NCBI GenBank assembly: GCA_013298895.1
Contig: JAAFJM010000015.1
Span: 7,811-71,810 of the forward strand
Direction of reading: 5' to 3'
From: Bacteroidota bacterium
GTDB taxonomy: Bacteria > Bacteroidota > Bacteroidia > UKL13-3
DNA: 64,000 nt
Of this stretch, positions 1 through 64,000 are shown piece after piece. The notes under the pieces are model-generated. The model had not been told where the DNA came from. It saw only the letters and a list, made by a program, of their open reading frames with translations, and did not search any database. How positions within the stretch are numbered: the stretch's first letter is position 1; every line of letters begins with the position of its first letter. The position numbers and the translations under genes are program-made.

Positions 1-895
1 TAGAGTAGTGTTACCATTTACATTTAAAGTTTCTCCAACTGTAATGGTTCCGTTATTGGTAGTAGTAGATTGATTATTTAAATTAAAATCGCCAGTGGTG
101 ATTAGAGTTCCATTATTAGTAACTGTTCCACCTGGAGAAAATGAATTACTAACAGTTACTGTTCCCCAATTTTGGAAAGACGAGCTAGAACCATTTAAAT
201 TCAAATTATTAAATGTAGCAGAACCTGTAGAAGTTACAATTAACGCACAACTATTATTAACTGATGCGTTTTGAACATTTACGTTGGTTCCACAAATTCT
301 GATTGTTCCACCGTTGCCGTTAAATCCAACTGTAATGTTACTACCAGTAATACAAACCACATCACCATTGTTAACGTTTAAGTTACTAGTGCTTGTAGTA
401 ATAGTTTGTGTGCAACCACTTGAACAATTTGGGCTACCAGTTTTACCTAATCCAGTTTTGCCAACTTGCGTTGTGTAACCTAAGGCAACTGTTACATTTT
501 TCGAATCTAAATCAATGTATTTGTTAATTTCTGAACCATCAGGCGATACTTTTGAAACAAACACACGTTTAATGGTATTTGATAAATTAATTTGTGATAC
601 AAATCCTGCATTTAAAGTAGCTGCCCCGCGAGCAATTAACTGTCCACCAGCTAAAGGATTTTCATCGTAAACAGATACAATATGTACGGCCTCTTGAAAA
701 CGAGTATCAGTAATATTGATTGTTAAATTTACATCTCTTGAGTTTTCCCAAGTAAAATTAGCAGGAACAACTAGGTCGTTCATATTGCTAACGTTATTGT
801 TTAAGTCAGGAGTATTTTCTTTAACAACATCTTTTGTACACGAACCTAAAAATAATAGGGTTAATGCTGTAATTGATAAAATTGTTTTTTTCATG
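1..895 (-). CDS. LruC-like lipoprotein, N-terminal part only (gene runs off the window start; ATG at 895..893)
   Basis: The reverse-strand frame is open from 895 to the window edge, so it is absent from the ORF track, which needs an in-window stop. The protein begins MKKTILSITALTLLFLGSC, a lipoprotein signal with lipobox Cys. Its N-terminal region (FTWENSRDVNLTINI...VSVYDENPLAGGQLIARGAATLNAGF) is clearly paralogous to the protein at 2229..3515. The plus-strand ORFs 284..478 and 716..916 are antisense artefacts. Confidence 0.5.
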
Positions 896-1223
896 ATTTT
901 TAGTTTTTCTTTTTAATTGTGTTCAATAATTGGGCTTAAATTGCAAAGTAATGATTTATAGGACTTTGGTTTTTAACATACTTCTGAACATGTATCAATA
1001 TGGGACATTTTTTCTCAAAATAGTACCTTAACATTTTGTTTAGGTCTGAAAAAGATTCAGTTAGAATAGGTGAAACAATCATTCAATAATTGAAAAATAG
1101 TTCAATTTCTTTATTTATTTCTGAAATTTCGAATTGAGTTTTTTTATAAACATAAGAAAAATCGGAGCAAAAAAGGTTGAACAACTCATATTTATTAATA
1201 ATTTGCGGCCTCATTTATTTTAC

Positions 1224-2087
1224 ATGGCATCAGGCATTTTTGCAATTTTAGACGATATAGCAACTTTAATGGACGATGTGGCTTTAACAGCTAAAGTAGC
1301 CACCAAAAAAACAGCGGGTATTCTTGGAGATGACTTGGCTGTAAACGCTGAAAAATCGACAGGTTTTGTTTCATCGCGAGAGATTCCAGTACTTTGGGCA
1401 ATTACCAGAGGTTCATTTATTAATAAATTAATTATAGTACCAATAGCCTTGGTTTTAAATTTGTTTTTACCAGAAGCTATTAAAGTAATACTTCTTTTAG
1501 GTGGATTTTATCTGGCATTTGAAGGAGTTGAAAAAATGATTGAATATTTTTTTCATAAAAACCAAGTATCTGAAAATACGGCTACAGAGCCTGTAAACGA
1601 TGAGTTAGATTTAGAGAAAGTAAAAATAAAATCAGCCATTACCACCGATTTTATACTTTCGGTAGAAATTGTAATTATAGCATTAAGTACAGTTTTAGAC
1701 CAAAATATTACCATTCAAATATTAACTGTTTCAGTTGTTTCTATAATAGCTACAATTGGAGTTTATGGACTTGTTGGTTTGATTGTAAGAATGGATGATG
1801 TGGGATATAGTTTAATAAAAAAGTCAAATCAAAAAGGAATATTAAATTCTGTAGGTACTATTTTAGTTAAAACATTACCTCTTGTTATCAAATTTTTTGC
1901 AGTAGTTGGGACTATTGCTTTAATTTTGGTTTCAGGTGGAATTTTTGCGCATAATATTGATTATTTGCATCATGTTTTACCTCAATGGTCTGGTTTGCTT
2001 AAAGAATTATGTTATGGCATTGTTGGTGGATTTATTGCATTATTATTGGTTCACATTGCCAAATTAGTTATTCGTTTAATTAAATAG
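1224..2087 (+). CDS. DUF808 family inner-membrane protein (YedI-like)
   Basis: I trimmed ORF 1134..2087 to the ATG at 1224 (MASGIFAILDDIATLMDDVALTAKVA...), which is the typical DUF808/YedI N-terminus. The protein has several hydrophobic segments. Confidence 0.6.
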   Translation: MASGIFAILDDIATLMDDVALTAKVATKKTAGILGDDLAVNAEKSTGFVSSREIPVLWAITRGSFINKLIIVPIALVLNLFLPEAIKVILLLGGFYLAFEGVEKMIEYFFHKNQVSENTATEPVNDELDLEKVKIKSAITTDFILSVEIVIIALSTVLDQNITIQILTVSVVSIIATIGVYGLVGLIVRMDDVGYSLIKKSNQKGILNSVGTILVKTLPLVIKFFAVVGTIALILVSGGIFAHNIDYLHHVLPQWSGLLKELCYGIVGGFIALLLVHIAKLVIRLIK

Positions 2088-2228
2088 TTGGCCAATACGA
2101 AGAAAAAAACTATTTCAATTTTACAACTTTATTATCTTGAACTGTTATCCATAAAATTACGTACAGATGATAGCAGTTTAACCTTGAGTTTTATGAAATT
2201 TTTATACCCAATTTTTTATATTGAAAAA

Positions 2229-3515
2229 CTAAGGTTTTATAAAAATTTTATCGTTATTTCTATAACCACTTTTGTTTAAATACCAATCGTTGCTTTGCAC
2301 TCCACACGATTGTACCCAATCGTTAAACTTCAAATAAGCCTCGTTTATTTTACTTTTTTCTTTTGGATAATTAAATGGAACAGGAATATTTAGAGCCCAA
2401 GGCATTTCGTTGGTTTTTGATACATAATACCTACCAAAGGTTAAGCTTGAATTATCTAAATGGGTTCCAAATAAATTTACATTGGCTAAATTAGTTGGTA
2501 AATTATTGGGCAAATGTACCTCATAACCTCTACCAAAACCATTGGTATTATTCCAAATAAATGGATTATAAGCACTCAAACCAAAATCGGCTAACAGAGG
2601 ACCATTTATTACATTAAAACTCACATGGTAATTAATAGAATCAGAAATACCTTGAGTAGAGACTGTATTGTAAGTTTCCATTTCGTTACGCATATTGTTA
2701 AATAAAATAATAACTGCTTTGTTTTGACCACTTTCTAGCCCTGCTCCCGAAAGTTCGTTAACTTGACTTCTGCTTATTGGAAACTCAACACCAAAACCGT
2801 TTTTAAACGAACCTCCGGTTGCCAATAATGTATAATTTGCTAAAACTTGTACTACTTTGTTGTTAGCATTGGTTACAATATTGTATTTATAACTTACAAC
2901 CACATCGTTCATGTCATAATCGCCTAGTGTTGGCCATAAATCTTCAAAAGCCAAAGTAGCTTTGCTATTTTCAAAAGGATAGTAGTTATTATATGCTTTG
3001 GTTGAATCGTGTGGATATTGATCAACAGAGTCAGGCACCAAATCATTATCAGAATCTATTTGAGGAGGAATGATGTTTTCAGTTTTACCTAAACTAGCAT
3101 TGGCATTGTTAAATTTAACCGTTATCATGGTTTTGTTTAAAGCCACTTCTTGGTTATAAATTCCTACTCCAGGAACTATTTCTTGTATAAAAACTTTATC
3201 GTAAATATTGGCTAACGAAAACTGTGTTTCAAAATTATTAGTAGCCGAAGCAGTTCCGCTTGTAATCAGCTTTCCGCCCAATTTAGGATTTTGGGTGTAT
3301 ACAGCAATAACATGCTTTTCTGTATTAGTTTTAAATGCAGTAATGCCCACATTTAACTTTACAGTTTTTGAATTCTCCCAACCAAAATTAATAGGTGGAA
3401 CGCCAAAACCTCCATTACTAGTGGTTCCATCTTTAGGCATCAGTTTTGGCTCCTTTAAACATGATATGGCAAAACCAATTACAATAACAGATAAAATTGT
3501 CTTTAATAGTTTCAT
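2229..3515 (-). CDS. LruC domain-containing lipoprotein
   Basis: The likely start is the internal Met (MKLLKTILSVIVIGFAISC, a lipoprotein signal). The protein has a DSDNDLVPD...EDLWPTLGDYDMNDVVV block and the FNVINGPLLADFGLSAYNPFIW region typical of LruC-domain proteins. It is paralogous to the partial gene at 1..895. Confidence 0.6.
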   Translation of the reverse strand: MKLLKTILSVIVIGFAISCLKEPKLMPKDGTTSNGGFGVPPINFGWENSKTVKLNVGITAFKTNTEKHVIAVYTQNPKLGGKLITSGTASATNNFETQFSLANIYDKVFIQEIVPGVGIYNQEVALNKTMITVKFNNANASLGKTENIIPPQIDSDNDLVPDSVDQYPHDSTKAYNNYYPFENSKATLAFEDLWPTLGDYDMNDVVVSYKYNIVTNANNKVVQVLANYTLLATGGSFKNGFGVEFPISRSQVNELSGAGLESGQNKAVIILFNNMRNEMETYNTVSTQGISDSINYHVSFNVINGPLLADFGLSAYNPFIWNNTNGFGRGYEVHLPNNLPTNLANVNLFGTHLDNSSLTFGRYYVSKTNEMPWALNIPVPFNYPKEKSKINEAYLKFNDWVQSCGVQSNDWYLNKSGYRNNDKIFIKP

Positions 3516-3842
3516 AGTTACAAAACTCAAAGCATATACTATTCCACAATATACAAACAACTATTTTACAGTATATTATAAAAATAAAATTCTTCAAAAT
3601 AGGCTCAAAATGGGATTTAAACCACCAAATTAAGCCTAGCTTGTAATTATTTTATATTATATATCAATTTGCTTAAAATGGTAAAATGCAGTTAAAAGTA
3701 AGCTCTAAAACAGCAGTATTTATTGACCTTGAGAGCCTTATTTAAATTTAGTCTAAATACTTGCTTTTGATTTTAATCAGCTACACCTTTACTCACGCTT
3801 CGGTTACATTCGCAGTCATAAATAAATTTACAATAAATAAAA

Positions 3843-4619
3843 ATGAATTGGATTACTAAAATGTTTAGCTCTTCGCTAGGTCAAAAATTAATCATGGCAC
3901 TTACAGGATTGTTCTTATGCTCATTCTTGATAATACACATGGTAGGAAATTTACAGCTATTTAAACACGATGCTGGATTAGCTTTTAATAAATATGCAGT
4001 ATTTATGACAACAAATCCTTTAATCAAAACCACCTCGTATTTATTATATGCCGCTATTTTGTTTCATGCATTTAAAGGTATTGCTTTGGTTTTCCAGAAC
4101 AAAAAAGCACGTCCAGTTAAGTACCAAGCTTTCGATGGAAAAGCCAATAGCCATTGGAGCAGCCGCAATATGGGTGTTTTAGGAACTATTATTTTAGTTT
4201 TTGTGGTAGTACACATGAGTAATTTTTGGGCAGAATACAAGTTTGGTCATGTGCCTTACACTCGTTATACCGAAAATATTCAAACTGGCGAAATTCAGTC
4301 TGATTACATGCCTGCAGATTTTACCATGAACTCAAAAATGGAAGAGCAAAGCGAAGGTTTAATGAAAGTAACTATTGTAAAAGACTTATTCCGCTCAGTG
4401 GAATTAGGATTTAAAGAATTATGGTTAGTAGCATTATACATTATAGCTATGGCTGCATTATCGTTTCATTTATACCATGGTTTTAAATCGGCTTTCCAAA
4501 CTATGGGTTTAAATCATAAAAAATATAATGGTGCTATAAACTTTATTGGAATTGGCGTGTTTGCTATATTAATTCCAATTGGATTTGCAGCAATGCCACT
4601 TTACTTTTTTATCAAATAA
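3843..4619 (+). CDS. sdhC: succinate dehydrogenase/fumarate reductase cytochrome b membrane subunit (Bacteroidota type)
   Basis: A 258-aa polytopic membrane protein with conserved His residues, sitting immediately upstream of the flavoprotein and iron-sulfur subunits. Confidence 0.75.
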   Translation: MNWITKMFSSSLGQKLIMALTGLFLCSFLIIHMVGNLQLFKHDAGLAFNKYAVFMTTNPLIKTTSYLLYAAILFHAFKGIALVFQNKKARPVKYQAFDGKANSHWSSRNMGVLGTIILVFVVVHMSNFWAEYKFGHVPYTRYTENIQTGEIQSDYMPADFTMNSKMEEQSEGLMKVTIVKDLFRSVELGFKELWLVALYIIAMAALSFHLYHGFKSAFQTMGLNHKKYNGAINFIGIGVFAILIPIGFAAMPLYFFIK

Positions 4620-4653
4620 TTAAATAAACATTTACCGTTAATAATATATAAAG

Positions 4654-6651
4654 ATGTTAGATTCAAAAATTCCTCAAGGCCCAATAGAATCAAAATGGAC
4701 AAAGTACAAATCTACAGTTCCATTGGTAAATCCTGCTAACAAACGTAGTTTAGAAATTATAGTTGTTGGAACAGGTTTGGCAGGGGCTTCGGCTGCTGCT
4801 ACACTAGCCGAGTTAGGTTATAAAGTTAAATCTTTTTGTTTTCAAGATTCTCCTCGTAGAGCGCACTCAATTGCTGCACAAGGAGGTATAAATGCTGCTA
4901 AAAATTATCAAAATGATGGTGACTCAGTTTACCGTTTATTTTATGATACAATTAAAGGTGGTGATTACCGTGCGCGCGAAGCAAACGTTCATCGTTTAGC
5001 TGAAGTAAGTGGTAATATTATTGACCAATCAGTTGCTAGTGGTGTACCTTTTGCTCGCGAATATGGAGGGTTATTAAGTAACCGTTCGTTTGGTGGAACA
5101 CAAGTGCAACGTACTTTTTATGCTGCTGGTCAAACGGGTCAACAGTTATTATTAGGTGCATACTCAGGTTTACAACGCCAAGTTGGTTTAGGTAACGTAC
5201 GTTTATACTCACGCCACGAAATGTTAGATGTGGTTAATATTGATGGCAAATGCCGCGGTATTATAGCTCGCGATTTGGTTTCGGGTAAGTTAGAGCGCCA
5301 CTTTGGACATGCAGTATTGTTATGTACTGGTGGATACGGTAACGTATTTTTCCTTTCAACCAATGCAATGGGAAGTAACGTAACTGCAGCTTGGAAAGCA
5401 CATAAAAAAGGTGCATTCTTTGGCAATCCTTGTTATACTCAAATTCACCCAACTTGTATTCCTGTTTCGGGCGATCACCAATCAAAATTAACTTTGATGA
5501 GTGAATCATTACGTAACGATGGTCGTATTTGGGTTCCAAAACGCAAAGAAGATGCAGCTGCTATTCGCGAAGGAAAATTAAATCCTAACGATTTAAAAGA
5601 AGAAGATAGAGATTATTACTTAGAAAGACGTTATCCTGCGTTTGGTAATTTAGTACCTCGCGATGTGGCTTCACGTGCTGCTAAAGAGCGTTGCGATGCT
5701 GGTTTTGGTGTGAATAAAACAGGCGAAGCTGTTTATTTAGATTTTGCTTTTAACATGAAGTATAAATATGGTAAACAAGTAGCTACTTTAAAACATATTA
5801 CTGACCCAACCGAAGAGCAATTAACTGCATTTGGCCACGAAGTAATTAAAGAAAAATATGGTAATTTATTTGACATGTACAAACAAATTACCGGTGTTGA
5901 TCCTTACAAAAACCCAATGATGATTTACCCTGCGGTACATTACACCATGGGTGGTTTATGGGTTGATTATAACTTAATGACAACCGTTCCTGGTTTATAC
6001 GCTTTAGGTGAAGCTAATTTCTCTGACCACGGTGCTAACCGTTTAGGAGCGTCGGCTTTAATGCAAGGTTTGGCTGATGGTTATTTTGTAATTCCTTATA
6101 CTATTGGTGCTTATTTAGCTAACGAAATCAGTGTAAAACCTATTTCTACAGACCATGAAGCTTTTGTAAAAGCAGAAAACGAAGTTAGCGATAGATTGAA
6201 CAAATTATTAGCTATTAAGGGAACCAAACCAGTTGATTATTTCCACAAACGTTTAGGTAAAATTATGTGGGATAAATGTGGTATGGCTCGTAATGTAGAA
6301 GGTTTAACTTGGGCTATTTCTGAAATTCAAAAAATTAGAGAAGAGTTTTGGAAAGATGTGCGTGTACCGGGCGATGCTAATGAGTTTAATCCTGAATTAG
6401 AAAAAGCTGGTCGTGTAGCAGATTTTATTGAATTAGGCGAACTAATGTGTAAAGATGCTTTAGAGCGTAACGAAAGCTGTGGAGGTCACTTCCGCGAAGA
6501 TTACCAAACTGAAGAAGGTGAAGCATTGCGCGATGATGAAAACTTCAAACATGTAGCTGCTTGGCAGTTCAACGAAGTTGGTAATTGGACTCTAAACAAA
6601 GAAGATTTAGTTTACGAAAACATAAAAATTGCGCAACGTAGCTATAAATAA
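4654..6651 (+). CDS. sdhA: succinate dehydrogenase/fumarate reductase flavoprotein subunit
   Basis: It has the FAD-binding [18 protein letters not shown] motif, an HSIAAQGG site around the covalent-FAD His, and an overall SdhA/FrdA layout at 665 aa. Confidence 0.9.
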
Positions 6652-6728
6652 AAGTTAATAAGTTAAAAGGTTAGCAGTTTATTTAGTTAAACCAATAACC
6701 ATATAATCAACCAATAAAATTAAATAAA

Positions 6729-7496
6729 ATGAGCGGAAATATGAATATCAACTTAAAAGTTTGGCGCCAAAAAAATGGCAAAAGCCAAGGTAAATTAGTT
6801 GATTACAAAGTAGAAGGTGTATCGCCTGATATGTCATTCCTTGAAATGTTTGACGTGTTAAATGATAGATTAGTAAGCGAAGGTAAAGATGAGCCTATTG
6901 CTTTCGATCACGATTGTAGAGAAGGTATTTGTGGTATGTGTAGTATGTACATCAATGGTCGTCCGCATGGACCAAACCAAGGTGTAACTACTTGTCAATT
7001 GCACATGCGTAGTTTCAAAGATGGCGATACCATTGTGGTTGAACCATGGAGAGCTGCTGCATTTCCAGTTATAAAAGATTTAGCTGTGAATAGATCAGCG
7101 TTCGATAGAATTATTGCATCAGGAGGATTTATTTCAGTAAATACTGGTAACGCACAAGATGCTAATAGCTTACCTATTGCAAAAGACAATGCAGATGAAG
7201 CTTTTGCTGCTGCTGCTTGTATTGGCTGTGGTGCTTGTGTGGCTGCTTGTAAAAATTCAAGTGCCATGTTGTTTGTTTCAGCTAAAGTTTCTCAATTGGC
7301 CTTATTGCCTCAAGGCGACCCTGAAAGAAATACACGTGTATTAAACATGGTTGCTCAAATGGATACAGAAGGTTTTGGTGCTTGTACCAATACTGGTGCT
7401 TGTTCTGCTGAGTGTCCTAAAGAAATATCTTTAACCAACATTGCTCGCTTAAACCGTGAGTATTTTGCTGCACAATTAGGTTCAGACAGAAGCTAA
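6729..7496 (+). CDS. sdhB: succinate dehydrogenase/fumarate reductase iron-sulfur subunit
   Basis: It carries the 2Fe-2S ([10 protein letters not shown]), 4Fe-4S and 3Fe-4S cysteine clusters ([23 protein letters not shown]). Confidence 0.9.
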
Positions 7497-7520
7497 TTTT
7501 CAAAGCAATAATTACCTGAA

Positions 7521-7560
7521 AATCCATTAACAGTAATTTTACAGTTAATGGATTTTTTTA
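7521..7560 (+). terminator. Rho-independent terminator after sdhB
   Basis: Stem AATCCATTAAC / GTTAATGGATT with a 12-nt loop, followed by TTTTTTTA. Confidence 0.55.
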
Positions 7561-7631
7561 TTTTCATTATTTGCAACAAAAAGCACTAATTTGCTGTCAT
7601 TAAATTCAATAGTTATAACTACACTATAATC

Positions 7632-10328
7632 GTGATAAAAAATTATTTCAAACCATATTTTTTACTTTTAATATTCAGCTTAATTGCCCAATTAGCATTG
7701 GCTACACATTACCGAGCTGGAGAGATTATATATAGGAATTTATCGGGTTTTAATTATGAAATTACTGTTTATACTTATACAGATCAATACCAACTAGGTG
7801 CAGACCCTGGTACAGCATCTATAGTCATTGATTTTGGTGATGGTAAAGTGGAAACTATCAATAGAACTGCAGTTGATATTTTGCTGAGTGATGTGGCATA
7901 CGGTGTTAAAAGAAATACATACAAAACTACACATACCTACACAGGAAGTAGAACTTTTCAATTATGTGTTATAGATAAAAATAGAGTAAATAATATTTTA
8001 AATATTAATGATGGAAGATCTGTTAATATTCCTTTTGCTGTTACATCGCAAATAGTAATTGGTTCAGGTTTTAGCAATCAATCTCCAATTTTACTCTCAC
8101 TTCCCATTGATAGAGGTTGTGTGAATAAACCCTTTGTTCATAATCCAAGTGCCTACGACCCTGATGGAGACAGTTTAGTTTACGAAATTAAACCACCGCT
8201 CTCGGCTTGTGATGAGGTAGTTCCAGGTTTTCAAATACCAGAATATACTGATTCCTTTTCAATCAATCAAAGTACAGGTTTGTTAACTTGGAGAAGTCCC
8301 AAAAGAGTAGGTATCTACAATATAGTTATAAGGGTAAAAGAATACAGAAGGAATGGAAGTATCAAACCAATTTTGGTTGGTTACGTGGATAGAGATATGC
8401 AAATTAGAATTTCGGAATGTTTTAATAATCCACCTTTAATTTCTAAGTTAGAAAACGAGTGTGTTATTGCTGGAACTTTAATTCAGAAAAATATTTCTGC
8501 CACAGATGTTGATGTTACCAATACCATTAAATTATCTGCATTTGGAGGTCCGTTTGTTCAAAAAAATAGTCCAGCGTTCACCAATCCAACAATTGCAAAT
8601 GGAAATCCAACAGGTTTTTTATTTAATTGGAAACCAGCTTGTACTTCCATAAGAGCAAGTGAATTCCAAGCTGATTTTAAAGCAGAGGATAATGGTTCTC
8701 CAATTCCATTAATTGACGTAAATTCATTTAAAATTAAAGTAATTGGTCCTGCACCTAGTCAACTTAAAATTAATCAAGACAGTAATGGATTAAAACTAAC
8801 TTGGAATCCTGATACTTGCAACTTTGCTTTTGGATACCGAATTTACAGGAAAATTGATAGCTCAAATTGGACGCCTGCAGCATGCCAAACAGGTGTACCT
8901 ATCTCTACAGGATTTGTTTTATTAGATACTGTTCAAGGTGTAAATAATACTCAATATTTTGACAATAATAATGGAGCGGGTTTATCCCCATTGATAAATT
9001 ATTGTTATAGAATAACCTCATTTTATTTGGCCAGAAACGATGAAGGAAAAATAGTGCAATTAGCTGAAAGCTCTGAAGGTAAATCTAGTATTGAAATATG
9101 TGCTACCATTATAAGAACCAAACCAATTATAACCAATGTCAGTGTAATTAATACGGACCAATCAAAAGGCAGCATTTTCGTTAAATGGTTAAAGCCGCTA
9201 TTAATAGACAGTTTAGTTTATTTACCACCATATAGTATGCAGTTGCAAAGGTCAATTTATGGAAGTAATATTTTTAATGATGTTAGTACAGCAAAAGTTT
9301 ATAATACCTTCAATGCAATTCAAAACGATAGTTTAATTGATTCAAACATTAATACTCAAAATAATCAATATAATTATCGTGTAATTTTTTATGCTACTAA
9401 AAATGCCAATTTACAATATGTAGATCAAAGTATAAATGCAAGTTCAATTTATGTTAAGCCATACAACTCCAATAGAACAGTAGTTTTAAACTATAAATTT
9501 GAGGTGCCATGGCTCAATAAAATGTATGACATATACAAAAAGTTTGGTACTGATTTCAAGTTGATAGGCACTACTTTTAATCAATCATACAGCGATACTG
9601 GTTTGGTAAATGGCGAAACATACTGTTATTATATAAAGGCTACAGGATTTTATAATCCTAAACTTTTAGCAGATACACTTTTAAATAATTCACAAGAAGT
9701 GTGTGGAACTCCAATTGATACTATTCCACCTTGTACGCCAATTTTGTCGTATATAAGTCCTTGTAATAAATTCAATTCAAGTACTATTATTCTAAATTGG
9801 AAATACCCCAATTTGTGCACACAAGACGTGAAAAATTATAAGGTTTATTACCGAAAGAAAATCAAAGATACATGGAATTTATTGGCAACATTGGATGCAA
9901 GTAATTTTTCATATACCGATACAAACTCTTTGCTAAAATACAGCATTGCTGGTTGCTACGCAGTTACAGCAATAGACTCCATAGGAAATGAAAGTAGCAT
10001 TAATGGAAATGCATTTTGTATTGATAATTGTCCATATTATGTTTTACCCAATGTATTTACTCCAAACAACGATGTAAATAATTTAAATGAGGTGTTTAAA
10101 CCATTTCCATATAGATTTATTGAGAAAATTGAATTGCAAATTTTTAATAGATGGGGAACTCCAGTTTTTGAAACTACCGATATTGATATAAATTGGAATG
10201 GTAAAGATAAAGAAACGGGCAATGAGTTAAGTGCAGGAACCTATTTTTACACTATAAAAATATTTGAGAATTACCTTGGTGGCACAACTGAAAGAAAAGT
10301 GAGGGGAACCATTACTATAATGAGGTGA
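7632..10328 (+). CDS. Large cell-surface protein with a T9SS type-B (gliding-motility-associated) C-terminal sorting domain
   Basis: GTG start and an 898-aa product with signal peptide (LLLIFSLIAQLALA). The body is repeated beta-rich Ig/FN3-like modules. The C-terminus (CIDNCPYYVLPNVFTPNNDVNN...IFNRWGTPVFET...WNGKD...GTYFYTI) matches the CHU_C/TIGR04131-type domain. Confidence 0.6.
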   Translation: MIKNYFKPYFLLLIFSLIAQLALATHYRAGEIIYRNLSGFNYEITVYTYTDQYQLGADPGTASIVIDFGDGKVETINRTAVDILLSDVAYGVKRNTYKTTHTYTGSRTFQLCVIDKNRVNNILNINDGRSVNIPFAVTSQIVIGSGFSNQSPILLSLPIDRGCVNKPFVHNPSAYDPDGDSLVYEIKPPLSACDEVVPGFQIPEYTDSFSINQSTGLLTWRSPKRVGIYNIVIRVKEYRRNGSIKPILVGYVDRDMQIRISECFNNPPLISKLENECVIAGTLIQKNISATDVDVTNTIKLSAFGGPFVQKNSPAFTNPTIANGNPTGFLFNWKPACTSIRASEFQADFKAEDNGSPIPLIDVNSFKIKVIGPAPSQLKINQDSNGLKLTWNPDTCNFAFGYRIYRKIDSSNWTPAACQTGVPISTGFVLLDTVQGVNNTQYFDNNNGAGLSPLINYCYRITSFYLARNDEGKIVQLAESSEGKSSIEICATIIRTKPIITNVSVINTDQSKGSIFVKWLKPLLIDSLVYLPPYSMQLQRSIYGSNIFNDVSTAKVYNTFNAIQNDSLIDSNINTQNNQYNYRVIFYATKNANLQYVDQSINASSIYVKPYNSNRTVVLNYKFEVPWLNKMYDIYKKFGTDFKLIGTTFNQSYSDTGLVNGETYCYYIKATGFYNPKLLADTLLNNSQEVCGTPIDTIPPCTPILSYISPCNKFNSSTIILNWKYPNLCTQDVKNYKVYYRKKIKDTWNLLATLDASNFSYTDTNSLLKYSIAGCYAVTAIDSIGNESSINGNAFCIDNCPYYVLPNVFTPNNDVNNLNEVFKPFPYRFIEKIELQIFNRWGTPVFETTDIDINWNGKDKETGNELSAGTYFYTIKIFENYLGGTTERKVRGTITIMR

Positions 10329-10468
10329 TATTTTTACCAAACAACCAAATAACATTGATGTATACCATCAGTATAGTAAATTGAAATGCAAATAAATAAT
10401 TTGTTACTTATAAATAATATTTTTATATTGTGCATTGAATTTATTTGCCTAAATTAATAATAATTTTT

Positions 10469-11209
10469 ATGAAAATAGCCCTACTTGGATATGGAAAAAT
10501 GGGAAAAGCAATTGAAAAAATTGCTGAAGCCAAAGGTCATGAAATAGTGTATCGTGTTGATTTAAATAACGCTTTTGATTTTTTTCCATTAAGTCTAAAG
10601 AATGTGGATGTGGCCATAGATTTTAGCATGCCTACTGCTGCAGTTGATAATATTTTAAAATGTTTTGAAGCTAAGGTTCCAATAGTTGTCGGTACTACAG
10701 GCTGGTACGACCAATTTGATTCAATTAAAGAAAAATGTGAGGCTGAAGGACAAAGTATGGTTTATAGCAGTAATTTTAGTATTGGGGTAAACATATTTTT
10801 TAAAGTAAATAAAATTTTAGCTGAAATTATGAAAAGCCAAGATTATGATGTGATGATTAATGAATCGCATCATACAGGCAAGAAAGACCATCCAAGCGGT
10901 ACAGCCTTAACTTTGGCAAAACAAATTATGGATGAAATTGACAAGAAGGAAAAAATAAAAGACCGCTTAATGTTTGATACTGAAATACCTTCACAAAGCA
11001 CAAAGCCAAACGAATTGTTAATAGAGAGTTACAGAGAAGGTGATGTAATGGGTGACCATACTGTTAGGTATGAAAATGTAATTGATATTATTGAAATTAA
11101 ACACAGTGCCAAAAGTAGATACGGTTTTGCAAAAGGCGCAATTATGGCTGCCGAATGGATTGTAGGCAAAAAAGGAATTTATACCCTTGATGATATATTA
11201 AAATTTTAA
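10469..11209 (+). CDS. dapB: 4-hydroxy-tetrahydrodipicolinate reductase
   Basis: Begins MKIALLGYGKMGKAIEKIA (NAD(P)-binding) and has the internal DapB pattern ESHHTGKKDHPSGTAL. I prefer the ATG at 10469 over the TTG at 10445. Confidence 0.8.
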   Translation: MKIALLGYGKMGKAIEKIAEAKGHEIVYRVDLNNAFDFFPLSLKNVDVAIDFSMPTAAVDNILKCFEAKVPIVVGTTGWYDQFDSIKEKCEAEGQSMVYSSNFSIGVNIFFKVNKILAEIMKSQDYDVMINESHHTGKKDHPSGTALTLAKQIMDEIDKKEKIKDRLMFDTEIPSQSTKPNELLIESYREGDVMGDHTVRYENVIDIIEIKHSAKSRYGFAKGAIMAAEWIVGKKGIYTLDDILKF

Positions 11210-11304
11210 GTTTACCGTTTACCCTCTAAAAAGTCATTTTAACATAAACTGCATAATTTATACATTCTTAGATTTAAATATGCAGTGCACTTCAACAAAA
11301 ATTC

Positions 11305-12654
11305 ATGAGTAATTTAAAAGAAAACACAAAGCCTGTAAAAGGTAATTTTTTTTCAGATTTGTTTAATTATTTTTATAAAAGTCCTAAAGACTTTACGAAA
11401 AAACAGTGGACAGTTATCAGTGTTTGGATATTGATTAATATTGTTTGCTTAGTGCTTTATATGGCTGCAGGTGCCTCATTTGGTTTGGCATTGCTTAATT
11501 GCCTTTATGGAATACTCATTATTTTTGGATATTTCACCCGACTTATTGCTTTGATTTTAGCTCCTATTTTTATCCTGATTTTTAAAATTGTTGGATTGGT
11601 ATTTAAACAAGAAAATGAAATTCAAACAGCTTACGAATGGAGTGATGCGTTGATATTTGCTACCATAGCAGCCACTATTATCCGCGGATATTTTATGGAA
11701 GCATATACCATTCCTACCTCATCTATGGAAAAATCGTTATTGGTTGGTGATTTTCTTTTTGTAAGTAAATACAGTTATGGTAATAGGTTGCCTCAAACAC
11801 CATTGAGTTTTCCTTTTGTTCATAATAAATTGCCTTTTACCGATAATCAAGTACAATCGTATTTAGAATGGATGAAAATGCCGTACACCAGATTATTTGC
11901 CATATCTACCATTAAAAACAATGATGTAGTAGTATTCAATTATCCATTTGAAATTGATAAACCAACCGATAAAAAGGAAAATTATATTAAACGTTGTGTG
12001 GGTATAGCAGGCGATAGTTTAAAAGTGGTTAATCAGCAATTATTTGTAAATAATAAACCAGCAGATAATCCAGCATTGATGCAACACTTTTATAAGGTTA
12101 CCACTACCGAAGGCATTAGTGAAAAGTTTATTAAAGACAATGATATTACTGAAGGTGGTGCTACCGATAAAGGTTATTTATTAATTAACTTAACTAATCC
12201 TGCTAAAGAAAAATTGAAAAATTCTCCAGGGGTAGTTTCAATAGAAAGGAATGATACCCAATATATCAGTAATTACACTTCCTTTCAAGAAAAATTCAAG
12301 TGGAGTATTGATGATTTTGGACCTATTTACATTCCAAAACAAGGTGATGTAGTTGAAATGAACGAACATAACTACGACATATACGAATTTGCTATTAAGC
12401 ATTATGAAAACAACCCAACATTTACTTGGGAAAATGGACAAGCCATGCTAGACGGAAAAGCGGTAAAAACATATCAATTTAAGTATAATTATTACTTTAT
12501 GATGGGCGATAACCGCGATAATTCAGCCGACAGCCGCTTTTGGGGTTTTGTGCCTGAAACACATATTGTAGGTAAAGCACTTTTTGTTTGGATGAGCTGG
12601 GATTCAGGAAACAGTGCAGTAAGATGGAAACGTTTATTTAAATCAATTAAATAA
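11305..12654 (+). CDS. lepB: signal peptidase I
   Basis: It has the catalytic Ser (IPTSSMEKSLLVGDFLFVSK), the GDNRDNSADSRFWGFVP box and N-terminal TM helices. Confidence 0.8.
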   Translation: MSNLKENTKPVKGNFFSDLFNYFYKSPKDFTKKQWTVISVWILINIVCLVLYMAAGASFGLALLNCLYGILIIFGYFTRLIALILAPIFILIFKIVGLVFKQENEIQTAYEWSDALIFATIAATIIRGYFMEAYTIPTSSMEKSLLVGDFLFVSKYSYGNRLPQTPLSFPFVHNKLPFTDNQVQSYLEWMKMPYTRLFAISTIKNNDVVVFNYPFEIDKPTDKKENYIKRCVGIAGDSLKVVNQQLFVNNKPADNPALMQHFYKVTTTEGISEKFIKDNDITEGGATDKGYLLINLTNPAKEKLKNSPGVVSIERNDTQYISNYTSFQEKFKWSIDDFGPIYIPKQGDVVEMNEHNYDIYEFAIKHYENNPTFTWENGQAMLDGKAVKTYQFKYNYYFMMGDNRDNSADSRFWGFVPETHIVGKALFVWMSWDSGNSAVRWKRLFKSIK

Positions 12655-12686
12655 AATGAACTGCAGTTTGTAAAACTGATTTAACT

Positions 12687-13514
12687 ATGAATCATATTCC
12701 AACCTTTAACTTTCGAAATATCGGTCGTAAAGAAAAGTTAGTAGATGTATTACCATGGGATTATTCTAATTTTTACCAAACTGAAAAAGTACATTGCCAC
12801 GATTACCATGAATTATTTGTAATTACAAGTGGTTCAGGAGTTCATCAAATAGATGGAGTAGAATATGCTATTCAATCCAATTCATTTCATATAGTTCCTA
12901 ATTTTTTCTCTCATAAATTTCAGCGCGAGCAAGGAACTATAGGTTTTACCATTGCCATTCAAAGTATTTTTATAGAACAGCTCTGTAATTTTGATAAAGT
13001 ATCAAATTATATAGCACTTTTTGAAAAAGAACACCTAATTGACCTTGGTTCAATTGATTTTAATAGCTTTCATTTTTTTGTGAATGAAATTCAAAACCAA
13101 GGTATAAACGATGCTTATATGCAAAATATTTGCGCAGCCATTTTACTCAAAATTATTGCGTTCATAAAGACAGATTCAGTTATTGAAAATAACTTTTCGA
13201 GTTTAGTTAGAAAAACTTTATTGCGCAATTACAAAAAGAGGTTATCGAATGAACAGTATGCCGATATGTTCAGCATGACGGCTATTAGCTTTAATTTGAA
13301 GGTTAAAAAAGCAACAGGTAAAACGATGATACAAATGCAAAATGAACTGCTTATATCAAACATAAAAAGGTTACTGTTCAATACCGATGCTAATTTAAAA
13401 GAAATTGCCTTCGATTTTGGTTTTAGTGATTATGCCCACTTTTCAAATTTTTTCAAAAAACATACTGGCAGTTCGCCCATGAATTTTAAAAAAGAAATCC
13501 AAAACATACAATAA
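12687..13514 (+). CDS. AraC-family transcriptional regulator (cupin-like N-terminal domain + C-terminal AraC HTH)
   Basis: The C-terminal HTH region has the AraC pattern FNLKVKKATGKTMIQMQNELLISNIKRLLFNTDANLKEIAFDFGFSDYAHFSNFFKKHTG. It lies directly upstream of the haem-motif operon. Confidence 0.7.
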   Translation: MNHIPTFNFRNIGRKEKLVDVLPWDYSNFYQTEKVHCHDYHELFVITSGSGVHQIDGVEYAIQSNSFHIVPNFFSHKFQREQGTIGFTIAIQSIFIEQLCNFDKVSNYIALFEKEHLIDLGSIDFNSFHFFVNEIQNQGINDAYMQNICAAILLKIIAFIKTDSVIENNFSSLVRKTLLRNYKKRLSNEQYADMFSMTAISFNLKVKKATGKTMIQMQNELLISNIKRLLFNTDANLKEIAFDFGFSDYAHFSNFFKKHTGSSPMNFKKEIQNIQ

Positions 13515-13579
13515 TTGAATAAGAATTGACAACTAATTTATTTTGGGTATCATTAGTTTTGTTTAAAAATAAAACAATT

Positions 13580-14410
13580 ATGAATTATACAAAACTAGTT
13601 ACTTTAAGTATTTTATTACTTTTTATTTGTGTTTGGAGTTTTGAAACTCACTCTATGTCAGGTGGGGCTTTAGAAGTTACTGGATCAACCCCAGGAGAAA
13701 ACTGCACTGGATGTCATCAAGGTATAGCCAATACTGATAGTAAAGGTGGAATTGCCATAGCCATAGCTGGTAATCCAACTTATTATGAGCCTGGTAAAAC
13801 ATACGATATGAGTGTTACCATTAATTACCCCACAAGAACAAGATTTGGTTTTGGGTTGAATATTAGAAAAAAAGGAAATGTATGGCAACCAATTGGAAGT
13901 TTGACAGCAGAAAATAATTCTGGGGTTTCTGCTCGCGGTACTTTTGCAACACATGAGTTAAAAGGTATAGATGCTGCTAATTCCAAAACTTGGATATTTA
14001 AGTGGACCGCACCACAAACATTAGATACATTTATATTTTATACAAGTGGTATTGCTGCTAATAACGATAAAGATGCTACTGGAGATATTACTTACACCAC
14101 AAGCAAAACAATATTTCCTTCAATAACCACAAGTGATAAAAGTATAAAGCCTTTATTATTGAAAGGTATTTATCCTAATCCAGCGCAAAATGAAATTGAA
14201 GTTGAAATGGAAGTAAGTTCACCTGATTTTTTTGAAATATCATTACTTGATATAAATGGCAGTTTAAAAGAAACGCTACTCCCTAAAACGCTGCTATCGG
14301 GAAATCAACAGCTACAATTTAAATTTACAAATGAGTACCCTAAAGGAATTTATTTCTTAAAGGTGTTTTCAAAAAATCATAATAGTTTTCAAAAAATAAT
14401 TATTTTGTAA
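13580..14410 (+). CDS. Secreted Reeler/DOMON-like domain protein with an N-terminal CXXCH motif and a T9SS C-terminal sorting domain
   Basis: Start trimmed to MNYTKLVTLSILLLFICVWSF (signal peptide). CTGCH sits right after the signal. The Reeler-like pattern is G.P...C..CH...YYEPGKTYDMSVTI...TRFGFGLNI...WIFKWTAP. The C-terminus (GIYPNPAQNEIEVEM...GIYFLKVFS...KIIIL) is a type-A T9SS CTD. Confidence 0.55.
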   Translation: MNYTKLVTLSILLLFICVWSFETHSMSGGALEVTGSTPGENCTGCHQGIANTDSKGGIAIAIAGNPTYYEPGKTYDMSVTINYPTRTRFGFGLNIRKKGNVWQPIGSLTAENNSGVSARGTFATHELKGIDAANSKTWIFKWTAPQTLDTFIFYTSGIAANNDKDATGDITYTTSKTIFPSITTSDKSIKPLLLKGIYPNPAQNEIEVEMEVSSPDFFEISLLDINGSLKETLLPKTLLSGNQQLQFKFTNEYPKGIYFLKVFSKNHNSFQKIIIL

Positions 14411-14482
14411 TAAAATGGATGTTTTTTTTATTATTTACTAAATAAAATTATAGATTTGGAAAAGGATAGAAAAACATATTGA

Positions 14483-14959
14483 ATGAAAAAAACAAAATTA
14501 ATTGTTTGCTTATCGACTATATTTAGCTTGTTAGTTATTGGTTGTTCCCATTACGATGAACTTCAAAAAAATAGCAAAGAAAGTAAGGCTAATGATGATG
14601 AAAGCCATAATACAGGACAAGATTGTATGAGTTGTCACAATAACTCTTCAAATGAAGCTTCAAGTGAAGGATGGTGGAACGTAGCTGGCTCAGTATATTC
14701 TGGCAATTCACCTGCGAATAATGTAACAGTTGAACTTTGGAGTGAGCCTAATGGCGCAGGTTTTAAAATTTTAACTTTAACATCAGATACAAAAGGAAAT
14801 TTTTATACCAATAAAATTATCAACTTCAATGGTGGATGCTATCCAGTGGTTATTAGTGGTTCAAAACGAAAGAATATGATTTCTAAATTCATGGGCGGAA
14901 TGAGTTGTTCTAATTCCAATTGCCATGGTGGTATAATAGATAAAATAAACTTCAATTAA
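14483..14959 (+). CDS. Small lipoprotein with a CXXCH motif (putative haem-binding)
   Basis: Lipoprotein signal MKKTKLIVCLSTIFSLLVIGCS. It has CMSCH plus a second Cys-His cluster, CSNSNCHGG, near the C-terminus. Confidence 0.5.
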   Translation: MKKTKLIVCLSTIFSLLVIGCSHYDELQKNSKESKANDDESHNTGQDCMSCHNNSSNEASSEGWWNVAGSVYSGNSPANNVTVELWSEPNGAGFKILTLTSDTKGNFYTNKIINFNGGCYPVVISGSKRKNMISKFMGGMSCSNSNCHGGIIDKINFN

Positions 14960-14964
14960 ATTAA

Positions 14965-15318
14965 ATGAAAAAAGTACTTTACTCAACATTACTCTTTGGC
15001 TTTATTGTTTTAACAGGCTGTTATTACGATAAAGAAGATAAATTGTATCCAAACTCAACAAACAATACAGATTGCAATGCTGTTTTAACTTATGATACAG
15101 GTATAAAAACAATTATTGATGCAAATTGCGCCTCTTCGGGTTGTCATAATTCTGGAGGTACTTCACCTGATTTATCTAACTATAGTTTAGTAAAAGCCAG
15201 TGCAACAAAAATTACACTAAGAGCCATAACGCAAAAAAACATGCCAGCTCCTTCTGGAATGTCTTCATGTAATATAACAAAATTAGATAATTGGATAAAA
15301 GCAGGAATGCCACAATAA
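14965..15318 (+). CDS. Small lipoprotein with a PSCyt1-like (Planctomycete-cytochrome-c-like) domain and a CX4CH motif
   Basis: Lipoprotein signal ...FIVLTGCY. IKTIIDANCASSGCH...NMPAPSGMSSCNITKLDNWIKAGMP matches the PSCyt1 pattern I recall (I.PIl...C..CH...MP....L.....I..WI..GA), but the spacing is C-x4-CH. Confidence 0.5.
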   Translation: MKKVLYSTLLFGFIVLTGCYYDKEDKLYPNSTNNTDCNAVLTYDTGIKTIIDANCASSGCHNSGGTSPDLSNYSLVKASATKITLRAITQKNMPAPSGMSSCNITKLDNWIKAGMPQ

Positions 15319-15326
15319 GTAAGAAA

Positions 15327-16235
15327 ATGAAAAAAAATATACTTTTTATAACCATGCTTTTAATGGTAAATTTTGCTTGGGCTCAGGATGATTTATTAGA
15401 CATGTTAAAAGATGAAAATACAAAATCAAACCCTGTATTAGCAACCTTTAAAGGAACAAGAATTATTACAGGTCAAAGCAACGAAAATATTTCTAAGAAA
15501 CACTTAAACTTCTTGATTCTGCACCGTTTTGGTGAATTAAAAGACGATGCATGGTATTATAGTCTTTTAGGAATTGATGCAGCTACAGTTCGTTTGGCAT
15601 TTGATTATGGGGTTACAGACAAATTAATGATTGGTGTAGGCCGCAGTTCTGTTTCTAAAATTTATGACTTCAATGTAAAATACAAACTTTTACAACAAAC
15701 AACTGGAGGTAAAAGGAATTCACCATTAGCAATTTCATATTATGGAAACATGGGTCTTAATACAACCACTTTCTCTGATTTAACTAGAAACAACTTTTTT
15801 ACATCCCGTTTAAATTTCTGTAATCAATTAATTTTGGCGCGTAAATTTAATGATAAAGTTTCAATACAAATTACACCAACAATGGTACACAGAAATTTAG
15901 TAGCTAAAACAAGTGATCCTAATTCTGTTTTTGCATTAGGGTTGGGTGGTTCATTTAAAATTACAAGAAGCACAAGGTTTAATATTGAGTATTATCCTCG
16001 TTTAAATGGCAGAGATGAATTAGCTTCAAATGGTAAAACTTTTAATGATTATTTAGCCATAGGTTTTGATATAGAAACAGGAGGACACGTATTTCAGTTA
16101 ATGTTTAGCAATTCTACATACATGTATGAACAAGGTTTTGTGGCTCAAACTACTGGTAGTTGGAGTGATTTAGCAATACGTTTAGGTTTTAACCTTTCAC
16201 GTACATTCTCATTCGATAATGAAGCCAAACATTAA
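15327..16235 (+). CDS. DUF5777-like outer-membrane beta-barrel protein
   Basis: Start trimmed to MKKNILFITMLLMVNFAWAQ (signal peptide). It has alternating amphipathic beta-strands and the HRFG motif I recall as typical of DUF5777. Family assignment is from memory. Confidence 0.5.
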   Translation: MKKNILFITMLLMVNFAWAQDDLLDMLKDENTKSNPVLATFKGTRIITGQSNENISKKHLNFLILHRFGELKDDAWYYSLLGIDAATVRLAFDYGVTDKLMIGVGRSSVSKIYDFNVKYKLLQQTTGGKRNSPLAISYYGNMGLNTTTFSDLTRNNFFTSRLNFCNQLILARKFNDKVSIQITPTMVHRNLVAKTSDPNSVFALGLGGSFKITRSTRFNIEYYPRLNGRDELASNGKTFNDYLAIGFDIETGGHVFQLMFSNSTYMYEQGFVAQTTGSWSDLAIRLGFNLSRTFSFDNEAKH

Positions 16236-16286
16236 TAACTATAACCAATTGGCACTGTTATTGAAATAAAATTAATAAATAATAAA

Positions 16287-16964
16287 ATGAAAAAAATTAC
16301 CACCATTCTAACGTTTAGCAGCTTACTAATTTTTGGTATGTGTAAACATGAAACTACCACAATTATAAATGGAGGTAATGGATTAACTGATACTACAAAA
16401 ATAAATGATAATCCCAAAAATGATTCAGTTTGTTTTAACACCCAAATTTTGCCACTTATTACTGCAAGTTGTGCGCAAGTTGGATGTCATGACCCAAGTA
16501 GTAGAGTTGAAGGTTTAATTTTAAATTCATACTCAGGAATAATGAATATGGGAACAAAAGATTTACTAAAATATATTAAATTAACATCAGGTAAAATGAT
16601 GCCACCACCTCCACAACCAAGGTTAGATCAAGTAAATATTGACCTCATTCAGCGTTGGGTTAATGAGGGTGCAAAAAATACAATTTGTAATATTACAAGC
16701 TGCGATACTTTAAATGTAAAATACACCAGTCATATTGCTCCAATTATGAATACATATTGCAAAGGCTGTCATAATTCAAGTAATTTAGGAGGAGGAGTAA
16801 ATTTAGATAATTATGCTGCTGTTAAAACTAGCACATTAACAGGGAAAATAATATGTACAATTACAGCCAACGGTTGTGCAATTATGCCAAAAGGTGGTCC
16901 TGCATTAAGTAATTGTAATGTACGTAAAATTAAAATTTGGGCTTCGGCTAATTGCCCTCAATAA
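16287..16964 (+). CDS. Lipoprotein with two tandem PSCyt1-like domains (CX4CH and CXXCH)
   Basis: Lipobox LLIFGMC. Domain 1 is FNTQILPLITASCAQVGCHDPS...MMPPPPQPRLDQVNIDLIQRWVNEGA. Domain 2 is IAPIMNTYCKGCHNSS...IMPKGGPALSNCNVRKIKIWASANCP. Confidence 0.55.
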   Translation: MKKITTILTFSSLLIFGMCKHETTTIINGGNGLTDTTKINDNPKNDSVCFNTQILPLITASCAQVGCHDPSSRVEGLILNSYSGIMNMGTKDLLKYIKLTSGKMMPPPPQPRLDQVNIDLIQRWVNEGAKNTICNITSCDTLNVKYTSHIAPIMNTYCKGCHNSSNLGGGVNLDNYAAVKTSTLTGKIICTITANGCAIMPKGGPALSNCNVRKIKIWASANCPQ

Positions 16965-16985
16965 TTAAAACTAAATAGTAAATAT

Positions 16986-17540
16986 ATGAAAAAATTAATT
17001 TTAACCATAAGCGCAGTTTCCTTAGTTGCATTTGGAAACATAAAAGCTCAAACTTTATATAAAGCAACAAATGCTGAGGTAAGTTTTTATTCAAAAACTC
17101 CAATGGAGGATATTGATGGAAAATCAACTACAGCTACTGCTTTAATTAATCCAGAAAAAAAGGACCTTGCCTTTGTCATTCAAAATGTTTCATTTCAATT
17201 TCCAAACAAATTGATGCAAGAACATTTTAATGAAAAATACATGGAAAGTGAAAAATACCCACTGAGCCAATTCAGAGGAACTGTTCAAGAAAACATTGAT
17301 CTAAAAGTAAATGGCGAATACAAAGTAACGGTTAAAGGCAAACTTACCATTCACGGTGTTGAACAAGAAAGGACAATTTCTGGTATTATTACCGTAAGCG
17401 AAGGTAAATTAGAATTAACCAGTAATTTTAAGGTTAAAAATGCTGACCATAAAATAGAAATACCTAAGTTGGTAGTAGCCAAAATTGCGGAGGAATTAGA
17501 TGTTCAAGTGAAAGCTACTTTGCTTCCAAAAGTAAAATAG
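16986..17540 (+). CDS. YceI family protein
   Basis: Signal peptide plus the YceI-like pattern YKATNAEVSFYSKTPMEDIDGKS...FVIQNVSFQFPNKLMQEHFNEKYMESEKYPLSQFRG. It is the last gene of the operon. Confidence 0.65.
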   Translation: MKKLILTISAVSLVAFGNIKAQTLYKATNAEVSFYSKTPMEDIDGKSTTATALINPEKKDLAFVIQNVSFQFPNKLMQEHFNEKYMESEKYPLSQFRGTVQENIDLKVNGEYKVTVKGKLTIHGVEQERTISGIITVSEGKLELTSNFKVKNADHKIEIPKLVVAKIAEELDVQVKATLLPKVK

Positions 17541-17562
17541 ATTTTTATGAATAATATTATTT

Positions 17563-17598
17563 AAAGGCTGTCTTCAAAAGAGACAGCCTTTATTTTTT
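17563..17598 (+). terminator. Rho-independent terminator closing the 13580..17540 operon
   Basis: Stem AAAGGCTGTCT / AGACAGCCTTT followed by ATTTTTTAA. Confidence 0.7.
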
Positions 17599-17651
17599 AA
17601 TAATAATTTACATTTTTGAATCAAAATAAATTCATAACCTTGCCTTCCAAT

Positions 17652-18983
17652 ATGAAATCAAAATTATTTTTATTTATTTTCTTTACTTTATTAATTAATA
17701 AGGTGATTCATGCTCAAACGGAGCAACAGATTTTTACTGAAGAAGGAAAAAAAATAATATCATTATTTGTTAATAGAAACTATGATAGTCTTACTTTATG
17801 TTTTAACGACAAACAAAGATTGTATAATAGCCCAACCGCTATTGCTTCCAATTACGAGCCTTTGATTGAAAAATATGGAAATATTCAAACGGTTAAATTT
17901 GCAGGATTTAAAGGTAATTATGAGCAGATAACAGTTCAATTTGTTTGTAATACAGCGTATAATATTGGTTTACTTGTTGAGTTAATTTTTAACAATATAA
18001 ATAAAAAAATCATTTATTATAAATTCACCGAAACTTATAAAATATATGCTATTCCCGAATATGTAAATGCAGAGTTATTTACCGAAAATACTATAAATTT
18101 TCACTCAGATAGCACTATGCCATTAACTGGATTTTTAACTTTGCCTGTTATCAAAGAAAAAGTACCATTAATTATAATAATTCCAGATGCTGGTCCAACC
18201 GATGCTGATGGAGTTTATAATTCAAAACCATATAAAGATATTGCTTATGGACTTTCGAGCTATGGTTTTGCTACATTTAGATATAATAAACGAAGCATTA
18301 ATTATGGGTTTAACCTTAACCAAGACAAAGTAAATAATAAAGTATTTACTCCTAAAGAGGATGTTATTGACGATTTGTTGTCGGGCATAGAAGCAATAAA
18401 AGGTAATCCAAACATTGATACTACAAAAATTTATTTACTAGGACATGGGGAAGGGGCATATTTGGCTCCATACATAGCAAGCAACTACAAAAATATTTGT
18501 GGCATAATAATGATTAATGCAAATGCAAATCATCCTTTAGAAATGATGATAGAACAACATAAATATTTAGGCAAAATTTTACCTCATAAAAAAGAGCATT
18601 TAGATGAAGATGATTTAAAAGCCAAAAAAGTATTAAAAGGGAATTTTGATTCAAAAACTCATTATGCTGAACTTCCATTTGATGTGCCTGCTAGTTATTG
18701 GCTTTGGATTAATAATTATAAACAAGTTAAAACAACAAAAAAATTATCAATCCCTATTTTTATTATTCAAGGAGAGCGCAATTACCAGGTTGATAAAGCA
18801 AACTTTTATGCTTGGAAAAAAAAGCTCAAAAGAAACAAAAACGTATCTTTTAAAACCTATGAAAATTTAAACCACATAATGCATGAAGGAGTTGGAGAAT
18901 CCACCTATAGCGAATATGGTATGATGGTTCATATTCCTTTTTTTGTAATTGATGACCTACAAAAGTGGCTCAAAGTAAATTAA
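17652..18983 (+). CDS. alpha/beta-hydrolase-fold protein (dienelactone hydrolase / S9-like) with a Ser-to-Gly nucleophile elbow (GHGEG)
   Basis: Start trimmed to MKSKLFLFIFFTLLINKVIHAQ (signal peptide). It has the hydrolase-fold landmarks IIIIPDAGPTDADG, LLGHGEGAYLAPYIA, IFIIQGERNYQV and NLNHIMHEG. Confidence 0.5.
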   Translation: MKSKLFLFIFFTLLINKVIHAQTEQQIFTEEGKKIISLFVNRNYDSLTLCFNDKQRLYNSPTAIASNYEPLIEKYGNIQTVKFAGFKGNYEQITVQFVCNTAYNIGLLVELIFNNINKKIIYYKFTETYKIYAIPEYVNAELFTENTINFHSDSTMPLTGFLTLPVIKEKVPLIIIIPDAGPTDADGVYNSKPYKDIAYGLSSYGFATFRYNKRSINYGFNLNQDKVNNKVFTPKEDVIDDLLSGIEAIKGNPNIDTTKIYLLGHGEGAYLAPYIASNYKNICGIIMINANANHPLEMMIEQHKYLGKILPHKKEHLDEDDLKAKKVLKGNFDSKTHYAELPFDVPASYWLWINNYKQVKTTKKLSIPIFIIQGERNYQVDKANFYAWKKKLKRNKNVSFKTYENLNHIMHEGVGESTYSEYGMMVHIPFFVIDDLQKWLKVN

Positions 18984-19020
18984 TGTTTGTTTACTTTTTT
19001 TAGTCGAAACGGTATAAGCA

Positions 19021-19055
19021 AAAAAGGCAGCTCAAAATTTAAGCTGCCTTTCTTA
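19021..19055. terminator. Bidirectional hairpin between convergent genes
   Basis: AAGGCAGCT / AGCTGCCTT stem flanked by A/T runs, between 17652..18983 (+) and fabI (-). Confidence 0.5.
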
Positions 19056-19075
19056 TTAAATTTATAAATATTAAA

Positions 19076-19894
19076 TTATTCTGCGTCTTTACCTACATTA
19101 AACACATCGGGGCTAAAGCCTGTAAAGCTAAATCCACCATCGTGGAAAAGGTTTTGCATGGTTACCATTCGGGTAAAATCACTAAACATAGCTACACAAT
19201 ACTCAGCACATTGTTCAGCATTCGCATTTCCTAATGGACTCAACGCTTCTGCGTAGTCAAAGAAATCGCCAAAACCTTTTACTCCACTACCAGCAGTAGT
19301 TTTAGTCGGACTTTGCGAAATAGTATTGATACGCACTTTTTTATGTTTACCATATTGGTAACCAAAACTGCGCGAAATGCTTTCTAATAATGATTTTGCA
19401 TCAGCCATTTCGCTATAATCAGGGAAAATTCGCTGTGCTGCTATATAAGTTAAGGCCACTACCGAACCCCAATCGTTAATAGCATCTTTTTTATAACAAG
19501 TAGCTAACAAACGATGAAAACTCATAGCCGATATATCCAAAGTATCGTGCATAAATTTATAATCTAAATTGGTATAAACATTACCTTTTCTGATATTCAT
19601 ACTCATACCCACCGAATGCAAAATAAAATCAATTTTACCACCTAAAATTTCCATCGATTTATCGATTAAATTTTCCATATCTTCATTTTTACTCACATCG
19701 CATGGAATAATTTGAGCATTTCCGCAAGCTGCTGATAAATTATTAATTTCGCCCATACGCATAGCAATTGGCGCATTAGTTAAAACAAATTCGGCACCTT
19801 GCTCATGACATTTTAAAGCTACTTGCCATGCAATTGATTTATCGTTTAAGGCACCAAAAATGATTCCTTTTTTTCCTTTCAATAAATTATTCAT
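19076..19894 (-). CDS. fabI: enoyl-[acyl-carrier-protein] reductase (NADH)
   Basis: GKKGIIFGALNDKSIAWQVALKCHEQGAEFVL matches the FabI Rossmann N-terminus, and there is a YxxxxxK region. Confidence 0.8.
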   Translation of the reverse strand: MNNLLKGKKGIIFGALNDKSIAWQVALKCHEQGAEFVLTNAPIAMRMGEINNLSAACGNAQIIPCDVSKNEDMENLIDKSMEILGGKIDFILHSVGMSMNIRKGNVYTNLDYKFMHDTLDISAMSFHRLLATCYKKDAINDWGSVVALTYIAAQRIFPDYSEMADAKSLLESISRSFGYQYGKHKKVRINTISQSPTKTTAGSGVKGFGDFFDYAEALSPLGNANAEQCAEYCVAMFSDFTRMVTMQNLFHDGGFSFTGFSPDVFNVGKDAE

Positions 19895-20011
19895 TCTTTT
19901 GTTATTGGTTAAATTAAGTTAATAAGTTGATTGGTTGACTTTTAAATACAACCTTCACAAATTGTAATGCGCAATTTTAAGGTTTTTCTGCTTAGATTTG
20001 AAAATATTTTT

Positions 20012-21646
20012 ATGAAAAAACCTTTCAATACTTTCTATTTCATTATTTTCAGCTTACTAATAACGCTAAAGGTAAGTAGTCAACCATTTTCAAAACAAGA
20101 TTACCTACACGGAAAACTAACTAAATTGCGTAGCAGTTTTGATGTAAAAATGTATGAAATAACAGTAAAAGTAAATATTGACCAAAAGTACATTTCAGGC
20201 AAAAACGATATTACCTTTTTGGCGATAAGCGATTTAAATAAAATACAAATTGATTTAAAATTACCTATGCAAATAGAAAAAGTGGAAATGGATAATACAC
20301 CACTTTTATACGAGCAAGATAGCAATGCTTATTTTATAAAATTTCCCAATACTATAAAAAAAGGAATCAAAACAACTATAACTGTTTACTTTAAAGGAAA
20401 CCCGCCCGTAGCTAAAAATGCACCTTGGGATGGTGGATTTGTATTCAGTAAAGACAGTGCCAATAAACCTTGGGTTGGCCTGGCCTGTGAGGGTTTGGGT
20501 GCTTATAGCTGGTTACCATGTAAAGACCATTTAAGCGATGAAGCCGAAACAATGATAATGCACCTACAAGTTCCAAATGGTTTATCCGGAGTAAGTAATG
20601 GTAAGCTAATAGGCCGCACTCCCCTGTCCGATGGCTACACGCAATTTGATTGGAAAACAAGTTACCCTATCAACAATTATAATATAACTATTAACATAGC
20701 CGATTATGTGCAAATACAAGATGATTACCGAAGTCCACTAAACGGAATTTTGGTTTTAAATTATTTTGTACTGCGCGAAAATGAACAAAAAGCCAAAGTG
20801 CATTTTAAGCAAGTTAAAGATATGATGGCTTGTTTTGAACGTTTTTTTACACCTTATCCTTTTTGGAACGATGGTTATAAACTGGTTGAAACTCCTTATT
20901 GGGGCATGGAACACCAAAGTTGTGTGGCTTATGGAAACGACTATAAAAACAACCAATGGGGTTTTGATTTTATCATAGTACATGAAAGTGGCCACGAATG
21001 GTTTGGCAATAACTTAAGCATGAAAGACCATGCCGATATGTGGATTCATGAAAGTTTTACTACCTACAGCGAATCAGTATTTGTAGAGTTTAAGCAAGGT
21101 TACGATAAAGCAGTAAAATACTTAAATAGTCAAAGGCATCATATAAAAAATTTGGAGCCAATTATAGCTCCGCGCGATGTATATTTTCATGGTAGAACCG
21201 ATAACGATGTATATTACAAAGGAACATGGATGCTACATACCATGCGCAATATGCTTAACAGCGATACTTGTTGGTTTAACATGTTATACGAATTAAACTA
21301 TGACCTAAAACACCAAACACTTACCAGTGCTGATGTAGAAAATTATATCAGTAAACGCACCCGTTACAATTTTAAACCCTTTTTTAACCAATACTTACGC
21401 AAAACTGCCTTGCCTATTTTTGAATATCAGTTTATAGAAAAAGATGATAAACTAGAACTAAAATATCGCCTAAAAACCGATGTAAGAGGACTAGAAATGC
21501 CAATTAAAGTAATGTTAGGTAAAAACAAATTTGAATACATTATTCCTGCCAGCCATTGGAAAATAGTAGAACTACAATACGCCACCAAAGAAAACTTTAA
21601 GGTAGATATTGATAATTACTTAATAGAGGTGAAAGAGAAAAAATAA
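20012..21646 (+). CDS. M1-family zinc metallopeptidase (aminopeptidase N-like), secreted
   Basis: HESGHEWFGNNLSMKDHADMWIHESFTTY gives HExxH...E. A signal peptide (MKKPFNTFYFIIFSLLITLKVSS) starts at the internal ATG. Confidence 0.75.
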   Translation: MKKPFNTFYFIIFSLLITLKVSSQPFSKQDYLHGKLTKLRSSFDVKMYEITVKVNIDQKYISGKNDITFLAISDLNKIQIDLKLPMQIEKVEMDNTPLLYEQDSNAYFIKFPNTIKKGIKTTITVYFKGNPPVAKNAPWDGGFVFSKDSANKPWVGLACEGLGAYSWLPCKDHLSDEAETMIMHLQVPNGLSGVSNGKLIGRTPLSDGYTQFDWKTSYPINNYNITINIADYVQIQDDYRSPLNGILVLNYFVLRENEQKAKVHFKQVKDMMACFERFFTPYPFWNDGYKLVETPYWGMEHQSCVAYGNDYKNNQWGFDFIIVHESGHEWFGNNLSMKDHADMWIHESFTTYSESVFVEFKQGYDKAVKYLNSQRHHIKNLEPIIAPRDVYFHGRTDNDVYYKGTWMLHTMRNMLNSDTCWFNMLYELNYDLKHQTLTSADVENYISKRTRYNFKPFFNQYLRKTALPIFEYQFIEKDDKLELKYRLKTDVRGLEMPIKVMLGKNKFEYIIPASHWKIVELQYATKENFKVDIDNYLIEVKEKK

Positions 21647-21928
21647 ATCATTCTTTACGGCTAATTTTCATCAAAAGTCGATGATTTGGTAAATTATTAT
21701 AATGCCGTCAACAAAGAAATTTAGAAAATAGCCCTGTTGATTTAATCAATTAGTTTCGCCACATATTTTGCAAATTACTGAGAATAACCAAAATGAAATT
21801 GAAGTTTTATTGATACAAATTTGATGAAAATTTCAATAAAATCGGTGTTGGCTAGCATGCCACCATCGGCTTCATCAAATTACATTTAAAATAAACAATT
21901 TAAAGTGCTAAGTTTGAAATTGAGTTAA

Positions 21929-22321
21929 TTGATCAGTTACAAAACAATTATACCACCTATTAGAAAAATGGAAAGAATAAGAACTAATTTTTTTTTGATA
22001 TTACTAACATGTATTGGTTTATTTTATTATTTACATGATTTAGGTAAAAATGGTTGTGATGGTGGATTATGTCTTTTACCAATATTCTTTCAAGGAATTC
22101 CATTTTTGATTAACGCACTTTTTTCAATAATAGCTGTTAACAAGTTTTATGTAAAGAAAAATAGTTTTTGGGTATTTGTAATTATTTCCTTAATTAATAA
22201 TATCTTAATTCAGTCTATAGGATATAGTTTTGAGAAAATAGATTTACCGATTATTACAATAATGGTATTAAATATTATTTTGATCATTTTAAAACTTAAA
22301 TCCGCTAAGAATAGTGAGTAA
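21929..22321 (+). CDS. hypothetical small membrane protein
   Basis: Three hydrophobic helices. The start may be the Met at 21968. I recognise no conserved motif. Confidence 0.3.
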   Translation: MISYKTIIPPIRKMERIRTNFFLILLTCIGLFYYLHDLGKNGCDGGLCLLPIFFQGIPFLINALFSIIAVNKFYVKKNSFWVFVIISLINNILIQSIGYSFEKIDLPIITIMVLNIILIILKLKSAKNSE

Positions 22322-22334
22322 ATTTTTTTATTTA

Positions 22335-22463
22335 TTTTAACCGCAAAGGACACAAATATTTTCGCAAAGAACGCTAAGGAAAGAAGCCACAGATTGAGCA
22401 AATAACACAGCTTTTTTTGTTTAACCGCAAAGGACGCAAAGATTTTCGCAAAGAACGCAAAGG
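22335..22463. repeat. Two ~45-bp direct repeats (TTAACCGCAAAGGACRCAAAKATTTTCGCAAAGAACGCWAAGG), each built from three CGCAAAG sub-units and spaced 84 bp apart
   Basis: Copy 1 is 22335..22380 and copy 2 is 22419..22463, directly upstream of the gene at 22495. The minus-strand ORF 22210..22491 just translates the repeats as FAKIFASFAVK twice. Confidence 0.6.
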
Positions 22464-22494
22464 TTTTTGATGCTAGAAGTAAATCACTCACAAC

Positions 22495-23052
22495 ATGAAA
22501 AAACTAATTACAACTATTTTCTTAGGTTTAGCTTTAGCTTTGATGGGTGAAATACTCGCTTTTTATGTTTATTCAAATATTGATCATGGAGGAATTCTTA
22601 ATGGACTTATCGGTATAACTGCTTTTTTTAGCATTTTCTTTGGAACAATTATAATATCAATTTATCATGAAGAATACATAAAGAAGAATGTCCGTTTTAA
22701 AACAAAAAGTAATTATCTAAACTTTTTAATCGGTAGTACTTTATTTATAATTTTTAAACTCCCATTTGTTTTGGCTATTATGACCTTCTATCATTTTACT
22801 GGAAATTATCATTACAATCAACTAAAGCAGTTTGGTATTGTAAAAACTGTATTTATTGAATCGGAAATTACAGGTAAAAATAGTCGACATGACATGTGCT
22901 TTCAATTTAGCCATAATGGTAAGCTTTGGGAAGGCATGTTGGATGCTTGGCAATATCAAGTTGGCGATTCAGCACAAATTATTTACTCAAGTCAAAATCC
23001 TAACGAAACAGAATGGTATATTAAATATCTTGAAGATAAAGAGAATAAATAA
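22495..23052 (+). CDS. membrane protein with a C-terminal DUF3592-like domain
   Basis: An N-terminal TM pair is followed by a C-terminal beta-rich domain (GIVKTVFIESEITGKNSRHDMCFQFSHNGKLWEGM...YQVGDSAQIIYSSQNP) resembling DUF3592. Confidence 0.4.
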   Translation: MKKLITTIFLGLALALMGEILAFYVYSNIDHGGILNGLIGITAFFSIFFGTIIISIYHEEYIKKNVRFKTKSNYLNFLIGSTLFIIFKLPFVLAIMTFYHFTGNYHYNQLKQFGIVKTVFIESEITGKNSRHDMCFQFSHNGKLWEGMLDAWQYQVGDSAQIIYSSQNPNETEWYIKYLEDKENK

Positions 23053-23095
23053 CATTCATTAAACTTGTTATTCATCCAACACAAAAATTCCTTAA

Positions 23096-23127
23096 AGCAA
23101 AAAGATGTTGGCAGTTAAGCCAACATA
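23096..23127 (-). terminator. Rho-independent terminator, minus strand
   Basis: On the reverse strand it reads ATGTTGGC TTAACT GCCAACAT CTTTTT, downstream of 23172..24365. Confidence 0.5.
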
Positions 23128-23171
23128 AATATCAAATTCATCTGTACAATCTGTGAAATCTGTGGCTAATA

Positions 23172-24365
23172 CTATTTATTTTCCCAAAAACGATATTGTT
23201 TGGTTTCGTTAAATATAAAAGTCAAAATATTTTTATCGTCTTCTGTTAATTCTACGTTTCTGCGTTTATAAACTGCTTCGGCTGTTTTAAAAAACTTATT
23301 GATTACAAATGTTTCAAAACCTTGTGCGCCACCCCAAGCAAAATCAGGAATGAAGTTTCGAGGAAAACCTGCGCCAAACACATTTGCGCCCACTCCTACC
23401 ACCGTTCCTGTGTTAAACATGCTATTAATGCCACATTTTGCATGATCGGCCATTATTAAGCCGCAAAACGTTAAGCCAGTTTTTTCAAACTTTTGTTTAT
23501 CGTAATTCCAAAGTTTTACTTCATCGTAAGTATTTTTAAGGTTTGAGTTATTGGTATCGGCACCCATATTTACCCACTCGCCAATTACAGCATTGCCCAC
23601 AAACCCATCATGACCTTTATTGCTGTAAGCAAAAAACACCGCATTACTAACCTCGCCACCTACTTTGCAATAAGGACCAACAGTAGTTCCACCGTAAATT
23701 TTAGCATCCATTTTTAAACCAGCATGTTCGCACAAAGCAAAAGGCCCGCGTATTTTGCAGCCTTCCATTACTTCGGCATCAGCCGCTATATAAATTGGCC
23801 CACCCGAAGCATTTAAAATACTGCATTCTACAATAGCGCCTTCTTCTAAAAATACATTTTCGGGTTTTATAACTTGGTTGGTACTTGAAATAGGTTGCGA
23901 TTTACGACCCGCAGTTAATAATTTAAAATCATCTTCAATACCTTTGGCATTGTTCGAAAAAATATCTTGAGGAAATTTGATATGAATAAAATCCTCCGCT
24001 TTGGTTTCAATTAATTCAAACTGCGTAGTAATATTGGCAATATCAACAAACAAAGCACTATTAAATGCAATAATTACATTGTTTTTATAAAGCGCTTGTC
24101 CTTTGGTTAAACTACTAATTTCATTTACTAAAACCTCTGTAGGACAAATACTTCCATTCACAAAAATATTTTCAGCTTCCAAAGTTATAGGAAACTTGTT
24201 TTGCAAATAATCCATTGTTAAATACGAAACATTGGTTTTTAAATGCTTTTCCCATTTTTGAGCAATGGTTAAAATACCACACCTAACATTGGCCACAGGC
24301 CTAGTAAAAGTTAATGGTAACAGATTCTGTCTATCGGTAGGGTTATCGAATAAAATGTAATTCAT
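23172..24365 (-). CDS. GlmU-like sugar-phosphate nucleotidyltransferase with a left-handed beta-helix (putative nucleotidyltransferase/acyltransferase)
   Basis: The N-terminal nucleotidyltransferase-like region (MNYILFDNPTDRQNLLPLTFTRPVANVRCGILTI) and the C-terminal hexapeptide-repeat region (GEVSNAVFFAYSNKGHDGFVGNAVIGEWVNMGADTNNSNL) fit the 'GlmU family protein' common in Flavobacteriia. Confidence 0.5.
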   Translation of the reverse strand: MNYILFDNPTDRQNLLPLTFTRPVANVRCGILTIAQKWEKHLKTNVSYLTMDYLQNKFPITLEAENIFVNGSICPTEVLVNEISSLTKGQALYKNNVIIAFNSALFVDIANITTQFELIETKAEDFIHIKFPQDIFSNNAKGIEDDFKLLTAGRKSQPISSTNQVIKPENVFLEEGAIVECSILNASGGPIYIAADAEVMEGCKIRGPFALCEHAGLKMDAKIYGGTTVGPYCKVGGEVSNAVFFAYSNKGHDGFVGNAVIGEWVNMGADTNNSNLKNTYDEVKLWNYDKQKFEKTGLTFCGLIMADHAKCGINSMFNTGTVVGVGANVFGAGFPRNFIPDFAWGGAQGFETFVINKFFKTAEAVYKRRNVELTEDDKNILTFIFNETKQYRFWENK

Positions 24366-24407
24366 TTGGTAAAATTTTTTATAAAATAAAACTGCAATTA
24401 GCTAAAA

Positions 24408-24440
24408 ATAAAAAAGCCTTCCAAATGGAAGGCTTTAAAT
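24408..24440 (-). terminator. Rho-independent terminator after rpmE2
   Basis: On the minus strand it reads AAGCCTTCC ATTT GGAAGGCTT TTTTATTTTT. Confidence 0.6.
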
Positions 24441-24457
24441 ATTTGTAAACAAAAAAA

Positions 24458-24706
24458 TTATTTTTTTGCGTAACGTTTGTTGAATTTATCAATACGACCT
24501 GCTGTATCGATTAACATACTTTGGCCTGTAAAAAACGGATGTGATTTGTAAGAAATCTCTAATTTGAATAGAGGATATTCAATTCCATCTTCCAATGTAA
24601 TTGTATCTTTAGTATCTACTGTTGAACCAGTTACAAAAGTATATCCGTTACTCATATCTTTAAATGCAACTTTTCTATAATTTTCTGGATGAATTCCTGC
24701 TTTCAT
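24458..24706 (-). CDS. rpmE2: 50S ribosomal protein L31 type B
   Basis: [29 protein letters not shown]...[15 protein letters not shown]. Start trimmed to the ATG at 24706. Confidence 0.8.
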
Positions 24707-24870
24707 TTTATTTATTATTTTGGAGTGCAAAAGTAATTTATTTTGAAATAAATGCAAATATATTCGAGAAAAATATTTTTATTTTATCATAAAATAATCC
24801 AAAAGCATTGTAAAATCTATTCGGAAAGCTTTTAATAATAAATATATTTGCCCAATAATTTTTTATAAAA

Positions 24871-25368
24871 GTGAAAACAAAAGTACTCAATCATTCAGAC
24901 ATTGAAAAAATTATTAAGCGTATGGCTTACCAAATTTATGAAAATAATTTTGGAGACAAACACATTACGTTTGTTGGCATTAGCTCGCGCGGATATGAAA
25001 TTGCTAAATTATTGCAAGCTGAATTAGATATAATTAGTAATTTAAAATCGAATTTGCTTGAAATTACCATTGATAAGGAAGCACCATCTATTGAAAATAC
25101 AGTAATTAAACCAGTCAAATTTGAGGTAAAAGGCACTGTAGTAATTATTGACGATGTGTTAAACACTGGCCGCACTTTGGTTTATGCTGCGTTGCCATTT
25201 TTAAATTATAAATTAAGTAAATTACAAGTTGCAGTATTGGTTGATAGAAACCATAAAAAATTCCCTATAGCTGCCGATTATACTGGCATTCAGCTTAACA
25301 CTACTTTTCAAGAGCATGTAAGTGTGGAGCAAAATAAAAAGAAACAATTTGAAGTTTACTTACAGTAA
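24871..25368 (+). CDS. phosphoribosyltransferase-family protein (PyrR-like)
   Basis: It has the PRPP-binding motif VVIIDDVLNTGRTL at about 165 aa and uses a GTG start. Confidence 0.55.
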   Translation: MKTKVLNHSDIEKIIKRMAYQIYENNFGDKHITFVGISSRGYEIAKLLQAELDIISNLKSNLLEITIDKEAPSIENTVIKPVKFEVKGTVVIIDDVLNTGRTLVYAALPFLNYKLSKLQVAVLVDRNHKKFPIAADYTGIQLNTTFQEHVSVEQNKKKQFEVYLQ

Positions 25369-25400
25369 GGTGAAAAAAAAAATTTAAATTTATTAAACAA

Positions 25401-25432
25401 AAAAGGCTGTTCAAATGAACAGCCTTTTTAAT
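25401..25432. terminator. Bidirectional Rho-independent terminator
   Basis: AAAGGCTGTTCA AA TGAACAGCCTTT flanked by A-run and T-run, between the convergent 24871..25368 (+) and hup (-). Confidence 0.7.
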
Positions 25433-25457
25433 TTCTTTGCTACAATAGCTCGTTAAA

Positions 25458-25730
25458 TTACTTAACTTTAGCTTGTAAGTTAGCACCAGCTTTGAACTTA
25501 ACAACCTTTTTAGCAGGAATGTTAATTTCTTTACCAGTTTGAGGATTACGTCCTTTACGAGCAGCACGTTTAGTTACCGAAAAGGTTCCAAAACCTACTA
25601 AAATTACTTTGTCGTTTTTCTTCAATGCTCCTTGAGTTGATAACATAAATGCATCTAAAGAAGCAGCAGCTTGAACTTTAGTAATACCGGCAGCTTTTGC
25701 CATTGAATCGATTAAGTCTGATTTGTTCAT
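25458..25730 (-). CDS. hup: DNA-binding protein HU
   Basis: MNKSDLIDSMAKAAGITKVQAAASLDAF...GFGTFSVTKRAARKGRNPQTGKEINIPAKKVVKFKAG is a classic HU/IHF fold sequence. Confidence 0.85.
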   Translation of the reverse strand: MNKSDLIDSMAKAAGITKVQAAASLDAFMLSTQGALKKNDKVILVGFGTFSVTKRAARKGRNPQTGKEINIPAKKVVKFKAGANLQAKVK

Positions 25731-25872
25731 ATATTATATTTAAAAATTTTTGCATAACGAAAGTAGTTATACTATTTAAAAAATCAAGTGTTGTGCCAAA
25801 TTTTTCAAAAAAAATACAAAATTAAATTTTCACACATTATCAACAAAAAGCAAGGATTAGTTATATTTAATA

Positions 25873-26373
25873 CTAAAAACCATATGTTAAAATTAGCTGA
25901 GACGCTTTATTTACAAAGGTTTGCACTGATTCTTGTGGTACACCAAAAGTGTATTTTGCTTGGCTATAATAGTCTTTTCTTTTAATCAATAATTCATCTA
26001 TTTTTACTTCAATTTCGGGCTTTAAAAGGTTAAAGAACAATGGTCTCTGCTTCTTTGCATTCAAAATTCTATCTACCAAAATACCTTTATTGGCATTTAT
26101 GTAAATAGTTATGCCTGTATTATTCATCAATTGCATGTTGGTAAAATAACAAGGACAACCTCCGCCAGTACTCACTAAAACATGGCTTAAAAGTGATGTT
26201 TCAAGTAAACATTTCTGCTCTATATCTCTAAAATATTCTTCACCTTTTTGTTCAAAAATATTTTCAATACTCATACCTGTTGTTTTTTCAATCATATCAT
26301 CAAGATCAATAAACGAGTATTTTAAGGCATTGGCAAGCTTTTTACCCCAAGTACTTTTACCTGAACCTGGCAT
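25873..26373 (-). CDS. aroK: shikimate kinase. The first ATG is at 26373, but the conserved N-terminus extends in-frame upstream to about 26421.
   Basis: Walker A GMPGSGKST, WGKKLA, LVSTGGG. The upstream in-frame codons encode ...IKNQRVYIIG, the usual beta-1 strand, but there is no in-frame ATG, GTG or TTG. Confidence 0.7.
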   Translation of the reverse strand: MPGSGKSTWGKKLANALKYSFIDLDDMIEKTTGMSIENIFEQKGEEYFRDIEQKCLLETSLLSHVLVSTGGGCPCYFTNMQLMNNTGITIYINANKGILVDRILNAKKQRPLFFNLLKPEIEVKIDELLIKRKDYYSQAKYTFGVPQESVQTFVNKASQLILTYGF

Positions 26374-26503
26374 GCCGATTATATATACTCTTTGATTTTT
26401 GATAACAGCTTCTTGAATTATGAATGGTGAATTATGAATTTTGAATGCGTTTGAAAGTAACTACTTTAATATACTAATTACCAATAAACTGAATAACTAA
26501 TAA

Positions 26504-27616
26504 TTATTGCATGTAACGCATTACAATATCGTAGGTTGGGAAGTTATAAGCACTCCATTTTTTTACAACCACTCCACCTTTCATTAATATCAATCCTGGG
26601 TTTGAGCGAACCATTGATTTTAAAGGAACTGCATCTACTGTATAATAATTAAATGCCAATTGATTTTGATGGCGATAAGCTTCTAAAGTTTCAGCCGAAG
26701 TAGCAGTTAAAGCCCAAAATTCTTTGCAATCTTTTTTACAATCATCGGCTAATAAAGCTATTTGTTTTTCTAAGCCTTTGCGCCCTTCAGTTACTGATTT
26801 TTGAACCAACACAAGCTTATATCCTTTGTTAGCAAATAAACTATCAGTATAGTTTAAACCATCGGTATTGGTAAGGCTAAAGTCGTGAATAGGCGGCTTG
26901 CAACCTTCGCGCACTACTTTATCAATTCTATCTACAAATTTATAGTTGGTATCGTTTGGAATATGGTTAACATCAAACTCTTCTTTTACGCCATTTTTTT
27001 CGTAAATAAACATCATAACTACTGAATCAACTGGGGAACCCGGAGGGCAAACCATTTTTTCAGGAATATTATTGCCAACTTTATAAGGTAAAAAATCTTT
27101 TACTGGTAAAAACATATAAGTGTAAAAAGTAAAGAATGTTACCACTAAAAATGCTACGGAAAGAGCAATATTTTGTAAGGTAAATTTCATCAAAGGTTTT
27201 AAGTGTTTTTGTCCAAAGAAAATGAATAAAATAAACACCAATAAAATCAAATCTTTATAGAACGACTCGACAGGTTTTAACTTAATGGCATCGCCAAAGC
27301 AACCGCAATCGGTAACTTTATGTGTAATGGCTGAATAACCCGTTAAAAGTGTAAAAAACACTATCATTAATAACAATAACCATGCATTTAGTTTGTTAAA
27401 AGCACCTAGCAATAATGCTACACCACTAATAATTTCGAAAATACATATAAACATGGCCAAAGCCACTGCATAAGGAATAAAAATTGGCATGTTAAATACC
27501 TCAAAGTATTCTTCTAATTTATAACTAAAACCTATGGTATCATTGGCCTTAATTAATCCTGAAATAATAAATAATACGCCTACAAATACTCGGCTAATTT
27601 GTGTTATAATTTTCAT
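26504..27616 (-). CDS. BT_3928-like membrane protein (DoxX/MauE-like N-terminal domain with CGCFGD motif + C-terminal thioredoxin-like domain)
   Basis: An N-terminal 4-TM region carries VTDCGCFGD. The C-terminal region is soluble. Confidence 0.55.
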   Translation of the reverse strand: MKIITQISRVFVGVLFIISGLIKANDTIGFSYKLEEYFEVFNMPIFIPYAVALAMFICIFEIISGVALLLGAFNKLNAWLLLLMIVFFTLLTGYSAITHKVTDCGCFGDAIKLKPVESFYKDLILLVFILFIFFGQKHLKPLMKFTLQNIALSVAFLVVTFFTFYTYMFLPVKDFLPYKVGNNIPEKMVCPPGSPVDSVVMMFIYEKNGVKEEFDVNHIPNDTNYKFVDRIDKVVREGCKPPIHDFSLTNTDGLNYTDSLFANKGYKLVLVQKSVTEGRKGLEKQIALLADDCKKDCKEFWALTATSAETLEAYRHQNQLAFNYYTVDAVPLKSMVRSNPGLILMKGGVVVKKWSAYNFPTYDIVMRYMQ

Positions 27617-27797
27617 GTGTTTATATTGTTGAACTGTTGGATTGTTTAATTGCTTAATTGTTGAACTGTTTAATTGTTGTATTGTTTGATATCTTTTTTA
27701 AACTTATCAAAACATTGCTTAACTGCTTAATTATTTTATTATCTATTGCATTATGTTTAAAACCATTTACCAAAAGCTAGTAGCTAGCGGCCAGAAG

Positions 27798-28340
27798 CTA
27801 ATTGTTAGGAGCTAACTTTATCAACGCAAAAACAGAATAATTTATCATATCCATTAGGTTACTATCAATTCCTTCGCTGGCTATGGTTTTTCCTTTATTA
27901 TCTAAAATTTGTTTCATACGTTGAATACGCATTAGCAACATATCGGTAAAAGTTGTAACCAACATATCGCGCCAAACTTCGCCATAATCGTGGTTTTTTT
28001 CTTCCATTAAGGTTTTGGTTTGTGATACATATTTATCGTAAAGCATAGCAATGGTTTCTTGTGGTAAATCCATTTGTTTGTTATCAACCAATTCTAATTG
28101 AATTAAGCCCATAATACAATAATTAATAATGCCCATAAACTCAGGTTCAATACCCTCGTTTACCTTCATGGTTCCATTATCTTCAATAGTTCTAATACGG
28201 TTAGCTTTTATATAAATTTGGTCTATAATACTACTAATACGCATTATGCGCCATGATGTTCCATAATCTGCATTTTTATTTATAAATACTGCTCTACATT
28301 TCTGTATTACAGCATCGTATTGAGTTGAAGTTTTGCTCAT
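27798..28340 (-). CDS. DUF1599 domain-containing protein
   Basis: A 180-aa internally duplicated protein (NADYGTSWR / NHDYGEVWR) found in its usual position divergent from folP. Confidence 0.55.
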   Translation of the reverse strand: MSKTSTQYDAVIQKCRAVFINKNADYGTSWRIMRISSIIDQIYIKANRIRTIEDNGTMKVNEGIEPEFMGIINYCIMGLIQLELVDNKQMDLPQETIAMLYDKYVSQTKTLMEEKNHDYGEVWRDMLVTTFTDMLLMRIQRMKQILDNKGKTIASEGIDSNLMDMINYSVFALIKLAPNN

Positions 28341-28407
28341 TCTGTTTTTTAAAAATTATTTATAAAACCTATTTTTATATTGCGCAAAATTAAACCTACA
28401 TCTCACA

Positions 28408-29259
28408 TTGCAAACATTTAAATCTAAAAAATATATTAATTGTAAAGGAAAATTGGTAAACCTTGAAAAACCTGCTGTAATGGGCATTTTAAATATTACC
28501 AACGATAGTTTTTTTGATGGAGGCAAACACAATTCGGTTGATAATGCGCTTTTTCAAACTGAAAAAATGCTGAACGAAGGTGCCACTTTTATTGATGTTG
28601 GAGCACAATCTACTAGGCCAGGAGCTGATATGATAGGTCAAGAAGCCGAATTAAAAGCCGCTATTCCTGTAATTGAAAAACTAGTTAAAAAATTTCCTGA
28701 AATTATTATCTCCATTGATACTTTTAGAGCAGAAGTAGCCAAGCAAGCCATAGCCGCAGGTGCTTCAATGATTAACGATGTATCTGGCGGAGAAGACGAC
28801 CCAAAAATGTTTGAAACTGTAATTAACTTAAAAGTGCCTTACATATTAATGCACAAACAAGGCGATTATAAAACCATGCACCATAACCCTACTTATCAAA
28901 ATGTAGTTACTGATATTATGAACTATTTTATTCCAAAAGTGGAGTATTTAAAGCAAAATGGAGTAGCTGATTTAATTTTAGATTTGGGTTTTGGATTTGG
29001 CAAAAATTTGGAGCATAATTACGAATTGCTTATTAAAATGGATAGATTCAAAATATTTGAATTGCCTATTTTAGTAGGAGTTTCGCGCAAAAAAATGATT
29101 CAAAATATAATCGAAGCTGATGCACAACAAGCACTTAACGGCACAACTGTAGTTAATACTATAGCCTTGATGAAAGGAGCTAAAATACTGCGTGTTCATG
29201 ATGTAAAAGAAGCGGTTGAGGCAGTAAAGATAATGATGCAGTGTAATGTTGAATTATGA
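28408..29259 (+). CDS. folP: dihydropteroate synthase
   Basis: INCKGKLVNLEKPAVMGILNITNDSFFDGG, GATFIDVGAQSTRPGA and a Pterin-binding domain. TTG start. Confidence 0.85.
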   Translation: MQTFKSKKYINCKGKLVNLEKPAVMGILNITNDSFFDGGKHNSVDNALFQTEKMLNEGATFIDVGAQSTRPGADMIGQEAELKAAIPVIEKLVKKFPEIIISIDTFRAEVAKQAIAAGASMINDVSGGEDDPKMFETVINLKVPYILMHKQGDYKTMHHNPTYQNVVTDIMNYFIPKVEYLKQNGVADLILDLGFGFGKNLEHNYELLIKMDRFKIFELPILVGVSRKKMIQNIIEADAQQALNGTTVVNTIALMKGAKILRVHDVKEAVEAVKIMMQCNVEL

Positions 29260-29300
29260 ATTATGAATGTTGAATTGTAAATTGCTCAACTAATTTTCAA

Positions 29301-29363
29301 TCACAAATCACAAATCACAAATCACAAATCACAAATCACAAATCACAAATCACAAATCACAAA
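29301..29363. repeat. Perfect heptanucleotide microsatellite (TCACAAA)x9
   Basis: 63 bp with no mismatches, 25 bp upstream of the cdaA start codon and 42 bp downstream of the folP stop. Confidence 0.95.
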
Positions 29364-29388
29364 ATTGAAAAATCTCTAAATTAACTAA

Positions 29389-30192
29389 ATGGAAATTTTA
29401 ACCTATAAATTTAACTGGATAAACCTAGTAGATTTGGTGCTAGTGCTATTAATTAGCTGGCAGCTATTTGTTAGGGTTAAAGGCAGTTTGGCATTCAATA
29501 TTATGATTGGATTGCTAACGCTTTATGCCTTTTGGTGGGTGGTTAAATATTTTGAAATGCCCCTTTTAGAAACCATTTTAGGCGGTTTTGCTAATTTTGG
29601 TGTGGTGGCAGTTTTAATAGTTTTTCAGCAAGAAATAAGGCGTTTTTTATTAATCATTGGGCGAAATTCATTTTTAGGCGAAAACAAAAAATGGTGGAAT
29701 ATTTTTCCTTGGAAATGGAAATTAGATGACCCTGATGAACTTGATTTTGAAACCATTGTAGATGCATGTCAAGTATTAGCAGAAACACATACTGGAGCAA
29801 TTATTATTTTCCCAAAAACAAGTGAAATGCGTTTTTTAGCAGCCAGTGGCGAAACCATTGAAGCGAATATTACCAAACGTTTAATTTTAACTATATTTAA
29901 CAAAACCAGTCCACTACACGATGGTGCAATGATTATAGCCAAAGGCAAAATTAAAGCTGCAAACTGCGTATTACCAGTTAGCGATAACCCCGATTTAATC
30001 AATAAATTTGGATTGCGCCATTTATCGGCCATTGGAATTACAGAACAAACAGATGCTATTTGCTTGGTAATAAGCGAAGAACGTGGTTATATAAGTTTTG
30101 TAAAAGAAGGAAAAATTACCGAAGCTATTGATAGGGAATTACTCATAGGACTACTTAATTTAGAACTGAAACCGAAAGTAAAATACGAGTAG
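29389..30192 (+). CDS. cdaA: diadenylate cyclase (c-di-AMP synthase), membrane-anchored
   Basis: Three N-terminal TM helices followed by a DisA_N/DAC domain (TGAIIIF, LHDGAMII, GLRHLSAIGITEQTDAICLVISEERG). Confidence 0.8.
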   Translation: MEILTYKFNWINLVDLVLVLLISWQLFVRVKGSLAFNIMIGLLTLYAFWWVVKYFEMPLLETILGGFANFGVVAVLIVFQQEIRRFLLIIGRNSFLGENKKWWNIFPWKWKLDDPDELDFETIVDACQVLAETHTGAIIIFPKTSEMRFLAASGETIEANITKRLILTIFNKTSPLHDGAMIIAKGKIKAANCVLPVSDNPDLINKFGLRHLSAIGITEQTDAICLVISEERGYISFVKEGKITEAIDRELLIGLLNLELKPKVKYE

Positions 30193-30261
30193 ATTAGGTA
30201 TGATTTTCAATTAACAATAGATTTAAATTGTTAACTCTTTTAGAAATGGTACTTTTATAAA

Positions 30262-30295
30262 TAAAAAGCCTGAGTTTAAAACTCAGGCCCTTAAA
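30262..30295. terminator. Bidirectional Rho-independent terminator
   Basis: GCCTGAGTTT A AAACTCAGGC between cdaA (+) and the helicase gene (-). Confidence 0.6.
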
Positions 30296-30320
30296 ATTAA
30301 TATTTATGAATGATTAAAAC

Positions 30321-32273
30321 TTAATCTCTTCTACGTCTTCTTTCCCCACTTGGTCTATCACCAGCAGGTTTATCGCCACCATAGCTTCTGTTACGTCCGC
30401 CATCTCTGGTTCCGTAACCGCTTCTTTCGGTAGTTCCTTCGCTGCGGCCATAGCTGCTTCTGTCGCTTCTTTCAGTTCTCGGTGCTCTTTCTCTGTCACC
30501 ACCTCTACTATCTCTATCACCTCCGCTGCTACGTCTTCTATCGCCACCTCCATAGCTTGAGCTTCCGCCTTCGCTTCTTCTGCTGCTGTATCCACCGCCA
30601 CCACTTCTTCCGCCTCTATCACCTCCGCGGCCGCCTCTGCCTTCGCGCGAACCACCTGGTTTTTCACCACTTAATTCTGCTCTAACAGGTCTGCCTTCGT
30701 AAGTATTGCCATTTAAAGCAGTAATTACTTTTTCGGCTAATTCTTCTTTTACATCTACAAAGCTAAATACACCACTTACATCTACATGTAATTCTTTCCA
30801 ATCTAACTTACTTTCTTGAGCAACCCAATCTTTAAAGCTGCGAATATCAAAGCCATCTTTTTTACCTACACTCACAAAAATTCTTTGTCCGCGTACATTT
30901 CCACCACGTTCGCCTCTTTCACCATCTCTGGTTCTATCGCCCGAAGTAGTATTTAAATCAGGAGCGTTTAAGTATTCTACACTAAATCTGCGTAACTCAA
31001 GCGAAAGGAATTTTTTTACCAATTCTTCGTTTGGTAAAGTTAATAACGGGCGTAAGCTGGTCATTACTTTATCATCAAAAATGCTTTCTTCAATTTCGGT
31101 ATTTACAATGGTATCAATAAATGCTACTAATTTTTTATCGCGCACTTCTTCGGCACTTGGAATTAGTATTTTTTCAAATTTCACATTACTCAATCTTTCA
31201 ATATCGCGTAATCTTCCATTTTCGCGCATGTTTAATAAAGTAAACGATACACCTAATTTTCCAGCTCTACCTGTTCTACCACTTCTGTGTGTGTAGTTTT
31301 CAATATCATCTGGCAAACTAAAATGGATTACGTGACTAATGCCTGAAACATCAATACCACGGGCAGCCACATCGGTTGCTAATAATATTTTGATGGCATG
31401 ATGACGGAAACGGTTCATTACCTTTTCGCGTTGTCCTTGGCTTAAATCACCATGTAAACAATCGGCATTGTAACCATCTTTAATTAATTTATCGCTAATA
31501 TCTTGTGTTTCGTGTTTGGTAGTACAAAATATAATTGCGTAAATATCATCGCTGTTAAAATCAACAAAACGTTTTAAGGCAGCATATTTATCGCGGGCAT
31601 GCACTACAGCATATTGATGTGTAATGTTTACGTTACCCGAGTTAGATTTACCAACTGTAATTTCAAAAGGATCGTTCATGTAACGGTTTGCAATGTTTCT
31701 GATGCTTTTTGGCATAGTTGCACTGAATAAACAAACGCGTTTTTCTTTAGGAGTTTCTGCTAAAATGTATTCTACATCTTCTTCAAAACCCATGTTTAGC
31801 ATTTCATCTGCTTCGTCTAACACTACATATTTTACTGTAGAAATGTTAAGCGCTCTGCGGTTCATTAAATCCATTAAACGACCTGGAGTAGCCACAATAA
31901 TGTGTGCACCACGTTTAATATCAGAAATTTGACGTTCAATACTACTGCCACCGTACACTGCTACAATGTTAATACTAGATTTGTTTTTGCTGTAGTTACC
32001 TAAATCTTTGCTAATTTGCATGCAAAGCTCACGTGTAGGACAAATAACTAAAGCTTGAATAGTTCTGTTAGAAGGTTCAACAAGTTGAATAATTGGCAGG
32101 CCAAATGCTGCTGTTTTACCGGTTCCCGTCTGGGCTAATCCCAAAATATCTTGGCCTGTTTCTAAAAACACAGGAATAGACTGTTCCTGTATAGGCGTTG
32201 GAGTCTCAAACCCCATCTCTTGAATCGCATTCAAGATGGACGTTTCTACGCCCAAATCACTAAAATTTTTCAA
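30321..32273 (-). CDS. DEAD-box ATP-dependent RNA helicase (DeaD/CsdA-like) with a long Arg/Gly/Ser-rich C-terminal tail
   Basis: AQTGTGKTAAF, PTRELC, DEAD, SAT and HRSGRTGRAG motifs. The last ~110 aa are low-complexity RGG/RS/RD repeats. Confidence 0.85.
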   Translation of the reverse strand: MKNFSDLGVETSILNAIQEMGFETPTPIQEQSIPVFLETGQDILGLAQTGTGKTAAFGLPIIQLVEPSNRTIQALVICPTRELCMQISKDLGNYSKNKSSINIVAVYGGSSIERQISDIKRGAHIIVATPGRLMDLMNRRALNISTVKYVVLDEADEMLNMGFEEDVEYILAETPKEKRVCLFSATMPKSIRNIANRYMNDPFEITVGKSNSGNVNITHQYAVVHARDKYAALKRFVDFNSDDIYAIIFCTTKHETQDISDKLIKDGYNADCLHGDLSQGQREKVMNRFRHHAIKILLATDVAARGIDVSGISHVIHFSLPDDIENYTHRSGRTGRAGKLGVSFTLLNMRENGRLRDIERLSNVKFEKILIPSAEEVRDKKLVAFIDTIVNTEIEESIFDDKVMTSLRPLLTLPNEELVKKFLSLELRRFSVEYLNAPDLNTTSGDRTRDGERGERGGNVRGQRIFVSVGKKDGFDIRSFKDWVAQESKLDWKELHVDVSGVFSFVDVKEELAEKVITALNGNTYEGRPVRAELSGEKPGGSREGRGGRGGDRGGRSGGGGYSSRRSEGGSSSYGGGDRRRSSGGDRDSRGGDRERAPRTERSDRSSYGRSEGTTERSGYGTRDGGRNRSYGGDKPAGDRPSGERRRRRD

Positions 32274-32452
32274 AGTACTTTATTAAAAATAAGCCACAAA
32301 TATAGCTTAATATTTGATATATTGGCTTTTAGTGACTTAAATAAGTTTTATTTATTAGGGAACATAAGAAGTTGATAACAAACTTGATTTAGTTATGTAA
32401 TTTAATTAGACATAGTTTTATATATTTGAATCTAATCGTATTAACAAAATTG

Positions 32453-33205
32453 ATGAAAAAGATATATTTTAAAACAATAATTACTGGGCTAATTTTAAGT
32501 TTTATCCAACTAAACACTAATGCTCAATGTACACCTGATTTAAGCCTACAATCAACAGGAGTTTACCCTGTTATTCTACCCTCAGCAAAAGTAGGACTTC
32601 CATATAGTGAAATATTGCAATTTCATGTAGTTAAAGATTCTTCAGTTACAGTTCCTGTTTTTGGAAAAGTAGATGCAACAATTGATTCATTTACCATATT
32701 CAAAGTAAATGGTATTCCCGAAGGAATGAGTTTCATTTGTAATACATCAAATTGTACTATTCCTGGTGGTGGAAATGGTTGCGCCAAAATTACTGGAACA
32801 CCAACTACAAAAGGGATTTACCCTCTTCAAATTATTTTAAAAGTAAGAGTTACAGCTCTTGGCTTTACTCAAACCCAATTAGATACCATGAATAATTATA
32901 CCGTTACTGTAGAAAGTGGTTTAGGTATTAACAATGGCTATGATTTAAAAAATGCTGGCTATAAAATTTTTCCAAACCCAATTACCAACAATCAATTAAA
33001 TTTAGAAATTTGGAATAATGATGCATCCAACTGCACAGTTCAGTTATTCAGTATGCAAGGCAAAGAGGTTTTTAACCAACAATTTGATTTAAATTTTGGA
33101 CTAAATAAAAACACCATCAATACCGAACAATTGGCTAAAGGCATTTATTTGGTTAAAATTAACCACGAAAACAGCCAATTTGAACAAAAAATTATAATAG
33201 AATAA
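32453..33205 (+). CDS. Secreted protein with a T9SS type-A C-terminal sorting domain
   Basis: Signal peptide from MKKIYFKTIITGLILSFIQLNTNAQ. The C-terminus (KIFPNPITNNQLNLEI...GIYLVKINHENSQFEQKIIIE) is a typical Por_Secre_tail. Confidence 0.5.
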   Translation: MKKIYFKTIITGLILSFIQLNTNAQCTPDLSLQSTGVYPVILPSAKVGLPYSEILQFHVVKDSSVTVPVFGKVDATIDSFTIFKVNGIPEGMSFICNTSNCTIPGGGNGCAKITGTPTTKGIYPLQIILKVRVTALGFTQTQLDTMNNYTVTVESGLGINNGYDLKNAGYKIFPNPITNNQLNLEIWNNDASNCTVQLFSMQGKEVFNQQFDLNFGLNKNTINTEQLAKGIYLVKINHENSQFEQKIIIE

Positions 33206-33282
33206 TTTTACAAATTAATAATTAAACCTTTTGGGGTTTTAAGAGTCCGACATTCGTAATTTTTTAATAATAATAATATTTT

Positions 33283-34992
33283 ATGGCACAAATTAACCGA
33301 AAGCAGTTTTTTCAAAACTTGGCTTCTGAAGCCTTAACCGAAAAAGAGTTACCCGTTTATCCTTACAAGGATCCTTCAAATACTGAAGTTCCTACTAGCT
33401 TAAGGAAAACCAGCATAGGTATTAGCCCTTATCAAGGTGCATGGACCGAAACTGAAATAAAGCATTTGTGCCGTAGAACTTTATTTGGTGTATCGAAGGC
33501 CGATATTGATTTTTTTAAAACTAAAACCATGGCCCAATCTGTGGATGCCATTTTAAACATATCAACCACCGACCCTGCGCCACCAGTTAATCATTACAGC
33601 GCCAATGCAAGTTTTCCAGATGCCGATGTGCCTTTTGGTGATACTTGGGTAAATGCAAATGAAAATCCATTGCTTAGTGCAGCCCGCAGAAACTCATTTA
33701 AAGCTTGGTGGATGGGCTTAATGATAAATCAAGACCGAACCATCAAAGAAAAAATGACTCTTTTTTGGCACAATCATTTCGCTACAGAAAGCACTGTAAT
33801 TCAACTAGCTAGATTTACTTACGACCATCATAAAATGTTACGCCAAAACTGTTTGGGTAATTTTAAAACCTTAACTCGTTTGGTAGCTACCGATTGTGCC
33901 ATGTTGGTATATTTAAATGGCGAAAAAAATACTAAAACTGCTCCTGATGAAAACTTTGGACGTGAGCTACAAGAACTATTTACAATAGGAAAAGATTTAG
34001 CAAATCATTATACTGAAGATGATGTAAAAGCTGCCGCCAAAGTAATGACTGGCTGGCGGAATAATAGAGTTGGTTTTACATCGTATTTTGATTCAACTAA
34101 ACACGATACCAGCAATAAACAGTTTTCATCGTTTTACAATAATGCGGTAATTACAGGAAAAACTGGTTCTGGTGGAGCCACCGAGGTAGACGATTTAATT
34201 ACCATGATTTTTAATCATGACGAAGTAGCAAAATACATTTGCCGTAAAATTTACCGCTTTTTTGTTTATTATATAATTGACGAAAGTGTTGAAACAAATG
34301 TTATTGCACCTTTAGCAACAGTTTTTAGAAACAGTGGCTATAACATAAAAACAGTAATGGATACTTTGCTAAAAAGTGAACATTTTTACGATGCATTAAA
34401 CATGGGTTGTGTAATAAAACCACCAACCGACCATTTAGCTGGAATTGCTAGAACTTTTAATTTGCAATTTCCAAGTGCTAGCAATGTAACTCAAACCTAT
34501 GCTCATTTAGGTTATTTTCAACAAATAGGATTGGCTTTTGGACAAGATATTGGCGATGCTCCTAATGTGGCTGGTTGGCCAGCCTATTGGCAATCACCTC
34601 AGTTTTATGAGCTATGGATAAACTCCGATTCACTTCCAAAACGCAATCAAGTTTGCGATGGACTAATTTATACAGGTTTTAATCGCCAAGGATTTAAGTT
34701 AATCCTTGATCCAATAGCATTTGTTGTTCAATTTTCAACACCAGAAGATCCGAATGCATTAATTAACCAAACAGTAAGTTTACTTTTTGCCATTGATGTT
34801 TCAACTACTAGTAAAATACAACTTAAAACTGCCTTTTTACTTTCGGGCCAAGCTAGCGACTATTATTGGACTGATGCTTGGATTGCCTATATACAAGCAC
34901 CAACTAATACTGCTAAAAAACAAGCTGTTTATAGCAGGTTACAAGGATTATTTAAATATTTAATGGGTTTAGCCGAGTTTCAATTAATTTAA
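33283..34992 (+). CDS. DUF1800 family protein
   Basis: A 569-aa protein with the characteristic order and size, paired with DUF1501 downstream. Confidence 0.55.
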   Translation: MAQINRKQFFQNLASEALTEKELPVYPYKDPSNTEVPTSLRKTSIGISPYQGAWTETEIKHLCRRTLFGVSKADIDFFKTKTMAQSVDAILNISTTDPAPPVNHYSANASFPDADVPFGDTWVNANENPLLSAARRNSFKAWWMGLMINQDRTIKEKMTLFWHNHFATESTVIQLARFTYDHHKMLRQNCLGNFKTLTRLVATDCAMLVYLNGEKNTKTAPDENFGRELQELFTIGKDLANHYTEDDVKAAAKVMTGWRNNRVGFTSYFDSTKHDTSNKQFSSFYNNAVITGKTGSGGATEVDDLITMIFNHDEVAKYICRKIYRFFVYYIIDESVETNVIAPLATVFRNSGYNIKTVMDTLLKSEHFYDALNMGCVIKPPTDHLAGIARTFNLQFPSASNVTQTYAHLGYFQQIGLAFGQDIGDAPNVAGWPAYWQSPQFYELWINSDSLPKRNQVCDGLIYTGFNRQGFKLILDPIAFVVQFSTPEDPNALINQTVSLLFAIDVSTTSKIQLKTAFLLSGQASDYYWTDAWIAYIQAPTNTAKKQAVYSRLQGLFKYLMGLAEFQLI

Positions 34993-35004
34993 AATGCCAT
35001 TGTT

Positions 35005-36585
35005 ATGAAAAGAAGAGATTTTTTACAAAAAGCAATTACTGCAAGTGCATTGCCATTATTTATTAATGGTTTCCCAATTCAAACTTTAGCCGACAACCCA
35101 ATTGTACAATATTTGGGTAAAGCAGGAGCGGAAGATCATGTATTGGTTTTAATTCAATTAAATGGTGGTAACGATGGATTAAATACTGTTATTCCAATTG
35201 ACCAATACAGCAAATTGGTTTTGGCAAGGCAAAATATTTTAATACAACAAAATAAAATATTGGCTTTAACAGGAACGCAAGCTACTGGCTTACACCCAAG
35301 CCTGAGTGAAGTGCGCAACCTTTACGATAATGGCTTGGTAAATATTGTACAAAGTGTTGGTTATCCAGACCCCAATTTCTCACATTTTAGAGCAACTGAT
35401 ATTTGGCTAACAGGAAGCGATAGCAACGTAAATGAAGAAACTGGTTGGATGGGAAGATATTTAGAAACCAAATTTGATGGGTTTCCAACCAATTACCCAA
35501 ATACCAATTATCCTGATCCACCTGCCATTCAAATTGGAGCTTTGGTTTCGCCAGCATTGCAAGGCCACCAAGCCAGTTTAGGCATGTCAATTACCGACCC
35601 AACTTCGTTTTATCAATTTGTAAACGGAACGGTTGATACTGCACCAAATACTCCGGCTGGCCACGAATTAACTTATGTAAGACTAGTAGCTCAACAAACA
35701 CAACAATACAGTGGAACCATAAAAGCCGCAGCCGATAAAGCCACCAATTTATCAACTTTATATCCAACTGCTGGAACCAATAGCCTTGCCGACCAATTAA
35801 AAATTGTGGCACAATTAATTGCCGGAGGCTTAAAAACCCAAGTATATATGGTTAGTTTGGGTGGATTTGATACACATGCTGGCCAAACCGATTCAAGTGC
35901 AACTGAAAATGGCACACATGCCAACTTAATGCAAAAAATATCGCAAGCGGTAAATGCATTTCAAGATGATTTGAAAAAATTAGCCATTGATGAACGTGTA
36001 TTAGGAATGACTTTTTCGGAATTTGGACGTAGAATTAAATCGAATGACAGTTTAGGCACCGACCATGGAGCAGCTGCACCACTATTTATATTTGGTAAAA
36101 ATGTAAAACCAGGAATTACTGGTAATAATCCAATTATTCCGAGTACGGTAACTGCCAACGATAATGTACCAATGCAAGTTGATTTCAGATCGGTTTACGC
36201 CAGTATTTTAAAGTATTGGTTTAATGTAAGCGATAGCGAATTAAGCCCAATGTTGCTTAATAAAACATTTCCATTGTTAGATATTATAGCAAACGGCAGT
36301 TCAAGCGTAACTAATGCAATAGAAGCTAAAATTGGTATTTTAGAAAATTATCCTAATCCTGCTACCACCCAAACTACCATTAAGTTCTCGTGCAGTGGTG
36401 GTTATGTAAAAATACGTTTGTATGATAACATAGGTAGAGAAATACTAACCATAGCTGAAAATGATTATAGCAAAGGAACACATGAAGTAGTTTTAAACAC
36501 CGAAAGCTTAAGAAATGGTACTTATTATTATCAAGTACAACAAGGTGCCTCGCAATTAATGAAAGCGCTAGTAGTAGCTAAGTAA
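35005..36585 (+). CDS. DUF1501 (sulfatase/alkaline-phosphatase superfamily) protein with a twin-arginine signal and a T9SS C-terminal sorting domain
   Basis: MKRRDFLQKAITASALPLF is a Tat motif (RRxFL). It has the DUF1501 landmarks GGFDTHAGQ and GTDHGAA. The C-terminal ~85 aa (ENYPNPATTQTTIKF...GTYYYQVQ...KALVVAK) is a type-A T9SS CTD. Confidence 0.6.
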   Translation: MKRRDFLQKAITASALPLFINGFPIQTLADNPIVQYLGKAGAEDHVLVLIQLNGGNDGLNTVIPIDQYSKLVLARQNILIQQNKILALTGTQATGLHPSLSEVRNLYDNGLVNIVQSVGYPDPNFSHFRATDIWLTGSDSNVNEETGWMGRYLETKFDGFPTNYPNTNYPDPPAIQIGALVSPALQGHQASLGMSITDPTSFYQFVNGTVDTAPNTPAGHELTYVRLVAQQTQQYSGTIKAAADKATNLSTLYPTAGTNSLADQLKIVAQLIAGGLKTQVYMVSLGGFDTHAGQTDSSATENGTHANLMQKISQAVNAFQDDLKKLAIDERVLGMTFSEFGRRIKSNDSLGTDHGAAAPLFIFGKNVKPGITGNNPIIPSTVTANDNVPMQVDFRSVYASILKYWFNVSDSELSPMLLNKTFPLLDIIANGSSSVTNAIEAKIGILENYPNPATTQTTIKFSCSGGYVKIRLYDNIGREILTIAENDYSKGTHEVVLNTESLRNGTYYYQVQQGASQLMKALVVAK

Positions 36586-36606
36586 CATAAATATTAGAAC
36601 TTTTTT

Positions 36607-36645
36607 AAAGCCGTTTAGAGTTAACTCTAAACGGCTTTTTTAGTA
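36607..36645 (+). terminator. Rho-independent terminator after the DUF1501 gene
   Basis: AAAGCCGTTTAGAG TTAA CTCTAAACGGCTTT followed by TTTTAG. Confidence 0.7.
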
Positions 36646-36710
36646 TAAAATAATTCAATATATATATAATCCAACTAAAACCATCAAATAAAAACCATCT
36701 TTATTCTTAT

Positions 36711-36802
36711 TTGAGTTGCGGAAAACTTATTCAAGCTGCGCAAAAAGGGTTTTCAAAACGCTGATTTATTTATTTAAGCTGCTTTTTATATTATTTAAGC
36801 TG
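36711..36802. repeat. Short direct repeats TTATTYAAGCTG x3 (plus GAGTTGCGGAAAA / AAGCTGCGCAAAAA) in a 700-bp AT-rich intergenic region
   Basis: Copies at 36727..36738, 36770..36781 and 36791..36802. Confidence 0.5.
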
Positions 36803-36960
36803 TTGTTTTAATGTTTTAAGAAAAAATATTTAGTTGATTATCTGAATTTTATACAAAATGATAAAAAATATTTACAAAAATAAAACCACTTATATAAAAT
36901 TAACGTATGTTTGAATAAGAAATCAGTTAATAAGTAATAACATTTAAACATAAAACGATT

Positions 36961-37257
36961 ATGAACACATTTACTAAAAACGAAGGACACACATTATCAT
37001 TTAACGAATACAGCTCTGTTTTTAAAAATGAAAAACAACCTGTAGGTATTCGTTTAGCTAAAAAAGTTGGTTCATTTGTAAAAGACACTGTATTTTTTAT
37101 GAAATACATGTACTTTGTTGTATTGTTAGTTATGATTTTAGGTGTTTTATTCGAGATTAAATGCATATACAATATTGATGTATTCCGTAACTTGGATACA
37201 CCATTTGATACTTATTATAATGAGGCAAAAGGTAATTTAACAGCCGATTTAAGATAA
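36961..37257 (+). CDS. hypothetical small protein (possibly not expressed)
   Basis: A 98-aa ORF with one hydrophobic segment in a long AT-rich intergenic region. I recognise no motif. Confidence 0.2.
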   Translation: MNTFTKNEGHTLSFNEYSSVFKNEKQPVGIRLAKKVGSFVKDTVFFMKYMYFVVLLVMILGVLFEIKCIYNIDVFRNLDTPFDTYYNEAKGNLTADLR

Positions 37258-37282
37258 TGCAAAAGCTGTGCGTTATTTTAAA

Positions 37283-40129
37283 CTATCTAGCGGCTTTAAA
37301 ATTTCTAATATTATAAGTAAACACGAGCATAAAATATCGATTTAAAACTTGGGTTTTGTTATCTTCTATTGAATTACCAAAAATGGTCCTATTAATGTTG
37401 TTGTTTTGATTTAAAATGTCAAAAGTATTTAACAACAATTCTGCTGCATTATTTTTCCCAAATTTATAGCCAAAACCTCCGCTCCATAAAAAGAAATTTT
37501 GATTAAAATTATCACCAAGTCCAGTGTAATATGTATTAGTAATATCAGTTCTTACTATCAATCCTTTCCAAAGCATTAAATTTAATTTAGCCGCACTTAT
37601 TTGATAAAAATAATTATTGTTAGCATTGGCATTCAGGGTATTCTCTACCACATTGTAAAAAGCGGTATATGATATGGTGAAATCTATTTTTTCATTAATA
37701 TTACTACCAAGAGCAAATCCTGAAGTGAGTGTGTATGTATTGGCGTAGTTGATTAAATTATTAGTTTTACTTGGTGTTCTAGTATAGGTTGTTCCTAGGT
37801 TAATATTTAAATTACTTTTAAGCATTTTAACTGGAAACCCATAAGTAATAAAACTATTGATATTCCAATAGCCATCAAAATTTTCTGGTTTAATTAATTG
37901 CGAACCTTTGCTTAAAACAATATTGTCTATCATTTTACTGCTGTCTCGGACTGTATAAGTGTTGTTACCAATATAATTTTGGGTATTGTTAGCATTTATA
38001 AATAAGTAGAAAGTTTTGCCTTTATCAGGGTTTGAAAAACCATAACGAGTTACCAAAACATTGCTATATTCTTGTAAAAGGTTGCTATTTCCTGTGCTCA
38101 AACTTAATGGATTGGTATTGTCTAACACATTTTGTAATTGATTAATGCTTGGTGCATTGGTATTGGTTCTATAAAAAATTCTAACATTGTTCTTTTTATT
38201 GAATTGATAGCTAATCATAGCACCTGGAAGTATGTTGTTAAAGTTTTTTCGCATCACATTAGGAATTGGTGTTTTTTGAATACCTTCCAGTGATACTAAT
38301 TGGTAGTTGGCTCCAATCATAAAATTTGTTTTTTCACCAATTTTTAGACGGTAATTAAAACCTCCTCTTTGTGTAGTAATTGTGTTTTCAAAATTACTTG
38401 ATAAACTTCCATTTAAAATGGTGTATTCATTATTAACCGAATCTTTATTATTAGTATTTTTATCATTAGCGTTGATGCTATATGAAGGGGAATAATTTAG
38501 CATTAGCATCCCATTTTTTCCAATTTGTTCTGTATAATTTATAGCTCCCGAATGATTAATAGAATTACCGCTAGTAGTTGTTTTTTGATCCAGTTTATAT
38601 ACAGAATCATTTGGTAAATAATAGTTGTTTTGTGAGAATAAATTAGTACTGCCATTTTTATTGTTTACATCAGTTCCAATATTAAATGAAATGGTTCGGC
38701 CTTGCTTCGTGAATTTATGTCTATATAAAATATTGTTGTTCAAACTAATTCCTTCGTTTTTAGATGTATTGGTATTAATGGTTGTATTCAAAAGTGAATC
38801 ATAAAACTTATTACTACCATTATTTGAATTTGAGGAATTGTTGTTTTGAAAACTTAATTTTGGTGTTACAATTATTGAATTACTGGAATCTAGGTTATAC
38901 TCCAACCTTAAGTTGATTCGGTGGTTGTAATTATCTGATTGATTAATGCTTTTTTGGTTATAAACTTGATCAAATCCTTGACCTAAAATAGTTAAACGCT
39001 GTAAATCACTTACAGTGTTATTATTAGATTGATTGAAAAAGTAGCTGCCTGTAAAATTTAATTTTTTACCCCAATTGTCACTGAAATTTATTCCAATCGA
39101 ATTGCTTTTATTGATACCACCTTGATTTCCTACTGCAAAGTTGTTGCTAGCATTTCCACCACCACCTCCTTGGCCTCCCATCATACCTCCTCCACCAAAG
39201 CCGCGCCCCCCCATTACCCCTCTTCCTTGATTACCAGTATTTGCAAGCCCTAATAAATCCTGAGAACCAAAATTTTGTTGGTTTATATTATTGCTTAATC
39301 CTAGAAAAGAAATGCGCTGTTTGCCTTTAAAAAAATTGATATTTCCACCTGCAGTATACCTTTCATTGGTTCCTGCTCCTGTATATAAACGTCCAAAATT
39401 ACCATTGCTTTTCCCTGATTTGGTGGTAATATTTATGGCTTTTTGAGTATTGCCATCGTTAAATCCAGTGAATTGAGATTGGTCGCTTTGTCTATCAAAA
39501 ACTTGTATTTTATCTACAACTTCGGCAGGTAAATTTTTAAGAGCTAAGGTTACATCATCCCCAAAAAATTCTTTACCATCAATGGTAACTTTTTGTACAT
39601 TTTCACCCTGAGCTTTTACTGTTCCATTTTCTATTGTTATACCAGGCATTTTGGTTACCAAGTCTTGCACATTGGCGTCTGGATTGGTTTTAAAAGCATT
39701 GGCATTATATTCTGTAGTATCATCTTTCTGTTGAGATCTAATAACTCTCTCCTGTATATTAACATCCTTAAGTTGATTTGGATTTCTTGATAAACTAAAG
39801 GTTCCTAAGTTTTGATTAGCTTCAGTTAATTGGATGGAAATTTCTTCTTTTTTAAAACCAACATAACTAAATTTAATAGCATAGAAACCTTGAGGTAATT
39901 CATTTACAATAAACTTCCCTTCACTATTAGTATTTGTAAATATCTTTTTTGTACTATCCTGCTTGTATATAAACAAAACACTTACACCAACTAATGGTTG
40001 TTTTGCTTTTACGTCAACAACTATTCCAAAAGCTTTTTCAACCACTTGCGCATTTGTTTTATTTAAAATATTTAAATGGACTAAAGCCATTATTATAATA
40101 ATTAAATAGTTTGATTGTTTTTGTTTCAT
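37283..40129 (-). CDS. Outer-membrane beta-barrel protein with an N-terminal carboxypeptidase-regulatory-like domain (TonB-dependent-receptor-like family)
   Basis: Signal peptide, then the N-terminal VVDVKAKQPLVGVSVLF...GFYAIKFSYVGFKKEEI (CarbopepD_reg-like). It has a long beta-strand-rich body, a Gly/Met-rich loop (GRGFGGGGMMGGQGGGGGN) and a terminal aromatic residue. Confidence 0.6.
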   Translation of the reverse strand: MKQKQSNYLIIIIMALVHLNILNKTNAQVVEKAFGIVVDVKAKQPLVGVSVLFIYKQDSTKKIFTNTNSEGKFIVNELPQGFYAIKFSYVGFKKEEISIQLTEANQNLGTFSLSRNPNQLKDVNIQERVIRSQQKDDTTEYNANAFKTNPDANVQDLVTKMPGITIENGTVKAQGENVQKVTIDGKEFFGDDVTLALKNLPAEVVDKIQVFDRQSDQSQFTGFNDGNTQKAINITTKSGKSNGNFGRLYTGAGTNERYTAGGNINFFKGKQRISFLGLSNNINQQNFGSQDLLGLANTGNQGRGVMGGRGFGGGGMMGGQGGGGGNASNNFAVGNQGGINKSNSIGINFSDNWGKKLNFTGSYFFNQSNNNTVSDLQRLTILGQGFDQVYNQKSINQSDNYNHRINLRLEYNLDSSNSIIVTPKLSFQNNNSSNSNNGSNKFYDSLLNTTINTNTSKNEGISLNNNILYRHKFTKQGRTISFNIGTDVNNKNGSTNLFSQNNYYLPNDSVYKLDQKTTTSGNSINHSGAINYTEQIGKNGMLMLNYSPSYSINANDKNTNNKDSVNNEYTILNGSLSSNFENTITTQRGGFNYRLKIGEKTNFMIGANYQLVSLEGIQKTPIPNVMRKNFNNILPGAMISYQFNKKNNVRIFYRTNTNAPSINQLQNVLDNTNPLSLSTGNSNLLQEYSNVLVTRYGFSNPDKGKTFYLFINANNTQNYIGNNTYTVRDSSKMIDNIVLSKGSQLIKPENFDGYWNINSFITYGFPVKMLKSNLNINLGTTYTRTPSKTNNLINYANTYTLTSGFALGSNINEKIDFTISYTAFYNVVENTLNANANNNYFYQISAAKLNLMLWKGLIVRTDITNTYYTGLGDNFNQNFFLWSGGFGYKFGKNNAAELLLNTFDILNQNNNINRTIFGNSIEDNKTQVLNRYFMLVFTYNIRNFKAAR

Positions 40130-40268
40130 AAATCAATATTTAAATTGAAGTTAGCGAATGTAGATTTAAAATACGCCATAAAGTTTAATTCACGTAAATA
40201 AAAAAATTAAAATTAAATGTTTCCATCCACTAACTTAATTGCTAAATTGCGCCAAATAGTTTTTAAAA

Positions 40269-40571
40269 ATGTATACAAATACACTGCAAATAATTAAGGA
40301 AAATCCCATTGAAACATTTATATTAGGTAATCTTTATTTTATTATACCCTTAATACTTGTAGTAATATTTCTTTTTTTTACCAATAAATACTTGTTAAAT
40401 TTTAGTAACAAGTGTCCTAATTGTTCATCTGTTGATATTTCAAGAGTTAAAAAAAATAAATACTTAAAAACGATAGGATTTGACAATAAAACTATGAAAT
40501 TCAATTGTAGAAAGTGTCACTATAAATTTTATGTATTAGGAAATAATAGAGAGAAAAAAGTTAAGGTTTAA
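40269..40571 (+). CDS. hypothetical small membrane protein with a CxxC...CxxC zinc-ribbon
   Basis: One TM helix plus CPNCSS...CRKCHY. It overlaps the mtgA stop by 4 bp (convergent). Confidence 0.25.
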   Translation: MYTNTLQIIKENPIETFILGNLYFIIPLILVVIFLFFTNKYLLNFSNKCPNCSSVDISRVKKNKYLKTIGFDNKTMKFNCRKCHYKFYVLGNNREKKVKV

Positions 40572-41305
40572 TCATTTTTCTTTTTCTGTTGCCAAGGTAT
40601 TTTAACATATTTCATGTATCTAACTAATATGGCTTCCTTCCGTGCAATGTATCTTGAGGGTTTATTGGCTGTCCATCTTCTAGGGTTTGGAAAACAAGCA
40701 ACTATCGAGGCTGCTTCTTGTTTGGTTAATTCGCTTGCTGATTTGTTGTAATAAAAATTTGCTGCAGCCTCTGCACCATAAATTCCTTTACCCATTTCTA
40801 TGATGTTAAGATATACTTCTAAAATTCTACGTTTATTCCAAAGTAATTCAATACTTATGGTAATATAAAACTCCAGCCCTTTTCTAATCCAGCTGCGACT
40901 AGGAGTAAAAAATAAATTTTTAGCAGTTTGCTGACTTATGGTACTTGCACCACGTAATTTTTTTCCTCCATTTATACTGCTTTCTATAGCTTTATAAATT
41001 TGTTCAAAATCAAAACCATAGTGCTCAAAAAATTGTAAATCCTCACCAACAATGGTAGCTTTTATCATGTTATTGCCAATATAATCAATTCCTCGCCAAG
41101 ATTTATTTAACCTAACTTCATCGCTGCCACCTATTTGTTCAACAAGCCTTACTAAATGCAATGGGGTAATTGGAACAGGAACTACTCGGTATAATACAAT
41201 AAGCATAAAACTATATTGCCAAGAAAGTAAAAATAACTTTAATAACCAGTTTTTAAGTTTAACTAGTTTTGCCTTAAGCGCTTTTATGTGTTTATTATTG
41301 TTCAA
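40568..41305 (-). CDS. mtgA: monofunctional biosynthetic peptidoglycan transglycosylase
   Basis: GT51 motifs EDLQFFEHYGFD, RGASTISQQTAKNLF and RKGLEFYITISIELLW with an N-terminal TM anchor. Confidence 0.8.
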   Translation of the reverse strand: MNNNKHIKALKAKLVKLKNWLLKLFLLSWQYSFMLIVLYRVVPVPITPLHLVRLVEQIGGSDEVRLNKSWRGIDYIGNNMIKATIVGEDLQFFEHYGFDFEQIYKAIESSINGGKKLRGASTISQQTAKNLFFTPSRSWIRKGLEFYITISIELLWNKRRILEVYLNIIEMGKGIYGAEAAANFYYNKSASELTKQEAASIVACFPNPRRWTANKPSRYIARKEAILVRYMKYVKIPWQQKKKND

Positions 41306-41409
41306 AATATAAATTGCGCAGCAAGTTTACAAAATCATTATCAAATCTGTGTTTGTTTTATGTACAAAGCAGTGTTTATTTGTATCTTTTTAAAATATAA
41401 AAATAAATA

Positions 41410-42729
41410 GTGATACAAGCCTTTCAAATTAAACTTGCAATTTTCTTCATTTTATTTGCGTTACTTATAGATTCTTATAGTTGGCAGGCTATAAGAGCTT
41501 TGGTTAGGGATAAATCAAACCTTACACGTAAAATTTTTGCCTACATTTATTGGACTATACCTGTAATTGTAACTATTTATTTCATTCATGGACTTTTATT
41601 TCCTGGACAAAACAATAATAAATTTATAAAAATTTATTTCAACGGATTCTACTTTGTCATTTATGCATCCAAATTTGTGGTATGCTTATTTTTAGTTTTT
41701 GATGATTTGAAGCGACTTTCTAAAATTTGTTGGTTAGGCTTATTCAAATCAAGTAAAAAAAATCTGATTGAACCAACTCAAGGCGATACCCTTGAACATA
41801 TTCATGAAGAAAAAGAAGAAGAAAAGGAAAAAATTAGCCGTAGTCAATTTTTAGCAAGCACAGGTTTGTTGGTAGGTGCTGTTCCATTTATTATTTTGTC
41901 GCGTGGTATTATAAAAGGTGCTTACGATTACCGTGTTCGTAGGGTTCAGTTGTATTTGCCTAATCTTCCTTCTGGTTTCGAAGGTGTAAAAATTTTGCAA
42001 GTGAGTGATATACACTCGGGAAGTTTTACCAATAGAGATGCTGTTTACAAAGGCATTCAAATGATAAAAGCAGAAAATGCAGACGTAGTTTTTTTTACAG
42101 GCGATATAGTTAATAGTAAAACTGATGAATTATATGATTGGCAGAATCTTTTTGCCGAAATTAAAGCACCAATGGGTGTATTTAGTATTTATGGTAATCA
42201 TGATTATGGGGATTATGTAAATACTTGGAAAAGTAAAGAAGAAAAAGATAAGAATTTGGCGGATTTAGCAAATGCTCATAAAAATATGGGTTGGAATTTG
42301 CTAAGAAATGAACACATTACACTAACTAAAAATAACCAACGTATTGGAATTATAGGTGTTGAAAATTGGGGAGATAAAGGTCGTTTTCAAAAATATGGCG
42401 ATGTAGAAAAAGCCACTAAAAATATGCCTGATGTGCCTGTAAAACTATTATTATCACACGATCCAAGTCATTTTGATAGCATAGTAAGTAAGCAACATCA
42501 AGAAATAGATGTTACCTTTAGTGGTCATACACATGGTTTTCAATTTGGTGTTGAAATTGGTGGTTTTAAATGGAGTCCTTCTCAATACATTTATCCTCAT
42601 TGGGCTGGATTATACCAAGAAGGTCGCCAACAATTATATGTGAACAGAGGATTTGGGTTTTTAGGTTACCCAGGAAGGGTTGGCATTTTACCTGAAATTA
42701 CGGTATTTACTTTAACTAAAAATAGTTAA
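41410..42729 (+). CDS. membrane-anchored metallophosphoesterase (calcineurin-like)
   Basis: N-terminal TM region, then VKILQVSDIHSG, GDIVN, GNHDY and SGHTHG motifs. Confidence 0.7.
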   Translation: MIQAFQIKLAIFFILFALLIDSYSWQAIRALVRDKSNLTRKIFAYIYWTIPVIVTIYFIHGLLFPGQNNNKFIKIYFNGFYFVIYASKFVVCLFLVFDDLKRLSKICWLGLFKSSKKNLIEPTQGDTLEHIHEEKEEEKEKISRSQFLASTGLLVGAVPFIILSRGIIKGAYDYRVRRVQLYLPNLPSGFEGVKILQVSDIHSGSFTNRDAVYKGIQMIKAENADVVFFTGDIVNSKTDELYDWQNLFAEIKAPMGVFSIYGNHDYGDYVNTWKSKEEKDKNLADLANAHKNMGWNLLRNEHITLTKNNQRIGIIGVENWGDKGRFQKYGDVEKATKNMPDVPVKLLLSHDPSHFDSIVSKQHQEIDVTFSGHTHGFQFGVEIGGFKWSPSQYIYPHWAGLYQEGRQQLYVNRGFGFLGYPGRVGILPEITVFTLTKNS

Positions 42730-42774
42730 GGTAATAGGCTGTATTTTTTAGCCTATTACCTTTATTGGTTGTAT

Positions 42775-44328
42775 TTATTTAGTTTCCAGAACAATGAATG
42801 GAACTATCATTTCTTCTAAACTAATTCCACCATGTTGAAACGAATTGTTATACATGTTTACATGGTAGTTATAATTGTTAGGATAAGCCATAAAATCTTC
42901 TCCAGTAGCAAATGCGTAGCTAGTACTCATATTTTGTTTTGGTAAAAATAGGTCAGCTGGATTTTTTACTCCAAATAACTCTTTGGCATTATAGCTTAAA
43001 TTACGTCCTTGTTTGTAGCGTAAATTAGTGCTAGTACTTTTATCTCCAATAATTTTTACTGGATTTTTTACCCTAATTGAACCATGATCGGTTGTAATAA
43101 TTACACGTACTTTTTTCTGAGCAATTTTTTTGATGGTTTCAAATAATGGAGAATGTTCAAACCAACTTGCTGTAATACTGCGGTAAGCAGCTTCATCTTC
43201 GGCTAGTTCTTTCATTACATTCATTTCGGTACGCACATGGCTCAGCATATCTACAAAGTTGTAAACTATTACGTTAAATTTGTTATCCATAAAATTAGCT
43301 ACATCATCTATTAAGTTTTTACCTGCTTGTAAATTGGTAACTTTGGTGTAGGTAATTTTTTCTTTATAGCCCAAGCGTTGCATTTGTTTATTAATGAACT
43401 CTTCTTCATAAATATTCTTGCCTTCATCCTCCTCTTCATTTACCCAAAGGTTTGGATATAATTTTTCAATTTCACTCGGCATCATACCTGCAAAAAAGCT
43501 ATTTCTAGCATAATGAGTAGTAGTAGGTAAAATAGTTAAATAAGTATCTTCGCTAATAATATTAAAGTATTCTGTCAACTGGTTTTGAACCATTTTCCAT
43601 TGATCGTACCTAAAATTATCAATCATAATTAAAAAGGTAGGTATTTCTTTATCAATGGCGGGCATCAGTTTTTTATTAACCACTGTATGACTCATGGCAG
43701 GAGTTTGCGCATTAGGTTTCTTTAAAAAATCAATAAAGTTTTTTTCAATATATTTAACCCAAGCATTATTGGCATCGCGTTTTTGCATGGCCAAAATTTC
43801 GTCCATTCCAGTGTCGCCACTTTTAGCCAATTCTAATTCCCAATAAATTAATTTTTTGTAAAGCGCTACCCAACTTTCGTAACCATCTACATCATATAAT
43901 TCCATGGCTATTTGCCTAAACTCTTGTTGGTAGTTTTGAGCAGTTTTTTCAGTAACCAATTGCTTACTATCCAAAATGCGTTTAAGCGAAAGTAAAATTT
44001 GGCTTGAGTTAACAGGCTTAATTAAGTAATCAGCTATTTGATTACCAATAGCATCTTCCATAATATGTTCTTCTTCGCTTTTGGTAATCATAACTATGGG
44101 CACTTCGGGCATTATGGCTTTTATTTGGCTCAATGCCTCTAAACCACTAATACCTGGCATGTTTTCATCTAAAAAAATTACATCATAACGTTTTAGTTTT
44201 ACTGCATCTACTGCATCTACACCGCTAGTTACTTTATCTACAGTATATCCTTTGTTGGTTAAATAAATTATATGAGGCTTTAATAAATCTATCTCATCAT
44301 CGGCCCATAAAATGCTTGTATTGCTCAT
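42775..44328 (-). CDS. porX: PorX-like orphan response regulator (receiver domain fused to a PglZ/alkaline-phosphatase-superfamily domain), T9SS-associated regulator
   Basis: The N-terminal CheY-like receiver (ILWADDEIDLL...DVIFLDENMPGISGLE...IVMITKSEEE) is followed by a ~390-aa PglZ-like domain. The 517-aa size matches PorX. Confidence 0.6.
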   Translation of the reverse strand: MSNTSILWADDEIDLLKPHIIYLTNKGYTVDKVTSGVDAVDAVKLKRYDVIFLDENMPGISGLEALSQIKAIMPEVPIVMITKSEEEHIMEDAIGNQIADYLIKPVNSSQILLSLKRILDSKQLVTEKTAQNYQQEFRQIAMELYDVDGYESWVALYKKLIYWELELAKSGDTGMDEILAMQKRDANNAWVKYIEKNFIDFLKKPNAQTPAMSHTVVNKKLMPAIDKEIPTFLIMIDNFRYDQWKMVQNQLTEYFNIISEDTYLTILPTTTHYARNSFFAGMMPSEIEKLYPNLWVNEEEDEGKNIYEEEFINKQMQRLGYKEKITYTKVTNLQAGKNLIDDVANFMDNKFNVIVYNFVDMLSHVRTEMNVMKELAEDEAAYRSITASWFEHSPLFETIKKIAQKKVRVIITTDHGSIRVKNPVKIIGDKSTSTNLRYKQGRNLSYNAKELFGVKNPADLFLPKQNMSTSYAFATGEDFMAYPNNYNYHVNMYNNSFQHGGISLEEMIVPFIVLETK

Positions 44329-44457
44329 TAGTTTTTAATTGTTTTTTGCAAAGATTACTTGTTTACTTAAAAATAAAAATAGTTTGTGTGTTAATTTGGT
44401 TTACTTTTATAAAAGGTAAATATAACGCAGTTTTCGGAGTTTTAGTGTTTTTGTTTA

Positions 44458-44504
44458 TTAACGTTGCGGCAGACCTGCGTGTCTGCCCGAAAAATGATAA
44501 AACC
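44458..44504. repeat. ~47-bp repeat copy A (AACGTTGYGGCAGACC...CCGAAAAATGATAAAA) with an internal GGCAGAC/GTCTGCC hairpin
   Basis: Direct repeat partner of 46617..46669. It precedes the paralog pair. Confidence 0.6.
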
Positions 44505-44598
44505 AAAAAATAAGAAACAAACGTTTAAAGGATTGTAATCCATTTTCATTTTTTTAATTAATTCAAAAAACTTTTGCGTAATTGCTGTTGATATAAAT

Positions 44599-45606
44599 AT
44601 GCTAACAATGAAACCCAAAATCTTGCTTATTCTTTTATTTTTAAATCTAACTTCTTTTGCACAAATAAGCTATTTATTAAACATAGATTCAATTCCTAAA
44701 ACGCCCAATTTACCGCAACACCTAGTCTTGTATTATAAAAATGCCAATGAAGCCAAATGGCTTTTTTACAATAAAAAATACAAAGAAGCCATCGTAAAAT
44801 ATAAAACCGCCTTTGAAATAGCCAAGCCACAAGCGCAGCATATTGGCGATTTGATGCAATGCTATTTTGAGTCAAATCAAAAAGACTCTGCCGTAAAATA
44901 TGCCGAATTTTGTATAAAAAACTTTGGACTTGATGTATATAGAATGGTAAAAGATTCGAGTATTAATAGCTTTTATAGTTTAGAGATTTTCAAAAAACCT
45001 TTGTCAGAATTTTATGCCAAAGATAATACTATTAGGAAAGTGATTATGATTGAACATTACTTACACAATGACCATTTTTTTAGATCAGAGTTTGCTAATT
45101 TTAACTTGGGAAATGAAGTAAAAAACAAAGATGAATTTGCTTTTAAAATAGCACTACAATATGATAGTATTTATGCAATTCCATACATTACAAATTTGAT
45201 TAAAGAATTCAACTTTCCAAATGAATACGATATTGGTTATTACTCAGTCAAAAATATAATGTTTTTGTTGCGCCATTATAATATTGAAAGAGATGTTTAC
45301 GATAGCGCACTTTATAACGGAAAAACGTTGCCTGAAGATTATGCTAGCTTAACAGATTATAAGTTCAATACGGACTGGGAAGCCTTAATAAAAGAAAACA
45401 AGTTTAGACCAAAAAATAATTATGGTCCAAATTTGAAAGAAATAAATAACAAAATGGTAGTTGGTGAATTAGATGATATTGAAAATGTAGATAAAAGACG
45501 AGAAGCCATTGGATTAATGCCTTTGTGGCAATATGCCAAATACAAAAAATTTGAATTGTCGGATGCTTATAAAAATGTTCTCAAAAAACAAAAAATTAAA
45601 TACTAA
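44599..45606 (+). CDS. hypothetical secreted protein, tandem paralog 1
   Basis: Signal peptide MKPKILLILLFLNLTSFAQ. The C-terminal block KRREAIGLMPLWQY is shared with paralog 2 (KRRSEIGLMTIEEQ). I do not recognise the family. Confidence 0.5.
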   Translation: MLTMKPKILLILLFLNLTSFAQISYLLNIDSIPKTPNLPQHLVLYYKNANEAKWLFYNKKYKEAIVKYKTAFEIAKPQAQHIGDLMQCYFESNQKDSAVKYAEFCIKNFGLDVYRMVKDSSINSFYSLEIFKKPLSEFYAKDNTIRKVIMIEHYLHNDHFFRSEFANFNLGNEVKNKDEFAFKIALQYDSIYAIPYITNLIKEFNFPNEYDIGYYSVKNIMFLLRHYNIERDVYDSALYNGKTLPEDYASLTDYKFNTDWEALIKENKFRPKNNYGPNLKEINNKMVVGELDDIENVDKRREAIGLMPLWQYAKYKKFELSDAYKNVLKKQKIKY

Positions 45607-45612
45607 ACAACT

Positions 45613-46617
45613 ATGAAACACAAACTTCTTTTAAAATTCAGCATTGCCTTTTGCCTATTTTTTGCAATTGCGCAGCAAGCATTCAGCCAAACCCAAAAAT
45701 CTTATTTGGGATATTACAGCTTAATCAATGAAGCTGAAATGTTAACCTTTGAAAACAAAAACGAACAAGCTTTACAAAAATATTTGGAAGCCTTTAAACA
45801 ATATGATGGCTTTGAAGAAGATTATTTAAAGGCAGTGAAATTGGCTTTGAAACAAACTAATGCTGAAATAACTTTTAATTTATTAAAAGAAAAAGCACAA
45901 AAAACAGGTTGGTTTACCGATGAATTATTTGATAAAAATAAAATAGATAGTTTTACACAAACTAAAATGGGAAAACTATATTTAAAAAATAAAGAAAATT
46001 GGTTTGAACAAAATAAAAAAGCATATGATTTGTATGCTTATGGTTTAACAAAATCAATAGATGCAATAGACCAATTTGTTAGAACTAATTTCTTAAGAAC
46101 TAGTAAAAATAACTTCATAAATGATAGTTTGAAAAATGTAACATTTTATAATATTCTGAACGAAACGGATAATAAAAACTTTGCAAGATTCAAAGATTTT
46201 GTTTCAAATTATGGGTTCCCAGGAAAAAGTAAATTAGGTGGTAAGACCTTACATATAAGTACATTTATTACACATGTTTTTAAATACAGTGATATTTTAG
46301 ATAGCAATTGTTCTCAGTTTGATAAAGACAAGTTTTACTATTTAGATTCTTTGTTGAAAATTCAAATAATTAAAGGTGAATACAGATGTAATGATTTTGC
46401 ATATTGCTACGACTATTCATTAGGAAATGACAGCATTTCATATTATGCTTATCCTAGATATACTTTTAGTGAATCAGGTAAAAGAGTATTAATCAATTTT
46501 CCTGTTATTGACCCCAAAAACCTAAACAAACGAAGATCAGAAATTGGCCTAATGACTATAGAAGAACAATGTAAAATATATGGCGTTCCATTGCCACCAA
46601 ATTATAAATCAATTTAA
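45613..46617 (+). CDS. hypothetical secreted protein, tandem paralog 2
   Basis: Signal peptide MKHKLLLKFSIAFCLFFAIAQQAFSQ. It starts 6 bp after paralog 1 and has similar length and C-terminal block. Confidence 0.5.
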   Translation: MKHKLLLKFSIAFCLFFAIAQQAFSQTQKSYLGYYSLINEAEMLTFENKNEQALQKYLEAFKQYDGFEEDYLKAVKLALKQTNAEITFNLLKEKAQKTGWFTDELFDKNKIDSFTQTKMGKLYLKNKENWFEQNKKAYDLYAYGLTKSIDAIDQFVRTNFLRTSKNNFINDSLKNVTFYNILNETDNKNFARFKDFVSNYGFPGKSKLGGKTLHISTFITHVFKYSDILDSNCSQFDKDKFYYLDSLLKIQIIKGEYRCNDFAYCYDYSLGNDSISYYAYPRYTFSESGKRVLINFPVIDPKNLNKRRSEIGLMTIEEQCKIYGVPLPPNYKSI

Positions 46618-46669
46618 CCAACGTTGTGGCAGACCAGCTTTTCTGACCGAAAAATGATAAAATAATCGG
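46617..46669. repeat. ~47-bp repeat copy B (degenerate)
   Basis: AACGTTGTGGCAGACCAGCTTTTCTGACCGAAAAATGATAAAA, directly after paralog 2. Confidence 0.6.
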
Positions 46670-46714
46670 TTAATGCCTTTGTGGCAATATGCCAAATTCT
46701 AAAAATTTTGAAGC
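46670..46714 (+). pseudogene. Duplicated 3'-end fragment of paralog 1 (gene remnant)
   Basis: TTAATGCCTTTGTGGCAATATGCCAAATTCTAAAAATTTTGAA is ~40/43 identical to 45514..45555, the codons for GLMPLWQYAKYKKFE. No upstream gene body is present. Confidence 0.5.
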
Positions 46715-46744
46715 TCCAAGGCAATTGATAAAATGGCTTTTATA

Positions 46745-46848
46745 TTCCACAGGTTAATCTAGCAAGCTTTCGGGAAGTGGCAATTTATATTTAGTTCTTG
46801 GTTGTTCCTTGTTCATGTTTATGCCAAGCAGCACCAATAAGAATTTTT
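46745..46848. repeat. Dispersed repeat family members (TTCCACAGGYTAAT...AAGCTTTCGGGAAG...GTGGCAAT and AAGCAGCACCAATAAGAATTTT)
   Basis: Related copies occur at 48011..48032, 48050..48087, 48106..48153 and 51257..51280. Confidence 0.55.
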
Positions 46849-47013
46849 GAATTTAGCTTAAAAAACAGGTTTATCAATTCAGTTTTTAATTTCATTGTCA
46901 GTTTTTTGCCATTTAAATACTTTGTGAGGCAAAAAATCAAATTCTGCTATTTTCAAAAAAACTATATAAACCAAAGCATTGTTTAGTGGGTAAACCCAAA
47001 ACAATTATATATT

Positions 47014-47889
47014 ATGAAAAAACAATTTCTTTTACTAACCATGGTTAGTTTGCTTTTTAGTTCGTGTGCAGTAGTGCTTCAAGATGAAATAGGTGTAAAA
47101 AGAACCTTAGGAAGAGTTAATGAAAAAATTCACTACCCAGGAGCAGTTGTTTACAATCCATTTTTATCAAGAGTAATAAAAGTTCCAATTAGAACTATCA
47201 ATTTAGCCATAAACGCTTCCCTTCCAAGCAAAGAAGGTTTAACCATTCAATCTGAAATATCCATTTTATATAAAATAAAAACATCTGAATTACCCAATAT
47301 TTTAAAAAATACCGGATTAAACTTTCAGGATGTAGTAATACTTCCTGTATTTAGGTCGGCAGCGGCAGATATATGCGCCAAATACGAAGCCAAAGATATG
47401 CATAGCAATAAGCGCAGTGTTATTGAAAAAGAAATTAAAGAACGTATGATGGAAGTAGCCGAATCTAAAGGATTTATTATTGAATCGGTGTTAATGAAAA
47501 GCATTAGTTTACCTCCCGGATTAGCCAAAACCATTGAAGAAAAAATGCAATCGGAACAAGAAGCACAAAGAATGGAATTTTTAAAAGAACGCGAAAAACG
47601 TGAAGCTGAAAGAAAAATATTACAAGCCGAAGGCGAAAAACAAAGTAGAATTATAGCAGCCGAAGCTCAAAAAAGAATCATAGAAATAGAGGCTGAAGGT
47701 AAAGCAAATGCACTAAAAACAGAAGCGGAAGCACAAATGAAAGCCAACCAAATGTTAAATAGCAGCTTAACTCCGCAGGTGTTAAAAGCAAAACAAATTG
47801 AAGCTTTTAAATCGCTTTCGGGTTCAAATAATGCCAAAGTTATTATTACCGATGGTAAAACGCCATTAATTGGTATTCCTGAAAATTAG
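47014..47889 (+). CDS. SPFH/band-7 (prohibitin-family) lipoprotein
   Basis: Lipoprotein signal MKKQFLLLTMVSLLFSSC, an SPFH-like core, and a C-terminal coiled-coil rich in E/K/A/Q. Confidence 0.65.
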   Translation: MKKQFLLLTMVSLLFSSCAVVLQDEIGVKRTLGRVNEKIHYPGAVVYNPFLSRVIKVPIRTINLAINASLPSKEGLTIQSEISILYKIKTSELPNILKNTGLNFQDVVILPVFRSAAADICAKYEAKDMHSNKRSVIEKEIKERMMEVAESKGFIIESVLMKSISLPPGLAKTIEEKMQSEQEAQRMEFLKEREKREAERKILQAEGEKQSRIIAAEAQKRIIEIEAEGKANALKTEAEAQMKANQMLNSSLTPQVLKAKQIEAFKSLSGSNNAKVIITDGKTPLIGIPEN

Positions 47890-47917
47890 GTACTAGCTTT
47901 TTAATTTAATAGGCAAT

Positions 47918-47962
47918 AAAACAGCACTTACCAATATTTTATGGTAAGTGCTGTTTTTTTTG
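47918..47962 (+). terminator. Strong Rho-independent terminator
   Basis: AACAGCACTTACC ...loop... GGTAAGTGCTGTT followed by TTTTTTTGA. Confidence 0.75.
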
Positions 47963-47984
47963 ATTAGAGAGATAGATAGATACC

Positions 47985-48153
47985 ATCTCGCCATTATTGG
48001 CATTTAAGCAATGCAGCACCAATAATAATTTTAAACATACTTTACACCCTAGCTAATGCCGAAAGTTTTCGGGAAGGGGCAGTGGATAAAATGGAATATT
48101 TTTTTTTCCACAGGCTAATTCCGAAAGCTTATCAGAACATGTGGCAATTCATC
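47985..48153. repeat. Cluster of dispersed-repeat copies, including GCAGCACCAATAATAATT within an 8-bp inverted repeat ATTATTGG/CCAATAAT
   Basis: See 46745..46848. There are two tandem diverged copies of the TTCCACAGG...GTGGCAAT unit here. Confidence 0.5.
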
Positions 48154-48459
48154 TTTAATGCTGAGCTTATTACAAGGCATTATTCATCAATACCTAATTC
48201 GGAAATGCTGGATTTTAGCTGGCTCAATTTCCCTATAAAATTAAACTTGCTTTAATAAACCTAATTGATATTTTTGTTTTGTAAGAAAGCTAAACTATTA
48301 AAGAGCTAATAGACCAATTATCAGCAGGCAGAAAGCTTAGAAACCTGCGGAGAAGAAGTAATAATTTTAGGAGTAAAAAGTAATAGCTGTTGGTGACGCT
48401 TTGCTAGAGAACAACAGAGAGGTAAAAAATAAAATATTCATTAACTTTGTGAAATAAAT

Positions 48460-49992
48460 TTGAAAAAAGAAATGGACGATGTATTATTATTAGCTGACAA
48501 AGTAAGAAATACTCTAATTCTTGGTGAAAGCCATTTTAGAGAATTTAAATCCGCTTTGGAAGGACGACCTGACAATAAAAAGCCTGGATTAGTAAAACAT
48601 ATATGTGCTTATATTGGAGAGGCATTAGTTTCGTTTGCAAATGCAGATGGTGGTGCGGTATTAATTGGAGTAGAAGATGATGGAACCATTTCTGGAATTC
48701 CACATACTGAAGAAGATATACAAACTATGCTCAATTCTATTCATACACATATTTATCAAAATCAACAACTTCCATTAAATAATGCTAATAAACTTATTTT
48801 AGAAGGCAAAACAATTTTATATTTTTCGGTAAATAAAGGAACAACGATGATATATCAACTTCCAGACGGAAGATGTGTAAGACGAAAAGACAAATCAACT
48901 ATGCCTGCTTCTGTTGACCAAATTCAGTTTGAAAGACAAGAAGTTAAATCAAGAGAATATGATAGTCAATTTGTAGATGGAGCAATGGTAACAGATTTAG
49001 ATGTTAGATTGCTTCAAGGTATTGCAGACCAATATATTAAAGGATTAAGCATAGAAAGGTATTTACAACAAATTGGGCTTGCAGAATATGCTCAAAATGG
49101 TTTAAGACTAAAACGAGCAGCTTTATTACTTTTTGCAACAGACATCGACAGATGGCATCCACGAAGCCAAGTAAGGTTTCTAAAGGTAAAAGGTAATACT
49201 TTAGAAGCTGGAGAAAAGTACAATGTTGTAAGCGATGATACAGTAAAAGGAAATATATTTGATTTGGTAATTAAATCGTGGGAACATTTACGTTCATATT
49301 TAGCCTATAAAACAGAATTTGGAACCAATTCTCAATTTGAACAAAAGTATATTTACCCAGAAGATGCTGTTCGTGAAGCCATTTTAAATGCAATTGCACA
49401 TAGAGATTATAGTATTGCAAATGCAATTGAAATTTATATTTTCAATGACAGAATGGAAATAAAAAGTCCGGGAGCATTGATTTCAACTCTAACTGTCAAA
49501 AATTTATATGAACTAGAAGGTTCTCACGAATCAAGAAATTCACTTATAGCAAGAGTTTTGAGAGAAAATAAATTAATGAGGGAGCTTGGAGAAGGAATGA
49601 AAAGGATTTTTGGTTTGATGCAAGAGCAAGAACTTGAAAAACCTGAATTATATTCTAATGGACTTTGGTTTCGAGTTACTTTATCGAATAAAACTATATT
49701 TAGCTCTAAAGAATTAGAATGGCTTCAACAATTTGAAAAATTTGATTTAACAAAAAACCAAAAACAAATTATTTTATTAGGACTTGGCGACAAAGAAATT
49801 TCCAGTAATGATATTTTTAAGGCATTAAATATTAAAAATACTGAAACCGAAAAGTTTACACAAGAAGTTACTGTATTAAGAAATTATGGTATTCTTGAAA
49901 GTTTTGTTACTTCGGCAGAAGCACAGAAAATTAGTCGTAAAACAAAAAAGAATAGAAAAGATATACCAAGATATAAAGTGAAAGTGCCGTAA
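48460..49992 (+). CDS. Schlafen-like AlbA_2 (putative DNA-binding) + HATPase_c_4 (RecG-C-terminal-like wHTH) protein
   Basis: N-terminal ESHFREFKSALE...KHICAYIGEALVSFANADGGAVLIGVEDDGTISGI is AlbA_2-like. Central VREAILNAIAHRDYSIANAIEIYIFNDRMEIKSPGAL is HATPase_c_4-like. The ATG at 48472 may be the true start. Confidence 0.55.
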   Translation: MKKEMDDVLLLADKVRNTLILGESHFREFKSALEGRPDNKKPGLVKHICAYIGEALVSFANADGGAVLIGVEDDGTISGIPHTEEDIQTMLNSIHTHIYQNQQLPLNNANKLILEGKTILYFSVNKGTTMIYQLPDGRCVRRKDKSTMPASVDQIQFERQEVKSREYDSQFVDGAMVTDLDVRLLQGIADQYIKGLSIERYLQQIGLAEYAQNGLRLKRAALLLFATDIDRWHPRSQVRFLKVKGNTLEAGEKYNVVSDDTVKGNIFDLVIKSWEHLRSYLAYKTEFGTNSQFEQKYIYPEDAVREAILNAIAHRDYSIANAIEIYIFNDRMEIKSPGALISTLTVKNLYELEGSHESRNSLIARVLRENKLMRELGEGMKRIFGLMQEQELEKPELYSNGLWFRVTLSNKTIFSSKELEWLQQFEKFDLTKNQKQIILLGLGDKEISSNDIFKALNIKNTETEKFTQEVTVLRNYGILESFVTSAEAQKISRKTKKNRKDIPRYKVKVP

Positions 49993-50212
49993 AACTCCAA
50001 AATAATGAATATTGTCTTAGGTTAACTATTTGACTCAGAAACTGGCTTTAAACATAGTTAGTTTATGGGTTAACCATTGCTGAATCCTACAAATCTAAAC
50101 CAACAGGATCTTTAATTTTTCGAAATTATTAATTTAGGCTCAAACAAGTGAAATTAAAAAATTATCCAATAATTCATTACACCTTTATTCATTCAGAAAA
50201 AGTAAAATTATT

Positions 50213-51229
50213 ATGACAGAAAACGAAAAGAAAAATATTCCAAGCAGTGGTAAAATTAATTCATTAGTTTATCTAACAGAAAGTAATTACAGGCAGCTAA
50301 TTGGGTGCTCAGATATAAAACATTATGATTTTGAAAATGCCATTTCATTATTTAAACAATTGTATGACAATTGGAAGTTTTATAAAATGTTTAACAAATA
50401 TGATATAAAATTTCTATTTAAAAATTTTATATTATTATCAGGTGAAAATGAAAATCTATTTTTTAAAGAAGTAGAAGATAGAAAAGATAATTTAGGATAT
50501 ATTTTAGAAATTAAAGGTAAGCTTAAGTATCATTTACACCCTTCTTGTGAAGGTTTAAATAGGGGTTTCAGAAATTTTTTCATGCCAGAACCAGTAGCCA
50601 AAATTCAAGATAAAGAAGAAAAAATAAAGGTAGCAAACGAGGTTAGGGATTGGTTTAAAACAAATAATTACACAATTGAAAGGTATTTAAACCAAGAAAT
50701 AAATGATAAGCACTTAACGGAATCATTTAATAGAGTATTCCCTAATAAATTTAATATTGAACCAATATCAATTAGTCAATCAGATCAAAATCAATTTAAG
50801 TGGTATATACAAAAAAAATCAGATACAATAAAAATTGAGAAAGAATTTAGTTTTCAAGAGTTTGAAAATAACGTAACAGCTATTATCTCAGATAGAAATG
50901 ACCTATGCCAACGTTCAATGAAATTGTATAATCTTAGCAAACACGACAATTTAATTAAAGAAAAAGATCATAATATTATGAGTATTCTAAATGAAAGGAT
51001 TGAAACTGGATATTTGAAAGACGTAACTATTGATTATATTGAAAATATGGGGTTAGATGATTTAAAAACCTTTTGGCAAAAGCATATAGATTTAAGAAAC
51101 AAAGGCATATTGGAATTTACAAATTTTTTAAAATGGAAGTTTAATATAAAAGAATACGGACTGATGAATATTAAATTGGAGAATTTCAACTTTGAATGTT
51201 GTACAATGTGTTTAATGAGCCAATCTTAA
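50213..51229 (+). CDS. hypothetical protein with no recognisable domain, strongly AT-rich and Lys/Asn-rich
   Basis: A 338-aa ORF with coding-like periodicity, a HPSCEGLNRGFRNFF segment, and a C-terminal CCTMCLMSQS. Confidence 0.45.
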   Translation: MTENEKKNIPSSGKINSLVYLTESNYRQLIGCSDIKHYDFENAISLFKQLYDNWKFYKMFNKYDIKFLFKNFILLSGENENLFFKEVEDRKDNLGYILEIKGKLKYHLHPSCEGLNRGFRNFFMPEPVAKIQDKEEKIKVANEVRDWFKTNNYTIERYLNQEINDKHLTESFNRVFPNKFNIEPISISQSDQNQFKWYIQKKSDTIKIEKEFSFQEFENNVTAIISDRNDLCQRSMKLYNLSKHDNLIKEKDHNIMSILNERIETGYLKDVTIDYIENMGLDDLKTFWQKHIDLRNKGILEFTNFLKWKFNIKEYGLMNIKLENFNFECCTMCLMSQS

Positions 51230-51293
51230 CTAAGTTGATAATTTCCTGTTTCACCAAAGCAGCACCAACAATAACTATTAATTATACCTCACA

Positions 51294-51336
51294 AAAAAAG
51301 CTATCTAGTTTTGAAACCTGATAGCTTTTTTTGCTT
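51294..51336. terminator. Bidirectional Rho-independent terminator
   Basis: AAAGCTATC ...loop... GATAGCTTT followed by TTTTTG, between the convergent 50213..51229 (+) and 51353..51970 (-). Confidence 0.65.
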
Positions 51337-51352
51337 TAAATCATGTGTTGTA

Positions 51353-51970
51353 TTATGCTTCGTATAATCCCAATGCATCTAATACGTTGTTTAGTTCTTC
51401 AAAATCTTTAAGGCCAGTTTTTTCTTCATCGCCTCCTATTATGTTTAAGGCATACGGTTGGTAAGTAGCCAATGTTTCTTTTATGTTTTCGGGTACTGTA
51501 TTATAACCCCAAACTATTTTGTTATTGGCACATATTTGTTTTAAATCGTCAGCACTTAAAGTATGGCCATTGCTTGAATATAAATGAAAAGCATCTACTT
51601 TATCGGTATATGCTTCAAAAATTTTATGAAGCGCAGTTACATCAAATAAACTGGTATCAATTTTTTTGATAATAGGCTTGTCTATTTCGGCTAAATCGGT
51701 TGGCAACAAATCGTTGTTTAGTTCTACAATATCAATGTTCAACATATCAACTATATCGGCCACTTCTTTCATAGTTTGGTTTCCAAACTCAGCCACTACA
51801 AAACATCCAGAAGTCCAATCGATAATTTCTTTGGCTTTAACTGGCGGAATATAACTTACACTTTGAGGGTCAAAACAAAAACCCATATAATCAATACCTG
51901 CTGCGGCTGCAAAGCGGGCATCGCTTAAGTTGGTAATATTACCCAACTTAATTTTTACGTTTTGATTCAT
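51353..51970 (-). CDS. phosphoribosylanthranilate isomerase-like (TrpF-like) TIM-barrel protein
   Basis: IKLGNITNLSDARFAAAAGIDYMGFCF resembles the PRAI N-terminus (K.CG.T...DA..A...GAD..GF.F). Length 205 aa. Confidence 0.4.
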   Translation of the reverse strand: MNQNVKIKLGNITNLSDARFAAAAGIDYMGFCFDPQSVSYIPPVKAKEIIDWTSGCFVVAEFGNQTMKEVADIVDMLNIDIVELNNDLLPTDLAEIDKPIIKKIDTSLFDVTALHKIFEAYTDKVDAFHLYSSNGHTLSADDLKQICANNKIVWGYNTVPENIKETLATYQPYALNIIGGDEEKTGLKDFEELNNVLDALGLYEA

Positions 51971-51979
51971 TTAATTCTT

Positions 51980-52498
51980 TTATCGTTTTTTATAAATAGG
52001 CACATTGCTGCAAGCTTCGCCATACATTAAACTTTTTACCACTGGTAGTAACTTATTGCTCATGGCTACATAAGCAGCTATGGGCAACTCATTTTGGCTA
52101 CACCCCTTTAAAATAATGCGTTTATTGGCATAATCGGCAGGGTTCAGTTGTGCAATGGCATCGTTATACAATGCTATTTCAAGTTGTTCTAAATTGCCAA
52201 ACACATATTTATTGGCATACGGCTGCACCGCACTAGCCAAAAGCATATAAGCCCAAGTAGGCACTATGGCATCGGTACTGCAATAAAAAGCTATATTTTG
52301 GTTTTGGTATTGGCTCCAATCGTGGTTTTTAACAAAATCTCTAAAATCTTTTTCCTTTAAAATCATTTCCCTAAAAAGCCAATCCTTAATATCGAACAAA
52401 ACCCTTTTACCTGCATGGCGCAAGGTTTCTAAATCAATGGTAATAAGGCCACTGTTAGCTACTTTATTTTCAATTAAATCTAATTCTGCTAAATCCAT
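51980..52498 (-). CDS. DUF2480-like hypothetical protein
   Basis: 172 aa, soluble. Family assignment is from memory of Flavobacteriia annotations only. Confidence 0.35.
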   Translation of the reverse strand: MDLAELDLIENKVANSGLITIDLETLRHAGKRVLFDIKDWLFREMILKEKDFRDFVKNHDWSQYQNQNIAFYCSTDAIVPTWAYMLLASAVQPYANKYVFGNLEQLEIALYNDAIAQLNPADYANKRIILKGCSQNELPIAAYVAMSNKLLPVVKSLMYGEACSNVPIYKKR

Positions 52499-52507
52499 TT
52501 TATTACA

Positions 52508-52891
52508 TTATTGACGAACAATCATGGTTCTGGTAATGGTTTTTTGTCCCAATACTTGTACTACATTGGTATCGCTTTTGGTGCCACTTTGAGCCCTTAG
52601 GTAATAATTGCCTTGCAGTATAAAACCAAAATCGGCAGTGCCACTTACGGTAGAAATGGTATTTAAATAAAAATTGCGCTTTAAATCTTCGTAAGATGGA
52701 TACAAAAATACTTGTGCACCATTAATTTGGGTATTGTTATTGGTTCCATCTAAAACCACTACCTTTAGCCTTCCGCTAAACTGAGAACTATCGTTGGTTA
52801 CAATAGTTTGCGAAGGAGTAGCAATGGTTTCGGTTTTGGTGCAAGATAAAACCATAAAAGCTAATATTATTATAGCAAATAACTTATTCAT
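52508..52891 (-). CDS. hypothetical small lipoprotein
   Basis: MNKLFAIIILAFMVLSCTK lipobox and a beta-rich body. Confidence 0.4.
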   Translation of the reverse strand: MNKLFAIIILAFMVLSCTKTETIATPSQTIVTNDSSQFSGRLKVVVLDGTNNNTQINGAQVFLYPSYEDLKRNFYLNTISTVSGTADFGFILQGNYYLRAQSGTKSDTNVVQVLGQKTITRTMIVRQ

Positions 52892-52897
52892 AATGTA

Positions 52898-54334
52898 TTA
52901 TTTTATTTCAGAAATTTTAATGGTATTTACCCTGTTACGTTCAATGATTGGCATACTTGCGGTATTAATTACCAATTGTCCTTTTTGAATATAACCACCT
53001 TTTAACAGGTTATTATTTACATCTTGCATGGAGTCATCGGTACTTTCAAACTCGCGGTATAAAAAGCCACGTACACCCCAAACCAAACTTAAAGTATTAA
53101 CCAAACGAGGGTTAGTTGTAAAAATAAAAATGCTTGCTTTTGGGCGGAATGATGAAATTTTATAAGCTGAATAACCCGAAAAAGTCATACCCACAATGGC
53201 ACTTGCTTTTAAATGGTCGCTAACTCTTACTGCTGTAAAACAAATTTCATCCGATAAAAAGGTTTCACTATCTTCTGTAGGCCTAGTTCCTTTAAAATAA
53301 GGCGCATTGGTTCCTGTTTCTACCTCCATAATGGTTCTGCGCATGTAGCTGATGGCATTAACCGGATATGCACCCACCGAAGTTTCGGCACTTAACATTA
53401 CTGCATCGGCACCATCCATTACTGCATTGGCAATATCGTTTAACTCAGCACGTGTAGGCACTGGGCTTACAATCATGCTTTCCATCATTTGCGTAGCAAT
53501 AATAACAGGCTTGCTTGCTTCAATGCATTTTTTAACAATGCGTTTTTGAATAACAGGCACTTGTTCCATAGGCATTTCTACTCCTAAATCGCCACGCGCC
53601 ACCATTATTCCATCAGAGGCTGCAATGATTTTATCAATATTAGCCACTGCTTCTGGCTTTTCTATTTTTGAAATTACACGAGGTTTCCAATCGTTTAATT
53701 CAATAATATTTTTTATAAAAACAACATCATGTTCATTTCTTACGAATGAAAGGGCCACCCACTCTACTTTATTATCCAAACCAAACTTCAAATCATCCAA
53801 ATCTTTTTGAGTCATACTTGGAATACTCATTTTGGTATTAGGTAAGTTAAATCCTTTTTTATTTGAAAGCCACCCTCCAAAAACAACTTCGGCCTTCACC
53901 AAGTTTTTCTTATTGGTTTCAATTACTTTTAATTCCAGTTTTCCATCATCTAATAAAATGCGTTCGCCTGGATTTACATCTTTAGGTAAATTTTCAAAAT
54001 TGATATAAATGCGGTTACTCGTTCCAATGCATTTTTCGGTAGTTACTTCAATTATTTCACCTTGAATTAACTCTACCTTACCATTTTCCATTTCACCAAC
54101 ACGTAACTTAGGACCTTGTAAATCTAAAAGCATACAAACATTAGTTCCTAAATCCTGATTAGCTTGCCTAATATTATCAATAACCTGCTGATGATCGGCA
54201 TAAGAACCATGTGAAAAATTTAGACGACAAACATCAACTCCTTCGTTAATAATGGCTTTTAAATTTTCTAAACTGCTGGTGGCTGGCCCAATTGTAGCCA
54301 CAATTTTGGTACGGTTAAAAAGTGCTTTACTCAT
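52898..54334 (-). CDS. pyk: pyruvate kinase
   Basis: TKIVATIGPA, MVARGDLGVE and other PK barrel and C-terminal domain motifs. 478 aa. Confidence 0.9.
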   Translation of the reverse strand: MSKALFNRTKIVATIGPATSSLENLKAIINEGVDVCRLNFSHGSYADHQQVIDNIRQANQDLGTNVCMLLDLQGPKLRVGEMENGKVELIQGEIIEVTTEKCIGTSNRIYINFENLPKDVNPGERILLDDGKLELKVIETNKKNLVKAEVVFGGWLSNKKGFNLPNTKMSIPSMTQKDLDDLKFGLDNKVEWVALSFVRNEHDVVFIKNIIELNDWKPRVISKIEKPEAVANIDKIIAASDGIMVARGDLGVEMPMEQVPVIQKRIVKKCIEASKPVIIATQMMESMIVSPVPTRAELNDIANAVMDGADAVMLSAETSVGAYPVNAISYMRRTIMEVETGTNAPYFKGTRPTEDSETFLSDEICFTAVRVSDHLKASAIVGMTFSGYSAYKISSFRPKASIFIFTTNPRLVNTLSLVWGVRGFLYREFESTDDSMQDVNNNLLKGGYIQKGQLVINTASMPIIERNRVNTIKISEIK

Positions 54335-54352
54335 CTCTCTTCTATAATTTTT

Positions 54353-54772
54353 TTATAATATTAAATTTACTTTCTGTTTTAGCCTTGTTTGGTCTATTAA
54401 ACTAACAAGCTGAATTTCAGAAATGGTTTTTACTTGTTTTAAAAATAATTTTTCATCAAAAAAAGATAGTCCACCTTCAATTAAAATAAAGTATTGCATG
54501 GCTCTTAATTCTGTAAAAAGAATTTTACTTTCATCGGAATTGGAAAAAAGCGTGTAAGTTAAGTGGTTTAGCTCATCGTTGTAAATAAATTTATTGAAAT
54601 AAAAATATTCTCTTTCCGATTCGTTATACCATTCAATGCTATCAACTCGAGCTAAATTTATTTCGAGTGAATGGTTTAATAACCATGCTAGGCGCGACAC
54701 TTTTTCATTGCTTAGCAATCCGTAAAAAAGTGTTTCTTCCTCATCTGTAATATCTAGCGCGAACTTTTTCAA
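54353..54772 (-). CDS. hypothetical protein (possibly IPExxxVDY-family) upstream of pyk
   Basis: 139 aa. It is tightly linked to pyk with an 18-bp gap. Confidence 0.35.
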   Translation of the reverse strand: MKKFALDITDEEETLFYGLLSNEKVSRLAWLLNHSLEINLARVDSIEWYNESEREYFYFNKFIYNDELNHLTYTLFSNSDESKILFTELRAMQYFILIEGGLSFFDEKLFLKQVKTISEIQLVSLIDQTRLKQKVNLIL

Positions 54773-54865
54773 TTAAAAAATCGTGCTAATATACTATTTG
54801 TATGTGACGATTGTGTTAATTTTTTTGAAAAAAAATCCCAAAAGGCTTTATCCTTTGGCATTAAA

Positions 54866-55981
54866 CTAACCAATTGCTTCGTGCAAATTAGGTAATTTAC
54901 CCAATTGTTTTAGGTAGGCAATATGTGAACCAATGGCACCAAAAAGGGTTTTATTTTCTAAATAAGGCACCCCAAATTCTTTAGCTGTTTGTTTTACTAT
55001 TTTAGCAATGGCTGGATAATGCACATGCGATACTTTTTGAAACAAATGGTGTTCTACTTGGTAATTTAAACCTCCTACATACCATGAAAGCAATTTGTTA
55101 TTGGGCGAAAAATTAACTGTGGTATTTAATTGATGAATAGCCCAGTCGTTTTCAATAATTCCATCTGCATTAGGCATTGGATGGTCGGTATGTTCAACAG
55201 TATGTGCTAATTGAAAAACAGTGGTTAAAATTAATCCTGAAAAAAAATGCATCAGCATAAAGCCTATAAATACTTGCCAAAACGGAATTTGAAACACATA
55301 AGTTGGCACTAAAAACATGACTATAAAATAAAATATTTTGATACCAATAATTTTAGAAAGAATAGCCACATTTTCCTTTTTAGAAGCACTGTTTACACCA
55401 TTTTTTGAAAACTGATAAAACTGAATAAAATCTTTAGCTACGGCCCAATAAAAAGTAAGCAAACCATAAAAAAAGAAAGCATAAATCCATTGGAACTGAT
55501 GGAAACTTTTCTGCTTGGTATGTGGCGAAAATTTTAAAACCAATCTGTCGGAAATATCATCATCTAAATGAGTAATATTGGTATAAGTATGGTGTAATAT
55601 ATTGTGCTGTAATTTCCAATTAAACACTGAACCACCTAATAAATTCAAAGAGTGTCCAACCCAATAATTTACATTTTTATTAGCTGAGTAAGCCCCATGA
55701 TTGGCATCGTGCATTACACTCATGCCAATACCCGCAAGACTAATACCCATTAAACTCCAAAACAATAAACTAATTCCAAAACTTGGTCTAAAAGCCATTA
55801 AAGCTAAAAAAGGTAAAATATAAGCACTTAAAAGAATAATGGTTTTTAAAACCATGCCCGTATTGGCGTGTTTTGAAATATTGTTATCAATAAAATATTG
55901 ATCTACACGCTTTTTTAAAATGGAATAAAAACCTGTTTTATTTTTGTCTATAAACTTAACTTGCTCCTTTAAATGTGACAT
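54866..55981 (-). CDS. membrane fatty-acid desaturase
   Basis: Histidine boxes HDANHGAY, HNILHHTYTN and QVEHHLF, with four or more TM helices. Confidence 0.8.
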   Translation of the reverse strand: MSHLKEQVKFIDKNKTGFYSILKKRVDQYFIDNNISKHANTGMVLKTIILLSAYILPFLALMAFRPSFGISLLFWSLMGISLAGIGMSVMHDANHGAYSANKNVNYWVGHSLNLLGGSVFNWKLQHNILHHTYTNITHLDDDISDRLVLKFSPHTKQKSFHQFQWIYAFFFYGLLTFYWAVAKDFIQFYQFSKNGVNSASKKENVAILSKIIGIKIFYFIVMFLVPTYVFQIPFWQVFIGFMLMHFFSGLILTTVFQLAHTVEHTDHPMPNADGIIENDWAIHQLNTTVNFSPNNKLLSWYVGGLNYQVEHHLFQKVSHVHYPAIAKIVKQTAKEFGVPYLENKTLFGAIGSHIAYLKQLGKLPNLHEAIG

Positions 55982-56138
55982 ATTACAAAGAAAACTACTT
56001 TGAGTTGAAAATCAACATGTAAAAACGTAATCAAAATGTAATTTTTATTATCAAAATTTTAAAACAAAACAACTCAATCAAAAAACTATATTTTTTGAAT
56101 ATAAAGTTTTATCAATAACATTGCAGCCCAATTTTATG

Positions 56139-56612
56139 CAAACTGCCTCTATTTCTGAAATAAAAAAAGAATTACAAACGCTTCATGCTGCGCAATTGGT
56201 AGAACTTTGTACCAAAATAGCCAAGTATAAAAAAGACAATAAGGAGTTTTTAAATTACTTGTTATTTCAAACCCACGATGAAGCCCAATTTATTGATGGT
56301 ATAAAACAAGAAATGACTGAACTGTTTGCCGAAATGAACCGAAGCAATTTGTATTTTGCAAAAAAAACCATCAGAAAAATATTGCGATTGGCTAATAAAA
56401 ATGCAAAATACTCTGCTAAGGCAGGCACAAATATTGAACTATTGGTGCACTTTTGCAAAGAATTAGATAATACAGGCATTGATTTTAGAAAGAGTACTGT
56501 TTTGTATAATTTATACAAAGCACAACTCAAAAAAATAAATGAATCACTCAGTACCTTGCACGAGGATTTGCAATACGATTACCAAAAAGAAATTGATTTA
56601 TTAAACAAATAA
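56139..56612 (+). CDS. hypothetical protein
   Basis: A helical, Lys-rich ORF of ~157 aa from Met 56139 (or 163 aa from 56121). Confidence 0.35.
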   Translation, partial: QTASISEIKKELQTLHAAQLVELCTKIAKYKKDNKEFLNYLLFQTHDEAQFIDGIKQEMTELFAEMNRSNLYFAKKTIRKILRLANKNAKYSAKAGTNIELLVHFCKELDNTGIDFRKSTVLYNLYKAQLKKINESLSTLHEDLQYDYQKEIDLLNK

Positions 56613-56625
56613 TTTTTAATTAAAC

Positions 56626-57207
56626 ATGTTAGGACTTAAACTTCCAACCGACCCACGTTGGGTAAATATAGTAGAAAGTAATTTAGAAGAAATATTAACC
56701 GACCATGCTTGGTGCGAACAAAAAGCAGCTAGTAACGCCATTACCATTATTACTTACAATCCGGAGCTAACTGATTTGGTGGCAGATTTATTAGATTTGG
56801 TAAAAGAAGAAATTAGCCATTTTGAAATGGTGTTTAATATAATAAAAGAACGTGGTTACACTTTAGGCCGCGAACGCAAAGACAGTTATGTAAACGAATT
56901 GTATCAATTTATGCAAAAAGGCGGAAGCCGCAACGCAAGTTTTGTAGATAGAATGCTTTTTTCGGCTATGATTGAAGCAAGAAGTTGCGAGCGTTTTAAA
57001 GTGCTTTCTGAAAATATAAAGGATGAAGAACTTTCTAAATTCTATTACGATTTAATGGCAAGCGAAGCCAGTCATTATACCACATTTATAGGCTATGCGC
57101 GCAAATATGGAAAAGATGTAGACGTTGATAAACGTTGGAAAGAATGGCTTGAATACGAAGCAAAAGTAATTGCCAATTATGGTAAACAAGAAACGGTGCA
57201 TGGGTAA
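56626..57207 (+). CDS. miaE: tRNA-(ms2io6A37) hydroxylase, ferritin-like di-iron
   Basis: HAWCEQKAASNAI, EEISHFEMV and MIEARSCERF match the MiaE di-iron ligand helices. Confidence 0.6.
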   Translation: MLGLKLPTDPRWVNIVESNLEEILTDHAWCEQKAASNAITIITYNPELTDLVADLLDLVKEEISHFEMVFNIIKERGYTLGRERKDSYVNELYQFMQKGGSRNASFVDRMLFSAMIEARSCERFKVLSENIKDEELSKFYYDLMASEASHYTTFIGYARKYGKDVDVDKRWKEWLEYEAKVIANYGKQETVHG

Positions 57208-57334
57208 GTATAGTTAATGAGGTAACTAGTTGATAAAGTAATAGGTTAATGGGTGATTTAAGGTATCAAAACTTTAGGCATTGAAATTATTTAGATAGTA
57301 AATGGGTTAAGCTTTGGAAGAAGCTATTTCTAAA

Positions 57335-58132
57335 TTATTTTACCTCATATTCAGTTTCAAAAGGAAATTCAACTGTTTTATTTTCTTCATCATCAAACAT
57401 TGAAGTTACCTCATACCCTTTAATTTTATAATGTACCTTTTCTTTAATTTTGAAATCAATCATTCTTCTGTCTTTATCGTAGTTTAGGTCTTTTAAGTTT
57501 AATGGTATTCCATTTCGTGTAAATTGGGTAAAGTTAAATTCAGGTCTTTTTTTATTATAAACTTCACTAAAAAAAACTTGCAAGTCATCTCCAATTTTAT
57601 AATTATCTTTTGTTGGTACTATTATTATTTGACTTTGCAAAAAATTGAAATTATCATACATAGTCATTTGCTTTAAAGCATGTAAAAATTTGTTTAATAT
57701 AATGGTTGAAAGCAACGAATACATCTTTGAATCATTTACTTTCAATTTTCGACACTTTTCGATTTCGAACTGCATATTACCTTTAAATGGGCCAGAAAAA
57801 GTTAATAAAGTATCCAAATATTCTTTAAAAGCCTTACTTAATACTTGATTTGAAATCTTGTTATCATCTACTGTAATTAGTAGTTTTTTGTTGAATTCAT
57901 CATACAACTTAAAAGCTTTATTTGCTTGACTGATTTCAAATTTTAAAATTGTATCTGAATAATTAATTTGATTTAGCAATCTACGATCAAAATCTTTAAT
58001 AATATTTATATTTTCTAAACGAATTAAATCTATTGAATTGTCCAAGCAAAAATCCAATGCCTCTGTCTTTTCAGCATCATTTTTGCAAGCAAAGAGAAAA
58101 ACCACAAGAATAATAGCAATTATTTTTTTCAT
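57335..58132 (-). CDS. hypothetical lipoprotein
   Basis: MKKIIAIILVVFLFACKND lipobox. No recognised domain. Confidence 0.4.
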   Translation of the reverse strand: MKKIIAIILVVFLFACKNDAEKTEALDFCLDNSIDLIRLENINIIKDFDRRLLNQINYSDTILKFEISQANKAFKLYDEFNKKLLITVDDNKISNQVLSKAFKEYLDTLLTFSGPFKGNMQFEIEKCRKLKVNDSKMYSLLSTIILNKFLHALKQMTMYDNFNFLQSQIIIVPTKDNYKIGDDLQVFFSEVYNKKRPEFNFTQFTRNGIPLNLKDLNYDKDRRMIDFKIKEKVHYKIKGYEVTSMFDDEENKTVEFPFETEYEVK

Positions 58133-58496
58133 GATGAGTGTTATTAACCTTACTTTATACCTTAAAATTCAATATAGTTTAGTTAAGCTTTTTCAGTCTT
58201 ATATATATTCGTTTCAACAAGCTCAACGACCAAGAAAATATACTGAAGTTAGAAAGCTTTCGAACAAAATGTATATCCCTAAGTTAAACGAAATTAATTC
58301 ATAATTCAGCATAAATACTTCATACTTTTCAATAACTGTTCCGCTTCAACTTGTTTATTACCTTTTTTCAATGCAGTTTTTTCCTTGCTATTTGGTTTCT
58401 TTTTCTTAGATGAATAAAAAACCAAATAGACTTTCAATGATTATCTAACATTTTCTGAGAAAATGTGTTCCATATAATTCGGGAACCGGGAATACA

Positions 58497-60443
58497 TTAT
58501 TCCAATTCCATCATGGCTTCAAAAGCCCTTTCGTAAATGTTTTCTTGCTCTGCAATTTGTTTTTTCAAAACACTTAACTCCAATTGTTTTTTGTTTAACT
58601 CAGCTGCATTACTTGCTACTTCAGGTTTTGCAAAACTTTCCTCTACCGCTGTTAACTGTTGTTTTAGTTTTTCTAACTGCTTTTCAGCTTGTTCAAAATC
58701 GGTTTTAATTTTTTGAATTTGGTTATTGCTTAACTTAGGTTTGTTTTCGTTCACCACCGGTTTCACTTCAACAGGCTTAGCTATTACAATAGGCTCCGCT
58801 TTTTTAGGTGCTTTTGCAGCATCTTTATTAGCTGCCAAATTCAATGCTTCGTTTTTTAAGCGCCATTCTTCGTATTCAGCGTAAGTTCCTGGATATTCTT
58901 TCAATTCTAAGTTTTCTATATACCAAATTTTATTGGCTATTTGGCTTATAAAATGCCTATCGTGACTTACAGTAATAAAAGTTCCTTCGTAAGCTTGTAA
59001 TGCTTGACTTAGTATATTAATGCTTCGCATATCCAAGTGATTGGTAGGCTCATCTAACAATAAAAAATTAGCTTCGGTCAATAACGTTTTAGCCAAGGCC
59101 ACACGCGCTTTTTCACCTCCACTCAGTACTTTTATTTTTTTGAATACATCATCACCTGCAAATAAAAAACAACCCAAAACTGTTCTTAATTCAGTTTCTG
59201 GTCTATCGGTAGCGTGGTGTGCTAGTTCTTCTAAAATTTCGTTTTGTTGGCCTAAACTTTCTAATTGATGCTGTGCATAAAAAGCTTCTTTTACATTAAA
59301 ACCAATTTTGGCCTCACCATCATATTTTTCAACTCCTGCTATGATACGCAATAAGGTAGATTTACCTTTTCCGTTCGCACCAATCAAGGCTATTTTATCG
59401 CCACGCTCAATACGCGCATTGGCATTTTTTACAATATCAATATCGGGGAACGATTTGGTAACATTGTTAATTTCGGCTACCAAACGGCTACTTTGCTGAC
59501 CAATTCTAAACTGAATATTGATAGCAGAATTATCATCCTCAGGCGCTTCTATTTTATCTAATTTATCCAACATTTTAACCCTACTTTGAGCAGCAGTAGC
59601 CTTACTGGCTTTGGCTTTAAAACGTGCTATAAAACGTTCTTGCTCACGTATAAATTGTTGTTGGTTATCGAATTGGCGCTGTTGTAAATCCATGCGCTCA
59701 TCTTTAGCCTCTAGGTAAAAACTGTAGTTTCCGCTGTATTCGTAAATGTTTGAATTAGCCACTTCCACGGTTTTATTGGTCATTTTATCCAAAAACTCCA
59801 TATCGTGACTTACCACAATAACCGTTCCTGGGTAACCAATTAAATATTCCTCTAACCATTTAATGGTAGGTAAATCCAAGTGATTCGTAGGCTCATCCAG
59901 CATCAGTAAATCAGGATTTTGCAATAAAAGTTTGGCAAGCATTACACGCATACGCCATCCTCCCGAAAACTTTTTGTAAGGTTGCTGTAACTGAGCTGTT
60001 GTAAAACCAAGTCCTTCCAATACTTTTTCGCACTTATGCTTCATATTATAACCATCCAACCTATCAAATTCCTCTTGGGCATCGCTTAGTTTGGTAATAA
60101 TCTCCATGCTATGGTCGGTTTCCATTTTGGCCAAAATTTCTTCAATTTCTTTTTCCAAAAACAGCGCACGACTAAAAGCCTGCATGGTTACATTTAAAAT
60201 GGTATCTTCCGTTTCAAAACTTAAATTATCCTGATTTAAAAACCCAATAGTCAAGTCTTTCGGCTTGCTAATGGTGCCTTCGCTTAAACCATATTCACCA
60301 TTAATTACACGTAATAAAGTAGATTTTCCGGTTCCGTTACGGCCCACCAAAGCTATACGTTCATTAGGTTTTATGTGCCAATTTGCATTGCGGTAAAGGT
60401 ATCGTCCACCAAACTCAAAGGCTATATTAGTTAAAGCAATCAT
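58497..60443 (-). CDS. ABC-F family ATPase (two ABC domains plus a C-terminal coiled-coil, Uup/EttA-like)
   Basis: Two Walker A sites (GRNGTGKST, GANGKGKST), two LSGG signatures, and a K/E-rich coiled-coil tail. Confidence 0.85.
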   Translation of the reverse strand: MIALTNIAFEFGGRYLYRNANWHIKPNERIALVGRNGTGKSTLLRVINGEYGLSEGTISKPKDLTIGFLNQDNLSFETEDTILNVTMQAFSRALFLEKEIEEILAKMETDHSMEIITKLSDAQEEFDRLDGYNMKHKCEKVLEGLGFTTAQLQQPYKKFSGGWRMRVMLAKLLLQNPDLLMLDEPTNHLDLPTIKWLEEYLIGYPGTVIVVSHDMEFLDKMTNKTVEVANSNIYEYSGNYSFYLEAKDERMDLQQRQFDNQQQFIREQERFIARFKAKASKATAAQSRVKMLDKLDKIEAPEDDNSAINIQFRIGQQSSRLVAEINNVTKSFPDIDIVKNANARIERGDKIALIGANGKGKSTLLRIIAGVEKYDGEAKIGFNVKEAFYAQHQLESLGQQNEILEELAHHATDRPETELRTVLGCFLFAGDDVFKKIKVLSGGEKARVALAKTLLTEANFLLLDEPTNHLDMRSINILSQALQAYEGTFITVSHDRHFISQIANKIWYIENLELKEYPGTYAEYEEWRLKNEALNLAANKDAAKAPKKAEPIVIAKPVEVKPVVNENKPKLSNNQIQKIKTDFEQAEKQLEKLKQQLTAVEESFAKPEVASNAAELNKKQLELSVLKKQIAEQENIYERAFEAMMELE

Positions 60444-60590
60444 GTATTTTAATCAAAATTTTGAGGCGCAAATATAGGCTGATTTTTGATTTAAAGGCAG
60501 ATTGATTTGGAGATTTTTCGATTTTCAGATTTGGAGATTGCAATCACGCCTTGCGCGATTTAACTGTTGGATGGTTAAATTGTTTAATTG

Positions 60591-60778
60591 TTCATTATTC
60601 GATGTCCGTTGTTAAAAGTTAATTATTGCGAGTTACAAGTTGCCAATTGTCTATTACGAGTTACGAGTTCGATTTTCGTTATTCGATGTTCGATGTAATT
60701 CTTACAAGTTGCCAATTGTCCATTGCTAATTGCCTATTCAACAAATCAATAAATCAACAAGTCAACAAATCACCAAAT
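60591..60778. repeat. Nest of imperfect tandem and direct repeats (TTATTCGATGTYCG...ACAAGTTGCCAATTGTCYATT x2, then (A)TCAACAA x5)
   Basis: Copies at 60594..60656 and 60679..60724, with TCAACAAATCAATAAATCAACAAGTCAACAAATCACCAAAT at 60738..60778. Confidence 0.6.
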
Positions 60779-60987
60779 AACTTGGGCGTTCGAGCGGGCT
60801 ATTCGTTCCAATCTTTTTTACCCAACCCAAAGCCTGGCACAAAAAAGGATTTCCACTGCTATCCCTAACACAAATTGGAGGGAAAATTTAAATTTAGAAA
60901 ACCAAAACGTCTTTTGCCGATGGTTGGAGTTTTCAAAGACTATTTTATTAATCTTACAAAAAACAAAAATTTTAAACAAAAAACCTA

Positions 60988-61119
60988 AGTCATGCTGCAA
61001 GCCTCTCCTTCTGGCCGTTGTTGCTCCGATAGCTATTGGCAAGAGACTAACAACACTTAGTCATGCTGCAAGCATCCCCTTGGCTTTAACTAATTGTTTT
61101 CCATTAGCAATTGCCAATG
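60988..61119. repeat. ~60-bp repeat family AAGTCATGCTGCAAGCMTCYCCTTGGCTTTAACTRATTGYTTTMCATTAGCRAT (copies R1 partial, R2 full)
   Basis: R1 is 60988..61017, R2 is 61058..61119 and a third copy R3 is 62134..62191. R2 and R3 bracket gene 61168..62031. Confidence 0.65.
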
Positions 61120-61167
61120 TAAATATTTCTAAAATTGGGTAAAGTAAACGAAATTAAAATTTGTATC

Positions 61168-62031
61168 TCAATTAATCATAATCTTTCCATTTATAAGCTT
61201 GATATCAATGGTATTAATAGAGTAATGATAAAAACCTGCGGCCAAATTATTTAAAATAATTGGAACTGAATTACCATTTATATTTTGCAAAAAAACTACT
61301 TCACCTAAAATATTGGTAATTTGAATATAGCTCATGTTTGCTGTTGAGTTAATAGTAAACTTACCATTGTTAGGATTGGGGTAAACTTGTGCTATTGGTT
61401 TATTTGTTTCATTGGTCAAATTCAAGGTGTTTGAAAAAATTAAATCATCAACAGCAAAAAAGTTATCTGATGCTGGTGGTACATTGCCTAAGGTAATAGT
61501 TATAGAGCACGAATCGGGAGTAAGGTTCCCTATATAATCCATGCTAACAATAAATTCCGTCCAAGTATCTGAATTTAGGTCTATAAAATCTAAAATGCCA
61601 ATCCCTTCTAGTTCTCTGGTATTGGTTAAATTATTCCATTTAGTAAACTGCACTATTACCAAAGCAGTATCATCTTTACCAATTTTAGATTGATATTTTC
61701 CGAGTAAAAATGCTGGTTTGGTATTTATTGCCATACCGGGAATTACTTCATTGTTTACCAATGAACCCATTAGTAAAGCACCTGGAAATAAATTATCACC
61801 AATGTTTTTTGAAGTAATTTTTGCATAACCATTACCACTAGCACCAGGAGTTCCTTTTTCAACTGTAAAAACATTAATAGCAGAAAACGTAGCGTTAAAA
61901 GTAAACCATCCATCAGGATTGGCATAATTTCCAGTAGTGGACCAATTTTCAAAACCACCATTAGGAATATTTTGAGCAATTGAAAACACCGACCATAAAA
62001 ACATCAGTCCCAACAAATACATTTTTTTCAT
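61168..62031 (-). CDS. Secreted protein with a T9SS type-A C-terminal sorting domain
   Basis: Signal peptide MKKMYLLGLMFLWSVFSIAQ and C-terminus VYPNPNNGKFTINS...ILGEVVFLQ...AAGFYHYSI...INGKIMIN. Confidence 0.55.
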   Translation of the reverse strand: MKKMYLLGLMFLWSVFSIAQNIPNGGFENWSTTGNYANPDGWFTFNATFSAINVFTVEKGTPGASGNGYAKITSKNIGDNLFPGALLMGSLVNNEVIPGMAINTKPAFLLGKYQSKIGKDDTALVIVQFTKWNNLTNTRELEGIGILDFIDLNSDTWTEFIVSMDYIGNLTPDSCSITITLGNVPPASDNFFAVDDLIFSNTLNLTNETNKPIAQVYPNPNNGKFTINSTANMSYIQITNILGEVVFLQNINGNSVPIILNNLAAGFYHYSINTIDIKLINGKIMIN

Positions 62032-62133
62032 ACAAACTACGATATTACATACAAACTTAGGACTTAACTATTTTAATAAAAAAGTTTAGGAATGTTTTTA
62101 TAATTTATTGTAAATATTATTCTTAACAAAAAC

Positions 62134-62191
62134 CAAGTCATGTTGAAAGCATCTTCTTGGCTTTAACTGATTGCTTTACATTAGCGATAAC
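62134..62191. repeat. Repeat copy R3 of the ~60-bp family
   Basis: CAAGTCATGTTGAAAGCATCTTCTTGGCTTTAACTGATTGCTTTACATTAGCGATAAC. Confidence 0.6.
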
Positions 62192-62308
62192 AATAATTCT
62201 TGGTTGGTTACCGATAACTATCGGAACTCGCCAATCGATTTGGTTTGATTGGTGAGGACACTAACCACGGACACATTCAATAAGAAAAAAGTAAATAACT
62301 GCACTGTT

Positions 62309-62824
62309 TTAGTGGGTGCTAAAGTTGTATTTACGGCTACTAAATTTTGTTTTTGGGAATAGGTAAAAGGTTGTAGCTAATAATCCAAATGTACCCATAT
62401 AACCCATTCCAATAAATGGATAGATTTCATTATTGCAGGCTCCATTTCCATCGCATTTATCAATTTGGTTGTTTAATGCATAGATGGTAAAAACAGCTGC
62501 ACCAAAACTAATGGCAGTAAAAGTTACTGCTATTGGATACTTAATATATTCCTTCAATCCTCTTGTGTTTATGGCTTTAATTTCACTAATCAAAATACTA
62601 TCTTGACCTTTGTTTCCATAAAAATAACCATTGCTAATACTATCTAACTTAAGCAAAATTCTATCTTCATCGTATTTTACAATTCGTAAATTAGCGGGCA
62701 ATTTAATGGTATTGTGATACGATCCTTTGATTTTTTTGATGGTAAGTTGAGTTGCATTTTGCGCCCACAAACAAGGCGCTGATACAAAACAGATGGCTAA
62801 AAATAGTATAAGTTTATAAGTCAT
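62309..62824 (-). CDS. hypothetical protein with signal peptide and a C-terminal TM segment
   Basis: MTYKLILFLAICFVSAPCLWAQ with a hydrophobic stretch near the C-terminus. Confidence 0.4.
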   Translation of the reverse strand: MTYKLILFLAICFVSAPCLWAQNATQLTIKKIKGSYHNTIKLPANLRIVKYDEDRILLKLDSISNGYFYGNKGQDSILISEIKAINTRGLKEYIKYPIAVTFTAISFGAAVFTIYALNNQIDKCDGNGACNNEIYPFIGMGYMGTFGLLATTFYLFPKTKFSSRKYNFSTH

Positions 62825-63100
62825 TTAGGCTTAGCTAATAAATAGTTACAAAAAGTAAATAAATATAAAATAATTGATATTTTAAAATGTTTGTGAGCAC
62901 ACACTAAAAAACTAAAAAAATTGTTAAGCCTGCCGGTTTAGATTTGCAATCCAAATCAAACACTAAAAGGATTTGTAATCCAATTTTTACTAAACCAAGC
63001 ACAAGGTAATTCTATTAAAAGGAATTGCTATTTTTTGCATTGCAAATGCTAATAGTAATGAAGTGCAGTTTGCAAAAACATTTCTTTAAACCAACCTAAA

Positions 63101-63766
63101 CTACCTCGTTTGTTGGTAGGTTTTGTTTAAATAATCTTCAAAGTTTTGGTAGTTGGGGTAAACTGCTAAATAAGCTTTGTAGGCAGTATAATAAAGTTTA
63201 CAGTTTTCAATTAATTCCTTTTCATCAAGTTCCAATTGGTTACATAACTTTTCGTATTCAATAACTTTTTCCATCAGTTCATCACACTCGGCTATGGTTG
63301 CTCCATCTTCGCCATATATAACGCCTATTGGTATTTCATGAAGCGTGTAATTTAAATAGTTTCTGGTGGTTTGTTCTGATAGTTTAAGTAATTCAATGTC
63401 GTTAGGGGCTATGGTTAAGCCTTGTTCTAAAAGCATTGCCCATGAAAATTTGGTATCATGGCTATAGGCTTGGTATCTTAAAAGGTGTTCGTCAAGTTTT
63501 AAAAGTGTTTTGATGGCATCTATATTATTTTGGGCTACTTGTGCCAAAAGTATTGGGTAAATTAAATGCTTATAAAGTGGTTGGCGAATGGTTATTTTCT
63601 TGTTTTGTAGTTCATCAATTATGGCTACTATATCTCGGCAAGTAAGTTTGGTTAAATCTGTCTCATTATCTTTAAAAAATGCTTCCAGTATTTTATGCTT
63701 ATCTGCCTTAACAAAGGTTTTTGTTTCTATTTCAATATAGGCATTTAAAAATTTCTCTTTGTCCAT
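63101..63766 (-). CDS. hypothetical cytoplasmic protein
   Basis: About 221 aa from MDKEKF. It is helical and I recognise no motif. Confidence 0.4.
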   Translation of the reverse strand: MDKEKFLNAYIEIETKTFVKADKHKILEAFFKDNETDLTKLTCRDIVAIIDELQNKKITIRQPLYKHLIYPILLAQVAQNNIDAIKTLLKLDEHLLRYQAYSHDTKFSWAMLLEQGLTIAPNDIELLKLSEQTTRNYLNYTLHEIPIGVIYGEDGATIAECDELMEKVIEYEKLCNQLELDEKELIENCKLYYTAYKAYLAVYPNYQNFEDYLNKTYQQTR

Positions 63767-64000
63767 AAAAGATGCTTTGTTTTGCTGCAATTTAAACTTT
63801 TGGTAAACATGCTTATAAAACAGAAAATAACAAAGTAAAAATTTTAGTAAAACTAATTATCAAACCCAAATCTATAAATTAATTTTTACTCAGGTAGCTA
63901 TTGAAAAACGAAGCAATTTTATATTGGTAAGTTTAAGTAGAGAGACGATGAAATTGGTTATTTATTATTTACTTGTTATCATTTTTTATTAAATGCTGGT

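Follow-up and report, generated by a model that had tools for sequence, protein, structure and literature searches.

A cluster of seven genes on the plus strand in an uncultured freshwater Bacteroidia bacterium, consisting of an AraC gene and six further genes (13580-17540), has a slightly better than even chance, in our estimate, of encoding a Bacteroidota-specific electron-transfer module of the envelope, most likely located at the outer membrane and the cell surface. The conserved unit is a DUF5777 protein encoded together with a YceI-family protein and a cytochrome c or Rieske protein. The original prediction was of a coherent module with no experimentally described function. None was found in the literature; the coherence holds for this co-conserved core, whereas the AraC regulator, G1, and G2 are lineage-specific additions to it.

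Organization and products of the cluster

The features of the cluster, which lies within the 64-kb stretch of DNA that was analyzed (the window), are collected in Table 1. The arrangement had been described as six same-strand genes with gaps of 6-73 bp behind an AraC gene, and our count is nearly the same, at 5-72 nt: after 65 nt between the AraC gene and G1, the gaps are 72, 5, 8, 51, and 21 nt. The strong terminator expected after the last gene is borne out by the predicted RNA fold (ΔG -20.1 kcal/mol, z -5.07), with 0 of 200 shuffled sequences as stable. The GC content is uniform at 29-34%, and there is thus no sign of a foreign island. Since the window has no excess of the -7 pattern (115 found versus 129 expected), the TAGTTTTG box is compatible with a promoter but is no evidence for one. 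Among the products of G1-G6, export predictions give three lipoproteins, two signal-peptidase-I substrates, and one type IX secretion system (T9SS) cargo.

Table 1. Features of the cluster, with positions numbered from the first nucleotide of the window
Feature	Position	Strand	Basis
G0, AraC/XylS-type regulator	12687-13514	+	HTH_18 and AraC_binding matches
Possible Bacteroidota-type -7 box TAGTTTTG	13554-13561	+	Pattern search; 19 nt ahead of G1 start codon
G1, heme-motif protein, Reeler-like β-sandwich, T9SS type-A tail	13580-14410	+	NF041895, Por_Secre_tail
Second possible -7 box TAGATTTG, ahead of G2	14451-14458		Pattern search
G2, 158-aa lipoprotein, two heme motifs	14483-14959	+	Lipobox and motifs read in sequence
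G3, 117-aa monoheme cytochrome-c-like lipoprotein	14965-15318	+	CASSGCH ... MP; weak Cytochrome_CBB3
G4, DUF5777 outer-membrane protein	15327-16235	+	PF19089, AlphaFold model
G5, 225-aa lipoprotein, two cytochrome-c (PSCyt1-type) domains	16287-16964	+	PSCyt1 match
G6, secreted YceI-family lipocalin-like protein	16986-17540	+	PF04264
Intrinsic terminator at cluster end	17562-17592	+	13-bp stem, then T-run

As had been noted, four of the six products carry CxxCH or Cx4CH motifs, six in total: CTGCH in G1, CMSCH and CSNSNCH in G2, CASSGCH in G3, and CAQVGCH and CKGCH in G5, three of the six being of the Cx4CH form. Only one other among the 56 long open reading frames of the window, a doubtful one of 100 aa, contains such a motif, so that the clustering is far beyond chance. 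The motifs are retained in 116 of 119 homologues (G5 79/82, G3 30/30, G2 7/7), and the His following the second Cys is conserved together with a distal Met-Pro, a combination that reads as the signature of c-type heme ligation. Covalent heme is accordingly predicted, from the motifs, for G1, G2, G3, and G5.

All three lipoproteins had been placed in the Planctomycete cytochrome (PSCyt1) pattern, an assignment that stands for G5 and G3 and fails for G2. G5 (lipobox IFGMC, mature N-terminus CKHE) contains CAQVGCH...MMPP in domain 1 and CKGCH...MP in domain 2, and the cytochrome profile check proposed for it gave 23.5 bits for PSCyt1 (cutoff 22) and 26.9 bits for Cytochrome_CBB3 (cutoff 27); most of its homologues carry both PF07635 and PF13442 and are named "c-type cytochrome domain-containing protein". 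We classify G5 as a PSCyt1/class-I cytochrome c lipoprotein with two domains and G3 as a relative with one. Domain 2 of G5 lies above the Pfam threshold of PSCyt1 (PF07635) and shares with that family the CxxCH ... MP pattern. In Planctomycetes, the PSCyt1 domain heads large DUF1549/DUF1553 proteins, whereas the proteins described here are small stand-alone lipoproteins, and domain 1 of G5 and G3 use Cx4CH. An L,D-transpeptidase gene holds the slot of G5 in the sister lineages nearest to this one.

G3 has the lipobox VLTGC and only a weak Cytochrome_CBB3 match (E 0.007), but 30 homologues retain its C...CH and MP motifs with a conservation of 95% or more. Its mature N-terminus, CYYDKEDK (CYYD[KN]EE in 21 of 25), resembles the lipoprotein surface-export signal defined experimentally in Bacteroidota (PMC5080379). 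In both G3 and G2, the acidic tail behind the cysteine is conserved and, although it departs from the optimal C-X-K-(D/E)2 position, its resemblance to the export signal makes a surface location possible. In G2 (lipobox LVIGC, mature N-terminus CSHYDELQ), the two heme motifs flank a β-rich middle domain, and eight sequences show no variation in either motif, in M132, or in the CSH start; G2 is present in only 7 of 81 surveyed loci. A profile search with G2 gave no Pfam family above threshold, and its alignment with G1 is confined to a 14-residue heme motif; by its sequence, G2 represents a separate family of two-motif lipoproteins rather than the PSCyt1/class-I pattern.

G1 had been viewed as a Reeler-like protein; it matches NF041895, the bacterial "choice-of-anchor V" family of NCBI, with 98.8 bits (cutoff 42), but the profile search gave no Pfam Reeler match, and its identity to the Reeler/Reelin-N domain of F-spondin (3coo/2zot) is 17%. 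Eukaryotic Reeler domains lack CxxCH, unlike G1. The eukaryotic FRRS1/SDR2 proteins have the architecture Reeler-DOMON-cytochrome b561, and cytochrome f is a c-type cytochrome with a β-sandwich fold. The T9SS export foreseen for this product is supported by the sorting domain (Por_Secre_tail, E 1.5e-11), and the heme motif is N-terminal. Residues C42, C45, and H46 and the WTAP motif are shared by all of 15 homologues and H125 by nearly all, and G1-like proteins combining heme motif and T9SS signal are found in four divergent loci, up- or downstream of the barrel gene. G1 is thus a predicted c-type heme protein of the cell surface. The AraC call was likewise correct: the protein has a cupin-like ligand domain at its N-terminus and an HTH at its C-terminus (HTH_18 E 1.3e-17), and its AraC_binding score of 21.1 bits is at the cutoff. 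The gene is found at the same position in the relatives L007, L089, and L090, and the other 80 loci of the survey lack it; as a candidate regulator of the module, its product would act in this lineage alone.

G4, for which a DUF5777-like barrel had been proposed, matches PF19089 with E 1.4e-89, and its AlphaFold model (pLDDT 73.6) predicts a 12-stranded outer-membrane β-barrel with an N-terminal extension of ~40 residues. In 85 sequences, 22 positions show a conservation of 97% or more, among them H66, H254, and an ETGGHVFQ turn; we found no paper mentioning DUF5777. G6 is a YceI protein, as proposed (PF04264, 51.3 bits, cutoff 23.7, E 2e-13), with a signal peptide cleaved ahead of Q, and is predicted to be a periplasmic carrier of isoprenoid quinone or lipid. 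Its homologues form 2040 representative clusters at E <= 1e-3, the best 150 of which contain no fusions, and no YceI-cytochrome or barrel-cytochrome fusions were found among the homologues.

Conservation across Bacteroidota

The proposed neighborhood analysis covered 81 DUF5777 loci, each from a different GTDB species, with flanks of 3 kb or more on both sides in 63. DUF5777 is the anchor gene of the module: within the 63 full-flank loci, it is accompanied by YceI in 53 (absent from 10), by cytochrome c in 52, by a Rieske lipoprotein in 12, and by at least one redox protein in 61. In Cytophagales, the Rieske iron-sulfur protein occupies the gene position of the cytochrome. Synteny within the closest clade extends over the entire region (dapB-lepB-AraC-...-esterase), and conservation at that level alone is therefore uninformative. 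Between lineages, however, the order is rearranged (G5-G2-G3-G4-G6; cyt-cyt-OB-YceI-barrel; Rieske-barrel-YceI-cyt), so the linkage is more than inherited synteny. Neither of two outcomes that would have counted against the original prediction, a lack of co-conservation and a lack of cytochrome profile matches, was observed.

Known relatives and alternative explanations

The closest known systems combine YceI-type and heme proteins. BcnA, a YceI protein, works with the cytochrome b561 LcoA, the Neisseria homologue binds ubiquinone-8, and the coupling of yceI to yceJ in E. coli, cited as a precedent in the original prediction, is documented (PMC9113575). As in these pairs, a secreted YceI protein is here genetically coupled to a heme protein, and the proposed logic is the same, with a bound quinone or lipid trading electrons with an envelope cytochrome. 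Their partner, however, is a di-heme b561 of the inner membrane, whereas the present module, which is restricted to Bacteroidota, has c-heme or Rieske lipoproteins of the outer membrane and an added barrel, joined in this lineage by a T9SS surface protein. In Cbp2D of Cellvibrio japonicus, a secreted electron donor, two c-type cytochrome domains are fused to a quinone-binding YceI-like domain; Cbp2D/Cbp2E (X158 + X183/X132) thus also place YceI-like and small monoheme cytochrome-c domains outside the cytoplasm, where they serve extracellular electron donation (PMC8981238). Theirs is one secreted fusion with a carbohydrate-binding module, acting on LPMOs, while the proteins described here are encoded by separate genes, are lipid- or T9SS-anchored, and lack such a module, with no recurrent LPMO or glycan genes in the surveyed loci.

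Porin-cytochrome conduits (MtrCAB, Geobacter Pcc, and the fused Cyc2) likewise combine an outer-membrane β-barrel with periplasmic and surface heme lipoproteins, and their barrels, of 16-26 strands, enclose a multiheme cytochrome (in Cyc2, a fused monoheme one). The idea of electron passage across the outer membrane is common to both, but the 12-stranded DUF5777 barrel is too narrow to house a cytochrome, each cytochrome of the cluster has one or two hemes, and the set includes a YceI lipid carrier.

The parallel with BcnA-LcoA also suggests a more specific form of the redox reading, an outer-membrane antioxidant system, which we regard as possible at perhaps a fifth of the total weight. YceI would take up oxidized lipids, peroxyl radicals, or oxidized quinone, the c-hemes would supply the quenching electrons, and the barrel would open the way to outer-leaflet lipids. 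Peroxyl radicals should be thermodynamically good acceptors for heme c, and in Zobellia attached to algae, YceI genes show an induction that the authors read as an oxidative-stress response. In Burkholderia, BcnA and LcoA keep the peroxidation of membrane lipids in check, and the two genes are widely kept together or fused (PMC9113575). However, cytochrome b561 is found in none of the surveyed loci, the regulators near the module vary (AraC, LytS/LytTR, ECF sigma, sigma-54 type) with no stress regulator consistently linked, and lipid repair has no need of a T9SS-anchored surface heme protein.

It is rather unlikely that the heme or Rieske proteins instead reduce or oxidize a metal ion, such as Cu(I)/Cu(II) or Fe(III), for resistance or uptake, with the barrel as an outer-membrane metal channel. 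The near-invariant His residues of the barrel (H66, H254, and H188) would suit such a role, and in Runella and Dyadobacter the barrel-YceI genes adjoin a CusA/CzcA-family heavy-metal RND pump (TIGR00914, 1180 bits) and adaptor; the pump precedes them in one genus and follows them in the other, and an ECF sigma gene is interposed. This linkage is nevertheless limited to 5-6 of 81 loci, no metal gene was found near the module in the window, and the surveyed neighborhoods have no recurrent gene for a TonB-dependent receptor, multicopper oxidase, or metallochaperone. PcoB ranks only 23rd among the fold matches of the barrel, and YceI has no known metal role.

We consider it improbable that no electron transfer takes place at all, and that the Cys-x-x-Cys-His proteins bind metal, form disulfides, scavenge non-covalent heme, or are structural, as accessory lipoproteins of a barrel-YceI unit transporting lipids or hydrophobic compounds. 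The barrel fold does resemble the small-molecule channels KdgM, NanC, and COG4313, the ligands of YceI proteins also include fatty-acid derivatives and antibiotics (PMC9113575), G2 and G3 fall below every cytochrome HMM threshold, and half of the motifs are of the unusual Cx4CH form. Against this stand the joint conservation of the His and the distal Met-Pro, the cytochrome matches of G5 and its homologues, the Rieske protein in the same gene position, and a G1 homologue (P0130, 28% identical) flanked by a hexaheme protein and a fused ResB-CcsA (cytochrome-c maturation) gene. A chance grouping of secreted proteins maintained by local synteny, as the closest clade taken by itself might suggest, is very hard to reconcile with a core association that outlasts reordering across Bacteroidota orders, the tight spacing and single closing terminator, and the concentration of heme motifs in the cluster.

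A model for electron transfer

In the electron-transfer module that we favor, the ligand of the soluble periplasmic YceI protein G6 would be a redox-active lipid, such as an isoprenoid quinone or its quinol form. YceI proteins of Neisseria, Cellvibrio, and Saccharophagus bind ubiquinone-8, and by analogy menaquinone would be expected in Bacteroidota. The His/Met-type c-hemes of the outer-membrane lipoproteins, of which G5 probably faces the periplasm and G3 and G2 may be surface-located, would exchange single electrons with the bound lipid. The DUF5777 barrel would be the outer-membrane part that gives the chain access to the outer leaflet or surface, and may gate the lipid carrier or seat a lipoprotein. 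Judged by redox potentials, electrons should pass from quinol to heme c and from there to an acceptor of higher potential, located at the outer membrane or beyond it, for which oxidized lipids or oxygen radicals, metal ions, and a redox enzyme are candidates. Points against the module are the subthreshold cytochrome scores of G2 and G3, the lack of YceI- or barrel-cytochrome fusions, the loci without YceI, and the L,D-transpeptidase gene in place of G5 in the closest relatives. The core of barrel, YceI, and small heme proteins recurs in hundreds of Bacteroidota species; in the present lineage, the chain would be extended by the T9SS-anchored surface heme protein G1 and controlled by the AraC-type regulator.

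Layout of the cluster and its barrel and YceI products

The operon-like layout predicted here, with an AraC regulator and six closely spaced genes on one strand closed by a strong terminator, agrees with both the ORF list and RNA folding (see table). The AraC-type gene G0 and G1 are 65 nt apart, and the subsequent gaps are 72, 5, 8, 51, and 21 nt. The terminator RNA folds with a dG of -20.1 kcal/mol (z -5.07), and none of 200 shuffled sequences folds equally well. Promoter consensus scans of the sigma-70 type and for the Bacteroidota -7 box gave matches at no more than chance level. The base composition is even across the window, and an island signature is absent. G0 is indeed an AraC/XylS-type regulator, with a C-terminal double HTH (HTH_18 64.3 bits, E 1e-17; HTH_AraC 27.1 bits) and an N-terminal, cupin-like ligand domain (AraC_binding 21.1 bits). 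The gene for an EstD-like alpha/beta-hydrolase 3' of the terminator is syntenic in two sister lineages (loci L089 and L090), and is probably unrelated to the module.

Coordinates of the cluster, of other genes in the window, and of genes in DUF5777 loci of other Bacteroidota genomes
Feature	Sequence	Position	Strand	Basis or remark
G0, AraC-type gene	window	12687-13514	+	ORF list, HMM
G1, haem-motif T9SS protein	window	13580-14410	+	ORF list
G2, haem-motif lipoprotein	window	14483-14959	+	ORF list
G3, haem-motif lipoprotein	window	14965-15318	+	ORF list
G4, DUF5777 barrel	window	15327-16235	+	ORF list
G5, haem-motif lipoprotein	window	16287-16964	+	ORF list
G6, YceI	window	16986-17540	+	ORF list
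Terminator	window	17562-17592		13-bp GC-containing hairpin and T-run, 21 nt beyond G6
EstD-like hydrolase	window	17616-18983	+	NF041096 E 5e-71, below its cutoff
DUF1800 gene, then DUF1501 gene	window	33283-36585	+	DUF1800 E 1e-88
L,D-transpeptidase (YkuD-type)	L007	10903-11415		
L,D-transpeptidase (YkuD-type)	L089	9655-10167		
L,D-transpeptidase (YkuD-type)	L090	9660-10169		
OB-fold protein	L013	8920-9414		PF12869
OB-fold protein	L015	8971-9417		PF12869
OB-fold protein	L017	8928-9347		PF12869
P0130 (G1 homologue) and flanking genes	L087	6182-13210		

G4 matches DUF5777 (PF19089) with an E-value of 1e-89 and is predicted to form a transmembrane beta-barrel of 12 strands, as had been proposed, and the assignment of G6 to YceI was likewise borne out (PF04264, 51.3 bits against a cutoff of 23.7, E 2e-13). 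Both proteins carry signal-peptidase-I signals with a Gln directly after the cleavage site, the G6 signal ending in IKA. Searches of PDB sequences returned nothing significant for G1, G5, the DUF5777 profile, or G6 (for G6, no match at E <= 0.01); by analogy with other YceI proteins, the G6 ligand would be a polyisoprenoid or quinone. The most conserved barrel residues lie at the predicted periplasmic rim and in an ETGGHVFQ turn. Twelve strands are too few to enclose a cytochrome. A bis-His b-haem inside the barrel is also unsupported, because the near-invariant His residues number two or three and lie at different levels by strand position. The barrel may instead dock YceI and gate a lipid carrier, or it may seat a lipoprotein. 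No Rosetta-stone fusions of YceI to a cytochrome or of a cytochrome to the barrel were found among 150 YceI representatives and 51 G5 homologues.

Haem-motif lipoproteins and the T9SS protein G1

As predicted, four of the six products carry haem-attachment motifs, with six CxxCH or Cx4CH motifs spread over G1, G2 (two), G3, and G5 (two). Outside the cluster, such a motif occurs in one more of the 56 long window ORFs scanned, and that one is doubtful. Haem attachment in these four proteins is probable, judging from the conservation of their c-haem signatures: the motifs are retained in 79 of 82 relatives of G5, 30 of 30 of G3, and 7 of 7 of G2. G5 carries CKGCH, its domain 1 and G3 carry the Cx4CH variant, and CxxCH and Cx4CH interchange at one haem site within the G3 family (15 vs 14). 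Met-Pro, the motif of the distal axial ligand, reaches a conservation of at least 95% among 30 G3-like sequences and of at least 85% for the second domain of G5. A role in haem uptake or as a hemophore was rejected, the motifs being of the covalent-attachment type and a TonB-dependent receptor not recurring near the surveyed loci.

Lipoboxes can be read in G2, G3, and G5, all three of which had been taken for PSCyt1-like lipoproteins. This description fits G5, which scores 23.5 against a PSCyt1 threshold of 22 (Cytochrome_CBB3 26.9 vs 27) and most of whose homologues are annotated with PF07635 and PF13442. It can be kept for G3 on account of its Cx4CH and Met-Pro motifs, the cytochrome c match itself being weak (Cytochrome_CBB3 17.1 vs 27), but not for G2, which reaches the threshold of no Pfam or NCBIfam family, every cytochrome HMM included. 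Both haem motifs, one Met, and the mature N-terminus CSH are kept in G2 homologues (8 sequences), and G2 is best regarded as a small family of its own. An origin as a truncated G1-type domain was rejected, since the profile-profile alignment spans just the 14-residue haem motif.

The mature N-termini of the lipoproteins are strongly conserved, reading CYYD[KN]EE in the G3 type, CSHYDELQ in G2, and C[KR]H[DE]P in the G5 type. At its minimum, the Bacteroidota lipoprotein export signal is a polar or basic residue followed by two acidic ones (PMC5080379). The G3-type and G2 N-termini share its acidic character, with an imperfect positional match, which suggests that G3 and G2 are surface-exposed and that G5 faces the periplasm. 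The G2 (CSH, 8/8) and G5 (C[KR]H[DE]) families both retain a His at position +3, following the lipidated Cys.

G1 scores 98.8 bits with the profile of the 'choice-of-anchor V' domain (NF041895, cutoff 42). Its proposed anchoring by T9SS is supported by a signal peptide at the N-terminus and a type-A sorting domain (PF18962/TIGR04183) at the C-terminus. The proposed likeness to Reeler holds for the fold, a Reelin-N beta-sandwich, but not for the Pfam profile (PF02014), which gave no match to G1 at E <= 1 and has merely faint precomputed matches on the distant homologues P0130 and P0131. C42, C45, H46, and a WTAP motif are invariant among 15 G1 homologues, and H125 is nearly so; a Cys in the signal region is not conserved, and G1 was accordingly rejected as a lipoprotein. 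P0130, which is 28% identical to G1, has a secreted protein with six haem motifs on one side and, on the other, a fused ResB-CcsA gene for cytochrome c maturation. This neighbourhood is good circumstantial evidence that the choice-of-anchor V family carries c-type haem. The flanking products in that locus have 561 residues (five CxxCH and one Cx4CH) and 1066 residues, a 255-residue protein, maybe with an OB-fold, comes next, and the region appears to be a T9SS-linked cytochrome cluster of its own in Bacteroidia. No Ccs genes were found within the 64-kb window.

Elsewhere in the window, a DUF1800 gene is followed by a DUF1501 gene whose product has a twin-arginine-like start (MKRRDFLQKAITASALPLF) and a C-terminal T9SS type-A sorting domain (E 3e-10). 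This combination is unusual, because T9SS cargo is normally Sec-dependent.

Conservation and variation around the DUF5777 barrel

DUF5777 has more than 7000 matching protein clusters and occurs in some 600 or more genomes at species level. When each GTDB species was represented by one genome, at least 600 stretches matched, 596 of them confirmed, and the neighbourhoods of the best 80 were surveyed with 10-kb flanks by translating all ORFs, searching them with the window proteins, and clustering the neighbours. The survey is built on relatives; exact look-up of G4 and of a 100%-identical shorter form gave no contig. The surveyed loci, to which all following counts refer, thus represent the best 80 of at least 600 matches, and belong to Bacteroidota of several orders.

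Among the 63 loci that have 3 kb or more on each side, the same-strand genes adjoining the barrel include YceI in 53 and a G5/G3-type cytochrome c in 52, a Rieske [2Fe-2S] lipoprotein in 12 (all Cytophagales), and at least one redox protein in 61. The barrel is thus linked almost obligatorily to one-electron carriers. The gene order is G5-G2-G3-barrel-YceI in nearer relatives, cyt-cyt-OB-YceI-barrel in many Chitinophagales, Saprospiraceae, and Bacteroidales, and Rieske-barrel-YceI(-cyt) in Cytophagales. In view of these counts across lineages, a lack of co-conservation fails as an objection to the core of barrel, YceI, and cytochrome c or Rieske protein. The AraC gene, G1, and G2, in contrast, are lineage-specific additions: the AraC gene is restricted to the window's own clade (L007, L089, and L090), G2 occurs in 7 of 81 loci, and G1-type haem and T9SS proteins lie on either side of the barrel in four divergent loci.

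G5 is exchangeable in sister lineages, where a YkuD-type L,D-transpeptidase gene lies between DUF5777 and YceI in the exact position of the dihaem gene. Either of the two genes could have been swapped in, and the transpeptidase might tether the barrel or lipoproteins to peptidoglycan. The Rieske lipoprotein (L014, L016, L018, L024, L033, L038, L044, L045, L052, L064, L071, L072, and L085) is small, has a Tat-like signal, and takes the place of the upstream cytochromes about 500 bp 5' of the barrel gene. A membrane-anchored OB-fold protein (PF12869, tRNA_anti-like, E 1e-17 to 1e-22) of about 145 residues with one N-terminal membrane helix is encoded between the cytochrome genes and YceI in 36 of the 63 loci; it was seen in 45 loci besides the three in the table, the representatives read have three Cys at matching positions, and the gene is absent from the window's clade.

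Regulators also differ elsewhere, and include ECF sigma factors, sigma-54-type activators, and, in 13-15 loci, a propeller-type LytS kinase with a LytTR response regulator. The sensor has a signal peptide, two-component-regulator propeller repeats, and a Y_Y_Y domain, and the pair, which lies in or beside the module (L008, L017, L019, L027, L032, L039, L040, L046, L048, and others), suggests a dedicated periplasmic signal. A second YceI gene, and a cytochrome gene, often follows on its far side.

Proposed role and relation to known systems

The cluster is real, and the cautious interpretation in the original prediction is supported with three corrections, which concern the family of G2, the lineage-specific AraC gene, G1, and G2, and the exchangeable G5. 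Its products are exported and consist of a small barrel of the outer membrane, a lipocalin of the YceI family, and several proteins in which c-haem signatures are conserved. DUF5777, YceI, PSCyt1, choice-of-anchor V, and the T9SS tail are catalogued families, and the literature searched contains no study of this module and no mention of DUF5777, in line with the earlier statement that no function had been described. Neither the barrel, the Bacteroidota cytochrome lipoproteins, nor the haem-Reeler protein has a recorded function.

YceI proteins bind isoprenoid quinones, the Neisseria homologue binding ubiquinone-8 (PMC9113575), as does the X158 domain of Saccharophagus. In Burkholderia, the YceI protein BcnA and the cytochrome b561 LcoA limit lipid peroxidation, and BcnA-type YceI is fused to cytochrome b561 in alpha-proteobacteria (PMC9113575). 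Cellvibrio Cbp2D, a secreted electron donor, combines a YceI-like domain with two c-type cytochrome domains (PMC8981238). We rate the module as one of these YceI-linked envelope redox systems. Unlike the BcnA-LcoA and YceI-YceJ pairs, it has no adjacent or fused b561, and cytochrome b561 is found neither in the window cluster nor among the recurrent neighbour families of the 81 loci. In Mtr/Pcc porin-cytochrome conduits, a barrel of at least 16-20 strands encloses a cytochrome and has multihaem partners, whereas the barrel here has 12 strands and each cytochrome one or two haem motifs. The module resembles the YceI-cytochrome pair and, in outline, the conduit. It is a member of neither class: b561 is lacking, the barrel is of insufficient size, no cytochrome has more than two haems, and nothing is fused.

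Apart from the families of the proteins and the linkage of their genes, every functional step is one that we infer. YceI would ferry a quinol or other redox lipid across the periplasm and hand electrons to the c-haems of the outer membrane or to the Rieske centre. Rieske centres are classic quinol oxidants, so their exchange for cytochromes fits this quinol model. Judged by potentials, quinol would pass electrons to haem c, and haem c to a stronger oxidant, and with the T9SS-anchored G1 the path would run from the periplasm via the outer membrane to the surface. The most plausible physiological role, and a specific form of this redox reading, may be a lipid antioxidant system of the outer membrane, by analogy with BcnA-LcoA. 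A complete menaquinol-based extracellular electron-transfer route, from YceI via the barrel to the surface haem lipoproteins and G1 and on to an external acceptor, seems unlikely. In such a route, menaquinol would leave the inner membrane on YceI and reach the DUF5777 barrel. The barrel would let the lipid carrier enter or cross the outer membrane, where monohaem and dihaem surface lipoproteins and a T9SS-anchored Reeler-fold cytochrome would reduce the acceptor.

Metal redox handling or efflux is suggested by the conserved His residues of the barrel and by the CusA/CzcA-type pump, fused to an outer-membrane factor and accompanied by an adaptor, that adjoins the module in Runella and Dyadobacter; this link, however, is confined to 5-6 of 81 loci and absent in the window. 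A non-redox lipid-transport unit with accessory lipoproteins is disfavoured by the conservation of the haem ligands, by the Rieske protein that replaces cytochromes, and by the ResB-CcsA gene beside the G1 homologue. Chance neighbours are excluded by the neighbourhood survey.

The almost constant presence of YceI and a one-electron redox protein beside the barrel provides a testable function for three poorly understood families, namely DUF5777, the PSCyt1-type lipoproteins of Bacteroidota, and choice-of-anchor V. The module also brings the emerging YceI-cytochrome link into another phylum and to the outer membrane. The hypothesis is directly testable because cultured carriers exist (Runella, Dyadobacter, Emticicia, Algoriphagus, Adhaeribacter, and Flectobacillus, as well as Flammeovirga and Catalinimonas), and the module, being widespread, unstudied, and amenable to tests in cultured species, is of solid interest. 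Were the surface route true, electrons would cross the outer membrane by a new type of path, and no extracellular electron-transfer route would have been described for Bacteroidota before it; its principle would be unlike that of multihaem 'wires', and with G1 a c-type cytochrome would for the first time be shown to travel as T9SS cargo. Provided that the surface haem proteins are real, Bacteroidota would possess a dedicated means of bringing redox chemistry to the cell surface, which bears on how freshwater and soil communities tolerate oxidative stress, cycle metals, and possibly oxidise polymers.

Follow-up and report, generated by a model that had tools for sequence, protein, structure and literature searches.

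The gene at 13580–14410 probably encodes a new type of surface cytochrome, because its Reeler-related domain carries an invariant haem-attachment motif. The reading that we hold with somewhat better than even confidence is that this secreted protein of Reeler fold is a monohaem c-type cytochrome and forms the outermost redox centre of an envelope module. All positions refer to the window, which is the whole 64-kb stretch of DNA that was analysed. The features of the target gene and its surroundings are collected in Table 1.

Table 1. Positions of the target gene, its parts and the neighbouring features in the window.
Feature	Position	Strand	Basis
Gene for an AraC-family regulator, immediately upstream, which may control the cluster	12687..13514	+	Pfam HTH_18, AraC_binding
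Promoter-like TTGACA-16-TATCAT upstream of target; TAGTTTTG at 13554–13561	13526..13561	+	Sigma-70-like score; motif
Target gene, choice-of-anchor V/Reeler-fold protein with CXXCH and T9SS tail	13580..14410	+	Pfam/NCBIfam matches, homolog alignment
Putative Sec-type signal peptide, about aa 1–25	13580..13654	+	Inferred from sequence MNYTKLVTLSILLLFICVWSFETHS
Choice-of-anchor V domain, aa 15–176, Reeler-type beta-sandwich	13622..14107	+	NF041895, AF2, Foldseek, hhalign
C42-T-G-C45-H46, putative haem c attachment site with putative proximal His	13703..13717	+	Invariant in 164/164
His125 in FATHE, candidate distal ligand	13952..13954	+	Column conservation, covariation with spacing, alignment with SHT His
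W142-T-A-P145, core Reeler motif W.AP	14003..14014	+	W, A and P invariant; paired with W.AP in F-spondin and FRRS1
T9SS type A C-terminal sorting domain, aa 197–276	14168..14407	+	PF18962, TIGR04183
158-aa lipoprotein, truncated paralog of target domain, CMSCH and C-terminal CSNSNCH	14483..14959	+	hhalign to family
117-aa lipoprotein, putative PSCyt1/class-I-like cytochrome c, CX4CH and Met-Pro	14965..15318	+	Alignment A4
DUF5777 predicted outer-membrane beta-barrel	15327..16235	+	PF19089, E 1.4e-89
225-aa lipoprotein, two putative PSCyt1-like cytochrome c domains (CAQVGCH, CKGCH)	16287..16964	+	Pfam, alignment A4
YceI-like protein, final gene of cluster	16986..17540	+	PF04264, E 2e-13
Terminator-like hairpin ending the cluster, 13-bp stem and T run	17562..17592	+	Hairpin search

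Reading Frame and Export

The target frame begins with ATG and encodes a 276-aa product. The stretches of it quoted in an earlier sequence-only reading (GSTPGENCTGCHQG, YYEPGKTYDMSVTIN, TRFGFGLNI and WIFKWTAP) match the translation exactly. A longer alternative, starting with TTG at 13526, is ruled out since the orthologs P0002–P0008 begin at the Met equivalent to 13580. The signal region, MNYTKLVTLSILLLFICVWSFETHS, has no lipobox, and a helix is predicted by AF2 for aa 3–24. Lipoprotein anchoring is likewise ruled out because there is no lipobox before Cys17. In this the target is unlike the three small proteins neighbouring it, all of which have one.

The sorting tail noticed in the sequence-only reading is genuine. 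It scores above the cutoff with both PF18962 (aa 197–275, 44.8 bits versus 27) and TIGR04183 (38.3 bits versus 23). With a T9SS tail, the route of the protein would pass through the periplasm, and we infer from the hydrophobic signal sequence at the N-terminus that Sec exports it to that compartment, which is where haem is attached in c-type cytochromes. T9SS tails are found on four other frames of the window (7632–10328, a CHU_C protein; 32453–33205; 35005–36585; and 61168–62031), and the source organism thus appears to use T9SS. Genes for the T9SS machinery were not seen within the 64 kb, and in the literature searched no c-type cytochrome is described as cargo of T9SS.

Family Membership and Fold

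The target is an ordinary, full-length member of a large catalogued family, NCBIfam NF041895, the choice-of-anchor V family. The match (98.8 bits versus a cutoff of 42, E 2.9e-28) runs from aa 15 to 176 of the target and from position 1 to 149 of the 150 in the profile. A domain-profile search collected 7,790 cluster representatives of the family, and homologs of the target already carry the choice-of-anchor V name at NCBI. The target has the layout of the family, a single N-terminal domain and then a sorting signal, and shows no structural departure from it. The sequence-only reading held that a surface-displayed Reeler variant with covalent haem would be unusual. The target is not a one-off and is typical of a very large family. 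There is also a weak match to the related MYXO-CTERM family NF041894 (the MXAN_6652 family). The name of the family describes only its variable anchors, which include the T9SS tail of the target and Soli_cterm (TIGR03437) in loci L017 and L005. We found no study of the function, haem content or Reeler relationship of choice-of-anchor V. Literature searches on choice-of-anchor V, DUF5777, MXAN_6652, cytochromes in connection with T9SS, and the binding of haem or metal by Reeler gave nothing relevant except one paper (PMC10691727).

The proposed relatedness to Reeler is borne out by Pfam matches in homologs, by profile matches to F-spondin, by Foldseek and by hhalign. The target itself has no match to Pfam Reeler (PF02014, gathering threshold 21 bits), even at E ≤ 10. 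Ten of 16 homologs do match, with P0248, P0175 and P0011 above the gathering threshold at 34.4, 28.5 and 27.8 bits. Run against the PDB, the family profile matches the F-spondin reeler chains at E 2e-4. When the family alignment (A3) is compared by hhalign to the Reeler domains of FRRS1 and the defense proteins (A7), the probability is 95% with E 3.6e-8 over 112 columns. An AF2 model of the domain (aa 22–185, built from 134 sequences) has a pLDDT of 92.1 and a pTM of 0.88, and it is the beta-sandwich that had been anticipated. Its best eight Foldseek matches in the PDB are the F-spondin reeler domains 2zot, 2zou and 3coo, at E 5.6e-7 to 1e-5, with TM 0.58/0.67 for the best of them. This domain model supersedes a first, full-length model built from 16 sequences, in which the pLDDT was below 50 around the motif.

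The pairing of residues suggested in the sequence-only reading is also what hhalign finds. In CXXCH, the leading Cys and the His line up with their counterparts in the eukaryotic motif C..M.P.HG, and a second His pairs too, in THE in the family and SHT in eukaryotic Reeler. The eukaryotic Reeler domains (PF02014), which occur in F-spondin, in FRRS1/SDR2 and in insect and fish "putative defense proteins", have in common with the target domain the beta-sandwich fold and the F.GF and W.AP core motifs. The difference lies in the cysteines. The animal C..M.P.H has a single Cys, whereas the bacterial domain adds a second one just before the His, and that makes a haem c motif. Since they lack the second Cys, the eukaryotic domains are unable to bind haem c. 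Their first Cys reportedly forms a disulfide in the F-spondin structures. The distant Cys to which it is bonded in the animal domains (LLTC) is without counterpart in the bacterial domain by the hhalign alignment. The family alignment gives no sign of such a long-range disulfide from the N-terminal Cys to the sandwich: only the two motif cysteines are present in 131 of the 164 family domains. The setting also differs from that of the animal domains, being bacterial and with export by T9SS.

A further suggestion of the sequence-only reading, a link to DOMON, is rejected on present evidence. Pfam scans taken as far as E ≤ 10 show no DOMON family, and the 50 top-ranked PDB structures from Foldseek include none of DOMON, CDH or CBM9. 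DOMON domains bind haem b noncovalently through Met and His. The haem-binding ones, such as the cytochrome of cellobiose dehydrogenase and CYBDOM DOMON, resemble the target domain in being extracellular beta-sandwiches able to bind haem. DOMON and Reeler domains do co-occur in animal ferric reductases (PMC10691727).

The C-Xn-CH Motif and Its Candidate Ligands

The Cys, Cys and His of the motif are kept in 16/16 close and distant homologs, and C-Xn-CH is kept in 164/164 sequences, including representatives clustered at 50% identity. The conservation in orthologs on which the haem suggestion had been made to depend therefore holds. The motif belongs to the N-terminal segment of the domain, and in the AF2 domain model it sits within a short helix. 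By the amino-acid composition of the window, the chance expectation of C..CH is 5e-4 per 276-aa protein and 0.03–0.06 over all of the long frames in the window. The CXXCH of the target is not there by chance. Six C-X2/4-CH motifs fall within four adjacent genes, versus about 0.06 expected in the whole window.

The canonical spacing claimed for the motif is present in the target but is not kept across the family. Among the 164 sequences, n is 2 in 94–95, 4 in 66, 8 in two and 3 in one, while the CH dipeptide stays constant. A Cys strictly adjacent to the His is a hallmark of haem c. To have 57% CX2CH and 40% CX4CH inside one family is unusual for haem c and counts against it, and two cysteines that are 2–8 residues apart could instead be joined by a disulfide into a small loop whose length varies. 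The class-I-like cytochrome c domains encoded nearby vary in spacing in the same 2/4/8 way. Between its cysteines the family has TG, TS, TA, SA, IA and QS, which look similar to what ordinary cytochrome c motifs contain.

The candidate distal ligand, His125, falls in profile column 108, which is His in 106 sequences, Tyr in 54 and Gln in 4. This column covaries with the spacing of the cysteines: His is found in 92 of the 95 CX2CH sequences, and Tyr in 54 of the 66 with CX4CH, such as P0248. The relation may be a mere reflection of two subfamilies.

The Gene Cluster

The target heads the cluster, whose arrangement is operon-like. Intergenic gaps are 5–72 bp, and the stretch from 13580 to 17540 showed no terminator-like site, the first one being at 17562. 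The upstream AraC gene is kept at the same position in L001–L004. TTGACA-16-TATCAT is the best sigma-70-like match between 12600 and 19100, with 11 of 12 positions. The Bacteroidota promoter motif TAnnTTTG also occurs upstream, at 13554 and 14451. That evidence is weak because the motif is no commoner in the window than expected by chance.

The 158-aa lipoprotein encoded next to the target is related to the family by hhalign (92.7% probability, E 4e-7), and where it has CSNSNCH at the C-terminus, the L004 ortholog has CX2CH. In alignment A4, which includes the domains of the 117- and 225-aa lipoproteins, C, C, H, M-P and W are invariant. The 225-aa protein scores 23.5 bits with PSCyt1 (cutoff 22) and 26.9 bits with Cytochrome_CBB3. 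The PDB profile matches of these class-I-like domains are weak, and every one of them is a cytochrome c. Within the 64-kb window, there are no cytochrome c maturation or biogenesis genes.

Contexts in Other Lineages

Redox genes recur next to members of the family elsewhere. In L009 and L024, the gene order is multihaem cytochrome, choice-of-anchor V gene and CcsBA fusion. L005 and L017 have tandem family copies with Rieske, cytochrome b, cytochrome c and a fusion of CXXCH to DUF5777. The family gene is accompanied by cytochrome c and DUF5777 in L007 and by YceI and DUF5777 in L102. In L032, a CcsA gene lies upstream of a related module. Such neighbours, like those of the target itself, support haem c as the reading of the motif. 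In a large Saprospiraceae clade, no redox neighbours of the family gene were found, which counts against that reading, and the neighbour is DUF4783 instead.

YceI adjoins DUF5777 in 62/80 metagenome loci. DUF5777 is present in 7/22 family loci, and the family is present in only 1/80 of the DUF5777 metagenome loci. A general linkage between the two is rejected on these counts, and because of the 1/80 we regard the tie of the family to the DUF5777 module as lineage-specific.

Alternative Explanations

A possible but doubtful alternative is a Reeler-fold protein that binds copper or iron, or reduces metal, without any haem. In place of the long-range disulfide of the animal domains there would be a short loop closed by a bond between Cys42 and Cys45, His46 and His125 (Tyr elsewhere) would bind a surface metal, and the role would be extracellular capture or handling of copper or iron. 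Animal Reeler-DOMON-b561 proteins are ferric reductases, and the function of their Reeler domain is stated as unknown (PMC10691727). There are also two copper-related contexts. In L025, a T9SS multicopper oxidase, HMA and a TonB-dependent receptor adjoin two tandem T9SS-tailed genes, one of them a family member and the other outside the coverage of the domain scan. In L006, the family gene adjoins MbnP and a MauG-like peroxidase (an MbnP/MbnH locus). Set against these are the two genomes in which the family gene adjoins CcsBA and multihaem cytochromes. Bound metal would fit the alignment of both His with His conserved in eukaryotic Reeler (C..M.P.H and SHT), but the Cys directly before the first His and the residues between the cysteines look like haem c. 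The loop between the cysteines does vary in length, as a structural disulfide might, but so do the same spacings in the neighbouring true cytochrome c folds.

It is improbable that the protein serves in adhesion or in glycan recognition at the surface, as Reeler domains do in insects and vertebrates, with C-Xn-CH being structural only and the cytochrome neighbours functionally unrelated. Such a role would agree with the Reeler fold, with the one domain and choice of anchors that is the architecture of many T9SS adhesins, and with the absence of redox neighbours for many family members. However, it leaves unexplained the invariant His beside the second Cys in 164 divergent sequences, the recurrence of cytochrome, CcsBA and bc-complex genes nearby in different phyla, and the operon-like arrangement of the target cluster. 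Finally, a haemophore, secreted by T9SS to capture haem noncovalently and scavenge it for the cell, is very improbable: the target is secreted T9SS cargo, and His and His/Tyr are typical haemophore ligands, but known haemophores do not have a Cys pair just before the His, no gene for haem uptake or for a TonB-dependent receptor lies in the target cluster, and the neighbours are cytochrome c-like proteins.

Proposed Function

As a surface monohaem cytochrome, the target protein would be exported by Sec and carried on to the cell surface or the medium by the type IX secretion system. Its single functional domain would be the Reeler-type beta-sandwich of the choice-of-anchor V family. While the protein is in the periplasm, a System II cytochrome c synthase (CcsBA) would attach one haem covalently to both cysteines. 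The haem would be ligated proximally by His46 and, on the distal side, probably by His125, and the product would be a c-type cytochrome with one haem and a beta-sandwich as its scaffold. The presumed partners are encoded alongside: the lipoprotein paralog, the two class-I-like cytochrome c lipoproteins, the DUF5777 outer-membrane barrel and YceI, with the AraC regulator upstream. The target would be the outermost redox centre of this envelope electron-transfer module. Through it, electrons would be exchanged between the periplasm or outer membrane and a partner outside the cell, either acceptor or donor, for which Fe(III) or Cu(II) is the most plausible candidate.

A broader proposal is tentative, and we would lean against it if pressed. 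Choice-of-anchor V as a whole may represent a hitherto unrecognised class of c-type cytochromes with a beta-sandwich fold, which T9SS and other anchoring systems bring to the bacterial surface. The haem site made of Cys1, the His and the second His or Tyr would then be the bacterial counterpart of the conserved animal Reeler site of Cys/Met/His plus His.

If haem is confirmed, thousands of proteins now called "choice-of-anchor V" or "T9SS sorting domain" in Bacteroidota, Acidobacteriota and Myxococcota would be surface cytochromes of a new fold class. Redox chemistry at the outer surface, such as iron or copper reduction, would be indicated in aerobic freshwater and soil bacteria that, to our knowledge, have no reputation for extracellular electron transfer. 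The match of Cys, His and His to animal Reeler residues also provides a testable idea for the Reeler domain of ferric-chelate reductases. If the beta-sandwich cytochrome reading is true, Reeler in FRRS1/SDR2 and in the insect "defense proteins" would serve not just for adhesion but as a redox site that binds haem or metal. If haem is not bound, the target is another uncharacterised secreted beta-sandwich protein.

Comparison with Known Systems

Cytochrome f is a working precedent for a c-type cytochrome whose fold is a beta-sandwich and not helical, and its CXXCH is about 20 residues from the mature N-terminus. Unlike the target, it is anchored in the membrane as a subunit of the b6f complex, and its sixth ligand is the N-terminal amino group. 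Neither a sequence match to cytochrome f in the PDB profile search nor a fold match by Foldseek was detected.

In its layout, the cluster also resembles the Cyc2 fused cytochrome–porin and the MtrCAB porin–cytochrome complex, in that it likewise joins a predicted outer-membrane barrel, small putative cytochromes and a candidate surface cytochrome. With its N-terminal CXXCH extension, the DUF5777 barrel in L005 and L017 is similar to a fused cytochrome–porin. In contrast to both systems, DUF5777 is small, at about 250 residues. The route to the surface would differ as well: MtrC gets there by type II secretion, whereas the target would be delivered by T9SS.

The target gene and its family

The product of the target gene, 276 residues long, reads exactly as it was quoted in the sequence-only reading. 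A longer frame beginning at a TTG at 13526 is possible, but the starts of the orthologs are methionines matching 13580. Given the amino-acid composition of the window, C..CH is expected by chance 5e-4 times in a protein of such length; therefore, the observation of the motif is confirmed and is not chance. The sorting tail scores 44.8 bits to PF18962 (cutoff 27) and 38.3 bits to TIGR04183 (cutoff 23), and it is the sole match in a Pfam scan. Residues 15-176 match the NCBIfam model NF041895, "choice-of-anchor V", at 98.8 bits (cutoff 42). A search with a profile of that domain alone yields 7,790 cluster representatives (50% identity) at E<=1e-3, of which 5,232 reach E<=1e-10, and the homologs are named in public records as "choice-of-anchor V domain-containing protein" or "Reeler domain". 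Thus, the target is an ordinary member of a large catalogued family, so the gene itself is not new. We found no paper on the family. The genome matches are from Saprospiraceae, Flavobacteriales, Cytophagales and Chitinophagales within Bacteroidota, and also from Blastocatellia. The nearest is a freshwater Bacteroidetes MAG with 94% identity over the domain.

Features of the target, its gene cluster and other loci in the window
Feature	Window position (nt)	Description
Succinate dehydrogenase/fumarate reductase set	3843-7496	Upstream; cytochrome b, flavoprotein and Fe-S subunits
Target, 1st gene of cluster	13580-14410 (+)	Choice-of-anchor V protein
Target signal sequence		N-terminal, hydrophobic, Sec-type, without lipobox
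Target CTGCH	13703-13717	Residues 42-46
Target beta-rich body		Strings YYEPGKTY, RFGFG, KWTAP
Target T9SS type A sorting domain		C-terminal 80 residues; PF18962, TIGR04183
2nd gene	14483-14959	158-aa lipoprotein; truncated, divergent paralog of the target domain (hhalign 92.7%, E 4e-7)
3rd gene		117-aa cytochrome c-like lipoprotein
4th gene		DUF5777 barrel (E 1e-89)
5th gene		225-aa lipoprotein with two cytochrome c-like domains
6th gene		YceI
Terminator-like hairpin	17562-17592	13 bp
MauE/DoxX gene	26504-27616	Membrane protein
DUF1800 and DUF1501 gene pair	33283-36585	DUF1501 protein with Tat-like start (MKRRDFLQK...) and T9SS type A sorting domain at its end

We know of no other case of the Tat-like start and T9SS tail combined in the DUF1501 protein.

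Relationship to the animal Reeler domain

The AF2 model of residues 22-185, made from 134 sequences, has a pLDDT of 92.1 and a pTM of 0.88. When it is compared to the PDB with Foldseek, the best eight matches all belong to F-spondin reeler chains (E from 5.6e-7 to 1e-5, TM reaching 0.58/0.67), and the next-ranked are generic Ig-like folds. The family profile also matches, at E 2e-4, the three F-spondin reeler domains whose structures are solved. The target itself falls below the Pfam Reeler threshold; 10 of 16 homologs match that model at E<=10, and several exceed its gathering score, among them the proteins P0248 (34.4 bits), P0175 (28.5) and P0011 (27.8). For a comparison at the level of residues, we used a eukaryotic set (P0271-P0289) of ferric-chelate reductase 1 (FRRS1) and fish "putative defense proteins", whose Reeler domains have in common C..M.P.HG and a downstream AVSHTS. 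In hhalign, the bacterial family aligns to this set with 95% probability (E 3.6e-8, 112 columns). The first bacterial Cys falls on the Cys of the animal C..M.P.HG, the His of the bacterial CH (His46 in the target) on the His of the same motif, and the His of the bacterial T-H-T/E (His125) on that of the animal S-H-T. Since the aligned region covers the Cys/His motif, the Reeler parallel drawn from the sequence is now backed by formal comparison. The proposed DOMON relationship does not hold, there being no Pfam match to DOMON at E<=10 and none among the 50 best Foldseek matches in the PDB. The alignment of both animal His residues with the His46 and His125 positions is a hint that the animal Reeler domain has a conserved ligand site. 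We found no publication on this residue-level match, nor on the family as a Reeler-fold c-type cytochrome.

Conservation of the putative haem c motif

Conservation was assessed in 164 sequences, comprising 15 word-index matches and 149 further cluster representatives. The two Cys, the His and one Asp are invariant, as are W, A and P in WTAP. The spacing of the Cys residues varies (CX2CH in 94, CX4CH in 66, CX8CH in two and CX3CH in one). What stays constant is a Cys directly before the His, the signature of haem c. Between the Cys are residues such as TG, TS, TA, SA, IA and QS, which we take to resemble those of ordinary cytochrome c motifs; a Gly precedes the second Cys in 58 of the 66 CX4CH sequences. 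In the AF2 model, the motif forms a one-turn helix. Profile column 108 is His in 106 sequences, Tyr in 54 and Gln in 4, and it tracks the spacing, with His in 92 of 95 CX2CH sequences and Tyr in 54 of 66 CX4CH sequences. This covariation is consistent with a distal ligand that is linked to the attachment loop, or it could mark two subfamilies.

The same variation is seen in neighbouring proteins. In the alignment of small lipoproteins from these neighbourhoods, C, C, H, Met-Pro and Trp are invariant with spacings of 2, 4 and 8, and the weak PDB profile matches are all cytochromes c, including PccH, the haem domain of hydrazine synthase, c552 and c5. Similarly, where the 158-aa lipoprotein has its C-terminal CX4CH, the ortholog at locus L004 has CX2CH. 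Because of these cases, we take variable spacing in these lineages to be compatible with real cytochrome c folds. Overall, a polymorphism of C-X2, C-X4 or C-X8 followed by CH occurs at homologous positions in three unrelated families of these neighbourhoods (alignments A3, A4 and A5).

Gene neighbourhoods

From 13580 to 17540, all genes share a strand and are separated by 5-72 bp, and no terminator-like site occurs from 13580 on before the hairpin. An AraC regulator is directly upstream of the target. Six C-X2/4-CH motifs fall in four adjacent genes, compared to ~0.06 expected in the whole window. The 158-aa lipoprotein retains the CXXCH and first strands of the domain, and its second motif is C-terminal. 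The 64-kb window contains no cytochrome c maturation gene. The cluster is kept in four loci (L001-L004). The MAG records of L003, L004 and L005 carry titles such as "uncultured Bifidobacterium sp." and "uncultured Heliobacteriaceae bacterium", against Bacteroidota-type T9SS cargo or Blastocatellia-type Soli_cterm clusters in the sequence, and these labels look wrong.

Elsewhere, the family recurs in cytochrome, CcsBA and bc-complex neighbourhoods. L009 and L024 have a multihaem cytochrome, the family gene and a CcsBA (ResB and Cytochrom_C_asm) fusion in that order. In L005 and in L017, whose record bears the title Blastocatellia, family genes with a Soli_cterm anchor stand in tandem, two or three together, next to genes for Rieske, cytochrome b and cytochrome c proteins and for a DUF5777 protein that has an N-terminal CXXCH extension. 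The DUF5777 proteins there (L017:6177-7409, L005:2845-4068) are ~410 aa with CATCH in the extension, an architecture that resembles a fused cytochrome-porin, and their genes sit between the Rieske/cytochrome set and the tandem genes. The family gene accompanies a CX8CH cytochrome-like lipoprotein and DUF5777 in L007, YceI and DUF5777 in L102, and a MauG-like dihaem peroxidase, MbnP and a small cytochrome c in L006. In L025, two tandem T9SS-tailed genes, of which the domain scan covered only the choice-of-anchor V member, adjoin HMA, a TonB-dependent receptor and a multicopper oxidase with its own T9SS sorting tail (L025:3837-5576). In a large Saprospiraceae clade, DUF4783 is the sole neighbour.

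The core conserved in 80 metagenome loci of DUF5777 is the barrel, YceI and either cytochrome c-like proteins or a Rieske lipoprotein. YceI is adjacent in 62 of the 80 and PSCyt1-like cytochrome c lipoproteins are found in 47, while the choice-of-anchor V domain is found in one. Given this and the Saprospiraceae members without redox neighbours, the target is a lineage-specific addition to an envelope redox module that is itself widespread. No paper that we found mentions DUF5777. The module often includes a tRNA_anti-like protein of 135-150 aa and often has LytTR or other two-component regulators upstream. In some of the DUF5777-YceI loci, the place immediately upstream of the barrel is taken by a Tat-signal Rieske [2Fe-2S] lipoprotein (L060:4545-4985, L044:4421-4867) instead of the small cytochromes. 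A P-type cation ATPase is also encoded in L060, as is an RND pump with a fused OEP domain.

Proposed function

We consider it somewhat probable that the target is a T9SS cargo of Reeler fold that carries covalent haem and has a redox role; any specific electron-transfer partner is less certain. CcsBA would attach one haem to it in the periplasm, with His46 and His125 as the presumptive ligands, and the T9SS would then place the holo-protein on the surface or release it. There, it may be the outermost redox centre in the module made up of the lipoprotein cytochromes, the DUF5777 barrel and YceI, and may exchange electrons with a metal outside the cell, e.g., Fe(III) or Cu(II).

The main rival, which we think unlikely but take seriously, is a metal site free of haem: a small disulfide loop between Cys42 and Cys45 would stand in for the long-range disulfide found in animal Reeler domains, and copper or iron would be bound by the two His. 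In its favour are the varying length of the loop, the inability of the animal homologs to bind haem c and the copper-related contexts. A purely adhesive role is improbable and a non-covalent haemophore very much so, as neither accounts as well for the pattern of conservation and the contexts.

If haem is confirmed in the target, the family would be a new class of surface cytochrome built on a beta-sandwich, and a testable function would be suggested for the animal Reeler domain. The animal Reeler-DOMON-b561 proteins are ferric reductases in which what the Reeler domain does is stated to be unknown, and they provide a useful functional analogy for the target (PMC10691727).

Follow-up and report, generated by a model that had tools for sequence, protein, structure and literature searches.

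A Schlafen-ATPase gene and a gene of a rare family are probably chance neighbours in a Bacteroidota genome

Two adjacent genes on the forward strand of a Bacteroidota genome raise the question of whether adjacency here reflects a common function. They lie in a stretch of 64,000 nucleotides that was analysed as a whole (the window), and the initial annotation read them as an inserted sensor/effector, toxin/antitoxin or anti-phage pair. Gene A (48472..49992, +) encodes a Schlafen-ATPase, or “Schlatpase”, of 506 aa, as assigned from its Pfam domains, its catalytic triad and the alignment of its homologs. Gene B (50213..51229, +) encodes a protein of 338 aa from a rare and uncharacterised family, which was studied by homolog searches, alignment and a predicted structure. 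Both open reading frames are present on the plus strand where they had been placed (the start of A has since been revised), and the gap of 220 bp between them is likewise as described. In our analysis, A and B are most likely two independent single-gene defence candidates. Both genes have a defence flavour, but the idea of an anti-phage pair is not supported.

That both genes are accessory is evident from the genomes closest to this one. In four of these (L017-L020), the flanking proteins are 93-100% identical and the flanking DNA is 91-96% identical, and all four retain the FA-desaturase, pyruvate kinase, DUF2480 and trpF-like genes up to window position ~51247-51282. Past this boundary, L018, L019 and L020 carry different small genes and neither A nor B; the sequence of L017 stops ~0.5 kb beyond the trpF-like gene and fixes the boundary only. 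A and B are accessory, since at a conserved slot the nearest genomes have neither gene and hold other cargo instead. The resident boundaries around the two genes are at 48432 and ~51247. Base composition leads to the same conclusion, as the GC of each gene is constant whatever the GC of the host: homologs of A have GC 0.32-0.34 between host flanks of 0.335-0.45, and those of B have 0.23-0.265 against flanks of 0.28-0.35. The proposal of horizontal acquisition is thus supported. Gene B is markedly low in GC, as had been noted (0.252 vs 0.318 for the window and 0.31-0.36 for the flanking housekeeping genes). Gene A, at 0.311, is not deviant overall; its GC3 of 0.158 is the lowest among 18 genes measured.

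The features that appeared to insulate and flank the pair are real, but the right-hand ones belong to the resident DNA. An 18-nt motif, GCAGCACCAAYAAKAAYT, makes up the dispersed repeat, with three copies in 64 kb (46828, 48013 and 51259, all +) versus 0.05 expected. The first (46818..46847, +; core GCAGCACCAATAAGAATT) is upstream of an SPFH gene, and the second (48003..48032, +), found by the same repeat search, is at the left edge of the long intergenic region upstream of A. The third (51249..51278, +) is at the right junction of the variable slot, and degenerate copies occupy the same place in relatives without A and B. It was therefore not imported with the genes, and its prior existence in those relatives excludes the motif as a target-site duplication. 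Both supposedly insulating terminators also exist. The left hairpin (47915..47960, +) has 19-nt arms that are 95% complementary, followed by a T-run, and terminates the SPFH/Band_7 gene (47014..47889). The right one (51292..51333) is a bidirectional terminator common to B (+) and the convergent trpF-like gene (51353..51970, -), with 20-nt arms that are 90% complementary, flanked by an A-run and a T-run. Since it is conserved in relatives without A and B, this hairpin is not part of any inserted module; it is the resident terminator of the trpF-like gene.

Also resident, and outside the imported DNA, is a conserved non-coding element of ~190 nt (48241..48428, +) that contains a Bacteroidota-type TAnnTTTG box (TATTTTTG). 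It is 80-95% identical in L018, L019 (two copies) and L020, where it lies upstream of unrelated small genes of 224, 152 and 197 aa. A structured RNA or riboswitch was considered and rejected, because the element matches no Rfam family, shows no covariation and has a fold z-score of +1.0. A widespread mobile promoter cassette was rejected as well, as two metagenome scans with conserved patterns were empty and the element was found only in L018-L020. No integrase, transposase or recombinase is present among the neighbouring genes, and there is no tRNA in the window; A and B together thus show no recombinase, no att sites or terminal repeats and no tRNA target that would mark an inserted mobile element. 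Nor is 21.6-51.2 kb one large island, for 21.6-46.8 kb consists of housekeeping genes (aroK, folP, cdaA, a DEAD helicase and others), the arrangement of which is a rearrangement relative to other genomes. A phage or plasmid origin of the genes was discounted too: tblastn found B in none of 50,697 phage genomes or 72,556 plasmids, and relatives of A in these collections are all below 33% identity.

Gene B was said to encode no recognisable motif or fold, and both family libraries and Foldseek bear this out. The protein has no family match in Pfam, NCBIfam, PHROGs or PADLOC; the PADLOC check that the initial annotation had suggested, against the PADLOC-DB v2 defence models, gave 0 families at E <= 1. 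A lone NCBIfam match to cas_csf4 (E = 0.005, 15 bits vs a cutoff of 400) is attributed to chance. Scanning 50 members of the family against the libraries at E <= 1 gave nothing, and a sequence search of the PDB with the B profile found nothing below E = 0.08. The family is small, with 17 close homologs in 5.8 billion proteins and 179 cluster representatives at E <= 1e-3 in 1.84 billion. Its members are ~300 aa long; in the longer ones, which are fusions, a domain scan detected only TPR and a weak DUF697. Across 50 sequences, down to ~20% identity, H107, C112, C330 and C333 are invariant, forming the pattern His-x4-Cys...Cys-x2-Cys. The predicted structure (pLDDT 91.9, pTM 0.83) is mostly alpha-helical and places these four residues at strand and helix ends typical of zinc knuckles. 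They may form a putative zinc site that would anchor the C-terminus on the central beta region. Foldseek searches with the model gave best E-values of 2.1 (PDB) and 0.62 (BFVD), and query TM-scores did not exceed 0.19. B lacks a recognisable catalytic motif. A PD-(D/E)xK reading of D92...E99-x-K101 was rejected, because E99 is not conserved (it is Pro in the homolog P0017) and both E99 and K101 are lost in the broader alignment.

Homologs of B occupy 17 loci in seven distinct contexts, none of which has an AlbA_2 gene. Their neighbours include a retron-type RT (2e-104), an NsnB/AriA/PtuA-like ATPase (5e-42), AbiGi (2e-30) and a DrmC-like PLD, and further HigB, RhuM, Imm32, a DUF4258 toxin-like gene and KilA-N. 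At one locus (L008), a homolog 57% identical to B begins 14 bp past the last gene of a retron-type RT/HisKin-conflict/iREC operon. The family thus recurs beside varied defence genes, an association that is qualitative (seven contexts, no background rate). B is probably a stand-alone factor in defence or an accessory to it, and would act by itself or with whichever system adjoins it. More specifically, and tentatively, B could be the founder of an undescribed single-gene anti-phage family, with proteins of ~300 aa that bear a His-Cys3 zinc site, adopt a fold lacking known relatives and serve alone or as an interchangeable terminal effector.

Another possibility, which we consider rather unlikely, is that B binds zinc as a structural or regulatory component of mobile elements (such as an integrative-element accessory or an anti-defence factor) and hitch-hikes in variable regions. 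The lack of a catalytic motif is compatible with such a role, as are the KilA-N and RhuM genes that adjoin B homologs. Further, the context of the distant member P0286 (many small unknown genes, a sigma factor, DNA methylases and a DUF2779 nuclease) looks like mobile-element cargo. However, B is missing from the phage and plasmid collections and has no structural match in BFVD, several of its contexts are classical defence loci, and no integrase or transposase adjoins it in the window. Its rarity, its confident fold prediction without any known fold or family, and its recurrence in defence loci make it a low-cost candidate for defence screening.

Gene A had been described as a 510-aa protein with a TTG start at 48460. 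The true start is almost certainly the ATG at 48472, judging from the lengths of full-length homologs (~504-517 aa, mostly 506), their alignability from the MDD start, and the conservation of DNA in more distant homologs, which begins at or just before this ATG. The claimed domain pair was confirmed by Pfam, and the searches did not reassign the protein. Residues 23-150 match SLFN_AlbA_2 (PF04326; E = 6.9e-17, 62.5 bits vs a cutoff of 25.3), and downstream, residues 322-408 match HATPase_c_4 (PF13749; E = 1.2e-22). The latter had been labelled a wHTH; in fact, PF13749 is a GHKL-type ATPase domain (bioRxiv 10.64898/2026.05.29.728809). The Schlafen triad, E-x4-E-x-K, is intact (ESHFREFK, preceded by G), comprising E23, E28 and K30 in the 510-aa frame, or E19, E24 and K26 in 506-aa numbering. 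The motif REAILNAIAHRDY is a candidate GHKL N-box (E...N) for ATP/Mg binding, the putative counterpart of RzAgo E314. These domains, the intact triad, the published definition of the architecture and a partial match to the PADLOC pAgo model identify A, at the level of sequence, as a stand-alone Schlatpase.

The relatives of A suggest a gene that travels alone. Copies are 96% identical in another Bacteroidota MAG and 85% and 77% identical in non-Bacteroidota contexts. With identities of 75-96% across phyla, the clade, as far as its sequences tell, is a remarkably conserved group of stand-alone Schlatpases. The eight A-homolog loci (L009-L016) represent four distinct contexts, with A solitary and its neighbours different throughout; no flanks are common to A and its homologs at the loci compared. 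DNA homology to L009 delimits the imported unit as 48431..49994, and homology to the closest relative (96% identical) stops at 49994, 2 nt past the stop codon. The C-terminal tail of ~100 aa is optional, being missing from short forms of ~410 aa that are 88-95% identical and have the same N-terminus as the full-length homologs. The 407-aa compact core variant would be a convenient subject for study. By analogy, A is probably an ATP-switched tRNA nuclease, under a mechanism carried over from fusion proteins to the stand-alone protein: the Schlafen nuclease would cut tRNA, and the cleavage would halt translation, resulting in abortive infection.

Could A instead be a DNA-binding regulator of its neighbours or of a DNA-damage response, as the older COG-type AlbA_2/HATPase_c_4/HTH annotation implies, with B as unrelated cargo? 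We find this improbable. An HTH reportedly forms the end of most proteins with this architecture, a regulator could be solitary in every context, as A is, and sources label the homologs only “ATP-binding protein”, “RecG-like” or “putative DNA binding domain-containing”. However, residues 405-510 of A have no Pfam match even at E <= 10, with no HTH detected, and it is this same tail that the close short forms lack. The catalytic triad is intact, the unrelated neighbours leave no conserved target, and a mobile defence gene accounts better than a host regulator for high identity across phyla and for a GC that does not follow the host.

It is the linkage of A to B that finds no support. The two homolog families never adjoin in other loci: B occurs in 0 of 8 A-homolog loci and A in 0 of 17 B-homolog loci, a small sample of four A contexts and seven B contexts from the co-occurrence comparison that had been suggested. 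By the refuting condition that the initial annotation itself had set, the reading as a two-gene module is thus not supported, and the two are not conserved neighbours across genomes in the manner of a two-gene operon. Arcicella sp. LKC2W has both genes on separate contigs, 5 for A (90% identical) and 14 for B (58% identical). The DNA homology of A ends before the spacer (49993..50212, +) and before B. Zero co-occurrence, the unlinked genes of LKC2W and the confinement of A homology to 48431-49994 together argue that A and B are independent. The spacer has no homology to any locus compared; it contains no terminator-like hairpin and no meaningful ORF, and no small ORF in the spacers was credible. 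As neighbours that share a strand and have no intervening terminator, the genes may be co-transcribed, and may interact locally, in this genome.

A genuine but recently combined two-gene system, one protein sensing and the other executing, is very improbable: the genes share a strand and the same resident boundaries, only 220 bp apart without an intervening hairpin, and defence modules do shuffle (a Schlatpase was exchanged among pAgo, NACHT and RM systems), but the 25 other loci show no co-occurrence, LKC2W keeps the genes unlinked, the A unit of the closest relative ends at 49994, and 220 bp is long for a coupled operon. We therefore favour, as the probable reading, that A and B are unrelated, independently mobile single-gene accessory loci that became chance neighbours in a hypervariable slot, making a two-gene “mini defence island” and not a system. 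The slot is bounded by the SPFH and trpF-like genes of a low-GC freshwater Bacteroidota genome. On this reading the pairing is fortuitous, and the pair as such is thus of little importance. The locus is nevertheless a clean negative example, in which adjacency, terminators and flanking repeats mimic a module though the “insulating” features are resident.

Among known systems, B resembles single-gene Abi-type and defence-island proteins by genomic context only, and no system is closest to it. Gene A can be compared more closely. In the case of SLFN-pAgo (RzAgo of Runella zeae), A matches the PADLOC pAgo model contiguously over its N-terminal Schlatpase portion only (positions 50-446 of 1121, 1.8e-32). 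A likely has ATP-driven oligomerisation and tRNA cleavage in common with SLFN-pAgo, by analogy. However, SLFN-pAgo proteins are 1,071-1,187 aa long and carry a C-terminal Argonaute core (PAZ, MID, PIWI), whereas A has 506 aa and no such core, and so is not an SLFN-pAgo. A thus has no guide-dependent sensor, and its activation must differ.

The nuclease domain and the E-(D/E)-K arrangement are also those of Cash (CRISPR-associated Schlafen; PMC13462974) and of mammalian SLFN11/13, the antiviral output of which is tRNA cleavage. The triad of CbCash is E17/D22/K24 (PMC13462974), equated with that of A by motif pattern and not by structural superposition. Cash is switched by cA4 via a Csx15 sensor, and mammalian SLFNs use an SF1 helicase/ATPase, whereas the ATPase of A is of the GHKL type; A was not seen beside a CRISPR locus. 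The only solved structure detectable by sequence from A is the very distant PDB 3LMM, an uncharacterised AlbA_2/HATPase_c_4 protein without assigned function, which matches the GHKL region (296-383; E = 1.1e-4).

A is also like the stand-alone Schlatpases. Architectures of this type have historically been annotated “transcriptional regulator”. The Schlatpase supradomain is defined as SLFN_AlbA_2 (PF04326) with a GHKL ATPase (PF13749), to which a C-terminal HTH is often added, and the combination is reported in 60,692 of 103,533 prokaryotic SLFN proteins (bioRxiv 10.64898/2026.05.29.728809). Structure-based annotation reportedly finds a C-terminal HTH in >90% of the tails of these proteins; the tail of A has no HTH match in Pfam, and the clade of A is unusually conserved (75-96% identity across Bacteroidota and non-Bacteroidota contexts). 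Like them, A carries the two domains in that order, the usual size of ~500 aa and an intact triad. Its clade thus belongs to a class of proteins that is abundant and that now has a mechanistic model.

The slot between the SPFH gene and the convergent trpF-like gene holds two plus-strand genes, gene A (48460..49992 as first annotated) and gene B (50213..51229, 338 aa). Both are present where the initial annotation placed them, and its observation was correct in all material respects. A and B are horizontally acquired, as it proposed: the closest genomes carry other cargo in the slot, and A and B each hold their own GC content regardless of host. They are not, however, the paired module that it envisaged. 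A and B are best described as a two-gene mini defence island in a hypervariable slot, which each of them reached independently.

Eighty related loci were fetched via the neighbouring DUF2480 protein. In the four closest genomes (L017-L020), flanking proteins are 93-100% identical and flanking DNA 91-96%, and the genes for the FA-desaturase, pyruvate kinase, DUF2480 and the trpF-like protein are kept in all four. The slot cargo is a 224-aa secreted protein in L018 and L020, followed in L020 by two further small genes and then the same SPFH gene (98% identical); in L019, it comprises 197-aa and 152-aa genes. L017 stops ~0.5 kb beyond the trpF-like gene, and thus fixes the right boundary only. 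Homology between these genomes and the window ends at 51247-51282, directly 3' of the B stop codon, and on the left 48032-48432 is homologous to non-coding DNA of L018-L020. Because resident homology reaches 48432 on the left and resumes from 51247 on the right, the imported DNA spans about 48432-51246. No tRNA, integrase or transposase lies near A and B in this neighbourhood of the window. The homologs of A have a GC content of 0.32-0.34 (flanks, 0.335-0.45) and those of B 0.23-0.265 (flanks, 0.28-0.35). The low GC noted for B is borne out (0.252 vs. 31.8% for the window); the GC of A is 0.311, but its GC3 (0.158) is the lowest among 18 genes measured.

A and B had also been thought to be insulated by terminators and flanked by dispersed repeats. 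The hairpins (47915-47960 and 51292-51333, the latter terminating the convergent trpF-like gene) are real, as is the repeat, an 18-nt motif, GCAGCACCAAYAAKAAYT, with three copies in 64 kb against 0.05 expected. All are on the plus strand (46828-46845, 48013-48030 and 51259-51276) and sit at borders of the SPFH/A+B slot; the motif may mark a site of recombination or act as a regulatory box. The right-hand hairpin and the motif copy at 51259 (the latter in degenerate form), however, occur in relatives lacking A and B, and are therefore resident features rather than insulation carried in with the genes. Degenerate copies are also concentrated in the variable segment of L018-L021.

The pairing of A and B had been made contingent on B lying beside homologs of A in other genomes; checked across the loci of A and B homologs, it does not. 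In tblastn searches of all 106 fetched loci, the two genes occurred together only in the source genome itself. Arcicella sp. LKC2W has both, unlinked, on contigs 5 and 14. Relatives of A number in the thousands, the best 120 matches being 71-100% identical. The eight A loci fetched represent four contexts. The identity of the copy is 96% in another Bacteroidota MAG (L009), 90% in Arcicella sp. LKC2W (L010), 85% where it adjoins chemotaxis, FIST and H+-PPase genes (L011-L014), and 77% on contigs that bear the label Sulfuricurvum sp. (L015, L016). A is solitary in every locus, and its neighbours are different. Since DNA homology to L009 is confined to 48431-49994, ending two bases beyond the A stop codon, and more distant copies share the coding sequence alone, the spacer and B arrived apart from A.

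Within the A clade (P0018-P0137; L009-L016), proteins are 75-96% identical among Bacteroidota MAGs, Arcicella and Flavobacterium, and the clade extends to contigs labelled Arenicella and Sulfuricurvum and to the chemotaxis-gene context. No carrier element is visible, because the shared DNA stops precisely at either end of the gene. Such strong conservation is remarkable in a naked, horizontally moving gene.

A non-coding element of ~190 nt recurs in the slot (window 48241-48428; L018 12051-12262; L019 11979-12155 and 12925-13212; L020 11995-12395). Its copies are 80-95% identical to each other, and each precedes, by 40-100 nt, one of four unrelated genes, namely A and those for the 224-, 152- and 197-aa small proteins. 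A TAnnTTTG box of the Bacteroidota type lies within the element, as does a degenerate copy of GCAGCACCAAYAAKAAYT in inverted orientation; the element looks like a retained promoter/leader beneath which cargo genes are swapped. It had no Rfam match, no covariation and no hits in two metagenome scans. Adjoining the L018 copy, in the variable segment, is a tandem array (12290-12695) with a ~42-nt period and periodic 'GGTFRVSGKPESLF' ORF translations in two frames.

The stretch at ~21.6-46.8 kb (~21637-46849) is absent between the M1 peptidase and trpF-like genes in L018, L021, L022 and L026. We rejected it as an island; it holds housekeeping genes (aroK, folP, cdaA, a DEAD helicase and a PorX-like PglZ response regulator), and the difference from these genomes is a rearrangement. 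In the same relatives (and in L020), 0.1-4 kb separates the M1-peptidase/FabI block (window 19.0-21.6 kb) from the trpF-like gene. In the window, ~25 kb of housekeeping genes has therefore been translocated into the junction, and the slot is both a cargo hotspot and a breakpoint of rearrangement. Immediately left of the SPFH gene, a tandem pair of equal-sized genes (44599-45606 and 45613-46617) encodes secreted proteins of ~335 aa in which TPR signals are weak; short repeats near their ends (44460-44502/46620-46662 and 45494-45552/46650-46708; 81-88% identical) suggest a local duplication. The sole above-threshold Rfam family in the window is a Flavo-1 RNA (RF01705; 60788-60873, minus strand; 55.9 bits vs. 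a gathering score of 42). The window's nearest relatives are freshwater Bacteroidota metagenome-assembled genomes.

Gene B is an orphan. In agreement with the initial annotation, it has no significant match in Pfam, PADLOC, PHROGs or NCBIfam, and only 17 relatives were found in 5.8 billion proteins. When 1.84 billion cluster representatives were searched with a profile, 179 matched at E <= 1e-3 and 79 at E <= 1e-10, mostly of 300-340 aa. Neither the 50,697 phage genomes nor the 72,556 plasmids searched contained a homolog, the PDB contained no relative by sequence, and no Pfam family was common to any subset of 50 family members. A 50-sequence alignment reaching down to ~20% identity has five invariant columns (H107, C112, L322, C330 and C333), and D92, Y106, P125, R145, W147, F148 and N173 are almost invariant. 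H-x4-C and C-x2-C plausibly form a putative His-Cys3 zinc site that would bring the central beta region and the C-terminus together; no catalytic motif was found in B. AlphaFold2, from the deeper alignment, predicts a mainly helical protein (pLDDT 91.9, pTM 0.83), and Foldseek matched this model to no fold among 350,542 PDB chains (best E = 2.1, query TM <= 0.19) or in BFVD (best E = 0.62).

The 17 B loci fetched fall in seven contexts. The B homolog is followed by AbiGi (2e-30), with DUF3644 and Imm32 close by (L003-L006), or by a PLD/DrmC-like gene (L097); it has a HigB toxin pair upstream in L002 and RhuM downstream in L098, and the distant member P0286 adjoins a DUF4258 toxin-like gene and DNA methylases (L099-L106). 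The L007 member, P0016 (4233-5870), comes after a WYL regulator, an NsnB/AriA/PtuA-like ATPase (5e-42) and a 307-aa partner; ~200 aa that match no Pfam family extend its C-terminus. In L008, the homolog begins 14 bp past the last gene of an operon that includes a retron-type reverse transcriptase (PADLOC 2e-104). The apparent five-gene operon (837-6700) reads reverse transcriptase, HisKin-conflict kinase, 230-aa protein, iREC-REC and B homolog, with a KilA-N gene after it; in none of the other contexts does a B-family gene look operonic. The neighbour that B has in the window is A, a Schlatpase. These neighbourhoods are variable and defence-rich, with no constant partner, as would be expected if B were a stand-alone defence gene or an accessory factor. 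The defence flavour first ascribed to A and B is supported. This family may merit an experimental look; of all the elements here, it alone could prove to be new biology.

Gene A belongs to a known and recently characterised kind. Both domains first assigned to it were recovered, SLFN_AlbA_2 at residues 23-150 (6.9e-17) and HATPase_c_4 at residues 322-408 (1.2e-22). It matches PHROG 12156 (6.6e-70), and the PADLOC pAgo model in its N-terminal part alone (profile positions 50-446 of 1121, 1.8e-32). Its start is almost certainly the ATG at 48472 rather than the TTG at 48460, since conservation in more distant homologs sets in at or slightly before that ATG. Full-length homologs have ~504-517 aa (mostly 506) and begin MDD...; short forms of ~410 aa (409-440) share this N-terminus. 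The C-terminal 100 residues, which have no Pfam match, are missing from 88-95%-identical short forms, and for this reason the 407-aa core is the conserved unit.

The combination PF04326+PF13749 has been named the "Schlatpase" supradomain, and occurs in 60,692 of 103,533 prokaryotic Schlafen proteins, most Schlatpases being small and stand-alone, as a rule with an HTH at the C-terminus; the Schlafen nuclease, once reconstituted, cuts tRNA, leading to abortive infection (2026 preprint, bioRxiv 10.64898/2026.05.29.728809). Given this mechanism, the Schlafen-triad pattern ESHFREFK and a GHKL-like box, REAILNAIAHRDY, in its sequence, A is likely an ATP-switched tRNA nuclease that would be active on oligomerisation. 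A Schlatpase beside a hypothetical protein would, on neither count, surprise a specialist. The triad pattern of A is also common to CbCash, a CRISPR-associated Schlafen in which it is formed by E17-D22-K24 (PMC13462974).
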